From contig OZ287069.1 in assembly GCA_965645245.1 (NCBI GenBank), positions 620,001-684,000 of the forward strand: a DNA stretch of 64,000 nucleotides, written 5' to 3'. Source of the stretch: Massalongia carnosa (Eukaryota). The notes beneath the pieces were generated by a model. The model was not told where the DNA came from, made no database searches, and worked only from the letters and a program-made list of their open reading frames with translations. The translations under genes and the position numbers were made by a program. Shown piece by piece: positions 1 to 64,000 of this stretch. Within the stretch, counting starts at the first letter, position 1. Every line of letters begins with the position of its first letter.

Positions 1-974
1 GAGTTTGGATTTTGGAGGCTTTGGTTCTGAAGCTCCTTGGCTTGAATAGCTTCAACGAAGAAACTACCATCTGTTCCATTTCCAAGTTTCCCGTACGGAT
101 CTTTTGTCTCTCTCGATTGAGATAGGAACCTGTTTGAAAGAGAAGCATGATCGTTCTCACCTATGATCACTTCCGGGTCTATTGATTCCGCTTTCTTGAT
201 GCGGGATTCAGTAGCTTGTACCGTCTGACATAAAGCCACTGGACTGCTTATGAATGTCTCTTCATTCTGGATATCCTCATTGAGTCTCTCCAGATTTCCG
301 GCAGTTGCAGACATAAGTGGAGTTTGGTTTGGCTCAACATCGTGATAACGGGAAGCCGCAGGAGTTTCCAAAATAGTTGTACTAATACCAAATGGCGTAT
401 CTGGTGTGGAGCTGTGTGGGCGGCCGATATAAGACAATAGCTGTGAAGCCTTAAATCCTTTATCTGTTTGTTCATCTTCATTGTCTGAGGCGTTTCTATC
501 ATATCCAGAAGACGTGACCTGAACCTCCACACTTTGAAGATTCTCGGGGCTCCCGCGTTGGATTTGCAACATAACTCGTCCGATCTGGAAAGTATCATTT
601 GGGCGGAGATGAATAGATGACCTGGCCGGGGAGGACCTGGTCAAAATCATATCCAAATCTTCCTTCGTGTCCCATCCTGGTACATTTATTTGAATGTCGG
701 AGAAACTGTGAAGGACAATCGCCCATTGTGAGACAACTAATACAACTATCAACGTGTGCACACGCAGGAATAAAGCGTAGCATGCAAACTAACATAACGC
801 AGCTACGTGGCAGCGTGCTTTGTTCTCTTCCTGTGTGACAACTATGTTATCCGCATGATCCAACGTATTACAATACAGATAATATCTGGCTGGTTCATCA
901 TTGAGATCGAAGGTGGAAAGCCGAGTTGCTGAGTTATCTGATTGAAGTAGTTGACTCAGGCAAGCTTTCGGCAT
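1..974 (-). CDS. Hypothetical protein, 5' part only (runs off the left edge)
   Basis: ATG at 974 (MPKACLSQLL...). A GTTAGT...TAG intron at about 737-793 joins ...VAALF to VSQWAIVLHSFSD..., and that frame stays open to base 1. S/T/E/P-rich. No family recognised. Confidence 0.6.
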
Positions 975-1355
975 CGTGAATGTAGCATGAAAGTCATTGT
1001 GGAAAAAGTAGGTAACCCTTTTAGTGGGAGACGAAAGGCTTGGGTGATATTTAAATTTCACTCCCAGAATCTAGCAATTTTTACACTATGCCTCTTTTGA
1101 ATTAAAGTGTTTGTTTTTACTCCTATCGACTCGATTTCAACGTCATCGTAAGCCCCAATTTTCTAGTCTTGGATTGCGCCTTTTGGGTTGCTAACAGGGG
1201 TGTACTAAGCCTACTCTATACCGTCCACTCCATTACACTTTCTTGAGAGAACACAGACGAAGAATTAAGAGGAGGAAAATTTTGATTAGATCTCCTCACA
1301 CCCAAATGTACTTTTGAATCATCAAAAGCCAAAGCACATAAAAGCCACCGCAAGA

Positions 1356-2491
1356 TTATTCATTCAAACCTACAATTTCTGTATCCTCGTCTTCCTCTAA
1401 GATCTGCAGCTTACTCAAGCCGTAATCGAACTTCCGTGCCTGGTGCGAACTACCAAATGACACGAGAACCACGTCTCTCTACTTCGGGTCTTTGATTAGA
1501 GTAGTGGACGGTGATGATAGCGCTGCGACTCGAATGAGAGATCGGATGACGGAATAGATCCTGCCCGCATCTCCGATGCTCCATTCTAGTAGCCTGCTGT
1601 TGCTCCAAATACCGTCGTTGTCTATCCGGCAAAAACGGAAGGCAACCCCGTCGGACGCGATACCGTACACGATGGAATTGAGCTTTCGCTCATCTTTGCG
1701 GCAAGCGTGAACGATCCCCATGTAGGCAACCAATTGCGCCATGGATCGGTCTGTCTCAAATCGGCGCTTTGCTTCCACAGCCAATAAATTGGTGGCCAAG
1801 GTGTTCTTCTTCAAGCTGTCATACCAGATACTATAGTCCACATACCCGCTGAGCAGCTTCGTCTCCCCAAGATGGGTAACTTGGCGTGAGAGAAGTGTTT
1901 CGTGTTGGAGCTCAAGCTTTGCTGGATCTTCTAGGGCACTCGAATCAGGATCCCTGGATGCTTTAGCGGTGGAAGGTTGTGCATGGGAAGTATAGCTAGG
2001 GATTTCTTCTGAAGTTTGGCTGAACTGCCAGATCGACCGGTTGCCTTCGTAGATGCTGGAGATAAGAATTGGTCAATAATAGTTCGCACAAACGCTTCAT
2101 TACTCGTCTGTCTTCCAGATTGGCTCACTGCATAGATTCTTGCAATATTATCATGAAGGTATTGCGGCACTGGCAAACTCGGTGTATTACCCCACAAAAA
2201 GTCGAAGCCTTCTCGCAAATTAAAAAGATTTAAAGCTCCGTAAAATACAAGCGAGGTTGGTGCAAGCTGGTAACGTAAGTACATGTCTCGTCCCAATCGT
2301 CCCGATAGCTTGAGACTTACGACTGGCATGGGACCTGTAATTTTGATTTCTCTAGCTCGATCCCTCAATGCTTTCCATGCATTCTCATAATCATTTGGTT
2401 CGCTTTCGAAGAACTTATCAAGAAGTTCGAAGTCTAAAGCTCTCTTTCTTTTCCTAGCCTCCTTCGCGACGGGAGGTGCTGGGGAAGTCAT
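1356..2491 (-). pseudogene. Disrupted PD-(D/E)XK restriction-endonuclease-fold protein (fungal Crinkler/REase-like)
   Basis: Motifs SGYVDYSIWY...LLAVEAKR...AQLVAYM...VYGIASDGVAFRF. A 1-nt loss near 2070 separates ...RTIIDQ from ILISSIYE... An in-frame TAG at 1479-1481 is followed by 40 more codons (RDVVLVSFGSS...RKFDYG...) to TAA at 1356. Confidence 0.7.
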
Positions 2492-2911
2492 AACCAAGGA
2501 CGAATCTCACTGAGATTTGATGTTAGATCAGGTAAAAGGATATGGGCAAATGTCAAATGAAGTAAGAAGGTGAGTTTTGATAGGTTTGGGGTGGTTTTAA
2601 TAAAGATAGGGGGCTAAATCAAAGTTAGACACGGAAAATATCATTTGTAAATGGTTGTGGGAAATTATTGAGACCAGTTCGGACGCAATCACGTGTGTCG
2701 GTATCAAATCTCAATGCGGGTCTCATCTTTCTGGAAGATGAAAGGTGTTTGTTGTTTTCAACCCGCACTATCTTCAACCTGATCCAGTAACAAGAAAGTT
2801 AATCCAAATACGAAATCCAGACCTAGGGTATCTTGTTGACGAAATCGTGTCTCCCAAACGCCTTATAATTATCCTCCGTTGCAAACGCTTCGCTAATATA
2901 CTTGAAACAGC

Positions 2912-4512
2912 TCACACCGCGTTTGATCCTGCTAGTCCCTTCAGGCTATCGCTCACACTTTCGCTTGACATGTTAGTGCCTGTCACAGATCTCTGTTCAG
3001 CGACAGTCCACGACCTACTCCTTCCAACGACTGGTGGGGTCGGGGAATGGTGGCCGAAAAAAAGATGGAAGAGCATTTTGCAAGGTGTCCAGGAAGTCGT
3101 GATATAGATGACTGAGTTCCAAAAACCCATGAGCGGTAAGACAACTGCGGAGGCAAAGGTGAAGGGGACGGAAACGAGGTCGGGATGAACGAGGGAGTAG
3201 ACGCGGTTGATGGATGATGGAACCTGGGATCCAAAATCAGCTCGTATCGTCTAGATGATAGCCTGCCTGTTTTTGAGTAGTAGGATAATGCGCATTAGTA
3301 GAGAATGAAATCGTGGCTTACCCATGTGATTAGAAGTGACACAAAGAAGAGTAAAGCACACTTAGTGTATGCCCAGGCCGCAGTATTAGCCTCCATTGCT
3401 GCCTTGGTTTTCCTATAACTCAAAGCCTCTCCGCTTGGCGTTGAAGGCATTGGTAGTTTTGGGGCCATTGATGTAGAGGCTATAGTGATAGTATAACGGT
3501 CGTACTCTCGGTCTACAGGCGACTTACCGCTAACGTTCATGCTCACTGTTGTATTCGATAGGGCTTTTCGGGGAGGAGGGACGACTTCGCTTGTGATATT
3601 GACCTCTGTAGTTTTGTAGCTGTCAAATGGATCTTCGATCTCTATGGCATACTGAGATGCCCGAGAAAAGCTACGCAGTTGTTTACGGTTTAGATAGATC
3701 TCCCTGCCGGCCATAGAATAGATAGTGAAGGCCACGATGATGCAAATCCTACGCCGTCGTAAGCTAGTTGTAGCTAAGTGAACTGTTAGATACCCACCAA
3801 GCTGGTACGTAGCAAAGTGCCACCCTCAAGGCAATCCATTCGATTGATACCCAGCACCAAAGCTGAGCGGAAGGGTTACTTAAAGACTCGTATAGTAACC
3901 TGAGACAAAATATCTTACGGTAGCTGGGCCGTATATATGACCTTTATCTTTGGTCTCAATAAATATATATACCATGGCGACTATGAATGGCACTCCATAG
4001 CTCATCAAGTGATATCTCCATTCCAGAGCTTTCAGTTGCTGCGCATTATATTTTCGAAATAGGGTCAAGTAGACATTTATGGCCATGGCTAAATTCCATA
4101 GAGCATCTGCAGGTAGAAACCTAAATCGCATGTTCAGCAAGAGCTGATGCTACTACTGAATGGCAGGGGCGATGTACATCTGAATGAGAATGCCTTGAAA
4201 CTGGCAGAGATGGGAGTTCTTTCCTGCTCTAATGCCAGATTGCGACATTAAAGTGGCAATATTGCACAAAGTATTGCCTACCTCCCTTCGTTAATAGTTT
4301 GAAGGGCGACTCTAACTAACGAGTCTTTCCGGAATGATTTATTCCGTACCTATTGAAGCATAGAAGACAAGGCGATTGATGGGTTTCCTAAAAGCTGACG
4401 AATAGATGAAGGTTACCATAACAAAAGACGTCCCCAACAACGAGAAACATGATGCTATGCGCTCGGTTGTTTCAAGAGACTTGAGCTGACTGGCGTTAAG
4501 ATGATGTACCAT
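2912..4512 (-). CDS. cAMP-receptor-like G-protein-coupled receptor (fungal Crl/GprH/GPR-1 class), about 6 exons
   Basis: Spliced hydrophobic segments ERIASCFSLLG...FRKPINRLVFYAS, CQFQGILIQM, FLPADALWNLAMAINVYL, YGPAT/LWCWVS, AWAYTKCALLFFVSLLITW/VPSSINRVYS, PLMGFWNSVIYITTS. GT-AG introns lie between them. Confidence 0.9.
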
Positions 4513-5982
4513 AATGCACAGTGTCCTAATTTCTATGAAAGAGAGCAAGTAAATATTTTGCGAAAGAGAGGAACTGATTCGACTGTCTTCTGGGGCATTC
4601 TTCAATATTATTATAACGGCGTTGTTTGGAAAATCGAGAATCGCCGTGACCCAGAATTACCGCATGTTCCAAGCATAGGTAGAGAATACTGGTAAGTATC
4701 AAAGCTTCTGCTGCCATGGATCTGCAGCGCTACCTACCGAATGCAGGGAAATGCAAGAGAAGACGGTTTTCTGTCGAAGAGCAAATGAAAGACTTGACAG
4801 ACACGTCTCCACGCGCGCTTTCATTTAGCGTTATAAGTTCAGAGGGGTCGAGGCTCATCCTAGACGTACGTGCACAGCACCAAAACGATAATGAGGACAT
4901 AGCGGTAGCCACGGGTTTCAATATAATGAAGATAAGCGCCCTTCTGGATGCTTTTAGCAAGAAAGCTCGTATTAGCTACCACCTGAGGAACAAGCTCCTA
5001 ATGCTACTTCTGGCCAAAAAGCCGCCGTGCTCGAAAATCTCGAGCAACAACTGTTGCTGTAAACGTACCTGAAAGGACTGAAAGGAATCGTCCATGATTT
5101 CTTAAAGCAAGTCATCATCCCATGCATCCCGTCTATCAAAGGATCTCTGACCGCCTTATGAGGACTATGACCCGTTGTGCTTTGTGATATGGGGAATTAA
5201 ATCCAATGACTAGTAACCACTCCTCGCATCAGCTGTGCCGAGCCAGAAGCGCGGTACAGTAGACATTGGAGCTATTCAGCCAAAGGTGTAGTATGATGTA
5301 AAAGGGTGTTAGCACATAATGCAATACCAGAGAACCGAAGCAAGCATGGAAGGAGCGTGTTGATCACGATTCACGACTTAAGTGATGGTCCAAGACGGTA
5401 AACTACTCAGTACCTAGTCAAAGAAGTTCTGGGTCTTCTGGATGAACCGGCGGAACCCGGAACGTGTCACAACAGCGAATGCAGAGCTCGCTAATCCACT
5501 TCGTAAAAGGTATGCTAATGCCACCTTGCCGTCATCTGTGGCTAGCCTGTGAATATGGGCTGGGGTCTGTCGGAGTTGGTTGGTATGAGTGTGCCTAAGT
5601 ATTCGAGTACTCTCTTTACTCCACACAGATGCCGCTTTCAAGGGCCTCCAATCGACGATTCCTCGATGAAAAATTTAGCTGGCAAAGCCAGCAAGCAAAC
5701 AGGAAACAGTCCAGAAGTACTCTGAATGCTACTTTCTCAAGTAACCTCAAGGTTAGCCTGTGCTTGACGGAGGTCAGCGTCAGCCACCACTGAGGTCCAA
5801 CCGTGAGCATTTAGTTTGTCCCCACCGTTTGCTTCCCTGATTAAACCTTGGAAGATTCCTTCTGCCTTTCTTGCCCAATGAGCTCCAGCAGCCATCAGAT
5901 TCGACCTGTTACAGCCAACTGGCTTACGGGCTGATAATAGGAAGAAGTGTTGTGGGCAAAGAGGACCCTACCCACCTGGCGG

Positions 5983-6010
5983 CAGAGTGCAGAGTACGGA
6001 GTACAGAGTA
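5983..6010. repeat. 7-bp tandem array CAGAGTG-CAGAGTA-CGGAGTA-CAGAGTA
   Basis: Read directly. An inverted counterpart TA-CTCTG-TA-CTCTG lies at 6439-6452. Confidence 0.8.
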
Positions 6011-6204
6011 CAAGCCAAGGAGCTGACCCGAGTGCCTGATAACGGGAATTCCTACCTAGGCACGCTAGGCTCGTTAGGCTGACCCCCAAGACGCCACAAC
6101 GCTAACTCAGCTCACTAGTTCTCAAACAGCAGGAATTTCCGACTGCCGACCAAGATCTCTTGAACGACTTCTCGCTCTTATGTATCTACCTCTCTCCCGC
6201 GGCC

Positions 6205-6309
6205 TAATCGTCGGCTAGTCGCTCGCTTAATCCTCTCCCTCCAAGAAGCATTCGCTTCTAAAATGCTTCTTGGAGGGAGAGGATTAAGCGAGCGACTAGC
6301 CGACGATTA
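6205..6309. repeat. Perfect 48-bp inverted repeat with 9-nt loop
   Basis: 6205-6252 is the exact reverse complement of 6262-6309. The loop is CGCTTCTAA. Confidence 0.97.
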
Positions 6310-8445
6310 CCCCAGAACATATTTTATCCCTAGACCCGCCACTTCGAACTACTTAGAGTATGACCTGTGGCAAAAAACTTGTCGCTCGATAGCTCTATCA
6401 AAAGGTCAAACTAGTTAACCATACAGGCACCCTGTCAGTACTCTGTACTCTGTGCCCGGCAATGTCGTCTAGGCAAAGAATCGCATCATTTCCCTTCTCC
6501 CCTCGGCCAAAATAGGAACCCAGGTGGGTATTTGGCTTGTTGAAGCATAGAATGATTGCAGTTTTCTGGCTAGGAAAGGAGTCGTATGCGACATCTTTAT
6601 TTATGGTGGCGATAAGCTGAGCGAATAGCTTCTTCAGCTCAACACATTCTACATTTCTTTCGTAAAAGACTGATGGATCCTTTCATCATTATCTCTAGGC
6701 CAAAGCTCGTGTCAGCCACCAAATATAAGAAATGGCCCTCAGTCAATTCAAATAGAGGTGCTAGCACCTTCGATGATGGACTCCTCAGGAATTCCAACGC
6801 CTGTTATCATCGATTACGTTGTTGATCTGAAAGTTTGGTAGGCGCTTATCACCTGTTACCTTTCTCGATCTATATTTATCCAAAGAACCTAACGGGGATA
6901 TCGTAATTGAAGAGTTTTGGGTGCTCGAAGACCGTGCAGCTGTCATCGAGATTATCGGTGCTATGGTCGTTGTTGTATACGCCCACAAATGAATCTATAA
7001 AGAGAAACAACGCAACGTGGTCTGCCAAGTCCCATTAGAGAGTAGTGGCCATGGATGAAACAGTTCATTCGAAGGATCAATGCAACCCAAAGAGCGAGCG
7101 TCAAGTTTCAGCCCAAACATAGGAATAAGTACCTATGCACATTCAATCCTAATACTGTAGGGGCTTATCAGGCTCTCACTGAGACTAACCCTCTATCTCT
7201 CTACAAATCAGCCACGTCAAATGCAGTAAGCCGTACCTACACATAGCGTCAAATCTTTCCTTTTCGCCATTTTTTACCTATTTCCACCCATCGGCTGCTC
7301 AAACCCTCTATGTGGTCATCTATCTCTTTGCGCTATCGCATTTTCAGACTCATCTACAAGTATTCTGCTCCAGCAATCTTGATCCGAATAACTCGCCTTT
7401 TTATATACAGATAGCCGGACTCCCAATTATATCATTTTGTTTACCTACCTCCAACCCGGTTAATTTCAGAACAACTGAAGAAGGGGCATACAATCGACGG
7501 ACCGAGCATTTCTCGTATTATCATCTCATATCAGAACCCCCGTGCTTCTATCATGAATAGGTACTATAAACCTTTGAACCAAGCAGACCCTAGTTTTCAG
7601 AAGAACCATCTTTGGAAAAGGCCTAATAGCTATTCCCCATCCCTCTCCTTATTCATCTCGTGCGGCTCCCTCTATCGCGCAACATCCTCCTCCCCTCCCC
7701 CCCTCTCTCTCCTCTCCTTGTTTCCCCACCTCTAGAGGGCAAACCTGATTCGTAAACCCATCACCACCACATCACCACCCTCCTTCCTGAGAAACTCCCG
7801 ATACCATATACCTGCCTACGTCAAGAATTACTCAGCCAAACACCGCCCCCTCTCCCCCCCTCCGCCCTCCGCCCTCCGCCCATCCCCCCACTTCGCTCAC
7901 CATTCCTAATCCTCTCAGGTCTCGAAAGCCAAGGCACCTAATCTACTCCAAAGCGAACAGATCGTAAAACGTCCAGTCCATTAAAGCAATCAACCATTCG
8001 GTATTTAAGTTTTCACTCACACAAATGATCGAGTTCATACAGATTCTATTGACTAAAATCAAATTCACTAGTCTACCCGCCCTACCTCCTTAGCTGCTAT
8101 AACTGTTAAAGACGGTATTAAACCTATGTACGTATACAACCCCATGGGATAGCCAAAAAAAAAGTGGGGGGGGGTGGGGGGTGAGAAGAAGATGAAGGAG
8201 AAGAAAACATAATGCTAGCTAGCTACATGGTTTATTGAATGGTGCAAGGAAACAAGAATGGCGAAATTAGGGGGATGGATGAGAGAGTGTAGTTAGAAAT
8301 GCATAGAAAAGATACATTCTCAACCTTTCCTGACGAAATCCTGTTTTCCCACTTCAACCCCAGTGGCAGATCCCCTTTCGCCCCACTAACTCCATAAATC
8401 CGCCTTCTCGCCCCATCGCTTAACTTCTCCTACGTAACTACTCCC

Positions 8446-9606
8446 TTAGGCGACCAAGTTCTGCTTTTCTAAATCTTCATACATATCTGCCTGTGCGGCT
8501 GCCATCGATAAGTGGCTCGAGCGCGTGGCGTCCGTCATGGCGGGGCTGAGCGGGCCGTCGAGGGCCTTGCACTTGACGAGCGGGCCGCCGGCGGAGGTGG
8601 AGCCAGAGTAAAAACGGTGGCGGAAGCTAACGCGGTGACGACGCGAGGGTGGTGGAGGCGAGGAGTGCGCGGGGGCGGCGGAGGCCCAGAGGGAGGAGAG
8701 GGGGAGGAAGATGGTGATGAGGGTGAGGACGTTGGAGGACATGGCGGGGAAGGGGGTGAAGTATTGGAGGATGGAGAAGATAGCTGAGGATGAAAGGAGT
8801 GGGATAAGAATTTGTTCTTTTGCTCGTTTAGGATGGTGGAAGGGGGTGTGCTTACCAGGAATGATTAAGGTCTGGCAGCCCATGATGAAGATGATTTGTA
8901 TGGGGCCGAAGTGACTAAGGCCTAGCTTGCGGCGCTCGTAGAGGGCGACGGCCAGCTTGGCAACGAAGACAGCGCAGAACCAGCAGATGCTGATCGAGGT
9001 TGTGATGTTGGACGCGCTCCCTAACCAATTGAGATCGGTCAAGGCTGTGGCGGTGATGATGTGACGCGCATTTTCGACACAGAGCGCCAACCGGAAGCTG
9101 ATGGCCATGAGGGCGATGAGGTTAGAGAGTGCGTAGATGGCGCGACGATAGCTTTCGCGCATAATCACGCACACGACGCGGATCTGCAGGAGCAGAGAGA
9201 CCTCAGCGCAGACAAGGAGGAGGGTGGTGAGTACCGCCGCTGCAATGGAGATGGCGTATGCGGAGCGCGGAACCCGCGAATAGTCTTGACCGAAGTAGGC
9301 GTAGGTTTCCGAGAAGGGGCCTGTAAAGTAGAGGCATGATAGCAAGTTGCGGACGAAGTTTAGGCTTAGGGATAGGCAGTTGATGAGAAAAATTGGGGAG
9401 CTGCGCTTCTCAGACTTAGTCAGGAGAAGAAGCACGATCAGGAGGACCAGTGAGGCGCCGAGCTGGGATGCGTAGTTGATGCAGATTTGGACGTTATAAA
9501 GGATAAACTCGTCGAGATCTGACATGGAGACGTTGAAAGGGGTGCTGTCAGAGAGGAGGAGAGTGAACTGTTGGTGGAAGGGATCGAAAGGTTCAGATGA
9601 CGCCAT
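8446..9606 (-). CDS. STE2: Alpha-factor pheromone receptor Ste2/PreB (7TM), one intron 8784-8855
   Basis: FDPFHQQFTLL...INYASQLGAS...KRSSPIFLINCLSL...EVSLLLQIRV...RRKLGLSHFGPIQIIFIMGCQTLIIP/AIFSILQY...IFLPLSSLWA are Ste2-family signatures. A GTAAGC...CAG intron restores IIPAIF. Confidence 0.95.
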   Translation of the reverse strand: MASSEPFDPFHQQFTLLLSDSTPFNVSMSDLDEFILYNVQICINYASQLGASLVLLIVLLLLTKSEKRSSPIFLINCLSLSLNFVRNLLSCLYFTGPFSETYAYFGQDYSRVPRSAYAISIAAAVLTTLLLVCAEVSLLLQIRVVCVIMRESYRRAIYALSNLIALMAISFRLALCVENARHIITATALTDLNWLGSASNITTSISICWFCAVFVAKLAVALYERRKLGLSHFGPIQIIFIMGCQTLIIPGKHTPFHHPKRAKEQILIPLLSSSAIFSILQYFTPFPAMSSNVLTLITIFLPLSSLWASAAPAHSSPPPPSRRHRVSFRHRFYSGSTSAGGPLVKCKALDGPLSPAMTDATRSSHLSMAAAQADMYEDLEKQNLVA

Positions 9607-10363
9607 TATTTTGGTAGGTGAAATGCTATGCAAGATTCTCTAGCAATAGGTGTGAGATGAAAGGTGGATGAGCCGCTCGAAAGCCAACGCCGAGTAGTGA
9701 CTGATGCAGGTGAAGGTTGGTAGAGAGTAAGAAGAAAGACTGGATCAATGTCAAGGTATGATTTTGGAAGAGGAGGAGATGAACGAGGAAAGAGAAAGGT
9801 GGGAAGATGTAGATGAAAGTGCAAGTATGGTATGCTGTGGTTCCTGCTGGTATAATAGGAGAGGTCTATCCACCACAATAGGTGAGGGTTCCACTCCACA
9901 ATAGTAGCGTTTCATGTGTTCACCCAAGTTGAATGTCTTGACAGCTACGCCGACAATATCAAACGGAACGATACGAGCCTATTCATTCAAGTCCCACACA
10001 GGTGATCACAATGGGTTATGCTCACTGTCGCTAGAGTGAATGGAAATTTAGGTACAGCAGCCCCAGAACTTCTTTCCGCAAGCTTATACGCATAGATTTA
10101 AACATCGAGTCTAGAAAGTCAGCGAATTCAAAATAGTGGTACTAATCCCAAAAACCTGGACGCAAGAAAATATCGCAGAATGACAAGGGAATGTGAAGCC
10201 ACCACAAATTCTTAATATTGTTCTTTCGGAAGCCTGAGTCGCGTTCCCCACCTTGAGACATTCTGAACGGAGTGTCGTAGGGAAAAGGTTTCCTTGAAGA
10301 CACACGAACTTGTGAAGGCTTTATCCTGTATTTACATTATTTGGATGATCTGAACAAATGGTT

Positions 10364-10403
10364 GAAGTGAGGAAGTGAGGAAGTGAGGAGGTGAGGAAGT
10401 GAG
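10364..10403. repeat. 8-bp tandem repeat (GAAGTGAG)x5, one variant unit
   Basis: Read directly in the STE2/PKS divergent intergenic region. Confidence 0.9.
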
Positions 10404-11528
10404 CTCGAGCTAGTGGTTAACTCCCGTGACTCCCAACGCTAAACTCGTCACGTTTAAGTTAACCCTTTTCTCTTTTAGACTAGTACTAAATTCACGTGAT
10501 ATCCTCTTGTCCCTTCAACATTTCATCCTATCTTGCTACTCAAACGATTATAATGAACTACTCCCAGGATTAATCCGGACCCGAATATCCGTTATGTTCC
10601 CCACTTTTCGTGACACCGCTGAAGCTGACTCGCGGCGATGAAGTTTATGTTCGGCGATTAAGGACATTTGACCGCCGAGAGCAACCCCGAAACTCGCTGG
10701 CAAAACATATCACACCCTCACGAGTTACGGAGATTAGGCGTTGTCTATTACACTATCCATACTCGCCGAACGTCCTCGCACCGAGTAATATTGTAACGTT
10801 GACGCCTCTATCAAGTGTTGCCCGACCGACGTCAATCAAAACTCCGAAGGGACTTCTCGTCGTTAGCGTACGAGACCTGTCGGTCGAGAGAAGCCCGAGG
10901 ATGAAATGTTGCAGGAAGCCTTCCCTCAAGTGGGATGAATATCCACTCTTAGGCCTGACATAACCGACTTAAGAGCAGACCCCACGGGGAATTTGGATCT
11001 CAATCGATGTCGGTGTCGTCAGCATGCTGCGAAAGCTCTGCAAGATGCTTTGATTCAATATGTCATTCTTTCCGTTCAATCTGTGTCGTCAAATCATAGC
11101 CCATTGTGTAGGACAGTGTTTCCCTAAACCCCTTGCCAAGGCATTTAGTGATGTGACAATGAGTTTTAGTGGTTTGTAGGATCAACCGAGAGCAAGAGAG
11201 ATTTCATTGTATGAATGAGTCCAGCTTCTCAATGCTTGACGTCATGTAAGATGAGATGAGCCTCTGGACCATCTTCGTAAGGGGCGAAAGATTGCTACGC
11301 GGGTGCTCCAGCATATGATCGAGATCGCTTCTACATAGTATGTACGCGCAGAGGAGCAAAACGACGCTAGAAAATTGATATAGAAATCCGCTCCGCCTGC
11401 TTAGACTTTTTGTCATTTGGTATTGTCTTTCAGTCTACATGTAATATCGCAATAGATTTCTTAATAATATTGGCAACTCACCCACTGAAAGAGTGGGGCT
11501 CTTTATACTCCTTTTAAGTACTACTACC

Positions 11529-14500
11529 ATGGAGGAATCAACTCGCATACTTCTCTTTGGTGACCAGACGGGCGACTATCGAACGATATTCCGTCAAGTC
11601 TTGCACATCAAAGACAACACCGTCTTGACGTCTTTTTTCGAAAAGGCCTATGCCGCTCTTCGAGACGAAGTAGCACACCAACCTCGGGCTGTGAGAGATC
11701 AGATCTCAGGGTTTACTAGCATTGCAGATCTGGTGGCCCGATACTCTGACTCTACCGGCGCCAAATCTAATCCCGTTGAGAGCGCGCTAACCTGTATCTC
11801 TCAAATTGCTTGCTTTATATGGTGAGAACTGCTGCTGAGCTCCCTAGGTGTGAAGGCAATGATCTTAACCTCCTTACAGTCATCAAGCAAGCTTATCGGA
11901 AGAATACCCATCACCATCTGACACACGTATCATTGGCTCATGCACAGGTCTCTTAGCAGCCGCAGCTGTGAGCTCGTCTCAAAGCGTCATTGAACTTCTC
12001 CCTGCAGCCATTGAAGCCATAACGATCGCTTTTCGTATAGGAGTGCTGGTAACAGAAGTCCGCAATCAGATAGAACAGGACGGTGATGATTCGCCCAGTT
12101 GGTCAGCTGTTGTGTCTGGATTTCAAGAGTCCGACGCGCTCAAAACACTCGAGAAATTTCATAATGAGAAGGTAAAATCAAAACAATCCTAGCGGGCTTC
12201 AATCTCCTGACAAAGACTTTTTTAGTGTATACCAACATCTAGCCAAGCATACATAAGTGCCATCAGTCCAAGCGCCCTGACTATCAGTGGGCCACATCTG
12301 GTGTTGGACCAGTTGTTCGAGTCCGCGGAGCTCAACACGGTCAAGGCGATTAGACTACCCATCTATGGCCCTTTTCATGCGGCCCATCTTTACAATGAGG
12401 ATATTATACAAGCACTTCTGCGTCCAGAAATTGACATATTAAACTCCCAAGTTCCTAGAATTCCTGTACTGTCAACAGAAACGGGAGACTGGATTGCTAC
12501 GGCCACTTTTGGTCAAATGTTGGATGTGATAATTCACGACATACTTGTACGCACTCTGCATTGGGACACAGTACTAGAAAGCGTCACTTCAGCTATAAAA
12601 GAGTCTGGTCGTTCACGATGTATTATTCTTCCATTAGGGCCTTCAAACGCAGGCTCGAGTTTAGTGTCAACCCTTAGACAGAACAAAGATATCGAAACCG
12701 TGCTGGATGATCGATTCATTGCGGATATCAAAGATCTTGGGCCAGATGAATCGTCCGGTAGATCGTCGCATTCGAAGATTGCCATTTGTGGCCTGTCGGG
12801 AAGATTTCCCGATGCAGCGAATCATGAAGCATTTTGGAATTTGCTAGAGAGAGGGTTGGATCTTCATCGGGAGGTTCCTAAGGATCGATTTGACATAGCA
12901 ACTCATGTGGATGCCGATGGCAAAAGAACTAACACCAGCCACACCCCTTTCGGATGTTTTATTGAAAATCCTGGGTTATTTGACCCAAAATTCTTTGGTA
13001 TATCGCCACGAGAAGCAATGCAAACGGATCCTATGCAACGGCTTGCGTTGGTCACGGCGTACGAAGCTCTCGAGATGTCAGGATATGTTCCTAACAGGAC
13101 TCCCTCCACACAGCTCGACCGAATCGGGACGTTTTATGGGCAAACAAGTGATGACTGGAGAGAAATCCAAGCCGCTCAAAAAGTCGATACTTATTTTATT
13201 CCTGGAGGAGTACGTGCTTTTGGACCTGGACGTATTAATTATCATTTCAAGTTCAGTGGGCCAAGTTTCAATATCGATACCGCATGCTCCTCCAGCCTAG
13301 CAGCCATTCAACTAGCATGCACTTCATTGTGGGCTAACGATTGTGATACTGCTGTTGCAGGTGGTATGAATGTCCTGACAAACCCAGGTAAGGCGCTACC
13401 TAACTTGGGCAAGCATCTTGCCTTCCATTTGCTTACTTTTACTCTCATGTTCAAATTGTTCCATAATTTATGCTGCGTCTAACACTTCACAGATATTTTC
13501 AGCGGCCTTAGTCGTGGACAATTCTTGTCAAAAAAGGGACCATGTCAAACATTCGATGATGAAGCTGATGGATATTGTAGAGCCGATGGGGTGGGAACTG
13601 TCATACTCAAAAGATTAGAAGATGCTCAGGCCGACAAAGATCCAATTCTTGCAGTAATTTTAGGCGCTGCTACTAATCATTCTGCTGAAGCCGTTTCAAT
13701 CACTCATCCTCATGCGGGTGCACAGGAGTTTCTCTACAAGAAGGTTTTGAATGCAGCTGGTGTGGATCCTCATGATGTCAGTTATGTCGAAATGCATGGG
13801 ACTGGAACTCAGGCAGGTGACGCTACAGAAATGCGTTCCGTAACTAATGCCTTTGCACCTTCAAATCGCCGAAGACGTGCGGATCAGAAACTATATCTTG
13901 GAGCTGTTAAGGCAAATGCCGGACATGGCGAAGCCGCGTCCGGAATAACATCTTTGATCAAAATACTCATGATGCTAGAAAAGAACATGATACCTCCACA
14001 CTGCGGAATAAAAGGAAAAATAAATCGCACCTTTCCCAAGGACCTCGAAGAACGAAATGTACATATTGCTTTCGAGCCTACTCCGTGGCTGCGACCAAAA
14101 GGGCAAGAGCGCCGCCTTTTCCTCAACAATTTCAGTGCCGCTGGTGGCAACACTGCCTTGTTGTTGGAAGATGGTCCTCCAGCTGTACTCAAGGAGACGA
14201 CTGATCCTCGCTCACATCATATCGTTGCGGTTTCGGCGAAGAGCAAGCTTTCGCTAAAGGAGAATATTCAGGCTTTGATCGCAATTCTGGATGGGTCTGC
14301 GGTGGATCTACCTAGCTTGTCATACACTGTAAGATTCACCTAAATTTTGCTGTCTGATAGACTATATTAACATGCTGTAGACTACCGCACGACGCATCCA
14401 GCACAACTACCGGGTAGCTGTTGCAGGCCCTGACATTAGAAAGATAAAAGAATCTTTATCTTCATCCGTCGACCAAGAAGTCTCCCAAGTTCTTCCCGGA

Positions 14501-17500
14501 AAACAAACAATCATTTTTGTCTTTACCGGTCAAGGTTCTCAGTATATCACCATGGGAAGGCAGCTTTTTGAGACAAGCCCGCCATTCCAGACAAACGTAA
14601 AGCAATATGATAGCATCTGTACTAGCCAAGGATTTCCGTCGTTTCAGCCTTTGATCGATGGTAGCGTCACCGACATCCAGACTCTTAGTCCAGTAATTGT
14701 ACAGCTGGGCGCAGTTTGTGTGCAGATCGCACTTCTCAAGCTTCTGAGCTCCTGGGGAGTGAATCCAACTGCGGTGGTCGGCCACAGTCTAGGCGAGTAC
14801 GGTGCACTTTGTGCCGCCGGCGTTTTGTCTATCAGCGACACCATATCCTTGGTGGGAGAACGAGCGAGGCTACTTGAAGCCAAATGCCACGCGGGAAGCC
14901 ATTGTATGCTTGCTGTGAAAGGATCTGTGGCTTCAATCGGCCATCTGCTAGACGGACAGACCTTTGAGATTGCCTGTATCAACGCACCTGAAGAGACGGT
15001 CATCAGCGGTACCAATATCAACATCGACTTATTGTCTGAGGAGCTCAAGGAGAGAGGTTTCAAATATACCAAGTTAGCCGTTCCATATGCCTATCACTCT
15101 ACCCAGGTAGAACCTATTTTGGAAGAATTTGAGGCGTTGGCAAAAGGGGTTACATTCAAGCCTCCTACAATTCCTGTTATCTCGCCACTTAAAAACAAAG
15201 TGATCACAGATGGGGGTGTTTTTGATCCATTCTATCTGCGCCGTCATTGCCGTGAAACCGTTAATTTCCTCGGCGGCATGGAGGCTGCGAAACACTCTGG
15301 TGTTGTAGCCGAGAACACGCTCTGGGTTGAGATTGGATGTCATCCCATATGCTTGAATATGATCAAGGCAACGTTTGGACCTATTAAGGCAACTCCTACT
15401 CTTCGCCGCAATGAGGACAACTGGAAAGTTCTTACAAGTAGTTTATGCGCACTGCACGTGGCAGGGGTGAACGTTGACTGGAGTGAATATCATCGGAATT
15501 ACGACTCAAGCCATGAGCTGCTTCGGCTCCCAACCTACCGATGGGATAATAAAAATTACTGGATTGACTATACTAACGACTGGTGCCTTGCTAAAGGTGA
15601 CGCTAAGAGAGCCGCGGAGATACCACTACAAAAGTCCAAATTATCCAATACGTCGGTGCATCGAATCGTGGACGAGGATTTCACCGACGAGGGTGCTTCG
15701 ATCGTTGTAGAATCGGATCTTGCTGAGCCTGAGTTGAAGGAAGTGATCAAAGGCCACGAAGTGAATGGTTTTGGGCTTTGCCCACCCGTAAGTTTCGACT
15801 CCCTTTCATCACTCTCGTGGCTTATTTTACGATTGATTCTTTAAAAAAATACGGCGCATTAACTATTTCACTGCTAACTGAGCATTAGTCGCTCTATGCT
15901 GAGATGGCTTTGACGACCGCCGAGTACATTTACAAGCAGTGGAAGCATGATGTCGATCGTGTGGATATGAATGTCTGCAATATGAAAGTTGAAAAACCTC
16001 TCATCGCAGAGGATAAAGAGCATCAGCCTTTGCACGTGGCTGGGAAAGCAGATTTTTTGACCGCGAAAGTTAACTTTACTTATTATAGCGTCAATGACGA
16101 AGGCAAGAAGACTATCACCCATGCCACATGCTCTGTTAAATATGAAGATGCCAAATCTTGGCTGGCAGGGTGGGAGCGAAGCCAGCATTTGGTTATTTCT
16201 CGGGTCGAAAGCCTCCTGAGTGGAGTGCAAAATGGCGGCAATCATCAGATCAAGCGCAGTATGGCTTATAAGCTTTTTGGAGGCCTAATTCATTACGGCC
16301 CGAAATATCGCGGCATGGAAGAAGTGATTCTCAACGATCCCGGCCTTGAAGCAACATCTACCGTTGCCTTCGCACCAGGTGCGAACGGGACCAATTTTTA
16401 CATCAGCCCGTACGTCATTGATAGCGTGGCACATTTATCGGGCTTCATCATGCTTGCAAACGAGTCGGCGGATCCTTCGAAGAACGTCTATGTTAGTCAT
16501 GGATGGGAGACATGCCGTTTCGCTCGCCCTTTTACCATGGAAAAGAAATATCGAGCCTACGTAAAGATGCAAGAGACTTCTGCAAAGATTGTGGTTGGAG
16601 ATGTATACGTTTTTGAGGAAAACACAATCATTGCACTTGTTGAGGGTCTTCAGGTATGGGGTTTCTTGTGCTATTTGCTGACTATCAATGACTAACTGCT
16701 GTCGAAGTTTCATTTACTCCCCCGGCAACTTATGGATTCAATTCTATCTGCTGCCGGTGGAAAAACTAAAGCGGGTGTATCCTATAAACCTAGCCCTGCC
16801 ACTAAATCTAGTCCAGCCTCACAAGCAAAAACGGGTTCAAAAGCAACATCCGCGGCCAAAGTCACCCCGCTCCCGAAGGTAAAATCTTCTAAAGCTGCTC
16901 CTCTTTTTAAATTTTCAAGCGGAGTAACTACCAAGGCATTGGGGATTTGTGCAGAGGAGATTGGGATCTCGGTGTCCGACCTATCGGATCAAAGCTCCTT
17001 CGCCGAGTTGGGTGTTGACTCACTACTTTCGCTTACGGTATCTGGCAAATTCCGTGAACTTCTCGATGTCGAGATTCCTTCCTCCTTGTTTGTGGACTAT
17101 CCAACGGTGAAAGACTTGAAACAATACCTCACACAATTTGATCCAGAGGATTCCAGCCAGGAAAGACCCCTCGATGCGAGTAGAGCAAGTTCTGCAGAAC
17201 TATCTACAGAGCTTACTTCCGGAGCTACAACTCCTGCCTTGGAGACTGGTTCGCAGTCTTCTATAAGTTCTGACGAAGATTCCGTGGGGCCTAAGAGCAA
17301 CGGTGGACAACTAGCAACAACGATCAAATCCACGGTAGCGGACGAATTAGGGGTACCAGCTGGGGAGATTGGTGCAGCAACAGATCTTGCAGAACTGGGT
17401 ATGGACTCATTGATGTCTCTATCAGTGTTGGGCAAGCTGCGAGAAGAAACAGGAGAGGACCTTCCTTCGGATTTCTTCACAGAACACACAACTCTTGGCG

Positions 17501-18451
17501 ACATTGAGAAGAGCTTCCAAAGCGATTCTCAACCGCAAAGTCCGACAAGGCAGGAAGATGAGAGCAACCGCGAAAGTAAGCCCGCTAACAAGTCTCCTCC
17601 TGCAACGTCAATCCTAATGCAAGGAAATCCGAAGACTGCCTCTAGGAATCTCTTCCTCTTCCCCGACGGTTCTGGCTCTGCAACGTAAGCCGTTTCTTGG
17701 TCGGTATGCTAACATAACGCTGACATCCCATCTGCGAAGGTCTTATGCTCAAATCCCACCCATTTCTGATGATCTTGCTGTCTACGGCCTAAATTGCCCG
17801 TTCATCAAGAGTCCAGAGGACTACACGATTGGAATCCCCGGCGTTTCGGCGCTCTACCTAGCCGAAGTGCGTCGCCGCCAGCCACACGGCCCGTATATAT
17901 TTGGGGGTTGGTCTGCCGGTGGAGTCTGTGCGTATGAAGTCGCCCTGCAAGCGCTATCTCAAGGGGAGACGGTCGATCGCCTGATCCTTCTCGACGCCCC
18001 GTGTCCCATTCGCCTCGACCCACTTCCCTCGCGCCTACACCATTTCTTTGATTCAATCGGACTGCTTGGCCCGGAAGGAAACCCAAACGGTCCTCCCGGC
18101 TGGCTGCTCCCCCACTTCGATCGTTCCATCGCTAACCTGAGCGCCTACCAACCCACCATCATGGATCCGGCCAAAGCGCCCCGCACCTACGCCATGTGGG
18201 CCTGCGACGGCGTGTGCAAGTTTCCCGAAGATTCGCGACCCGACCCTGAGCAGGAATGCAAGAGCGAGTCGCAGAGCATGAAGTGGCTATTGGACAACCG
18301 CACGGATCTCCAGTTCAACGGATGGGATCGGTTGATCCCGGCGGATCGGTTCGTCGGCTTGGAGAGCGTGCCCGACACCAACCATTTCACCATCATGCGC
18401 AAGCCAGCGACCAGGGAGGTGGGGGCGTTTATCAAGCGGGCTTTGGAGTAA
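11529..18451 (+). CDS. Non-reducing iterative type I polyketide synthase SAT-KS-AT-PT-ACP-ACP-TE, about 2147 aa, melanin/T4HN-type motifs
   Basis: Introns at 11822-11879, 12172-12225, 13388-13492, 14329-14380, 15788-15888, 16654-16707 and 17685-17739 give a continuous 6444-nt frame. Motifs: SAT LLFGDQT and [49 protein letters not shown]...DSVAHLSG; ACPs LGVDSL and LGMDSL; TE GWSAGG, LDAPCP, NHFTIM. Confidence 0.97.
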
Positions 18452-18999
18452 TCTAGGGGGCCAGGCTGTAGGGATTTCTTAGTTTATATAGGCGACCAAC
18501 GCATTTCGACTAGTATGTTTATGCATCTACCTAGCTCATTCCCCGCCTCGGACGATGTGGTGGAACGAAGTATGAAGCATCCCCAACGTCTCATTTCTTT
18601 CCTTGCTTTTGATGATTCGTCCATCATCCCAATACTCGCCCACCGTAGGTACTAAATGAGTTCCGCGACTTTATCGCTCTGTGCCAACCCCAACTCCCTC
18701 CAAATAACAAGAGCGGTACAAAATTGAATTAAGAGGCCAGCAGAAGAGAATTGTACTCTCGAATCAGCTAGACTTCGATCTATTCGCATAAAGGGTATAC
18801 CGAGTCCGTAACGCCGTGCGATGTAGTTCTAGCCAAACACCCCTTACTGTCCGCTTACCTCTGCTATCGCCAAACCTGTCCTAATAACCATAAAGATCGA
18901 CCATACCCCACCGCTCCAAAGCTTTCCCAATCTCAACGACAACATCCCGAAGCAAGCGAATGTTATGAGAAATCTAAAAACACTCTTCATGACGGCGGA

Positions 19000-20790
19000 T
19001 CAATGGCCATGGCTGCCGTCGCTCAGTTCACGCCGCTGTGACTCTTTCGTTGTCGCAATCTTTTTTGGTTGTGTTTTTGAACGTTTAGCCGGAGGTATGT
19101 AGTCCAGTATGAGCTCATCCGTTGAAGTCTCAAAGTCTTGAAGGATAACAGTTGCGTTTAGGCCTTGATTCGGCGAGGGTTGAGACTCTGGGCTCAAAGA
19201 ATCGATTGTGGAGAGCTCATCTTGGGAAGCCTCACTTGTGAAGCCTGGAACCGGGCCAAAATTTGCATCAACAGTTGGCGTTCCTACCTGATTATCATGT
19301 ACCCTCTGGTTCGCATTTTTGATTGCCTCCTCCCTCTGCTCCTTTGCCCAGTCTCTCGCGTTCCTGAACGCACTAGCTCCTTGCCGAAATGTTTCGAGAT
19401 TGCCCTTCATGCCCCAGGCGTTGATCTGGGTCATATAATACTCAGGCCGACCTCCAGAATTAGTTGGCTGAGAGAGATGGCTGGTGTACAATATAAGCTG
19501 GCCACCATGATAAGTTGATGTAATAGTATAAGCATTGTTGTCATGGAAAGATCCGTCTTGCCCATATAACTGCAGATTCTGCATGGCCTCTCGTTCCTAA
19601 TGCACCGTCGTAGCTGGCCTGTCGTTCAGCCATCGCTAATGATCCATCTGGCCCCTTCGCCGCTAAGAAAAAATTTGGTGCAATGGGAAGATCATCCTGT
19701 GTCGAAGGAATAATACGGTCACTAAGCTCACTACGGACTTTTCGGTCGAGTTGTTCTGGACGTGCGCCATAGTAGAGGTCCGGATTACCAGGCACAAGTG
19801 TGCCGTCCGTCAGATGATCGAGGTTTGTGAACGGGATTCCTCCTGAGACGCATTTAGCGTCCCCGACCTCACCTTCAATGATTGGAATCACTGATGTTGT
19901 TATCTGTTTCTCTTTAAAGGCATGTGCATTCAATCGTTTAAATTTTCTGAAGTCCGCCTCAGAAAATTGCGATGGTGATAGAGAGGCTCGAGATTGTGCC
20001 AGTCTTTGATTGATCTCTTCCCAGTTATTCGGTTGTGGCGGAACCTGTCCACCAGGGTACTCGTATTCATCGGGGTAAACGCCACCATCAATGAGGTTCT
20101 GTTGAAAATTGCGGTCATAGGGACCCGTGCTCTTAGGAATCGTGGTATTCGTAGTGGGTGTCTTATTCGAGGTAGACATCGGATAACGTTTTCGACCCCG
20201 AGAACTGGGCTGGTTTAAGCTCATCCTGAGATCAAGAGAATATTTAGGGTTCAAACACTAGCGGGAGAGAGTGGTCAGGCTCTGGTAGCTAACAGATAAT
20301 TGGCAATACATTACCCCCTTAAGTCCGAGAGATCTGGACCGCCGTGTCTGGCAAATAGCTTTATGTTCTTTGCACACTTTGACGCAGCATCATCGAAAAG
20401 TTCAGTGGCAAATTGAGTGGGTTGGCGATGTGAACAAGGCAAGCTTGAAGCAGGTTGGCTAGTCCTTCGACCTAATTCTCTCAAGGCGCGTTTGGTTAAC
20501 CAACCTTTCGATAAGTTGTCCCAAAATGCGGGCGGTGGTTGAGATCCGCTGGGACAACTGAGCTTCTGCTTTTTCGGCGGAGGCTGTGATGTTTGATTCA
20601 GTTGACGCGGACGCTGCTCCGAGAGTTTTCGCTTGCGGGGATTGGGAAGTTGTGGTCCGGACATATGACAATCATCGATCACAGGGTCGCCAGATTCTTC
20701 TAGGTATGAAGATGGAAGGACAGGTTGGATCATGAACAGGTGGGCCCCCATGAAGGTTGATGTTGCGAGCCATAAGCGATAGTATCCCAA
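19000..20790 (-). pseudogene. Disrupted fungal hypothetical gene, probable PD-(D/E)XK-like fold
   Basis: Three ORF pieces: PPAFWDNLS...ARHGGPDLSDLRG; NPDLYYGARPEQLD...APNFFLAAKGPDGS...RQASYDGALGTRG; MQNLQLYG...NAYTITSTYHGGQL...RQGASAFRNARDWAKEQR. An extra C near 19585 shifts the frame. The intron at about 20258-20314 does not splice in frame either. Confidence 0.7.
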
Positions 20791-21428
20791 AGGAGACTAG
20801 CCTATTTGTATATCTTTCGTATCCATCACTCAACCTTCCATTTCATGAAGAATATCAGATGGAGTAGCAGATGAACAAGTTGTGTCTAAAACAGGAATGC
20901 ATTTGTTATTCTATTCCGAACCGCCAAAGGTTAACTGACGTTTGATAGGCGAGTACGGAATACAAAGCCGTAATAGCACTGAATGCACCGCATTCGGGCC
21001 TTTTGAAGCAAAGCCCGAGCATGTTATCCGGATCGTTCGATGAAAGAAAGCGATCGACGATCCAAGTAATGTCACGGGGTCTGCTTTTTGCAGGGGGGGG
21101 CTCAACTATATAGAGAGCTTTGGGGGCGAGAAACGTGAGCTTGGGAGGAGGAAAGGGATTGGAGGGTGATTACGAGCATCGTTGTTAGCGTTAGTCGTCG
21201 GAGAAAGACAGAAAAAAACCACACTGGTGACCGACACAATGGTCGTTACACAACGCTAAGCCCTCCCTCCGCCCTCCCTCCCGCCCGCCCGTGTCCGATC
21301 TCCCGTCCCGCCATACCGCCATTCATTCATCTAGAACAAATCTTACAACCCTGACCTACCTCATGGAGATCAATTGACTATCGTCGTTACATCGCCCAGA
21401 CGCCCTTCATCCACCCTTTCCATCCCAC

Positions 21429-22709
21429 TCAATACGAATTCGCCTCGTACAGAGCGTGTATATCCCGCTGCAAGCTCTCCACGATATCCCGAAGCCGTCG
21501 ACGCAGGAACGTGACCAACTCGCCGTACACCCGCGCCTCATGCTTGACGGGGCCTGCGCAGAAGCGCACTTGGAACCTCCCTATCAGACCGTCCACCTTG
21601 CGCAGCTCGCTCAGGATCACTTGCAGCTTGATCTGCTCTTCCTCGGCACCTTCCAGCTTATAAGCTCCCAGCGTAATAGGGGTAGATAAGGGCGCCGCAA
21701 CAAAGACGTCCGTGGTGTTGGCATCAGTGGTGGCGGACTGAAGGGACGGGCGCCCGATGGACTGGTAGCGAGACAGGATTTTCGTCAACGCAACGGCGAG
21801 AGTCATGATGGAGGTCGAGTCTCGGGTGCAAGTGCAGGAAAGGATGGTGGCTATGGTGCAGACGGCGGATTTATTGGCCGCAAGAACTTTATCAAATGGA
21901 GTGTTGGACGACTGTTCATGCAGACTGCGCAGAACCGCGAATGCAGTCGAAGCACAGAAGCAGCTCTCTGGCAGCGATGTGTTGTTCGATGTGGCGAGCA
22001 AATCATGGATGGATGGAAAATAGAGCTGAGGGAAGTCGTCCTGAAGGGTCATGCCCTCGGTTGAAAACAAGGATGCCGGTTTTTGAAGAGAGGCGGACTC
22101 CCCTACTCTTTCCCAACCGGCTGATGACTTCTGGCTGGTAAGTGGGAAGTCAGGTATAGATTCAACCGGCGTTGGCAACGAATTGGACGGGGACGAAAAA
22201 TTCGAACCATGGCTTGAGTCGGTGACTTGGAATGGTCGTTGCTGTATCATTAATACCTCCTCTTCGAGATCAATCTCAGGCCGTCGTCTGGCAATTTCTA
22301 AGTCAAAATTCGCACTCCAGCTGTACAGTGAGGGGAGCCCTGAAACATCGCTGGTCGACGAAGGATCTGAGGTCTGAGCCGCAGTACCACCCTGGTACTT
22401 GGGGACTCCAGGCACCTGTTGATCTTCACGAATTCGTCTGGGTTTTCCCACTCTTTGAGATGGGCTGTACTTGCATAGCACACTGTGGTTGGAGCAACGA
22501 ACACATGTAGGCGTTTCCTTGGTGCATTTGACTTTTGACAGGTAGCAGCCGTCGCACGAGGCTCGCAGTCTCCGAGAGTCGGGCTTGGGCAACTGTGATG
22601 AAGCACTGTCCTGCGCCGGTGAATTTTCGTTGCTTCTTTTACACGAATTCTCAAACATGCTGAGGGCACTATCGCTGATGGCAGCCGTCCATGCAAGATT
22701 GGGAGGCAT
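21429..22709 (-). CDS. Zn(II)2Cys6 transcription factor, AflR/MdpE-like cluster regulator
   Basis: LRASCDGCYLSKVKCTKETPTCVRCSNHSVLCKYSPSQRVGKPR binuclear cluster. The C-terminal CxC...ILSCTC...ITLGAYKL...ILSELRKV region is typical of AflR-type regulators. Single 426-aa ORF. Confidence 0.9.
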   Translation of the reverse strand: MPPNLAWTAAISDSALSMFENSCKRSNENSPAQDSASSQLPKPDSRRLRASCDGCYLSKVKCTKETPTCVRCSNHSVLCKYSPSQRVGKPRRIREDQQVPGVPKYQGGTAAQTSDPSSTSDVSGLPSLYSWSANFDLEIARRRPEIDLEEEVLMIQQRPFQVTDSSHGSNFSSPSNSLPTPVESIPDFPLTSQKSSAGWERVGESASLQKPASLFSTEGMTLQDDFPQLYFPSIHDLLATSNNTSLPESCFCASTAFAVLRSLHEQSSNTPFDKVLAANKSAVCTIATILSCTCTRDSTSIMTLAVALTKILSRYQSIGRPSLQSATTDANTTDVFVAAPLSTPITLGAYKLEGAEEEQIKLQVILSELRKVDGLIGRFQVRFCAGPVKHEARVYGELVTFLRRRLRDIVESLQRDIHALYEANSY

Positions 22710-25228
22710 AAAGTCATTATGTGAGGGTTAAAGTCCTCTATGCAGCGTGCGTAGGCCGTGTTCCTTAGTATAAAGATCTTTGATAATCCTCGCTAAGCCT
22801 CATCAACACATTGGAGATTCAAGATTTGATGGTACGATGTTCAGAGGATTGGTTGGAACTGCAGCAAGAAATCATGGTGAACACAGGTGTCATTCGAACG
22901 GGTACCACCCGCCTCAGCCTTGGTTGTCATAAGTAGTAACTGCACGCGCTAGCCAATGCGTTGAATGATGCGGAAGATAAGAACGGAGTGGCATGCATGA
23001 GCTGTAGATTTTCTCGTATTGTCACAGGAATCAACAGGCTTGGGGAGGCTAATTGATGCATTGGCTTTTGCAATCAATAGCGGGCCTGGGGTTCCCCCAC
23101 ACCGTCATTCCTGATCTGACTTGGTAATAGTTTTGGATCATTCTTCAACGAAGCTGGGAGACGTGGAGGTCTAATAAATATCATTGGTAGGATTTGACTC
23201 GGAAAACTTGCTTGTTAGGTTTGTCATATGAGCCGTTTTACCCATTCAAGTAATCAGTCGAGCGAAGGGACAAGGGCCCATCTACTATAATATTAAGGTG
23301 CAACGCTCAACGTGGGTGCCTAATAAGAATACTGCGCATTTTTGTTTAGCCACAGCCTTACGCTATGCGTAGAGCAGTTTTCTCCCCCAAACTGGAAGAT
23401 CGTCGCCTCATGTGCGGCAGGACCCAAATGCGGAGGTGGGCCAAGTTGCCTAGGTACTAAAGGCTAACTGAAAGATCCCTTAGGTAATATTAGTAATATC
23501 ATTCCCCCTCAACTACCAGTGATACTACCTCCAATGAGGGATATGATAAAGAACGAGCAGAAACCGAGGAGGTCATCAATCTTGCGTGTAAATAGGAGGG
23601 TTAGTTTGGGGGAAAAACTCGATGATTTCAATAGTTCGTGCATCGGAGGAAAGTTTGCAATCCGTTGAATGTCCCGTCTACGACAAAGGTAGTCTTTTTG
23701 AGAAACAGGTACATTGGATGCTGTGGGCGCTCACAATAACAGACATCCCTCTCCCCAGAACTAATGTTAGGCGCTCTAGAAACGATTTCAGGCGGCCTAC
23801 TAGATTCGAAGGCGTGATGAACTGAAGGAAGAAGCCAAAGAATCCGTCAAAGTGGATGGGTTGACATGACATGAGCGCGGAAGGATTGCCCCCAACGGTA
23901 CATCTCCTGACGTACACTTAATCCCTTCCAGAGACATTGTTGCAGGACGTAACTCTTAACTTTTCTTATCTGTTTGAACTCTTCCTAGCTTGTATTTGAG
24001 TAACTATTGCTTATATGTCTTCTGCCAATAGCTAGCAGCCAGCCGACTCGACTCCCGAATCTAAATTAACCCTGAAGCAACAAAAGAGCAAAGCAGCTCG
24101 ACTTTATTATGAGAAGATTGGCTCCAACTCTCCGAGACAGACTTCCAGAAAGTCTTCGTAGGTAAATGCACACAAACCTAAATTTAGGCTCGTGATTCGC
24201 GAGGTGGTTGCTGTACCATTTCCTGCATGAAACACGTGGTTCAGTCATGCTTCGAAAATTGATGGAAGCGGGTTGACATTATGTAAATGCTGCAGGACAC
24301 ATAAACAGCGGTTTAGCAGGGATGGAAGAGGAAACTGATCAACACACTGCTTTGCTGGTGATCTTTCAGTATGTATATATACTTCCTCGGCTAAGAGAAA
24401 TGGTACAATGGCGAGCTTGGTAAACTAAAAGATGTTTCTTGGGTGCTGGGCTCGGTATACAATGGGATTAGTCGGGCTCGCATACATTCATATCCGGTTG
24501 GTTTGCAAGCGAGCTTTGTTATCGGTGGGAATTGGCTCCAAAGCCTAGGCTCGGTGACATCAGTCATGCAAGAGACTGAATATTCGGAACTCCGTACTCC
24601 ATAGAATGTAACGCTGGACTGCAGAAACAAGCCTACTCTTTTGCGCTTTTTACGCCTTTTACGCCTCTTAAGATTTTTACTGGACAGGCTCAAGTGACAG
24701 ACGAAAGGGCACAAAGGAAGGCACGTTGACAATGGTGGTTCAGTATTCCGCCAGCGGCGTTGTTGCACAAGACTTGATTGAGTGCGAGGTTGGTGTATAA
24801 GTTACGCCATTTTAGTCGTATCTTTTAAAATGATACCCTAGCGTCGGCTTTCCCAGTTCTCCATCGCCGAAGTCGAAGTGACGGATCATCAACATTTTCA
24901 GTCTCTTCATAGTATCTTTGATCGCCGTCTATCCACTTATCGCTTTTTATACCCGCCGACCCTAGCATACCGATATTTGAGCATGAGTGAGTTATGATGC
25001 CCGCACAGGCCCGATGTCATAGAATTGTTTGGACGCAGTTTACCCGCACATGTGATCGCCACGAGATCTCTCCATCCCGGAGGAGAGAATGCTAGCAAAA
25101 TATGCCGGAAGGGTTGCCTTCAAGTATTTTCAGCTACCTTTTTATGGAGCCTGCTTCGATATTATCTTCAAATGGATGGACTTCGTCGGTGATTAAGCTG
25201 AGGGCTTAGGTTCTTCTGAGCAGCCAAA

Positions 25229-27027
25229 ATGAGCTTTCTGCCGCCTCCTGGAGATGCGGCAACTCCTGACAGCTCTACCTGCACCAACGGCTCCGGAGAA
25301 TTTCGGGCAGAGGAAGGTTTCGAGCTGAGTGCGAAAAAGCAGCATGTTGGTAGCGCTACAAAGCCTCAACAAGTTCCTGATTTGGAGAAGGGAGAAACCC
25401 AGAGCGATGGAGCTGCGAACTTCGGGGTCATCGAGGACACAGCAAATCAGAAAGAGATGGATTGTTCTCTCATAAAATTCGGAGGACCTGACGATCCAGG
25501 CAATCCGATGAATTGGAGCAAGGGATACAAATGGACTATGACTGGTGTTCTTGCCGGGATGACCTTCGTCACAACCTTCACAAGCGCAATTTTCAGCACC
25601 GCGATCACTGGGACATCGAAGAAGTTTGAAGTTAGTACTGAAATCATGACGCTTGGGACTAGCCTCTTTCTCGTGGGGTTCACCTTTGGCCCCATCGTCT
25701 GGGGCCCCCTTTCGGAACTCTACGGCCGCCGTTTGCCTTTATTTATCGGCACCTTGGCAATGTGCTTGTTCCAAGTCGGTGTGGCAACTGCACGAAATGT
25801 TTACACCATCATGATCTGTCGATTCTTCGCCGGCCTATTTGGCTCAGCACCACTCGCAGTTGTAGGGGGCTCCCTAGCGGATTTTTGGGATCCTGTAGAA
25901 CGAGGGGTTACCGTTGGGATATATTCAATGTGTACATTTATAGGTCCTGTTGCAGCACCTATAATTGGAGGTTATGTTGCTGAAAGTTATCTTGGCTGGC
26001 GCTGGACAGAGTATATAGCTGTTATATTGGGTAATCGAGTGCGAACTCGTACATTTCTTCTCCGCTAATATTCTAATCTGATAGGGCTGTTCTTCTGGGC
26101 CATAGCGGTAGTGTTGCTGAAAGAGACCTATCATCCTGTGATACTCCAGAAACGAGCTAGAAAAATCCGCCTGGAAACACGGAACTGGGCGATTCATGCG
26201 GAAGCAGACGAGAAAACGATCACTCTGCACGTCATCCTGGATAGATATCTTACACGGCCTTACAGAATGCTCCGACGAGAGCCTATCTTGCTTTTGATCG
26301 CCTTGTCCGTATATTAATATCATAGCCATGCACCAAGTGCTAACCATCTGATATGCAGGTACGTCGGCCTTGTCTATGGAATACTCTACCTCTTCTTTAC
26401 CGCATTCCCCATCTCCTTCCAACAAAAACGCGGCTGGGGAGAAGTATATCTCCCACCTCCATCTTTCCATTAAACTTGCTCTTCATTCCCCATGCCTAAC
26501 ACATCGTTTAGGGCCACGGCGGACTCCCTTTCCTCTCCGTAACCATTGGCGTCATAATCGGGGGTCTCCTCAACGCTTACCACTCTCGTACCACCTTCGC
26601 CACCGCCATCGCTTCCTCAACCTCCACCCCGGAAACCCGTCTTCCCCCCATGATTCTCGGCGGCTTCTTACTTCCCCCTGGCCTCTTCTGGTGGGCCTGG
26701 GCCTCGCGTCTCGCGTCGCCCTGGCCGCAGATCATCGCGGGCGTCCCCATGGGCACGGGGATTCTCCTCATCCTCGTCAATGGGCTCAACTATATTGTCG
26801 ACGTGTACAAAGCCAACGCCAACAGCGCTATCGCCGCCAACACGGTTGTGCGAGCCCTTTTCGGGGCCGTGTTCCCGCTGTTTGCGGAGAGCATGTATGC
26901 GCGGTTGGGGGTGCCATGGGCGACTAGCCTATTGGGGTTTTTGACGCTGAGCATGCTACCGGTTCCGGTGCTGTTTTGGTGGTACGGCGCTACGGTTAGG
27001 AAGTGGAGCCGGTTCGTGCTGGAGTGA
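25229..27027 (+). CDS. MFS multidrug transporter, DHA1 family, 4 exons
   Basis: GPDDPGNPMNWS, GPIVWGPLSELYGRR, CRFFAGLFGS, GGSLADFW, WRWTEY, ETYHPVILQKRA, PETRLPPM, ANSAIAANTVVRALFGAVFPLF. Introns at about 26031-26084, 26305-26359 and 26444-26510. Confidence 0.95.
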
Positions 27028-27750
27028 ATTGCGATGTGTACGGTATTTGGCTGCATTCGTCAACCGCGTAGAGAGCAGTATCAGCACGAATTGGTCTTAG
27101 ACGCCATTGCTCTGTTCGTTCCCCCTAGAGATTTAGCTTTCGAACTGTGCTTCTCCCTCTTTGTATTGCGCCTAGGTAAGTACTACGTACGAACCCACGA
27201 TCCGAAAAGGCCTTCTTGTTTTGCCTCCTTGGTTTGCCTTCTCGCTTTGCCTATAGCCCTTTGTGCAGGTGGATACATAGGGGAACATACATTTCAAAGT
27301 AACAGATTCAACAATAAATAGACATCTTATTTTCTCATTTTGGTGACCTGCCTTGCCGCTGCAGCCGCGATATCTATATCGATATATATACGTGTTGCCA
27401 TTGTGTTTGCTAGGTGGAAAAGGGAGGGGTGGAAAGGATTAAGTTTGTGTAAGTAACTTAGTCTGGAGAAAAGAGCGAGCATTTCAAGTAAAGATGAAAA
27501 TCTGTTTTGTCTAGGACTGTATTGTAAAAAGGAATTTACGAGGGTTCTCTTTTCGGGATTTTTTTGCTTGTGGGTTTTAGGTGCCTGGCGCATACATATT
27601 CCATTTGACAGACTAGCAGAAAAGGATAAGTCATTTTCGCTGAACTTTACCCTAAATTAGGGTTATCTAAGTATCTCGTTAATTACCCAGCCCAACCCGC
27701 CCCGCCCCGCCCCCCGGAAAAGCCTCGTTAGCCGTTCCCCAAAAGGCTCA

Positions 27751-29739
27751 CTAAGCGCCTTTCCTCGGCGGCACAATCTTCCCATCCGCAGTCGTCCACC
27801 TCTCCCTTCTCAACCCTTTCCAAACGTCTCCAACCTTTAATCGAACCAGCTCCCCCGCCGCCCTCGCGTCTTCGGCCGAATCGTGCCCCCTCGCCACGGC
27901 CATCTGGATGTCGCGGTCCAAGTGACGCTTCATGAGGGCTTTAAGGCCGAAGCGTAGCGGTAGGCCGCGCGGGTGCGGGTATAGGAGGGCGGTGTCGACG
28001 ATGGAGGGGTGCATGACGCGGGTAGCGTTGAGATCGTTTTCTAGGGCGTGCCCGATTAGGGGGGTATTGGGGGCGAGATGGGTGAAGAGGAGGGCGCGGG
28101 CGTGGGAGGGGGATGGAACAAGCTGGAGGGCGGGCGCAGTGGTGGTGGTGGGAGGGGGGGTGGAGGATGTTATTAAAGTAGGATTCGTAGCTATTGGTGG
28201 TGAAGCGGCGCCAGAAGAGTCTGGGGTTGCGGTTACAAAATGGTGGGGCCAGACACCAGAGAAGCGAGAGTTGAGGTCGAGGATCTCGCCAAGAGGGCGA
28301 ACGAGGACGTCGAGGAGGGTGAAGCCCGAGGGCCAGGAGGTAGCAGTCAGCCGGATCAATTCCATGCCGTGGGTTGTGTAGCCCATTTCGCAATCAAAGC
28401 ACACAGCGGTGTTGGAAGGGAGGGAGAGGTTGGCTGGGGTTGCCATAAAAGGCATTACAAGCGCCAAACGTTTGGCCTCGGATATTTTGAATACGTGCGT
28501 ATCGCATGGTGTGCAGCCGGTGGATACGCCGACGGTTTCGTTGCAGCAGGCGTAGCAGGGTTCCTTGTGACTCTTGTCGCCTTTTTCTCCTACCGGCCGT
28601 CGGGGCTTGGCCGGGTGGTAGAGACATACACCACCGGTTGTCAAGGCTCCATCTTCAGCTCGTCGCCCAGGGAAGACCTGAAAGCGCGTGTTGCAGCGGT
28701 CGCACTGCTCCCAGCCTTGGGCTGCCTCGACTCCTTTTCGAGCTTGCTCTACTTCTTCATCACTAGGAGCGGTTGGAATATAACCATGTCTCACCAGTTG
28801 GTCCTGCTTAGCGAACAGACGAGGAAGAAGCGCAATTTCCTCACTTGACGACAGGCCAGTCTCTATAACTTTGGGAGCTGCACGAGGACTAGAGGGCGCT
28901 TTAATCGGCTTCTCTGACGCAATCTGCTTTAACCGCTCGCTCTTCCAGTCGCCGACTTTCATCTTCTTCAAGCCAAGTATGCGAAGTTTGACGATGTTTG
29001 AATATACTGATGGATTCTGCTTGGCAATCTTCTCCTCTTCATTTAGGACAGCTGTTACCAGTTCTTGCGTAGACATTTCCATTGCTGCTTTGTTAGGTTC
29101 ATCGGTAAGCTTTATTTCTTCGTTCAGTCGAGTCATATACTCGTGCATCATGGTAACCAACTTCATTCTGGTGGCATGTGGCGCTGGGGGATTAGGTAAT
29201 AACCTTGGATTTAGAGACTCGACAACGGTCTTCTTTGCTAGTGGTGGCTTCACATCGTGCTTTGTCGGCAAGGTTAGCTTGGCATCGTGGTCCACTCCTA
29301 TTTGCAAGGCTGCACGACTGTCGACTATTGTATTTGCACCTTGTAGCGGGGGAGGAGAAATATCTCTCAAAATCGTACCAGGTAGTATCTTTCCAGATGC
29401 TTCTGCCGGTCGAACTCCAGCAAAAAATTCCCCAGCCGCTGAAGAAGCGTTCGACGCAGTAGATCGGGCTATTCTCCTGCTCTTAGCTGTAGCGATATAA
29501 TCGCCTTCATCCAGGCCATCAGTTCGCTGCCTTTTCCGCGATCTGTCAAGAAGGTTGTTTGCATCTTCGTTATCTTTGTGTTCTGCTTCACCTGGCAAAC
29601 GCCGTGAAAGCGCTGACTGCCTAACGTCATGCTTTTTTTCATTTACTATTTTCTGATGTGCAAATATGCAATTTGGCAGAGGGCATTGGAGTGAATCTGG
29701 ACATTCAATTTCTTTGAACAATCCAACAGAAGAGAACAT
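27751..29739 (-). CDS. REX3: RNA exonuclease 3 (DEDDh 3'-5' exonuclease)
   Basis: N-terminal MFSSVGLFKEIECP...C...CIFAH; CDRCNTRF...CLYHP...CC...GC...H; exonuclease motifs FDCEMG, GHALENDL, HDSAEDA. Confidence 0.92.
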   Translation of the reverse strand: MFSSVGLFKEIECPDSLQCPLPNCIFAHQKIVNEKKHDVRQSALSRRLPGEAEHKDNEDANNLLDRSRKRQRTDGLDEGDYIATAKSRRIARSTASNASSAAGEFFAGVRPAEASGKILPGTILRDISPPPLQGANTIVDSRAALQIGVDHDAKLTLPTKHDVKPPLAKKTVVESLNPRLLPNPPAPHATRMKLVTMMHEYMTRLNEEIKLTDEPNKAAMEMSTQELVTAVLNEEEKIAKQNPSVYSNIVKLRILGLKKMKVGDWKSERLKQIASEKPIKAPSSPRAAPKVIETGLSSSEEIALLPRLFAKQDQLVRHGYIPTAPSDEEVEQARKGVEAAQGWEQCDRCNTRFQVFPGRRAEDGALTTGGVCLYHPAKPRRPVGEKGDKSHKEPCYACCNETVGVSTGCTPCDTHVFKISEAKRLALVMPFMATPANLSLPSNTAVCFDCEMGYTTHGMELIRLTATSWPSGFTLLDVLVRPLGEILDLNSRFSGVWPHHFVTATPDSSGAASPPIATNPTLITSSTPPPTTTTAPALQLVPSPSHARALLFTHLAPNTPLIGHALENDLNATRVMHPSIVDTALLYPHPRGLPLRFGLKALMKRHLDRDIQMAVARGHDSAEDARAAGELVRLKVGDVWKGLRRERWTTADGKIVPPRKGA

Positions 29740-30332
29740 CGCGTTGAAAAAAGGTTGAAGTAAGAAAACCAGCATCTCAAAAAAAGCCTTATTCTGGAAA
29801 GCCACTGAACGCAGTAGAAATCAAATCAAGCGTACATTGGCAACAGATTTGTTACTCGAGTAAGGAATAGGAAGCCCTCCAACCTGGTGGTGACTGTTGA
29901 TGTATTAGAGTTTGTAGCTCCAAGGGCTCCATAGCACGAAGTGCTCCCACATGATGTGTGGTTTGTAGGAGATGGTGATACTTCTGTATGAGAAAATGGA
30001 TCAATAAGAGTATAGAAAAAGAACATGATTTCAGATTCAGATAAGGCTGAAGAGTGGCTGGTACACTTGTTAGCCCAGAGAAGTTAGCTTGGTGGCTTGC
30101 TCTTTCACATGTCGGAAACTCGGAACAATCCCTTTGCACATCAATGATTCATCATATGGGAACCCGTCACCGGAGGCCGAAGTGCACCTGGACATGAAAT
30201 AGTTGTTTACCTCAACATCCGGTGTTTTTGTGATATTATTTCTTCTTTGCATTTGTTCTCTAGAAGCGATTGACTTTCTTACTTTTTACCTTGAATAGAC
30301 GTTACAAAGCTGTACAGAATCCAAGAGGAATC

Positions 30333-31744
30333 ATGGAGGTATCGGAGCGAGTACCGCCAGTTTGCCAGCATGCGCTCCACCTTTGCGTTCTAGTGCATGG
30401 GTGAGCTATACCTCAGACTCCTCTTTCTGCCAAGCTAACAGTAACAGGCTTTGGGGAAATCCAACGCACATGGCGTACCTTGAATCTGCGCTGCGCAAGA
30501 AATACCCCGAGGACCGATTACACCTTCTGGTCGTTAAAGGGAACTCCGGTAGTTTCACCTACGATGGCATCGAGTTAGGTGCTGAGAGGGTGACCAAGGA
30601 GATTGAAGACACCCTGGAGGACCTGGAAAGGATTGGTAAAAAGATCAAGAAGCTGAGCGTAGTGGGCTACTCGCTTGGAGGGCTAGTCGCAAGATATGTT
30701 ATTGGGCTGCTCTATTCCAATGATTGGTTCTCCAAGCTTGAGCCTGTGAACTTCACCACATTCGCTACACCGCATCTAGGGGTGCGAACTCCGTACCTAG
30801 GAGTCCATAATCAAGTGTGGAACCTGCTCGGATCACGGACTCTCTCCGTGTCAGGCCAGCAACTCTTCACTGTCGATGTGTTCCGGAATAACAAGCAGCC
30901 GCTCCTCTCCCTCCTGGCGGACCCAAGTAGCATCTTTATCAAAGCTCTCGCCGCATTCAAGAACCGGGTCTTATATGCTAACATCATCAACGACCGCTCC
31001 GCGCCATACTACACGACTTGCATCACCCCCACCGACCCATTCGCAAACCTCGAGGCTATAAACATAAACTACCTCCATAATTACTCTCCCATAATTCTTG
31101 ACCCCGCCAATCCCGTTTCCCGTAAAGAATCCACCATCCCCAAACCGCTCTACACCCGCATAGCAAGCAGCAGCCAGACTCTCATCAACGGCCTCCCCTT
31201 CGCCGCCCTGCTCACCGTCCTCATCCCCATCGGCTCCGTTGTCTTCCTCGTCAACTCTGGCATCCAGTCCATCCGCAGCCAGCAGCGCATCCGCCTTCAC
31301 GAACAAGGTCGCGCCGGCATTGTTCTTGGCACCTATCGCATCCCTCTTTTAATCGAGAACGCCCACGGCACAATGGAAGGCGCCATTGCAAATATGAGCG
31401 CGGAGCTAGAGTCAGAACCGGGCCAAGAACCCCCCCAAAACAGCGCCACCGACAAATCCGACCACTTTCATGACTTTTCGGAGAAATCTTCCCCATCAAC
31501 AGCTCTCACCCGGACTAGTTCCTCTCCCCGTAAAACTGCCGATCCCTTTCCGGCCCTAGCCTTAACCTCTGACCAGCAAGCGATGATCAAAAATTTGGAC
31601 GCCGTCGGATGGCGCAAATATCGCGTGCATATCCATAAGATACGGCACAGCCACGCAGCGATTATTGTCCGGAGGGGCCTGAAGGTAAACGACGAGGGAG
31701 AAGTGGTAGTTAGGCACTGGTTGACGGAGGAGTTTGAGATTTAA
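30333..31744 (+). CDS. DUF676 putative lipase/serine esterase
   Basis: HLCVLVHG/LWGNP spans intron 30401-30448. Also TYDGIELGAERV, GYSLGG nucleophile elbow, FTTFATPHLG, LYANIINDRS, HSHAAIIVR. Confidence 0.92.
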
Positions 31745-31816
31745 TTTGTGGATAGACTGGCGTTTGAGGGAGTCAGAAGCCGGCGTTACATCTGGGTTCC
31801 GTCGTTTGGACTCTGC

Positions 31817-31850
31817 TTTTTCTTTCTTTCTTTCTTTCTTTCTTTCTTTT
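31817..31850. repeat. (TTTC)n microsatellite
   Basis: Read directly downstream of the lipase stop. A (GA)n tract lies at about 32316-32335 and (ACTCAT)x4 at about 32835-32858. Confidence 0.85.
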
Positions 31851-32897
31851 TCTCTCCCTTGGGAGACTAGGCGACATCATTAGAGTCCAGGGTAGCGAGG
31901 CGTTGCATTTCTAGGGGTGGCTTGAGGTTGGTCGAGCATTGTTTTTCGTAGGACGTTTTCTATCCCTTTCTCCAGCGAAGAGGAACATCTAGCTAAATAT
32001 ACCGCCTTCTCCACCTATATCAGTCCACTCCCCCGGCCCCTGGATCTATCTATCTACCATTCGGAAGTGGGCGAAGCAGCCCCCTTCCCCTCCCTAAAAA
32101 AGAAGAGGAAGAACGGTTGAGGGGATCACAGCGGGTAGGTAACCAGCAAACCCGCCCGCGGCTGACTTTGTCCACTATCCATCAATTGCTACATGCATCA
32201 ATCCAATTTGATAAAATATCCACATACTCCCGGATGAACCCTAAAACTTCTATAAGTGAGATGAGCGGAAGAGGTTGGGATGGGTTGGGGCGGTTTATGG
32301 CCGGGCAGGCAGGCCAGAGAGAGAGAGAGAGAGAGATTTTCCAAGAGATTCTTGGAGGGATTCTTATACATCCCATATATACATACATACCAACCAACCA
32401 ATTAGCCTCAATGGCGGCCTGAAATCAGCAAGAAAAAAATGGAAAGAGCATAATAACATACTCACGGATTAAGGGGCGGTTACCGCGACGGATGAGGAAA
32501 GGGAAGGGAAGGATAGAGAATAAAGGGTGGGATATAGATAGACGAAGATGAGCTAGATGGATTCGACAGGCAAAAGGGAGTCGTGTGTGGCTAAGATGAT
32601 GACGACGGTTACCTGCAGGGTAGGGTTGTACCTCAAGGGTTGGATTTCGACAAAACGGTACGAAATGAGGAGGATGGGTTTACCCAGGCAGACGCCTCTA
32701 TACCTACTTGCTCAACTTATACCTAAACAAAGATCGAAAACCAAATTCATGTTCCCCCTAAAAAAAACCCTACCCGCGTCTAAAAGCCCATTGGTGTAAG
32801 TAAAAGCACCCAAACAAAAATCAACTGTACTCAAACTCATACTCATACTCATACTCATACCCTGTCCTACCGAGTCTAGATCCGGATACCCGCTCAT

Positions 32898-34816
32898 CTA
32901 CTCATCCTCCTCTCCTCCGCCGTTCCCATACGCCGCCATGATCCTCCTCGCCACCGCCTCTCCGCTCCAGTACGCGCCTGTCACCGTCCCCAGGGCGACG
33001 AACGGGGCCGTATGCTCGCCTGCGAACCACATCCCACGCTCGGGGCAGCCTTGGCGTAAGGCCTCGATGTCTTTGTCTAGATGCACTTCATCGTCTCTTT
33101 CTCCCTGGCCGTGATCATCTTTTTGGTCCTTATTTATATACAAGATGCTTTTCGTATTTTCCATCGCCTTTTTGTCAACGCGACCCTTTTCTGCCGGGCT
33201 GACTTGGAAATTCGTATAACTGCCCCATCCAGCAAATTCGTCATGCTGCCAATCCGTGCTAAGGATTTTGCTGGGCTGACAGGCTGGAGAAGCAGAGTCA
33301 TAATTTGGCAGAAGAGAGTAGTAAGGGCGGAAGAATTCGGAGAGAAGGGAATGATATTCCGGCGAGTCGACACGAAGGGACGATACAAGGGAAGTCACAT
33401 GAGAGGAGCTTGGGCCGTTGAGGTAGAAGAGTAGGGTGGGATGTGCAGTAGGCAAGGGAAGAGAGGCAAGCGACAAGGGCTCGAGTGTCCAGCGATGAGG
33501 ATTCAAGAGGGGCACGTACGTGGGAGAGAGAAATTGGGTGAAGAATGGCGGATTGCCGGTGGCTTTAAACCAGAAAGCCGTGGGGAAGGTAAGGTAAACC
33601 TTCTCCAATCGGCCATATGAGGTGTTGATGATGGCTGTTGTGAGTCGGGAGGGAAGGCGAGGGAAAAACGACGTGAGGTTACGTTTAAGCCAGCCAAGAG
33701 GTGTGGTGATCACCACTTCGTCAAAGCTTTGGGCGATTATGTTGCTGGGGGAGGAAGTAGTAATAGAAACCAAGGGGTTTTCTTCGTTGGGGGCAGGATT
33801 GTAGTGAAAGGACTTGGCTTTGGTTGAGAGCTGAATCTCGGCTTTTGCGAGAGCGGTTTGAGCGACGCGGTCCAGGATTGCGCTGTAAGTGCTCGCCACA
33901 AATAAATTTTCTAAAAAATCTCAGCCTGGATTGCAATTAAAGGTTTCAGCGAAACCAGTATACCATCATCTATACACTCTTCTAGCCACATATATTTTAA
34001 ACTTTGAGTTTCGATTGGCTCGCCAACATAGTCGCCCCATACATGAGCCATTTGGAATACCTGTTTGGACGTGGATTCATCTAATTGCTTTTCCTTGACT
34101 TTGGTTTCAAAAAAGTCCATCAGAGATCTATCTGGTGGTATTGAAGCCGAGTTTTCATTGCTGTGCTTGAAAGCTGCGTCAAGGATTCCCCAAACCAACC
34201 TAGAGATTTCTTTCCCCTTATCATGGTTGAGTAAATGGCCCGACTCGTCAAAGATCATGGAAGACTCTTGGTCCGGAGAGAAGATAGTTGTGTTAGTCTC
34301 GTGAGCAAGGTCCAATATTGGATTGTTATCTGAGCCATGTATCCAATTGGGACCACTGGGTGGATTAGGCTCATGGAGTCTGGAATTGACGGAGTAGACT
34401 CACAGATCCACTAAGTGACCTAAGTAATTGCTCTGATGCACCTTGAAGCTATTAATAGAGACCTTATCATAAGTTGATAGTCACTTACTCTGCCCCCTAT
34501 TCGATCTCGACCCTCCAGTATCGTTACCTTGAACCCATTTTGTATCAATACCTCGGCGCAGCGGAGACCTTCCACAGCGGTCCATTCAGCTCTACCATCC
34601 AATCCAAGATTGAAGTAGCCTTATACCTGAAATACCCGCACCAACGATGCAAATATGAGGGATATCACCCTTGGGAATAACACGACGTGTAACTCCGGTG
34701 CTAAGCCCGTTCGCACACGTTCCAGGAATATGAGGACTAGCTGACAAATCCTGTTCCATCCGCGACATTTGTCCAGGCACACTGCTTTTGTACGAACGGT
34801 GAGCTTTACCTTCCAT
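32898..34816 (-). CDS. Flavin-containing amine oxidase (polyamine oxidase/Fms1-like), multi-exon
   Basis: Spliced Rossmann motif HICIVGAGISG/LRCA...LEGRDRIGGR, then GPNWIHG, VITTPLGWLK, YGRLEKVYL, FAGEHTAPFVALGTVTGAYWSG. The start codon is uncertain. Confidence 0.9.
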
Positions 34817-37076
34817 AACTAGTCGAGAAATTCCCGATACGACAGTGTTTATTCTTCGATATCATAAGTCGAGAGAAAAAGTAAAAGAAACTCGAGAGAT
34901 ACAACATTGGTAATAGAAACACCACTTGTATGAAAGTCCTTTAAAACTTGTCGATGATCGAGCGCAACCAAGAAACTTAGATGGATATATGTTTGTCTAT
35001 GATGCTGTGATTCTCATGGACAATGATGGGTAAAAACGTTGACGGTGTTCCCAAAAGGACTAGGCAGCAAACCTGATCCAACGCATCACATGTAAAGTCC
35101 TTAATAGCTTTAAATATAACTGGAATTATTTAGACGAAAGCAAGATGCCCGAAATATTCGCAAAGCAAGGAGGAGCGAAGATAGTAGATAAAACAAGCGT
35201 CATGGTAGGCATCCTGAGTTTAGGACCCCGATTCGTGCCGGGCCGATTTCGAAAAGGATCCTTCCTCTGGATCGGAAGGGAACGGCGATTGATCAATACT
35301 AGCAGTTATAACTAGCAAGCCTCTCGGCATGAGCTTGAAGTTATTTCATGACGTGTCTGACAAATGAAAAACAGCAAGGGTAATTAATGTACAGAAGCGT
35401 CAAGATAGTAAGACTTCAACCCTTCTCAATGCACAGTCGCAACCCCCCAATTCACTCAATCATCATCAATCTATCCTCTTTCAAAAAAGAACGACATGGA
35501 TATTCTTTCCCCTTGCATCAATGCATCTTGGCTTAAGTACAAGGTATATACAAAGTACTTCTATAATTAAGCTTAATATTACTACAGTCTTCTTTAGCCT
35601 AGCTACCTCCGTAGCTAAGTAGAGTCTTTTTGTGAAGGCTCCTAGAAATTCCCGAAGGATGGTTGCGTTTGAAAATGAGAACCGACTACTCCGGCCGGCG
35701 GAATATTTTCACATTTTATTCAAGTTAAGGTCGAATAACGATAAGCAGCTTTACAGGGAAAGAACGCAGACCTTTTGGCCAGATTGTTATCAGTAATTGA
35801 TGCAACAAAGCTGTCCGATCAGTATATGCTTTTCTGATCAGAATATGTTCTGACGGTTGAAACTGTGCTGATCGAAACCGCGCCAACCAGAACTGCGTTG
35901 ACTGATACTGTGTTGGACGGCACACTTCGAAGACAAATCATGAATTAAGTATCAACATAATTTCAGTCCTAATCCACACGGAAATCATGATTCCAGCTTT
36001 GGCGGGCGACTTAGGAAACCTTGTGAATGGTTTCTCCATGCCTAGCTTGCTCGACGACTCAACCATTCAAGCATATTTACACGATGCATACGCGGACTTG
36101 GAAACCCTACCTAATATCATCCACCCCATGGGTTAAAGCAGTCGATTCAAAGGACCTGTATCAATCATCTGAGCTTGACATCCCAGCTCATTCAGCTCAT
36201 CCCAACGACACGCAGGGGCTAGCCTTTCAAGCAGGCGCAGAACTGCATGTTGTATTTCTGAGCCCAGGAGAGGTTCCCCAGATACTCTGAAAACGCTCCA
36301 CAGGTTTAATGATTTACCGGTTCTCCTACCAGCCATTCTTTATCAAACCCGCTTCCCATTTGCTTTCTTTGAGGGCCCCCCTAATGGCATTATACCCGGC
36401 CAGGTTATCTCCGAGTTATTTCATCGAAAGAAGCAGAGAGACTGCAAAAAAAGTCGTTCGAGTTGTCTGACTCCCAATTGAATGTCTACAAACTTGATGC
36501 TCATTCACCTGAGATATCCAATGGGGACAGTAATGACATGAAACTGACGAGAATCTCAATAAGGATCGCTGCAAGTAGGATTGGGCCATAATGACGACGA
36601 AGGACGAGATACAAAGCACATACATACCTGTCTCCCTGTCGAGTCCGCAATTGGCTCCGCGAATCGAAACAGCATATGATAAGGATATTAGTTGTTGTTA
36701 TGGCATTGCCTTCCTGGGGATACTTGGCCGGTATAGAAAAACCCAGATAGACTATCAATAAATTCGCTTGATGTGGGAGTTGTGGGTACCTATGGGACTT
36801 TTGCAGTTACCAGATGGATTTTTGTGATTCATCCATTTCAACTCTTTTTAGCAGCTACTTCGGTCAATAGGGTATGAAAATTCGTCTGATATATATAACT
36901 CTTCTACCATAACATAGGTAACTTTCCTGTATTTAACGATCCTTGGACTTTTGGGTAAACTGGTCATAGCGTTCAATATACTCTACTTTGAAATCTCCTA
37001 AAGCCACTCCTAGTAATAGTTTCCGTACGTCGGGTGCTTTGCATGCTTCACGCAAGTACAAGTATGAGCAAGCAGC

Positions 37077-37858
37077 TCATCTCAGCTCCGCTGCACCAAG
37101 GCGTAAAATGCGCTGATACCATGGCCGGCTCTCAATTTTCTCCTCAGTAGCCTTGAAGAACTGCACTTCAAGATCGTCCAAGCAAAACTCCCAATCCAAC
37201 GCGTCTTCTCCATAATCTGCGAGGATTTCCACTCCGTAAAGTTGGCTCCATTTATGCTTGCTAAACTCCTCGATCTTAATCAAAACCGGCTCATGGAACT
37301 CGTTGTCCAAGTACACGCTCCAGCTGAGAGGATCCTTGTGGGCGTGGCTATACCCGTTGACAGTGATTTTAGTCCCTGACTCAGGAGCGTCCAGAGGCTT
37401 GATGTGGAAGCTCAAAAGAGAGAAATAGGGATGGAGGCCCTCGTCGGCCAGGGCAGATGCATTGGCAATCTCGAAATATGCACCCTCGGAAGTAGTCGTA
37501 GCGCTAGAGAGAGCGTCGGAGCGATATCGGGAACCGATGAGAGCATTAGGCGCGGAGACAGCGCAGCTGAGATCGTTTGGCGAAATTATGCCCTCCCAAG
37601 CAGGATCTCGAGGAGCAAAGACGTCGTATCGGGAGAACGCCAGATATTGATAGGGCAAGGGAACTTTGCGCAAACCTCTCACCGTGGGAACATCGTCAAA
37701 CTGAAAAAGACCGTCAATTGATGCTGTTAAACCACATATAAATCATTAGGGAAACTTCTTACGTTGAGGGACGTGCGGTTATTGCCAAGTGCTTCGGGTT
37801 TCCTGACCGCCGAGGAGAGACCTCCCGAAACTGTGAAAAGAAGGGCAAGAAATTTCAT
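37077..37858 (-). CDS. Small predicted secreted protein of unknown function
   Basis: Signal-peptide-like MKFLALLFTVSGGLSSA. Intron 37701-37762 joins it to FDDVPT...PLPYQYLAFS...YFSLLSFHIKP...WEFCLDDLEVQF. Confidence 0.8.
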
Positions 37859-38248
37859 TTTGCACTTATTTAGGGGAACTCAATATTTCAAGTGTGGAAA
37901 CAATTGAGGCGAAGGTCTATCGTTAAATAAGATCACGGAGAAGTAGGGTGATGTAGTAGTATGATGGTATACTGAGACCGAGTTGTTGCTCCGAATTTGT
38001 CAGACATTTGCATGCATTTATTGAATCGCCTTGCATGTTCGGAGTACCTCGGTGCCAAAACAATTGTTACACTATCAAGCTCTGTATTTTTCAAAGAAGC
38101 CAATAATTTTGTGCTCAATTATATCCTCTTTCTTGTAAATTATAAAAATACACGTAAGACTACCAACAATTCCACCCTTGCACAGTACATTGGGCACCTA
38201 TACTTCGAAAATCTTGATGCATGGAGCAGAGATTTCCATTAACCAAAC

Positions 38249-39891
38249 ATGCCAAGAGATCCACTCATAGGCCTGGTGGGGAAACCTTCGTCCGGCAAGT
38301 CAACGACTTTAAACAGGTATCCAAAGACTTGGCTCAAATTACGGAGTAAAGACCTAGCACTAATTGCTTCCTGACATCTTCAGCCTGACAGATGCTAGCT
38401 CGAAAGTCGGCAAGTCTACTATTGGGAGCCTCCATATCTTTGCTGACCGGCGACTGTAGGCAATTTCCCGTAAGCCATTCCCCGAGAAACAGTCTGATAT
38501 TGATGCACTAAATCGATCCAGATTTACCACAATAGATCCTCAGCGAGCAATCGGATACCTTCAAATATCATGCGCTTGTGCTCGGTACGAGCTTTCCGAT
38601 CACTGCAAGCCAAACTATGGTGCCTGTGTGCAAGGCAGAAGATCTGTGCCCATCGAGTTGCTCGACGTTGCCGGTCTCGTACCTGGAGCGCATGAAGGGA
38701 AGGGTTTGGGTAATAAATTCTTAGACGATTTAAGGCACGCAGATGCATTGGTACACGTAGTAGACGTCAGTGGAACCACTGATGCTGAAGGTAAGGTTTG
38801 TTCATTTGGTTTCATGCATCATGATATCCAGAGAGGCTGATGCAAAGACTGCTCAGGAAAAGCTACTAGAGGATACGATCCATCCCAAGATATTGTGTGG
38901 CTGCGGTCCGAGATAGTGAGATGGATAGAAGGAAACCTGCTTGGAAAGTGGTATGAGCAGATATTCTCATGATCCATTTTCTTTGTCCTGACAATGCGAA
39001 AGGGGTTCAATTAAGCGTCGTCATATCGCTCTCAGTGTGTATCTCCCTCTCCTGCGATGGTATATTCTGGTTAAGAATTCACAGAAGCCAATGCCGTCGA
39101 CACTTTACAAAACCAGTTATCAGGTTATGGCAGCACAACTCAAACTGTAGCCCGAACGCTTTCCCGCCTCTCCCTTAAAGAACCTCTGGAGCACTGGACG
39201 CCGGCTGATATTAACACTGTGGTCAATGCTTTCATTGACGAAAAGTTCCCCACCGTCTTCGCTCTCAATAAGATTGATCACCCAGACGCGGACAAAAATA
39301 TTGCCAAAATCGCGAAACTACACGCTCCGGAATCTTTAGTACTATGTAGCGCTATTTCTGAGGTTTTTTTACGAAAGCTTGCGAAGCAAGGGTTTGTACG
39401 ATATGTAGAGGGAAGTGAGTTTGTGGATATGAGGGAAGATCTAATCGGAATGGGGGACGAGAGCGGAGGAGGCTTGAAGGAATTAGACGAAAAGCTCAGA
39501 ACGAGAATCGAGAATCTAAAAGATATGGTGCTTTACCGCTTCGGTTCGACGGGAGTAGTGCAGGTTCTCTCGCGTGCGGCAGAGTTGTTGGGCCTCGTCC
39601 CTGTATTTCCCGTGCGAAATATCCATAGCTTTGGGTCGTCCGGGACGGCCGGAGGGAATGCCGTGTTCAGAGACTGTGTTCTGGTGAACAAGGGTACCAC
39701 GGTTAAAGAGTGTGCAAGGAAGGTTATGGGGGATGCGCCTTTGGCCTACGTGGAAGGGGCTGGAGGGGTAAGGGTATCGGAAGATGAAGCTGTTGCGGTT
39801 GGCAAAAATGATGTAAGTTACTAAACTCTTTCTTTCATGTGGGCAACGGTCTGACATGAAGTAGATACTGTCGTTCAAGGTCGGTCGATGA
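38249..39891 (+). CDS. Obg-family GTP-binding protein (yeast YGR210C-like), about 8 exons
   Basis: G1 [13 protein letters not shown]2 GNFPFTTIDP (assembled from micro-exons), G3 [27 protein letters not shown]4 ALNKID. Confidence 0.93.
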
Positions 39892-40203
39892 AATCTTCAT
39901 TGCTGCTTTCACGCAACATCTCTTCGTTCTTTTTCTTTGTGAGATGAACTTGGCCAGTTTTGACAGGGTTCAGAGATGGTAGATTTATGCAGATGATACA
40001 TTTGATATGATGATGACAACCTTCGAGCAAAAACTATGCCAGCAAGAGGTTTTCCATGTGATAGCTCCAATATATAATTCTCCATTTTTTTGATTACTTC
40101 CAGTTGCACGAAGACCTACTACCCTTCAGCCACTTTGCAGATACTAGGTACATGTCTTGATGACCTAAGATATCAATCTACTGGTGCCGTTTTATAATTA
40201 CCC

Positions 40204-40644
40204 CTACTTCGAGTGTCCTTTCTAAGTTCAAGTCAGTCTTGATCCTACAGTTCCATCTTTGAAATTTAGATAAAAAAAATGAAAGCATAAACTCACAGGC
40301 CCCCTCTCATCGTTCATCCCAAGGACTGGACCTGGAGCCTCCGGATGATCTTTCTGCGCCTTCTCATTTTGATTTCCATAATCCTTCTCGTTAGTGGCAG
40401 AACTCCGCTCCTCGGCTTCTGCACGCTCCTTCTTCCCCGCTTGCACAGCGCTGTTCTGGACGTCAAGTTCATCGTCGCGGTTATTCACATGCTCGTTGGG
40501 TTGGCGGCCTTCCCATCCGGGGGTAGAGGAGGAGGCAAAGCGGGGTTCCGAGTAGGCGGATGATGAATGGGTTTTAGGGTGCGGTTTTGCGATGATGGCA
40601 GTTAGCGGGGAGGCGCGGCGGAAGCGGAGAAGGATGGTAGACAT
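40204..40644 (-). CDS. Small hypothetical protein with a mitochondrial-presequence-like N-terminus
   Basis: Arg/Ser-rich leader MSTILLRFRRASPL...RFASS, then a hydrophilic body ending KDHPEAPGPVLGMNDERG. A GTGAGT...TAG intron leads to a short last exon KGHSK*. Confidence 0.75.
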
Positions 40645-40937
40645 TGTTTTGAGTATTTAGTGGTTAGGATGCTTCAGTCGGGGTTGTGTAAAATTTTCCG
40701 GCTTTGGGGGATTGAGGATTGTTGAACATTTTCGAGGTTAGAACGACCGCCAGTGTCATTGATGCCGTCATTGTCAAAACTTAAGCTTGCGAGTCGGCAA
40801 GCCAGGAGGTGACACCCTTGTAGATTTAGGCGAGACCTTGAAATCACAAGCTCTAAAGAGCTTGGCTTTCGACCTTTGGTTTACTTATTCGCAGAGTGCC
40901 TAAACAATTTAGGGGAGCTCTAAACCTGAGTTATATA

Positions 40938-42476
40938 ATGGAGAAAGAGCAGCCCCGATCCATGATGGCTCTTTCTGAATGGATGAAGCGCAATAACGTT
41001 GTGCTCGATGGTGTTGCTATCTCGTCTATATCAGAAAAAGGTCTAGGCGTGCTTGCGACTGGAGAGAACCCAAGAGGTGAAAGGCCGCTCATGATCATAC
41101 CGCAAAACCTTATTCTATGCCTCGACAGCGTTTGGACTGCGGCAAAGTCTGATCCACAGCTACAAAAGGTTCTTCTGTCGGTTGGCGAGTATTCAAGGGT
41201 ACCTTACCCGCTTGCGTCCAAGAAGCTACCTTGCCGCTTGACAGAAGACTGATGGGCGCAGACAACGAGAGGAGCGGTTCTGATTTTCCTACTTTCTCAG
41301 TTGACAAATCGTGTACTGCCCGAATCAGAAAAGGTAGGAATATCTAGCGCATTCTCTGATTACCTTAAATTTTTACCTCTTCTGCCTCCTCTTCCGACGT
41401 GTTGGAGGCCAATGGCCACGCGCGCTCTACTTGCAGGCACTTCGCTTCAGGATGCTCTAGACGCCAAGCTTACTAGTCTTGAACGTGAGTTTGAAACGTT
41501 ACGGAATGCGACATCTTCCATAGACTGGTGCCAGGAGCACTGGTGGGATGCCGAAAAAGGCTGTGCATCGTTGGAGCTTTGGCTACTTGTCGATGCTATG
41601 TACAGATCTCGAGCACTCGATCTTCCAGGATTCGGCCATGCGATGGTTCCTTGTATAGATATGGTTAATCACGCTTCCGGTGGTGAAACATCGGCTTTAT
41701 TTGGTATCGATGCAGCTGGGAATGTCGCCCTAGTCCTTCGGGAGGGAAAAAGCATGCAGCCTGGAGAGGAAGTCACTATCTCCTATGGGGACGAAAAAGG
41801 GGCAAGTGAGATGCTACATTCATATGGATTCATTGAAGACACTATGGAATCTGCTCGTGCTATATATCTAGACCTTGAGATTCCTGACGATGATCCATTG
41901 AAGATGGCTAAACTGAAAGTTTCCAAATCAGCACCTGGGTTCCGGCTTTTCACTCACAAGTCTTCGGTTGATTGGGAAGGCCCATTTGTCTGGTTACTCT
42001 GTGTTAACGAAGAAGACGGACTGAAGTTCCGGCTGCTACAACACGATGACAAGAGGGAATTGAGAGTATTCTGGAGTGACACGGAGATCGACGACATTGC
42101 TAAGATTGATACACTGTTGAGAGCACATCCGTTTTGGAATGTATTGCGTTTACGGGCTATCGTGGTACTGCAGGCACGCGTGGAGGAACAGCTCCGGAAG
42201 CTTGAAAGTGGCATTTCTTTGTATGAGAAGAGGGAATCGCATGCGGATATTGCCGCTGACACCAGTTATAACATAAGGAAATTAATGGACCTCGAAGAAA
42301 CGTTACTACTACATGCATACCAAGAGTTTGAGCTACAGGTACTGTACCATGCCACTTTCATGCATCACTATTACCAGACTAATTCAATGAATGAATAGAA
42401 AATCGAGCTGGCCGAGTCCAAGACGGTCATGGAATACTTAGGAGAGGGGAAACATGATGACACAACAGCTCCTTAG
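40938..42476 (+). CDS. SET-domain protein lysine methyltransferase (SETD3/Rkm-like)
   Basis: KGLGVLA, YRSRAL, MVPCIDMVNH, PGEEVTISYG, LHSYGF. Introns at about 41199-41261 and 42339-42398. Confidence 0.9.
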
Positions 42477-44476
42477 TATGCATTCTCTTGATAACGCCAT
42501 GCGGTTTCTCTGGCATCTCAACGGCCTGTATCATACGCTGCTGAATACAAGAAGCTCGGTCCTTATTCATTCATGATATGGGCCGCTATTGCGCTCGGGA
42601 CTTGATGGACCTGCCCAAGGGCCCGCACTAGAGTGGGAGACTTCTCATATTCTCATCGGAGGTAACACACAGCGACTCGTACTTAGTTCGTTTGTGTCCG
42701 CTTTGAAGACATTACCGAACCATGAATTATTCGTAGAGATCCCAAACCTCAGAATGCAATCTTTCTTCAGCCACATACATTGTTCTATTGGGGCCTTATA
42801 TCCCAAGCTTCCTGCCTCGTTGTGCCGAAACGCCACAGATGGGTGGTCTATCTACAGTTTTGATGTTGCCTTACGCTATTGTTCCCGCGTGTGGAAGCTC
42901 TTATCTGCTAGTTTGATGGAAGGTTGTCAGAAAGTTCTAAAGCGCATATTAGGCAGGCTGGCTCCCGTGCGCAGGGACGCCATCTTATGCATGTCATGAC
43001 CACGCGACAGAAGGTTTCGGCTAACGCGAATTTCTTTTACCATTGACGTCACACACGTGCTCATCATGCTGCCTCCCAGCCTTTCTACCCCGTACCTTGT
43101 CATCATGCAACAACGATCGTGCGAATGAACACGAAATTGACGGCAAACCACACCTATGTGAATATGACTACATGCCGGTCCCCAACCGCAGGAAGATTGT
43201 TTCATCTTGCCGAAATCTTGAGCGGGCAGAAAGCAAACTTTGTGGAACAGCAGATCTGCCATGCAGTGCTGTCATTGGATGAGCCGGTGCATCGCAGGCA
43301 GGTGCATCTTCAGCTGCAGCACTTCAGCATACGCAACGTATCCGGGCACGACATCACCGGGCAGGGATTGCAATTCATGCTGATGGGGACGGTCGCGACA
43401 GATTTCCTCGAGTCCTCAGCCGATCGAACAAATCAGATACTCGACTGTTCTTGCAGCAGCTAGATGCCTAGGTAATCTCCAGCGCGGATCGTGGATGGTA
43501 GGCAAGATCTCATGCTCGCCTCATCACCGGCAACAATATGAAGGCCACAAGTCTCGCAACTCAGAGAACATGTTTGAGGATCATGTTTCCTAAAACGTCC
43601 CGTAGCCCTGCAGGTACGGTGAGTATTGTGCATGCGCGTTGAATTAATATGCAATCTGCGGTCGTATCGTACAGCATCCACATTGCCCACGGCGAATAAT
43701 CACTAGTTTTGGATGCCTGCAGCATCATTCCTTTCATCAATCTCAAGAAGCATAGAGAGAGCGAAGTCAAGCTCGTTTCGGATACAGGTGAGGGGGAAAG
43801 CATCTCGAATTGCCTTTTTCTCTATCGCGGATGGTTCTGTTACTCGCTCACCTACTTCTCGCCTGGTTTTTCCTTTCCCGAATACAGCTTACAAGACCCC
43901 GCATTTATCAATGGTGTGTTGCTCAATCCGACCCCATAGTGCCCGAAATGGCTTGAGGGTTAGCCCTGAAAGCGTTAGGGGTATGAATTGAAATCGAACC
44001 GACCAATCAATCGCCAAACAGCAGGCACATCCATCACGTAATCAGGTATCAAATGCCGTTCGTAATCGATGACATCCCTTTCACGCTACATCGAAGCCCG
44101 ACGAGGGCCTTAGGGACAAGTGCCTTAGGTACATACCTACCAAGGTATTCTTGTCCCCCCTCTTACCTCTGGACTGACTAGACCATTTGGACCAAGGGCC
44201 ATCAGCCAGGAACTCCATCCGTAAACTACCTAGGCTGTTGATTTCATTTATCCCAATATCTAACTTCACATACCCTTCTCCTCTACACACCAAAGACCTA
44301 GCTACAGTGGACTTCTCCACCTTCACCTCGTATCCTCAAATAGACTACCTTATACTGTCTCTTACAGATATTCGGTTCGCGCCATCACCTTTAACTTTGC
44401 CTACGTCTTTGTATCTTTGGAATGACCCTTAAGTGACTACCATCAAATCTTGTGACTAACAAATTTACAAATCGCA

Positions 44477-47269
44477 ATGCCTGGCATTCTCCCAATGAAA
44501 GTGATCCGAGTAGGCACCAGTGCGCAAAGTAGGATCGCACAAGCGTGTGATCGATGTCGAAGCAAAAAGATACGCTGCGACGGCGTCACGCCCTGTTGCT
44601 CTCAATGTGCAAGCGTGGGGTTTGAGTGCAAGACTAGCGATAAACTCAGCCGGAGAGCCTTTCCCCGGGGATATACCGAATCTCTCGAGGAGCGCGTGAG
44701 AACTCTCGAATCAGAAGTCAAGGAGCTGAAGGATCTATTGGACGAGAAAGATGAGAAAATGGACATCCTGTCGAGGGTGCGCTCTAGCTCAATAATGCAA
44801 GAGCGGCCGTCGGTGACAGAGTCGATAAAAACAGTCATAGAAGCAAAGCCGACAGTGGAAAATGAAAAGCCAGCACCCAGGGAAGATATTTTTAGAATTC
44901 AACAGTCACCTTGCCTAGTTCAAGGGGACCGTCAAGGCCCATTCTTCATGGGTGCCGCGAGTGGAAGGCCGTTCGTGGGTAAGCGCTGATTCTTTGATGC
45001 TCAGATAGGTCTGATTCTAATTCATGCAGATATTTTCAAGGCGAAAGTACAGGAATGTGGTAAACCTTGCTCAGACTTCAAACCAGAGACCTTCTTTGCA
45101 GCAAACCGCAACTCTGGAAAGGTCTTGAAATTGACATCAACCCAGGCCACATCTAGGGCACCTCCTCGCCTGGTCTCGGATCAGATGATTAATATCTTTT
45201 TTCAAGAGTGGGCTCCGTTGTTTCCAGTATTGCATCGCCCCAGCTTCTTGAGCCTCTACACCGAGTATGTTTCCAATCCTGAGGGCTTGAAGAATCAGCA
45301 ATCTATCGCCCAACTCAACCTGGTATTTGGTATTGCAGCATTGTCTGCTGAAGTATGCTATTTCAAACCACCGTAAGACTAACCGCTAATCTACGTTCCA
45401 GTGGAACAAGCAGAATGTAGTCGACTTCGAGAGACAATGGCAGACAGCCATGGAATCCGTTGTATATGACAACTCATTAGCAATGTTGCAATGTCTTGTC
45501 CTTGCCCAGATCTATTGCATTGCAAAGGCCGACTATAGCGCCTTGTTGCATTACAAGGGGGTTGCCGTAAGTCTGTCACATCGGCTCGGTCTCCATCAAA
45601 ATCAAAAACGCTTCTCCTTAGGAGCATTAACTGGTGAGACAAGGAAGCGGGTCTTCTGGACATTGTACGCATTAGACTGGTACGTGAAGGCTGGTTAGTC
45701 TTGAAAATGTAATGCTTACAGGACTTAGCTTCTCTGCAGCGTTGCTCGGACTACCGAAACTACTTAACGAGACTGACATTCATACAGAGTACCCCTCTGA
45801 TATTGATGATGAAAATGTTTCTGAGAGAGGGTACCATTCGTCTCTGCCTGGCGAGTCTACTAAACTTTCAAGTGCCTTGGCTTTGTTCCGTGTCGCCCGC
45901 ATTTTATCAAAGGTTCTTGACGAAGTATACCCGGCCGCCCCATCTTATGAACTTTCGCTTCAAAAGCTTGCTTTGTTGAATGATGAACTTGGTGTCTGGC
46001 TCCAAAGTCTTGCGCCTCAGCATCGTTTACAATTTGTTCAAGACAAGCCAAGCACTGATGTTGTTGGCAGTAGATCCCCTTTACTGGTATTGTGATTTTA
46101 TCTTCGTTGGATTTATACAGCGCTGATCAAACCGGTAGTCACTTGCATACCATTACATTCGCATCTTGATACATCGACCAGCACTGGGATCAAGCCTTGA
46201 TACGAAAGCAACTCCCTCCCTTGTGGCTGTCACAAGCTCAAGCAGACATATTATTCAGATTGTGCAACTTCTTGAAGAGCGACGGATGAGCTTCTCCTTT
46301 TGCTTGAATAAGAACGAGATTTTACTCTTCGCTGGGTTCAGTCTACTCTACCAAGGGCTGGATCTCAACCGAAATCGCAAGCTCATACAGGATAGCCAGA
46401 GACTCATACGCTCCGTCGTCCAAATACTCGAACGTAACGCTGTCCCTGGCGCTGTAGACTTTAAGAACCTGGCTTGCTCCCTGATTAGTGTCAACCATGC
46501 TCCGAAGGTTGCTCAAATCCCGAAAACCAATTCAACACCTCACGCCAAGGAGGAAAACGGCATGAGCGCCCCAAAGACGGCTGCCAAGTCCGCACGAAAA
46601 CAGCTCCAGGAATTTGCTTCTCGCTTTTCATCCTCAACTCGCACGGTGAAGCAGGCAGTGAAGCAAGAGAACAAGAATAATCGTCGATCAAAGGTGGTCG
46701 GTCCGCTCGCCATCAATCCAATCCTCTACGACCGCAGCGATAGCCAGAAGAGCGTCTCTTCAATTGTTTCGGACCCAGCCGCTCACGGATACCCTAATAC
46801 CATCAACAATACTACCCCCTCCTGTGCGCTTTCCTCACTTGATCCACCAAACCTTGACTATCTCTGCTTCAGCCATGATCTAATACCATGTTCTAATCTC
46901 CACACTCTCACCTCTGGAGCTCCACTCAAAGATTTTGAGCCGGAACACCTAAATGGTTACCTTGCCGCACAACAATCCCAAGGTCCTCACTACGACAGCC
47001 GGTTTTACTCCTCTGATGTGATCCCAAACTACATATCCCCTTCCCCGTCGTTGGCAGCGTATGATTGGTCTTCGGACTTATGGGCAATGCCGTCGAATCT
47101 AAATACCCAACCTCCGTCTGTACCGAGTGTGCTCAGTTTTTCAGAAGAAGAGGTCACCAGTGGTGAGGAGCTGAGTAGTTGCGACGCTGGAGGAGAGTAT
47201 CGGGGTATCTTGATCCCCAACGTGGATGGCTATGGTTGCCTGGAGGGGTTTGATAGGTTCAGACATTAA
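44477..47269 (+). CDS. facB: Zn2Cys6 acetate-utilisation regulator FacB/Acu-15/Cat8
   Basis: Diagnostic start [36 protein letters not shown]...[18 protein letters not shown]. Fungal_trans region [31 protein letters not shown]. Four introns. Confidence 0.93.
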
Positions 47270-47668
47270 GTTGAAAATGTGTGGTGCGGCACCAGGAGAA
47301 TATCGGAGCTTGTGAGAAACCATGATCACCTCAGATCGCTTTTTTGGGAGATATCGAAAGCATTTTGACATGGATATGCTTTACTGTTTGGAGGTGTTAC
47401 GTTTCATGTCGATTGAGACATGGGAAGGCTAGAGTCGGGGAAAGGCAGGTACGAGTTGGATACGGCGAATTGCATTCCAAACGAGGAGTCATGACCGTAG
47501 GAGCAATCAGCACCTGCTGAGCTGTAGACCTAATAAAACATTATTCCCCAGAGTGACAATACCAATTCTGTTTGTCGGGTTGGTTAAGATCAAAATTTGA
47601 CACAATCCAAGCTGCAGAGGGGCAGCGCTTAGAGGCTTACAGCTGGATGATCTGCTCCGTCCGCTAAG

Positions 47669-48973
47669 ATGGATCTTAATCCGTTCTTCAACCCGGCTCT
47701 GCACCAAGAAGAGTACAACTACCAATCGTTATCGAAAGAGCAACTAGATCACATCGCCAGTGAACTTGTCGCTCCAAGCAATTTTCTAAATCTCGACCGA
47801 TCCTATTCCAACCTCGTACCGGAAGTCTCGCAAGTGCCCGTCCACTTTAGTACGGGCTCTTTGGGCGACGAGACATATCCAAGCGGCATGGACAAGAGAC
47901 ATCCCAGCTCGTTCCAGCAGCTGGAGAAGGTCTCTTCTCTCCCTGGCCAACTTGATGTTCTTCCAGCGCTGACACGTTCCCTAGCTTGGTGAGGGTACTT
48001 ATGCCACTGTAAGATTCACTATCTACACCTCTCATCCCCACCAACTAATTCCCCTCCTTTCTAGGTGTTCAAAGGCCGCAATCGTCAAACGGGCGAACTG
48101 GTCGCACTGAAAGAGATCCATCTTGATTCGGAAGAGGGCACGCCTTCAACCGCCATCCGCGAGATCTCGTTGATGAAAGAGCTCAAGCATGAAAACATCG
48201 TCTCCCTTCACGATGTCATCCACACCGAGAACAAGCTCATGCTCGTATTTGAATATATGGACAAGGACCTGAAGAAATACATGGATTCCCGCGGCGGGGG
48301 CGGCCAGCTCGACTATGTCACTATCAAATCCTTCATGCACCAACTCCTGCAGGGGATCGCCTTCTGCCATGACAATCGCGTCCTGCATCGCGACCTGAAG
48401 CCGCAAAATCTACTGATCAACAACAAGGGCCAGCTGAAACTGGCCGATTTTGGCCTCGCCCGCGCCTTCGGCATCCCCGTAAACACCTTCTCCAACGAAG
48501 TGGTCACCCTTTGGTACCGCGCCCCAGACGTCTTGCTCGGCAGCCGTACCTATAACACCAGCATCGACATCTGGTCCGCCGGCTGTATTATGGCAGAAAT
48601 GTACACGGGCCGCCCGCTGTTCCCCGGTACGACTAATGAGGACCAGCTGCAGAAGATCTTCCGGCTGATGGGCACCCCCTCGGAGCGCTCCTGGCCAGGC
48701 ATCTCCCAGTTCCCGGAATACAAGCCCAACTTTCACATCTATGCCACGCAGGACCTGCGCATGATTCTCCCGCAAGTCGACCAGGTGGGTCTCGACTTGC
48801 TGAGCCGCATGCTGCAGCTTCGGCCTGAGATGCGCACCAGCGCCAACGAGGCGCTCGTGCATTTATGGTTCCGCGATCTGGCGGCATTGCGGAGTCAGCA
48901 GCAGGGAAGGGGGCCGCCGATGCAGCAGCAACAGCCGCAGGACATGCAATATGTCGCGCCCGTATACCAGTGA
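47669..48973 (+). CDS. PHO85: Cyclin-dependent kinase Pho85/PhoA
   Basis: FQQLEK / 24-nt exon LGEGTYAT (47985-48008) / [65 protein letters not shown] second in-frame ATG lies at 47888. Confidence 0.96.
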
Positions 48974-48978
48974 TGTTT

Positions 48979-49097
48979 TTTGAGGGTGTCTTTCAGGGGT
49001 GTCTTTGAGGGTGTCTTTGAGGGTGTCTTTCAGGGTGTCTTTGAGAGTGTCTTTCAGGGTGTCTTTGAGGGTGTCTTTGAGGGTGTCTTTGAGGGTG
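48979..49097. repeat. 12-bp minisatellite (TTTGAGGGTGTC / TTTCAGGGTGTC), about 10 copies
   Basis: Read directly. It starts 6 nt after the PHO85 stop codon. Confidence 0.95.
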
Positions 49098-49388
49098 GGT
49101 GGCGGGTGGTGATAGGAGAATGAAGGGGATTGATACCCACAAACGATTTATTATTTTGTGTGCGGTAAAAAAGTCCTAAATATAAGACCTTTAACAATGA
49201 GGAGGGCATGAACAGCGTACATACAGATGACCGGTGCTTGGATAAACAGCTTTAATAAAAGCTATGCTTGAAGGCAGCTAGGGCCTCCACGCGAATTAGA
49301 GGTCTAAATCAACCATACTTGCTAAACGCCCTTCCCAGCGCGAGTCCCTAGAGGAAGAGCCGTTCATTCTCCATGTCCACCTCATCTA

Positions 49389-51248
49389 CGGAGGCGAATC
49401 TCAAAAGTAATGATAATACGCTAAAGACTAGCGCCGTAATTTAGATTTTCCATACCGAGCCTGAAATTCTACCAACTATCTACAAATGCCATTACCAACC
49501 ATCTAATCAACGTCTTTTTGGTCTGAAACTGGCTGCAGTACGAATAACCTTCTGAATGCGTGGGGGAAGGTGATTTTCGGAGATAAAACGGCTCTTTTTC
49601 TCAATAAGGGGGGTGTCAATGGCTTCTGTGTAGGGGGCTCAGGGGTAACTGCCCTGACATTCAACGGGCTGGGTGTATCATCATTTGATTGTCTGGATGA
49701 TGGTCTCGTTGACGCCACAGAAGAAGAAGAAGAAGAAGCTGGTTTTGCTGTATTACTGAGCAATTCTTCCCTCAGCTGTTGAAGTCGCATTTTTCCTTCT
49801 TTGGTCCGTCCATCAACGTCCAAACGTCCTTCGCAATACTCATTTCCACCTTCCAATTCAATGACTTTTGCAATGTGACGTGGAATTCTTTCAATCCATG
49901 CCTGAATATTCTCCTGAGGTAGATCGTCCCAAGTGCGATGCCACATAGATTCAGCAATTAACCGAGAACTAGGAGGACCTTTGGCAGTTGTACGTCGCTT
50001 CATCCAGGGCCAGCAGGGTTCAATCATGTTGAGATCAGGAGAATTTCCGGGCCATAAAAGACGCTCGATGCCATGACGAGAGAAGATGGGAATCTGATGC
50101 TTGGAAGCATGAGACGGAGCCTTATCTTCCTGTACGATCATTTCAGACAATCCGGCTTCTCTTCTTTTTGCATTGCATTGCTGAGCAAAAGGAATCAGTT
50201 TTGGCAGAAGTATGACGTTTTGATACCGCCACCAATCAATGCCTCCTTTACCTTCTTTTCTGATCATCTTTCCATGTTCCTCATCCCATTTCCATTGCGG
50301 CTTTTTTCCTGGTAAATTGCGAGTTGAAAGACGTCTCATTCCATTGGTCAGCTCCCAATTTAATCTCTCACTGGCTTCCAATGCAGCATTCATCTCGTCA
50401 CGCTTGGTTTTGGCTTCCGCTTTTTCCGCTTTTGTCTCCGGTTTCCAGCAATGACATGGCCCCTTCCAATCGTAGGAAAAGCATCCCCAAAACATGAATT
50501 CATGAGCCCCATGCCACCTGGCACGACGGTGGATTTGACTGGTCTTCTTCCTTCCTTGGTTGTACGCCAAATTTTGACAGCTCCGCGACGGTGACCAAGC
50601 ACTATTGCTGTTTCATCTGACCAAATAACCCGCTTCCAATCCTCCACGGTCCAGTCTTTATACAGGAGACAAAAAGCCAGTCTAGCCGCTTTCATTTCAG
50701 GAGTAAGCCCTGGTCTATACGACGGTTTGACTTTTTTATAGCCTCTTTGTTTCAGGATTCTCCACACGGTGCATCTGGACAGTCCAACTTCTCTTGCCAA
50801 CTGGGCACTGGTTTTTTCACGGGCGTATCTGTCTTTTATGACTAGATCAATGACTTTATCTTCTTTCTCAGTAGTAGCCTTTCTCGGTTGACCAGATTTT
50901 TCTTCATGACGGGCGTATTTATTAAGCACCTGCAAAGAAATGGCGGGATCAAATCCTCGATCCCTGGCAATGCGACGAATACGATAAATGTTGGGGACAG
51001 AATAACCTGTAGTAGCTGCAATAAATTCAATTGAGGCCGGGGTGCAATAAGACAACGTCAAGACCTGAGCCCGCAAAGAAATATCAGCTGATTTATTGAC
51101 CATGATGATGATTTGATCAAATGTTGGTTCGTAAATGATTTGGGATGAGAAAAGGGGAAAGAAAAGGGGAAAATTTGCTCGGTACGGAAAATTTAAATTA
51201 CGGCACTAGCTTTTAGCGTATTATCATTACTTTTGAGATTCGCCTCTG
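49389..51248 (-). mobile_element. Tc1-family (DD34E) DNA transposon, 1860 bp, frameshifted transposase
   Basis: 72-bp TIRs at 49389-49460 and 51177-51248 (66/72 identical), TA on both flanks. Transposase 51103 to 49503 has an HTH region, WSDET, QEDKAPSH and NSPDLNMIE (34 residues D to E). A 1-nt deletion lies near 50527. Confidence 0.96.
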
Positions 51249-52241
51249 TACTCCCTATGGTTATAGTCAGCAACTATCTCACTTTTATTAGAGCTTCGTA
51301 AGATCGAGGGATTTTTTGCTCACATTCTTCATTTGAAGCATTAGCTCCTGGCGAATTTCCACGCACTTTTGGGCATTCTCAGCTGATTGCGCCGCAAGGT
51401 GCAAGATTAGATTTGTGTGCTCGTATACCCCTCCCAGTTTATAATCTATTGTTTTCCCCAGATCATCAAACCGTTCATCAACGGTTTGATTCAGGTCATT
51501 TGTGTCCCGTCCGTTAGACGAACAAAAGTTGCTGCCTCAAGCTTTACGTATCCTCCCTCACATCTTTCTTATGCTCTCGGAAATCTTTCGTCATCTCTTT
51601 GAGTCTGTCTGACAAAACGACCAACGTCAAGGTGGCCGCGGAAATTTGTAGAAACAGAGAAAATCGGTATGACGGCTAAACCTTTTAAGTGAGTTAAAGA
51701 TAAACTCTCCTTGAATGTGCGCAGCTTTTAGGATTATCTTTTTTGATCTCTGAAAAGCCATGGCCAATACGTACGAGTGAGCCGAGAATAACATGTAAAA
51801 AAAAGTGAGGTAAGACTGAGCTTGTAAGGGATTGCTCGAGTAGAAGGAAGGGAATGCGGAATGGGATGTTTATCAGCGCGTTCTGGGGGCAGGATGGGAT
51901 GGGAGGTGTGTAGAGAGAGGTATGAAGTGAAAATACAGCTATTCATTACCGAGCACAGGGAACTTTATAGTTCACCCCATGGCAGGTACGAGGCGGATGA
52001 CGAAATTTCCGAACAAATACCCACCCAACTCCCCTTTTCCCCTCTCTCTTTACCCCTCCAATCCTCTAAACCCGGCTGAGGTTGGGAGCGGGAAATATGA
52101 AAGCGGAAGGAGATGAATAAGGACTATAAAATTACATGTTTCGTGAGAAATCACCAATTATCTATTTAGATAGCCTAACCTCCCCCCCCGTTTGGGGAGG
52201 GGGGAAAAAAAAACTAGATTCACCCCCCCCAAAAACACACT

Positions 52242-53396
52242 TCAAGCCTTGGCAGCGAACTTCTTTTTCCGCGCCTCAGCCGCCGCCCGATCTTTCTGAC
52301 TGAGTGTTGCCATCTCGCCCTTCCCTCCTGCTGCCCCACCGTTCCGTCTCCCTCCTCTCTCCTTGCCGCCACCACCCTCACGCCTATTGGCCACGTCGCG
52401 TTGTCCTCCGGCGCCTTCGTCCCGTTTCGCGCCTCCGTTGTGAAAATCACCTCGTCGGCCCCGCTTGCCTCCTCGTCCGCCATCCTCGCCGCCGTTCCTA
52501 CCCCGCTTGATGCCTCGTTCCGGTAAAGCTTCGTCGAGGCCCTTGACGACACCGTCGCCTGTGCCGAACTTCTTGGCGCGCTCGAGGGCTTTGCGCGCGT
52601 CGGCCTCGGCGCTCGCTTTGGTTGCCGAGGTCATTGGCGCTTTGGTCGCTGTTTCCGCTGCTGCGACTGGCGTATCCCCGTTCGCAACCTCCGCCTTTGC
52701 TGGTTCGGATACAGAGTCAACGGCACCGGTTCCAAATCTGGCTGCGCGTTTTGCGCGACGTTCGAGCTCGTCCTCGACGGTGGTGGTAGGAAGGTTGGAT
52801 GCGAAATTGGTACGTGGTAGCGCAGCTTGTTTCTCAGTCGTGGTGGAAATGGTTAGTTGCGTAGGTGGGTGAACGGTGAGGTCTTTGGTCTTGGAGGGGT
52901 CGATGGTGGTGGGCTTGGGAAGATGGACGGTAAGGTCCTTGGTTTGTGCAGGATCAACGGCAGCAGGCTGGTTGGGAATTGCAGTAGAGTTAGAGATGTG
53001 ACCGAGACCGCCTGCTCCGAGAGCGCTGCCGGACGATGGGGCTGAGGTTGACACTTTGGTGGAGGATGCTTTAGAACGAGGCGCATCTGTGGTGGCTGTC
53101 GCATTGGTGGTATCGGCTATGGCAGGTGTGGCAACTGAATTGTCGTCTTCCTCCCAATCAATCTCATCCTCCAGCGCAACGGTAGTGGCGGTGGTAGATG
53201 GTTTGCTGGGAGTGGTGGCTGCCGCTGCGGTTGTCGCAGCGAGTTTCCTGGCGGTTGACGAAGTAGAAGCTTGCTTGGCGTCATATTCCTGAAGACGTGC
53301 GACAAGATCAGCTTTCTTGCCGGTGTGGGGTAGAGAGCGAGACTTGAGCAGTTCTTCCAGCTCAACGTTTTTCTTCTTGCTGTAGTCGGCCGACAT
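52242..53396 (-). CDS. THO1: SAP-domain RNA-binding/mRNA export protein, Tho1/SARNP-like
   Basis: N-terminal SAP YSKKKNVELEELLKSRSLPHTGKKADLVARLQEYD; DELERRAKRAARFG, ERAKKFG and ARKKKF repeats; RGG-rich tail. Confidence 0.85.
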   Translation of the reverse strand: MSADYSKKKNVELEELLKSRSLPHTGKKADLVARLQEYDAKQASTSSTARKLAATTAAAATTPSKPSTTATTVALEDEIDWEEDDNSVATPAIADTTNATATTDAPRSKASSTKVSTSAPSSGSALGAGGLGHISNSTAIPNQPAAVDPAQTKDLTVHLPKPTTIDPSKTKDLTVHPPTQLTISTTTEKQAALPRTNFASNLPTTTVEDELERRAKRAARFGTGAVDSVSEPAKAEVANGDTPVAAAETATKAPMTSATKASAEADARKALERAKKFGTGDGVVKGLDEALPERGIKRGRNGGEDGGRGGKRGRRGDFHNGGAKRDEGAGGQRDVANRREGGGGKERGGRRNGGAAGGKGEMATLSQKDRAAAEARKKKFAAKA

Positions 53397-53777
53397 GGTG
53401 GATGGTGCGCTGATAGATTTGCTGTATGAGATTGAATCGATGAAATGACATGAAATGAACGTAAGAAGTTTGACCAGAAAGGCGAGTTGTAGAAATGGAT
53501 TGAAAGCGCGGTGGTTCCTTTGTTGGTGGTGAAGTTATGGATGCGGAAGTTTGGGGCTGGAGCGGCGGACTTCAGCCTTACAATCTTATTAGCGGTACTG
53601 GTCCTTCTATTGTGATGAAAAGGAGGAACAATCACCAGATTTTAGCTTCATTGACGTTTTCCAGTTCAAGGGCGAAATTAGGACTTCGCGAAAAGCCAAA
53701 TTCCAAAGTCCATTGTTTGTGAATACCTTATTTGCTTGGCCTCAACCAAAGTGATGAGAGAAAGAAAACAATAGATA

Positions 53778-55433
53778 CAGAGGTTGACACCGAAAGTCCT
53801 GATAATACGCTAATGCGGGCAAAAAACGCCACGTAGATTTAGCGTTAAAAATGCTATAGGAAGATCATTCAAAATGGTAACACCAAGGTCGAAACTTCAG
53901 CTTTTGATGTTTGTTTTATTATCAAATTTTCTATAATATATTTATATAATAATGGGTGATTCACGAACAGTAAATCATACAATAGCTGCAAGATTACAGG
54001 CTCTTTCTTTGGTTGAACATGGAGTTGGAATAGATGCAGCTGCTACAGCCTCCGGTATGACTTCTATAACCGTCAGACGTCTGAGAAAAAAAGCTAGAGA
54101 ACGAGGTTTTGATCCGGAGGTCTCTTCTGTTATGAAAGAAGAACATGTCAAAGATGCACCTCGTTCAGGTCGTCCACCGAAGGTGACTTCGGAGGTTGAA
54201 TCTGACATTTTGACAACAGTTCGAAAAGACACAAATGGTCGAGAAAAACCAGCCGCAGTGCTTGCATATGAGCACAATATCTCCGCAACAACTATTCTTC
54301 GAGTTCTAAAACGCAATCGTTTGCGATGGCGTAAAACACTAAAAAACCCGGTCTCACTCCTGCAATGATGGAGGCTCGATATCAGTTCGCCTTGCGACAT
54401 GAACACTGGACGATCGAAGACTGGAAGAAGGTCATTTGGACCGACGAAACAAGCGTTTGTTTGGGCACTCGTCAAGCATGCATACGAGTATGGCGCGATT
54501 CAACCGAATCGTACAATAAAACTTGCGTTCGTCGACGATGGAAAGAATATTCGGAGTTCATGTTTTGGGGTTCTTTAGTTATGATAAGAAAGGTCCTATG
54601 CACATTTGAAAAGACGAGACCGCTGCTGAAAAGAAGGATGCAATTGAGCATTTAAAACGACTCAACGACATTTCAGAACCTGCAGCGAAAGAAGAATGGG
54701 AATTAACCAACGGAATAAGACGAATGGGACTACGAAATCCTGGAGGTCGAAAGCCCACTTGGACATGGAACAAAGCTCACGGTAAAATGGAGCGAGATGG
54801 GAAAGGAAAAATTGACTGGTATCGCTATCAAATTCATATATTAATTCCCAAATTAATTCCTTTCGCTCTTCACTGCATGATAAATCGTCCGGACACTTTG
54901 ATACAGGAAGACAAGGCTCCCAGTCATGCTTGTAAGCATCAGGATCAGATATTTATGAATGCAGGAGTTATGCGCTTGATTTGGCCCGGAAATTCTCCTG
55001 ATCTCAATATGATCGAGACTTGTTGGGCCTGGATGAAGCGACAAACCACCCGAAGAGGCTGTCCGACGAACAGAATCATCATGGAAAAGGTTTGGACTCG
55101 GTACTGGAAAAAGACATTGACTCAGAAACGTATTCAGCACTGGATTGAGCGCATACCTCGTCATATTCAGCAGGTTATAGCTTTAGAGGGTGGGAATCAG
55201 TATCGCGAAGGTTCCACCAAAGCAGAAAGCGGAGTTCGTCTTTATATCAGTGAAGAACGAAAAGAACGATATGATCGAGGTCGACGAGGCCTTCGAGCTG
55301 GTGATAATAGTAATAATACTAGCGATGACGAGGTGGATGACTAGAAATTCCAGAATTCGGCACTATAACCTGCCAAGACACTAGTATTAGCTTTACATTA
55401 GCGTATTATCAGGACTTTCGGTGTCAACCTCTG
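53778..55433 (+). mobile_element. Tc1-family (DD34E) DNA transposon, 1656 bp, pseudogenised transposase
   Basis: Perfect 38-bp TIRs at 53778-53815 and 55396-55433, TA on both flanks. Transposase 53952-55344 has RSGRPPK, WTDET, QEDKAPSH and NSPDLNMIE. Frameshifts lie near 54337 and 54575, plus an in-frame TGA at 54607 where the sister element has Trp. Confidence 0.96.
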
Positions 55434-58238
55434 TACTCTGTACCCATTGAGGGTGTAGCTCATCACTTACCTAATCAACGCTCAACACACTCACGTGACA
55501 GCCAGTAGATCTCGGTCTAACCACGTGACTTTATCCCTATTGAGGTCGGATGTCGGTACGTTGCCCTACCCAAATACCATACAGAGTACTTGCCTTCCGA
55601 TCCAGGTCGTAGACCACGGGACACACAGGAATTAGAGCAGTGGGTATAGATTGGCCTCTCTATAAACGCTTCAACGGCTTTCTCAACCTCTCTCCTACAC
55701 CACTTCAGCATCACATGACTGAAATGTTCCCAAGACGGATCCGTGCCGGGGCACCAATGAGATAGCAGAACATGCATCCGAGAGCAATGATGGGGTTTTT
55801 GACTCATGCGAACCCTCCTGTTGGTGTCACTTGTACTTACGATCGCCCATTGCGTCTGGATGCTACCATACGATAGAACTCATCACGAGCTTGCCATCCC
55901 TGGACAACGCGGCTTTGGGATCGTGATGTTGGCTTTTGCGCCGGTTGGGGAAGGATGGATTTCTTCGTTGATTTGACAGCAGTGTTGGGTGATTTGACTG
56001 GACATGCATGGTCACTATCTTGAATAAATGCCGCGGACTTGTGCCCAGATTCGTAACCAAGTTCCCAACAGCAGGTCAGAAACAACGATTGCGGGTTCTT
56101 CTCGATTCGGAGTCATGTCCTTGATAAGGATGAAAAGGATCACGGCGGCGAGCAGGTTATTGGACCTCCAAGTTTCTGAGAGCCGTTTCATAACTCTTTT
56201 ACCCCTCAAGCCGTGGTGTGGTTACACAAATCACGAGTTGCGTTCTCGCCTCCTGAATTCCTGTAGTTATTTCTCCGCACTCTGTTCACTCTTTTCCCCG
56301 TTGTCCGTCAGCAAGCCAATCTGATATGATACTCATCACACTTGTTGCCCCACTCTGCCTGTCAACCAAGAACCTGTTGGCTAGACTGCGTTGTTCGGAC
56401 CGCGATGGATAGCCCCCACGAAAAGCCTTCCATGCGTTGCGCCACCTGATTGGACGGCACACCATGCGAATGAACCGAGCGCGGGCTCGCTCGTTTAGAC
56501 CTCCCGTTTGTCTCACACCCTTACAAAAAGTCAGTTTGGCCTCGAGCGAGTTTATCTGAACGGTGGAGGTACGAAGTACTTGTATTATCAAGAAAACTCG
56601 ATCACTTCACTGGGTCTTGGAACAACGGGCATGGTACATACCTAGGTGATGGGATGCACTCCGGTACGATCCACGAGGACCCCTGTTCTGCAGGTTTGAC
56701 CTGATGCACCGGGACGAGGGAAAGCGATCCTCTGAAGCGGCCATCTACAGGCCACGACTCTTGGAGCGATCTGATTCACCCACCGAGAATCCCAATTTAT
56801 GCAGCTTCATGCAGCTTTCAGCGACCTCACGCACGCTACAGGTTGCCTCTTGGGCAACGAATGACAGCATGGCGTTTAAGCTTAATGGAGATTCGACCGC
56901 TAAATCTATTCTCGGGCACCCTAGCAGGCGGCGTTTGCTCAGCGTACGTGGATCTCCACGAATGGGTTTTTCTTCAGGTCGCATCATCACGTTACTGGAA
57001 GTCTGCCATCACGCGCTGTTCGACTTAGTTTTGCAAGCGTGCGTTGCAGCTGCGAGTCTTTGCGTCTCGATCTCGCACGCAAGTTCCCGGGGGCTTGAAT
57101 GGAGTGATTTGAGTCCAGCGCCTGACGGTGGAAGTTTCTACTACTGGAGACGGAGTGTTTGAAGTTCTCCACGAGCTGAAATGAATATATCAGATCGATA
57201 GTGTTCTAAGGTTCACGACGTCTCCAGAAACTCTTTCTCACCCGCATTCTGAGCATTTTGAGTGAGATGATGTGTTGCAGGAAAGCGCGCCTAATCCAAT
57301 CGTAGACTTCCAGTTGAACATTCCGTAGATTCCATTCGAGTTCCAACCACTCTCCCTTTCTCTGACTCGACGACTCTAAAAGTCGGCAGCCAATCGTGGC
57401 CCTGGTCGGACCATTTGCCTTTCCGTCGGTACCAACAAATGCATCGTGCCACTTTTTACATCCATCAATATCCCTTTTTTCCCTTGCAGTGAAAGTGGGA
57501 GATCAGTTTTCTCCCACTAGTTGAAGAATTATCGCTAGCTGCCCCTTCCCCTAGCCTGCCTATCCACACCCTCCCTCCACCCAACCCCCCCCCGAGACTA
57601 AATCCCCAAACTCAAACTCAGTCTTCTTCAGGAAATCTCCAATTTCCTCTTCGTTTCATCCATGTCATGTAAATATTATTTCGTTCATTCTTTTATTCCA
57701 TCATTTCGTGCTTTTGTCGTCGTGAAGGCTTCAGATCAGTCTTGCAGGAAGGAGTCCAACACATAGGTACATTTTTGACAACGTTCACCGCATCGAACCT
57801 CGGTGCCTCCGACACGTGTGGCTGTGCGATTTAGCGTCTTCGCTGGCAGACTCGTGCATTTCGACCTGATACCAAAATAAAAATAAAAAATTAAAGAACA
57901 TCGACTATGGTACAACGCATATCAAGAACTTGCATATCACGAGAACATTCTTTTCCATCCTTCCTCTATCATACATATAGACGTGGACAACTAGATGCAA
58001 GTGAACGCAAAAGGTACGCCAGCACGCCAGGTTCATGCAGTTGATATTTCTCTGCAGCTTCAAGGCCATCGTGGTGACCTGATATTGAGAGGCATGAGCT
58101 GATCTTCTGTAGCCCATTTCCCCGCCTCGCGACTTCTGAAATATCCGTTTGAATGATTCTCTCAATCAGTTAGCTGTAACATCTCATGTTCTCTATCGTT
58201 TCCGTGGATACTCGTGCTTTGGAAGCCTTCTAGGCAAT

Positions 58239-61200
58239 ATGGCTTCGCGGGACAAACATGGTGCCCAGTTGATGGGGCACACGGAAAAGGACGATTCCTC
58301 GCAAATTCTATCGCCAAATCTATCCAGAAGGCTATCGACGACTTCTAGCTCGTCCAGCGCTTCAAGGATCCCTGCCTATACACCCTCGTTTTTCTCTCGG
58401 GGCAAGCCTACCCAAACAGAGGGAGACCGTTCGAAGACAAGAAGCGGCGTCTCGTTGAGGAGAACGGGTGGAAGCGCTCAAAGGGTGCTTGGGGGTACGT
58501 TGCTAAAGAGTGAAGCCCAGCTACAACACCCTCGGATGCTAGGCTTAGGCATTACAGCGGCGAATCCCTTTAGTTCCGGAACGACGCCAAGTCCGGACCA
58601 ACGACAGAGAAATGTGTTAAGACGCAAAGCGTCGTCGATTGATCAGCATGCGCAGTATGCTCGCGCAGAGTCTTCCATGTCATCGCATGAGCTAGCACCG
58701 CAAAATAAAAAAGATGAGACCGGAAGTAGCCCGGGTGGCTTTCAGGATCCATACGCAGGGTCAATCCTGGGGGTTGCCATACCGGCCGTGTCTTCGTCCA
58801 CTTCGTACTTGCCAAACATAGGCGCAGCACCGTATCACCAGGCTACTTCGAGCTCGAGAATGGCAAACTACAACTCTAATGCAACCCCACACGCTTTGTC
58901 CACGAAGAATTTACCGCCACCAACCCCAAGCTTTGCGCATAGTAGCGGTTCGTCAACCCGACGTTCCGAGTCACCTGGCGCTTTCAGTCGCACATCTACG
59001 CCTACGTCTATGTCATCGCATTCCCCTGGCATTCCTCTCCCGGCAAAATCCCCTTTAAAAGCGCGACAGATTAGCCCCACCCGGAGCCGACCCCCTATCA
59101 CCAGGAGAAGGATAGGCATCTTACCACCGCAAGATGATACCCTTCTATCGCAGAACCAAGGACTTCCAGCGCTGCGTGAGTCTGGGACCTCGTCATCATC
59201 ATCGTCGACCGTCAAGGGTATTGAAAGGATTGAAGGGCCACCGATGAACCTGACTACACAGCATCTTTCTCCATCTCCTCCCAGTCCTCCACCTCGACAT
59301 TCTTCTAAGAAGTTCTTACAGGCACGAGAAGAAGCGTATCGCTCGCGACACCCATTAAATACCGCAGGTGTCTTGCAGAGACCGACTGAAAGAACGTTTC
59401 GCACCCAGATCGCAGAGGGTTCAGAGCCGAAGAAGAATTCCATACCCCAATCAGCGAGAGTAGCTGGACCTCCGCCAAGGCCAAGCCGGGAGAATATCCC
59501 AAAGCTGGACGATAACTTAGGGCCTTCACTCGTTATCCAAAGTAATCTTGATCGCCTGCTCACTAGCGGCAACAAACGTCGAGAATCTTTGGAAAAAGCC
59601 GTACTGACTCCGGATGTCCGACAAGAGACAATATTCAAAGTCCGCCCTACGCTGGGACGCTCTTCTTCCATTACCTCCGCATCGTCAATAAGGCCCTCTC
59701 GGTTACCTTCACCAAACCCAGCATCTGCAACCCCTTTACCGCCGCGTCCTGCAGAGTTTCTTCGGAAAAGAGACATTCCACTCTTGGACACTAACATCAG
59801 TTCAAGACGGACAAAGGATCCAAGCCTCCCTAGCGCTGGCCCCAGCAAATCTTTGTCGCGATTTGGATTGTTCACTAGACGGACAAAATCTCCGCTCGAA
59901 CCAAGCGTCACGGAGAGCGACAAAGCAGGGAAGAAAGGTCCGACGGCAGGAACGGGGCACGAGGGCTACGGGAAATATGCCAAGCGAGGACGCAGCGGAA
60001 GTGCAAGCACGAGCGCAAGTCGTGGCCGTTCCACTAGCACTGGCGGCACCTCGAACGGACTCGCACGGACACCCACAAGCCGCAAAAGCAGTGTCACCAG
60101 CCGGGGTGAGCCTGAGATGGATGATTTTCTGCTTGAACGACTTGCGCCAGTGGTCATTAGTGGTGGCGGGGGGCCATCGGAACCTCGTGATGGCGGTGCA
60201 GAGTCCTTCCACAACGCCAGCGAAGATGGTTCGGTTGGAAGACCATCAAATGAAGGATACGCTACTACACGTTCGCCAGCCTATACACAGATCGAGCCTC
60301 CGAAATCAACGTCGAGCCTCCCATCATACGACCCTAAAATAGTCCGCAAAGGTTCGAGAGTTTTGGCTGAAGGGAAAGGTCTCTTCCCACCCTTTGTTTC
60401 TCAGCAGAACACAGAAGCTGCCGAGGAGTTTCGGAGGCCCACTCTTGCTGCACGACGCTCTTTACACCGATCGCAGCTCTTCAAAGAAGCCGAGCCGATG
60501 AAAATTCCTGCGCATATCAATACCCAAGTCCTTGCCCCGTCGCCGTTCATAGATAGTTCTGACGCAATTTCTGACGCAATGCAATCCCCCACCAAGACGG
60601 AAAGCAGCCAGATCTTTACTGATGACATATTCGAGGGTCGGGAGGGCCATTGGCTCAAGTCTAGAAAACCCGAAAAACGGGCCAGATCGCCCAGGAAATG
60701 GAACTTTTTCCAGCGAACACATGCTACCCCGAAGAAGGCGGTGGATACGAGGCCCCTTGAGGAGAACGAAATCGTTAAAGAATTGCCTGTAATCATCTCG
60801 AGAATACACGAAACCCGTCCGGTGGCGCATTACGCGATGCTTGATAGCAACGATCAAGAAGGCTCGGGTAGCGCCGTCACTTTCTCATCGGACGCAGATA
60901 AATCGACACAAGCCCAGAATTCTGGTTTATTTCCGGTCACTAGTGAGTCTGAAACCAATTTGCACAAGGATGACCACAAATTCTCCATGCTGTTGCCGTC
61001 TCCTCCTAATTTTTCGTCCGAGTTTGTGATCGCGAGAGGCTCGCCCTCGCCAGTCACGGTTCTGCTTCATCCAAATCGTGTAACTTTGGATGCAGTGGTT
61101 CCTGACACCCCTCCCAAACCAAAAGAACCCCGACTGCAACAAGTTGGCCGCATCCCGAGAGTTATATCGAAGCGCGATCGACTTCACAAACCACCCCCAC

Positions 61201-62933
61201 AATCTTTCTCTAGGCCGTTCATGCGTGCACCAGCACCCGCCGTTGACGTGTTCCGCTTAGGCTCCCAAGTCCCGAAATTGAGGACTACGACCCGACCAAT
61301 ACTAGGCGTACAGACGGAGACGCTTCCTTCTCGTCCTTGGGTCGACGATGACTCTGCCAAGCCTGAAAGTGCCCCAGTGGATGTGGTCATTGGCTTCAGC
61401 CCGCCATCGCAAGACGAATTTCTCGCTTTTCCAAGACGAAAGGGTTCCGAGGTGTCTGGTTCAAGCAGCTCTGGGATCTTGAATTTTGCTGCAACTACTG
61501 CGGTTATTCCTGAACCTGGCATCGTAGCCAGCGAGGATGAGGTTTGGGATGAGTACGATGAGCTCCTCGACACTGTCGAATCTCGCATTCCTTTGGTGCG
61601 ATCCAACGGGACTAAATCTAGAAAACGATATGCACCGGCTCCGCTACACATAAGGAAAGAGTCGAGCGCGGCGGGACCGGCATTTGATCCTTCAATTGTA
61701 ACATCGTATTCCCCAACGCAAATCGCACCTATGATTGATTTGCCTAGCTCTCCTAAAAGATCTAATCTTCTTTCTCCCTTTCAATCCGCCGAGCTAGCGG
61801 CAACTCCTTTGTCATTCTCCGATTTCTTTGCAGGCTATGGTGACCGTAATCGGGCAAGCGCAGCCAGCAAACTACAAAGTGTCTCGTCGGGAAGTCGTTA
61901 CAGCGCAACATCAGTATTTTCCGAGTCAAATGTGCGTCACAGCCGCGACACTGGAAACAAAAGGAGAAACACCGAAATCATGGCCGAAAAGACAGAACCT
62001 GGGCCAGGTGCTCAGAGCAATCTCCGTTTCAGCGCATTGATGACGAGCCGCTGGCTTTCGTTCGGTCGAGTTTTATTTAGCCCCGCCCACATGGAGATTC
62101 AGAGTAACCGGCATGATCGTGTGCTTGTCCTTGATGGACTTGGCAATGATGATTGGTCGTTTTACTGCGCGCTGACATATCCCGATGCCACGGTGTACAA
62201 TCTCAGTCCTTTCCAAGGCACAAGCGATAACCCCATGAGGAAACAGGAGATTGGCGGGTACCAGTCCCCATCGAATCATCGCCAGATCTATCATACTAGT
62301 ATCGCACATCCTTTTCCGTTTCCAAAGGGATTCTTCACAGCTGTCGTCTTTCGTTTCCCTGTCGCCAGTTCGGAAGGCGCGTCCTACAATGCCATCTCGG
62401 AGTGCAAACGAGTGCTACGCCCTGGTGGCTACTTGGAGATGAGCATCCTAGACCTTGACATGGTGAATATGGGCAATCGCGCTCGGCGAGCTGTTCGGGA
62501 GTTGAAGCTTAGGATGCAAAGTGCGGACCCCGATGTATCGTTGAAGCCGGCATCGGATAACATACAGAAGATGCTTGGACGTCGAGGATTTGAGAATCTC
62601 AATCGGTGTATTGTCAACGTGCCAATTGCCGGCCATATTTCCGACTCTCGCGCCGCATCGTTTGACGAGAAAGACCTGTCTTTAGGAGACATGCTGAAAG
62701 ATTCTTCACGGCAAGGTGACGAGGGTGTCTCGAAGATGGTCGCCAAAGTTGGCCGGTGGTGGTATACCAGATGCTACGAGATGGGTGTTCTTCCCCACGG
62801 CGACATGGAACAAAGTATCTGGGCGGATAGAGCTCTGGTAAGAGAATGCGAGAAACGAGAAACAGGGCTCAAGCTCTTGATCTGCTTTGCGCAGAAACCC
62901 TCAGCGCCCAAACGGAGGACCGTATCTGTGTGA
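58239..62933 (+). CDS. Large S/P/R-rich protein with a C-terminal class I SAM-methyltransferase-like domain
   Basis: Intronless ORF of about 1560 aa from the first ATG. Conserved-looking blocks KKGPTAGTGHEGYG, DDFLLERLAPVVI and LRFSALMTSRWLSFGRVLFSP. C-terminus VLVLDGLGNDDW...FPFPKGFF...ISECKRVLRPGGYLEM. Confidence 0.85.
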   Translation: MASRDKHGAQLMGHTEKDDSSQILSPNLSRRLSTTSSSSSASRIPAYTPSFFSRGKPTQTEGDRSKTRSGVSLRRTGGSAQRVLGGTLLKSEAQLQHPRMLGLGITAANPFSSGTTPSPDQRQRNVLRRKASSIDQHAQYARAESSMSSHELAPQNKKDETGSSPGGFQDPYAGSILGVAIPAVSSSTSYLPNIGAAPYHQATSSSRMANYNSNATPHALSTKNLPPPTPSFAHSSGSSTRRSESPGAFSRTSTPTSMSSHSPGIPLPAKSPLKARQISPTRSRPPITRRRIGILPPQDDTLLSQNQGLPALRESGTSSSSSSTVKGIERIEGPPMNLTTQHLSPSPPSPPPRHSSKKFLQAREEAYRSRHPLNTAGVLQRPTERTFRTQIAEGSEPKKNSIPQSARVAGPPPRPSRENIPKLDDNLGPSLVIQSNLDRLLTSGNKRRESLEKAVLTPDVRQETIFKVRPTLGRSSSITSASSIRPSRLPSPNPASATPLPPRPAEFLRKRDIPLLDTNISSRRTKDPSLPSAGPSKSLSRFGLFTRRTKSPLEPSVTESDKAGKKGPTAGTGHEGYGKYAKRGRSGSASTSASRGRSTSTGGTSNGLARTPTSRKSSVTSRGEPEMDDFLLERLAPVVISGGGGPSEPRDGGAESFHNASEDGSVGRPSNEGYATTRSPAYTQIEPPKSTSSLPSYDPKIVRKGSRVLAEGKGLFPPFVSQQNTEAAEEFRRPTLAARRSLHRSQLFKEAEPMKIPAHINTQVLAPSPFIDSSDAISDAMQSPTKTESSQIFTDDIFEGREGHWLKSRKPEKRARSPRKWNFFQRTHATPKKAVDTRPLEENEIVKELPVIISRIHETRPVAHYAMLDSNDQEGSGSAVTFSSDADKSTQAQNSGLFPVTSESETNLHKDDHKFSMLLPSPPNFSSEFVIARGSPSPVTVLLHPNRVTLDAVVPDTPPKPKEPRLQQVGRIPRVISKRDRLHKPPPQSFSRPFMRAPAPAVDVFRLGSQVPKLRTTTRPILGVQTETLPSRPWVDDDSAKPESAPVDVVIGFSPPSQDEFLAFPRRKGSEVSGSSSSGILNFAATTAVIPEPGIVASEDEVWDEYDELLDTVESRIPLVRSNGTKSRKRYAPAPLHIRKESSAAGPAFDPSIVTSYSPTQIAPMIDLPSSPKRSNLLSPFQSAELAATPLSFSDFFAGYGDRNRASAASKLQSVSSGSRYSATSVFSESNVRHSRDTGNKRRNTEIMAEKTEPGPGAQSNLRFSALMTSRWLSFGRVLFSPAHMEIQSNRHDRVLVLDGLGNDDWSFYCALTYPDATVYNLSPFQGTSDNPMRKQEIGGYQSPSNHRQIYHTSIAHPFPFPKGFFTAVVFRFPVASSEGASYNAISECKRVLRPGGYLEMSILDLDMVNMGNRARRAVRELKLRMQSADPDVSLKPASDNIQKMLGRRGFENLNRCIVNVPIAGHISDSRAASFDEKDLSLGDMLKDSSRQGDEGVSKMVAKVGRWWYTRCYEMGVLPHGDMEQSIWADRALVRECEKRETGLKLLICFAQKPSAPKRRTVSV

Positions 62934-64000
62934 ACGGATCGAAAAGCCTAACGAGAACGAAAAACCCAACGACAGAAAACATTTTTTTGAAAATATATGA
63001 AGCATAGCGAGCGCCGTACTTTTGGCGTTTTTTGGGGGGGGGGGGGGGGGTATTTATCGATCCAGCGTTTCCAAGCGTGGCATTTTTCTGCGCCTATTTC
63101 TCTTCTCATATCTGACATACTACGACGCATTTACGAAAAGATTACTGGCGCGAGCCACGTATGACTGTTATGAATGAATCTTTTCACGATCCACGAATCT
63201 AACGGAGGCACATCTGGTTAATGGGCTGCTGAATTGCTTTTACACGCTGCAATGGGGAAAGGAAAGATCAACAGGCTTGGGGAGGGGAGAAGGATGCTGT
63301 GATGTTGTATGTGGATATTGCATGCATGTCTACGCTTCTGATGGAGACGGGGGGTGTACTTTTACGACAGACTGTTTTTTCTGGGGTTCCTTATCTATGT
63401 AGGAATCTATCTACATATCTACCTATCAACTGTGTGTTATTGTTGTTGTTGTCGTCGTTGTATTTAAATCCCAACCCGGATCGCAAAGTCGAATGATCCT
63501 ACGTAGACATGTACCACGCGGCGGCGCCTCACTAACTGGGGCTGCTTCCTCCCGACAAGAAAAACGAAACACTACAGCGGGCCCTTTTCTTGCTTTGGCT
63601 TTTTGGGCCTTCTCCACGCCGGCGCCAGCACCTGGTCGAAAGCCGATTCCCCTTTGTCCCCTTTTCCTGTTTCCCCCTTCCTCCTCCCTTTTCCGCTCTC
63701 CTCCGGCTCATGGCCCCAATATCATCAACAGCAGTAACAACAAACAGCTCTTGAATGAAATGAACTGAAATCAAATCTCAAAAATAAAATAAATACCCCC
63801 CCCACCCATTTACCTGAACTTACATACCCTAATCTGCTTTACCCCCTTTCGGCGAATACATACCCTACCCGAACCTTGTCAAAAAAACCCAAAAAAAACA
63901 GACAACACTAATCCGAAATAGTTGGCTAGATTCGCCCCTTGCTGGCTCGCTCGCTGACTGGTTGGTTGGGTTGGGTATATATAACATGCCCAACTATGTT

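What the first reader, a model, noticed from the sequence alone, without database searches (positions are those of the whole stretch)
11529..27027. Orphan melanin-type NR-PKS with an AflR-like regulator and exporter but no tailoring enzymes
Seen: an intact SAT-KS-AT-PT-ACP-ACP-TE PKS. Its KS ([15 protein letters not shown]) and TE ([18 protein letters not shown]) resemble tetrahydroxynaphthalene/melanin synthases more than wA/Alb1-type enzymes. Its intact neighbours are an AflR-type Zn2Cys6 factor and a DHA1 MFS pump, bounded by STE2 and REX3. Known: DHN-melanin PKSs usually work with THN reductase and scytalone dehydratase under Cmr1/Pig1-type regulators, while AflR-plus-MFS is the layout of exported-metabolite clusters. 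Inference: this is a melanin-clade paralogue repurposed to export a near-unmodified aromatic polyketide (naphthol/naphthoquinone/pyrone-like), or a cluster that lost its tailoring genes.
Basis: partly seen in the sequence, partly recalled or inferred. Interest (0 to 1): 0.75.

Follow-up and report, generated by a model that had tools for sequence, protein, structure and literature searches.

The report
Lichen pigment-type polyketide gene trio
A lichen fungus carries a spare copy of its melanin-type pigment enzyme, packaged with a regulator and an export pump; a similar trio has been noted in other lichens, its product is unknown, and its altered ring-forming pocket hints that it may not make melanin.

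Summary
The three genes are real and intact: a 2,147-aa SAT-KS-AT-PT-ACP-ACP-TE PKS, an AflR-type factor and a DHA1-like MFS. The host is a lichen fungus. Its DHN-melanin cluster (PKS15-like PKS, AflR-type factor, reductase, the only scytalone dehydratase found, laccase) lies on another contig, so this PKS is a paralogue. But AflR-type factors flank three of the genome's four aromatic PKSs, the melanin one included, so 'AflR means export' fails. The PKS belongs to a well-supported lichen lineage (Psora, Letrouitia, Bacidia), sister to T4HN synthases plus the cristazarin PKS22 family. The trio is conserved in Bacidia gigantensis and matches a PKS+AflR+MFS 'putative melanin' cluster published for three Ramalinaceae, so it is neither an orphan nor a fresh remnant. 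Not in that paper's text: the lineage replaces a PT pocket asparagine (PksA N1554) with Leu/Val/Ile, and some members lack the TE. Best guess: an AT4HN/T4HN-type naphthol, autoxidised and exported (0.5). Rivals: melanin precursor supplied in trans, or an isocoumarin/pyrone. No expression or chemistry data. New member of a known kind; interest 0.4.

The parts
11529..18451 (+). Non-reducing PKS, SAT-KS-AT-PT-ACP-ACP-TE, 2,147 aa; exons 11529-11821, 11880-12171, 12226-13387, 13493-14328, 14381-15787, 15889-16653, 16708-17684, 17740-18451. Member of a lichen lineage sister to T4HN synthases plus PKS22/Crz7
   Evidence: Gene model; Pfam; trees; 19 coding variants in another thallus are 7 non-synonymous, 12 synonymous, no stop
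15889..16653 (+). PT-domain exon with the lineage signature: Leu1519 at the position of PksA Asn1554; Asp1508 kept; Ser at the N1568 position as in T4HN-side enzymes
   Evidence: Alignment to PksA PT 3HRR; residue counts; role of N1554 from PMC5386248
17618..18451 (+). TE/Claisen-cyclase domain, Ser-Asp-His intact; absent from some orthologues
   Evidence: orthologues ending just after ACP2: P0013, P0003, P0339
19000..20796 (-).
   Evidence: (feature score 0.89, a lead only); run X4 lacks the extra base at 19585 but carries an insertion at 20223-20230 with inverted ends
21429..22709 (-). Intronless Zn2Cys6 factor with AflR domain, 426 aa from the first Met, convergent with the PKS; homologue of cristazarin Crz6
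   Evidence: Pfam; 79 homologues; tree; Crz6 sequence and orientation read
25229..27027 (+). DHA1-like MFS transporter, 540 aa; exons 25229-26030, 26085-26304, 26359-26443, 26512-27027; divergent from the factor across 2.5 kb
   Evidence: groups with Bacidia gigantensis KAG8527339.1 (support 0.924), two accessions from the Bacidia PKS KAG8527337.1
8446..9603 (-). STE2 pheromone receptor, left boundary; shares a 1.9 kb divergent intergenic region with the PKS
   Evidence: Pfam STE2 337 bits
27751..29820 (-). DEDDh RNA exonuclease (REX3-like), right boundary
   Evidence: No Pfam hit; PDB hits to ISG20L2, ISG20, SDN1

Best explanation
A conserved lichen three-gene unit built on an old PKS-AflR-type-factor pair. 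Shown: the PKS is intact, is a paralogue of the genome's DHN synthase and belongs to its own lichen lineage; factor and pump travel with it. Inferred: the factor switches on PKS and pump; the PKS builds an acetyl-primed hexaketide, the PT closes the first ring C2-C7 and the TE closes the second by C10-C1 Claisen condensation, releasing AT4HN or T4HN; with no reductase or dehydratase in the unit the naphthol autoxidises to a flaviolin-type hydroxynaphthoquinone, which the DHA1 pump exports as an extracellular pigment or defence compound and for self-protection.
For: Separate complete DHN cluster on contig C4: PKS, AflR-type factor, hydroxynaphthalene reductase, the only scytalone dehydratase found (2 exon matches, one gene), laccase. 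Lineage support: KS+AT 1.0 (115 sequences), KS 99.5, PT 100, concatenated 100/1; sister to T4HN synthases plus PKS22 at 0.982 and 98.1/1. PT carries Pro at PksA 1354, which PMC5386248 ties to C2-C7 closure; group II TEs close C10-C1 (PMC5591372). PKS-factor adjacency in Psora testacea (004613/004614) and Letrouitia subvulpina (005952/005953); PKS and MFS two accessions apart on one Bacidia gigantensis contig; same trio in print. The related Crz6/Crz7 pair, in the same convergent layout, is tied by expression to a naphthazarin pigment. pN/pS 0.18 and no coding indel in the three genes in run X4.
Against: No product or expression data. The PT pocket differs from all its relatives at N1554 and some orthologues lack the TE, which fits a changed product. 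MFS linkage is shown for one other genome by my data; the best Psora MFS hits lie on other contigs. The four annotated genomes with the closest factor (Pseudocyphellaria aurata, Lobaria immixta, Peltigera leucophlebia, Mycoblastus sanguinarius) gave no PKS of this lineage among the 120 listed hits. No strict AflR site in either intergenic region and no excess of shared words between them. Autoxidation of T4HN to flaviolin is recalled, not from a call.
Confidence: 0.5

Rival explanations
1. Reprogrammed synthase: the altered PT pocket and a dispensable TE shift the product from a naphthalene to a lactone (hexa- or pentaketide isocoumarin, or a pyrone) that is exported unmodified, as with terrein-type TerA.
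For: PksA N1554, one of six pocket residues validated by mutation (PMC5386248), is Leu/Val in 7 of 7 lineage members with a residue there and Asn in 90 of 93 other PKSs; among 150 further PT hits the 7 closest all have Leu/Ile while 128 have Asn. Ten more PT columns are lineage-specific. Three orthologues end just after ACP2 and the three published Ramalinaceae members lack a TE, so Claisen release is not needed in part of the lineage. That TE-less Colletotrichum Pks1 releases isocoumarins is recalled; the search for it listed 5 papers, none read.
Against: The window enzyme keeps the full PT dyad and a complete TE triad, as do Psora (2) and Letrouitia. TE absence could partly be gene-calling error. 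No structure was modelled.
Confidence: 0.25
2. Second, tissue-specific melanin synthase: it makes T4HN/AT4HN in one organ or stage and the C4 reductase, dehydratase and laccase (and the Ayg1-like hydrolase on C8) finish DHN melanin in trans, as BcPKS12 and BcPKS13 do in Botrytis.
For: All downstream enzymes are in the genome. Botrytis uses two PKSs for sclerotia and conidia (PMC11657710). The published Ramalinaceae cluster is called putative melanin. The C4 melanin cluster uses the same family of factor.
Against: The genome already holds a PKS15-like synthase inside the DHN cluster and a YWA1-side PKS with an Ayg1-like gene 29 kb away; a dedicated efflux pump and a changed PT pocket are not needed for this role.
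Confidence: 0.17
3. Decaying or silent remnant of a larger, cristazarin-like cluster that lost its tailoring genes.
For: The related PKS22 core carries seven more genes. A broken passenger gene has landed inside the unit. Close factor orthologues in four annotated genomes have no matching PKS among the listed hits.
Against: All three genes are intact in two thalli, pN/pS 0.18; the compact layout is shared with Bacidia; intergenic regions hold no recognisable relic and are single-copy.
Confidence: 0.08

Closest known systems
Ramalinaceae PKS+AflR+MFS1 'putative melanin' cluster (bacgig_10, bacrub_6, tondis_774; PMC11353741, section 3.5 read)
   Same: Melanin-clade PKS with AflR and MFS genes; my Bacidia gigantensis hits (TE-less PKS KAG8527337.1 in the window lineage, MFS KAG8527339.1 in the window MFS group) fit its description. 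The match is by species, architecture and neighbours, not by identifier.
   Different: Those PKSs are described without a TE; the window enzyme has an intact TE. The paper gives no product; the passages read do not mention the PT change. Its supplements could not be read.
Cristazarin cluster, Cladonia PKS22/Crz7 with Crz6 (PMC10289310; results, discussion and supplement rows read)
   Same: Same domain order; neighbouring branch of group II; homologous Zn2Cys6 factor in the same convergent layout; melanin-clade paralogue linked to a non-melanin naphthoquinone pigment.
   Different: Not the orthologue: by-eye KS comparison puts Crz7 with the Teloschistales clade (P0016, P0032), 74% KS identity to the window versus 79-89% within its own lineage. 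Crz7 keeps the PT Asn and has seven more co-expressed genes; no MFS is listed.
Lichen PKS15 / group II-a T4HN melanin synthases (Colletotrichum Pks1, BcPKS12, Alternaria PksA)
   Same: Domain order, KS motif, C2-C7-type PT, Ser at the N1568 position.
   Different: The PKS15-like copy of this genome is on C4 with reductase, dehydratase and laccase; only 72% KS and 45% PT identity to the window enzyme.
Aspergillus terreus TerA / Cladonia PKS14 (group II-b)
   Same: Melanin-clade PKS reassigned to a non-melanin product (6,7-dihydroxymellein/terrein in the table read); regulator plus MFS layout of the terrein cluster is recalled.
   Different: KS motifs differ by eye; TerA itself was not in my tree; the terrein cluster has tailoring enzymes (recalled).
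wA/Alb1/PksP (group III, YWA1)
   Different: Different KS motif and branch; this genome's YWA1-side PKS is on C8.

Membership tests
Group II (THN-type) non-reducing PKS | SAT-KS-AT-PT-ACP-ACP-TE with intact catalytic residues | tested here: met
Group II (THN-type) non-reducing PKS | Branches with T4HN synthases rather than wA/Alb1 or PksA | tested here: met
   0.982 (KS+AT), 98.8 (KS), 98.1/1 (concatenated); PT alone only 58.2. References were named database proteins used as proxies, tied to characterised enzymes by eye
Group II (THN-type) non-reducing PKS | Conserved PT pocket incl. the N1554 position | tested here: not met
   Leu1519; Asn in 90 of 93 other PKSs. Other pocket markers (H1345, D1543, Pro at 1354) are met
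Group II (THN-type) non-reducing PKS | Releases T4HN or AT4HN | not testable with these tools
   Needs expression and LC-MS
DHN-melanin cluster (lichen PKS15 family) | Orthologue of PKS15 clustered with T4HN reductase and scytalone dehydratase | tested here: not met
   Those genes are with the C4 PKS; none in the window
Cristazarin cluster (PKS22 family) | PKS22 orthologue with O-methyltransferases, reductases and FAD oxidoreductase | tested here: not met
   Separate clade; no such genes between STE2 and the exonuclease
Cristazarin cluster (PKS22 family) | Convergent Crz6-type factor next to the PKS | tested here: met
   a broken passenger gene intervenes
Ramalinaceae PKS+AflR+MFS cluster | Orthologous PKS with AflR and MFS neighbours | tested here: met
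   the Bacidia factor itself was not among my 79 factor hits and the middle accession was not seen
Ramalinaceae PKS+AflR+MFS cluster | No TE domain | tested here: not met
   Window TE intact
AflR regulon | TCGSWNNSCGR sites in target promoters (consensus recalled) | tested here: not met
   0 strict sites in both intergenic regions; 17 in 70 kb of the C16 control, 7 in 50 kb on C8. The factor may bind another site
Co-regulated cluster | PKS, factor and pump co-expressed | not testable with these tools
   No RNA holder listed

The most novel reading that the evidence does not exclude
A lichen-specific branch of melanin synthases was reprogrammed by a PT-pocket change, and gain or loss of its TE toggles the product between a naphthalene and an isocoumarin/pyrone; with its own AflR-type factor and pump it forms a minimal three-gene pathway for an unassigned lichen pigment or signal shared across lichen orders.
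Probability: 0.25. Interest if true: 0.62.

Novelty: new member of a known kind. Interest (0 to 1): 0.4.

Why it matters
Few lichen metabolites are tied to genes, and many melanin-like PKS copies in lichens are labelled 'melanin' by similarity alone. This unit is small, intact, needs no tailoring enzymes and has natural TE-bearing and TE-less versions, so one expression experiment would assign a product to a whole lichen PKS lineage and test what PT residue N1554 does in a C2-C7 enzyme. It also shows that AflR-type factors, not only Cmr1/Pig1, accompany lichen melanin clusters, so regulator type should not be used to call such clusters non-melanin.

Tried and rejected
Expression: no RNA holder listed; no conclusion drawn. 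JGI metagenome scan with the factor alignment gave 7 loci, none with this unit. Earlier-findings look-ups returned nothing. Shared promoter words: 9-mers 42 vs 37.3 shuffled, 10-mers 13 vs 9.3, 11-mers 1 vs 2.5: no signal. Repeats in 9600-27800: nothing beyond chance-like pairs and a GAAGTGAG run at 10364. A bacterial promoter scan is not applicable to a fungus and was ignored. Intergenic relics of tailoring genes: both regions single-copy, only short unrecognisable frames read by eye. Identity with PKS22, PKS13, PKS14, PKS15 or group XI: rejected by by-eye KS comparison with the supplement rows shown (3 rows each for PKS22, PKS13, PKS14, PKS15; 2 for Lobaria group XI; cells cut at 400 letters); the KS word IQAAQ occurs 0 times in that table, but it is an imperfect marker, present in 4 lineage hits and in Xylona. 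Support values printed are displaced by re-rooting; only the split-based values are used. A full ultrafast-bootstrap run timed out; SH-aLRT and aBayes were used instead. Atlas search of the PT exon returned only generic PS-DH clusters. Holes in runs X5 and X8 were not interpreted. No structure or complex was predicted because the PT is split by introns and a model would not settle the product. Papers searched by terms only and not bearing on the lineage: PMC9146135, PMC13062703, PMC7643366, PMC9135731, PMC12387558 (passages); PMC9239057 (first two of seven parts).
Full report
Observation. The PKS at 11529-18451 (+) splices through 7 GT-AG introns to 2,147 aa without a stop. Pfam finds SAT, KS, AT, PT, two ACPs and TE, and the catalytic motifs of every domain are present. 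The factor at 21429-22709 (-) has Zn2Cys6 and AflR domains; the MFS at 25229-27027 (+) splices to 540 aa. STE2 and a DEDDh exonuclease flank them. Two corrections: a DUF7924-like gene at 19000-20796 (-) sits between PKS and factor, frameshifted near 19585, with at least 6 paralogues elsewhere in the genome; and the quoted TE motifs are shared with Alb1-side Penicillium enzymes, so only the KS motif is informative.

Host. The best named hits of PKS and factor are Lecanoromycetes, one run holding the stretch is a lichen metagenome, and the factor groups with Lobaria, Pseudocyphellaria and Peltigera proteins (0.917). The host is a lichen-forming fungus, probably Peltigerales (inference).

Is it the melanin PKS? 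No. A KS search of the own genome gave 14 matches among 15 candidates scored, of which four loci are close aromatic PKSs: the window, C8, C16 and C4 (a lower bound). C4 carries PKS, AflR-type factor, hydroxynaphthalene reductase, the only scytalone dehydratase found and a laccase; by eye its KS matches Cladonia PKS15, the main lichen DHN family (PMC13062703, passage). C8 is on the YWA1/Alb1 side of the tree with an AflR-type factor 4 kb away and an Ayg1-like hydrolase 29 kb away. C16 is a PksA-like enzyme in an aflatoxin-type cluster. So the window PKS is a paralogue, but AflR-type factors lie next to three of the four PKSs, the DHN one included; regulator type does not mark export.

Phylogeny. 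I aligned the window protein, the three own paralogues and 116 of the 120 listed hits (those over 1,000 aa). The window enzyme forms a clade of 8 with Psora testacea, P. crenata, Letrouitia subvulpina, Bacidia gigantensis and three unnamed proteins: 1.0 on KS+AT (115 sequences), 99.5 on KS (43), 100 on PT (38), 100/1 concatenated. Its sister is a clade holding the T4HN-type enzymes (own C4, Dothideomycete and Leotiomycete proteins) and a large lichen clade that by eye is PKS22/Crz7; support 0.982, 98.8 and 98.1/1, but 58.2 on PT alone. Characterised enzymes could not be loaded; named database proteins stood in for them. KS identity is 79-89% within the lineage and 72-77% to T4HN-side enzymes.

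Synteny. Of 19 named factor hits among 79, 8 are consecutive with a PKS hit by locus tag or accession: 2 with lineage members (Psora testacea, Letrouitia subvulpina), 5 with PKS22-type enzymes, 1 with an outgroup PKS. The factor tree separates these groups as the PKS tree does, and Crz6 and Crz7 have the window's convergent layout: an old PKS-factor pair. In Bacidia gigantensis the lineage PKS (KAG8527337.1) and a member of the window's MFS group (KAG8527339.1; 0.924) are two accessions apart on one contig. PMC11353741 section 3.5 (read) describes a putative-melanin clade in B. gigantensis, B. rubella and Toniniopsis dissimilis whose clusters all hold MFS1 and AflR genes and whose PKSs lack a TE; the Bacidia protein I found ends after ACP2. 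I take this as the same unit, matched by description and not by identifier. Against tight coupling: the best Psora MFS hits are on other contigs; the Bacidia factor was not among my hits; and four annotated genomes with close factor orthologues gave no lineage PKS among the 120 listed of 3,422 hits, which may mean PKS loss or split gene models.

Maintenance. Run X4, another thallus about 0.4% diverged, covers the unit in two contigs. Its 19 listed coding variants in the PKS are 7 non-synonymous and 12 synonymous, pN/pS 0.18, no stop (40 of 88 variant rows were shown, and at most 4 unseen ones fall in the PKS-bearing contig). None of 10 listed indels hits a coding exon of the three genes. The DUF7924-like gene is damaged differently in X4: the extra base is absent but an element with inverted ends and an 8-base overlap is inserted at 20223-20230. 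The passenger decays; the trio does not.

Product clues. The PT keeps His1320/Asp1508 and has Pro at PksA 1354, a C2-C7 marker in PMC5386248 (passages). Group II TEs close C10-C1 (PMC5591372, passages). The default product is therefore AT4HN or T4HN. But the position of PksA Asn1554, one of six pocket residues validated by mutation, is Leu/Val in 7 of 7 lineage members with a residue there and Asn in 90 of 93 others; in an unindexed search of 1.84 billion representatives the 7 closest PT hits all had Leu/Ile while 128 of the 150 listed had Asn. The TE is present in the window, both Psora, Letrouitia and P0338, and absent from P0013, P0003 and P0339, which end just after ACP2. Both facts leave room for a lactone product.

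Regulation. No strict AflR-type site (consensus recalled) lies in either intergenic region, against 17 in 70 kb at C16 and 7 in 50 kb at C8, and the two regions share no more words than shuffles. Co-regulation is thus not shown.

Verdict. Most likely a maintained three-gene unit making a barely modified naphthol that autoxidises and is pumped out (0.5); rivals are a reprogrammed isocoumarin/pyrone synthase (0.25), a second melanin synthase working in trans as in Botrytis (0.17; PMC11657710, passage) and a remnant (0.08). The layout is in print as a putative melanin cluster; I found no product assignment in nine literature searches, which cover open-access papers only, and the supplements of the key paper could not be read. 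It is a new member of a known kind, TE-bearing and from another lichen lineage, with a testable PT signature. Interest 0.4.

Noticed in passing
G000:C16:1169000-1229000 (L020-L022, L038-L041): Aflatoxin/sterigmatocystin-type cluster in this lichen fungus: PksA-like PKS (2,110 bits to PDB 8cg4 versus 1,023 to CTB1), AflR, four P450 frames, SDRs, anthrone oxygenase, GMC oxidoreductase, EthD, NmrA-like, peroxidase; 17 strict AflR-type sites in 70 kb; interrupted by a chromodomain retrotransposon and a DDE-like element.
   Followed up: partly
G000:C8:2002000-2038000 (L017-L019, L058): YWA1-side PKS with AflR-type factor, PEP-mutase/ICL-family gene, AMP-binding enzyme, TPP enzyme and an Ayg1-like hydrolase; AflR-type sites before several of them. 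The three enzyme families resemble oxalate formation and breakdown genes (recalled), an odd company for a pigment PKS.
   Followed up: partly
G000:C4:1827000-1850000 (L024, L025, L036): Complete DHN-melanin cluster with an AflR-domain Zn2Cys6 factor rather than a Cmr1/Pig1-type factor, plus laccase and a SnoaL-like gene. A Cmr1 homologue elsewhere in the genome was not searched for.
   Followed up: partly
window 20223-20230: In run X4 an insertion with inverted ends and an 8-base overlap, like a hAT-type DNA transposon (family name recalled), interrupts the DUF7924-like gene.
   Followed up: no
window 9604-11528: The PKS shares a 1.9 kb divergent intergenic region with the STE2 pheromone receptor; whether this is conserved or affects expression is unknown.
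   Followed up: no
window 49503-51205 and 53937-55344: Two frameshifted Tc1/mariner-like DDE transposase genes flank a SAP/Tho1 gene.
   Followed up: no
window 1479-2506: Two overlapping frames of a no-Pfam gene resembling dispersed fungal nuclease-like families, apparently frameshifted or intron-split.
   Followed up: no
P0121-P0154, P0324: About 35 close orthologues (43-61%) of the factor, the named ones from Peltigerales, while no PKS of the lineage was seen in those annotated genomes: possible retention of the factor after PKS loss.
   Followed up: partly
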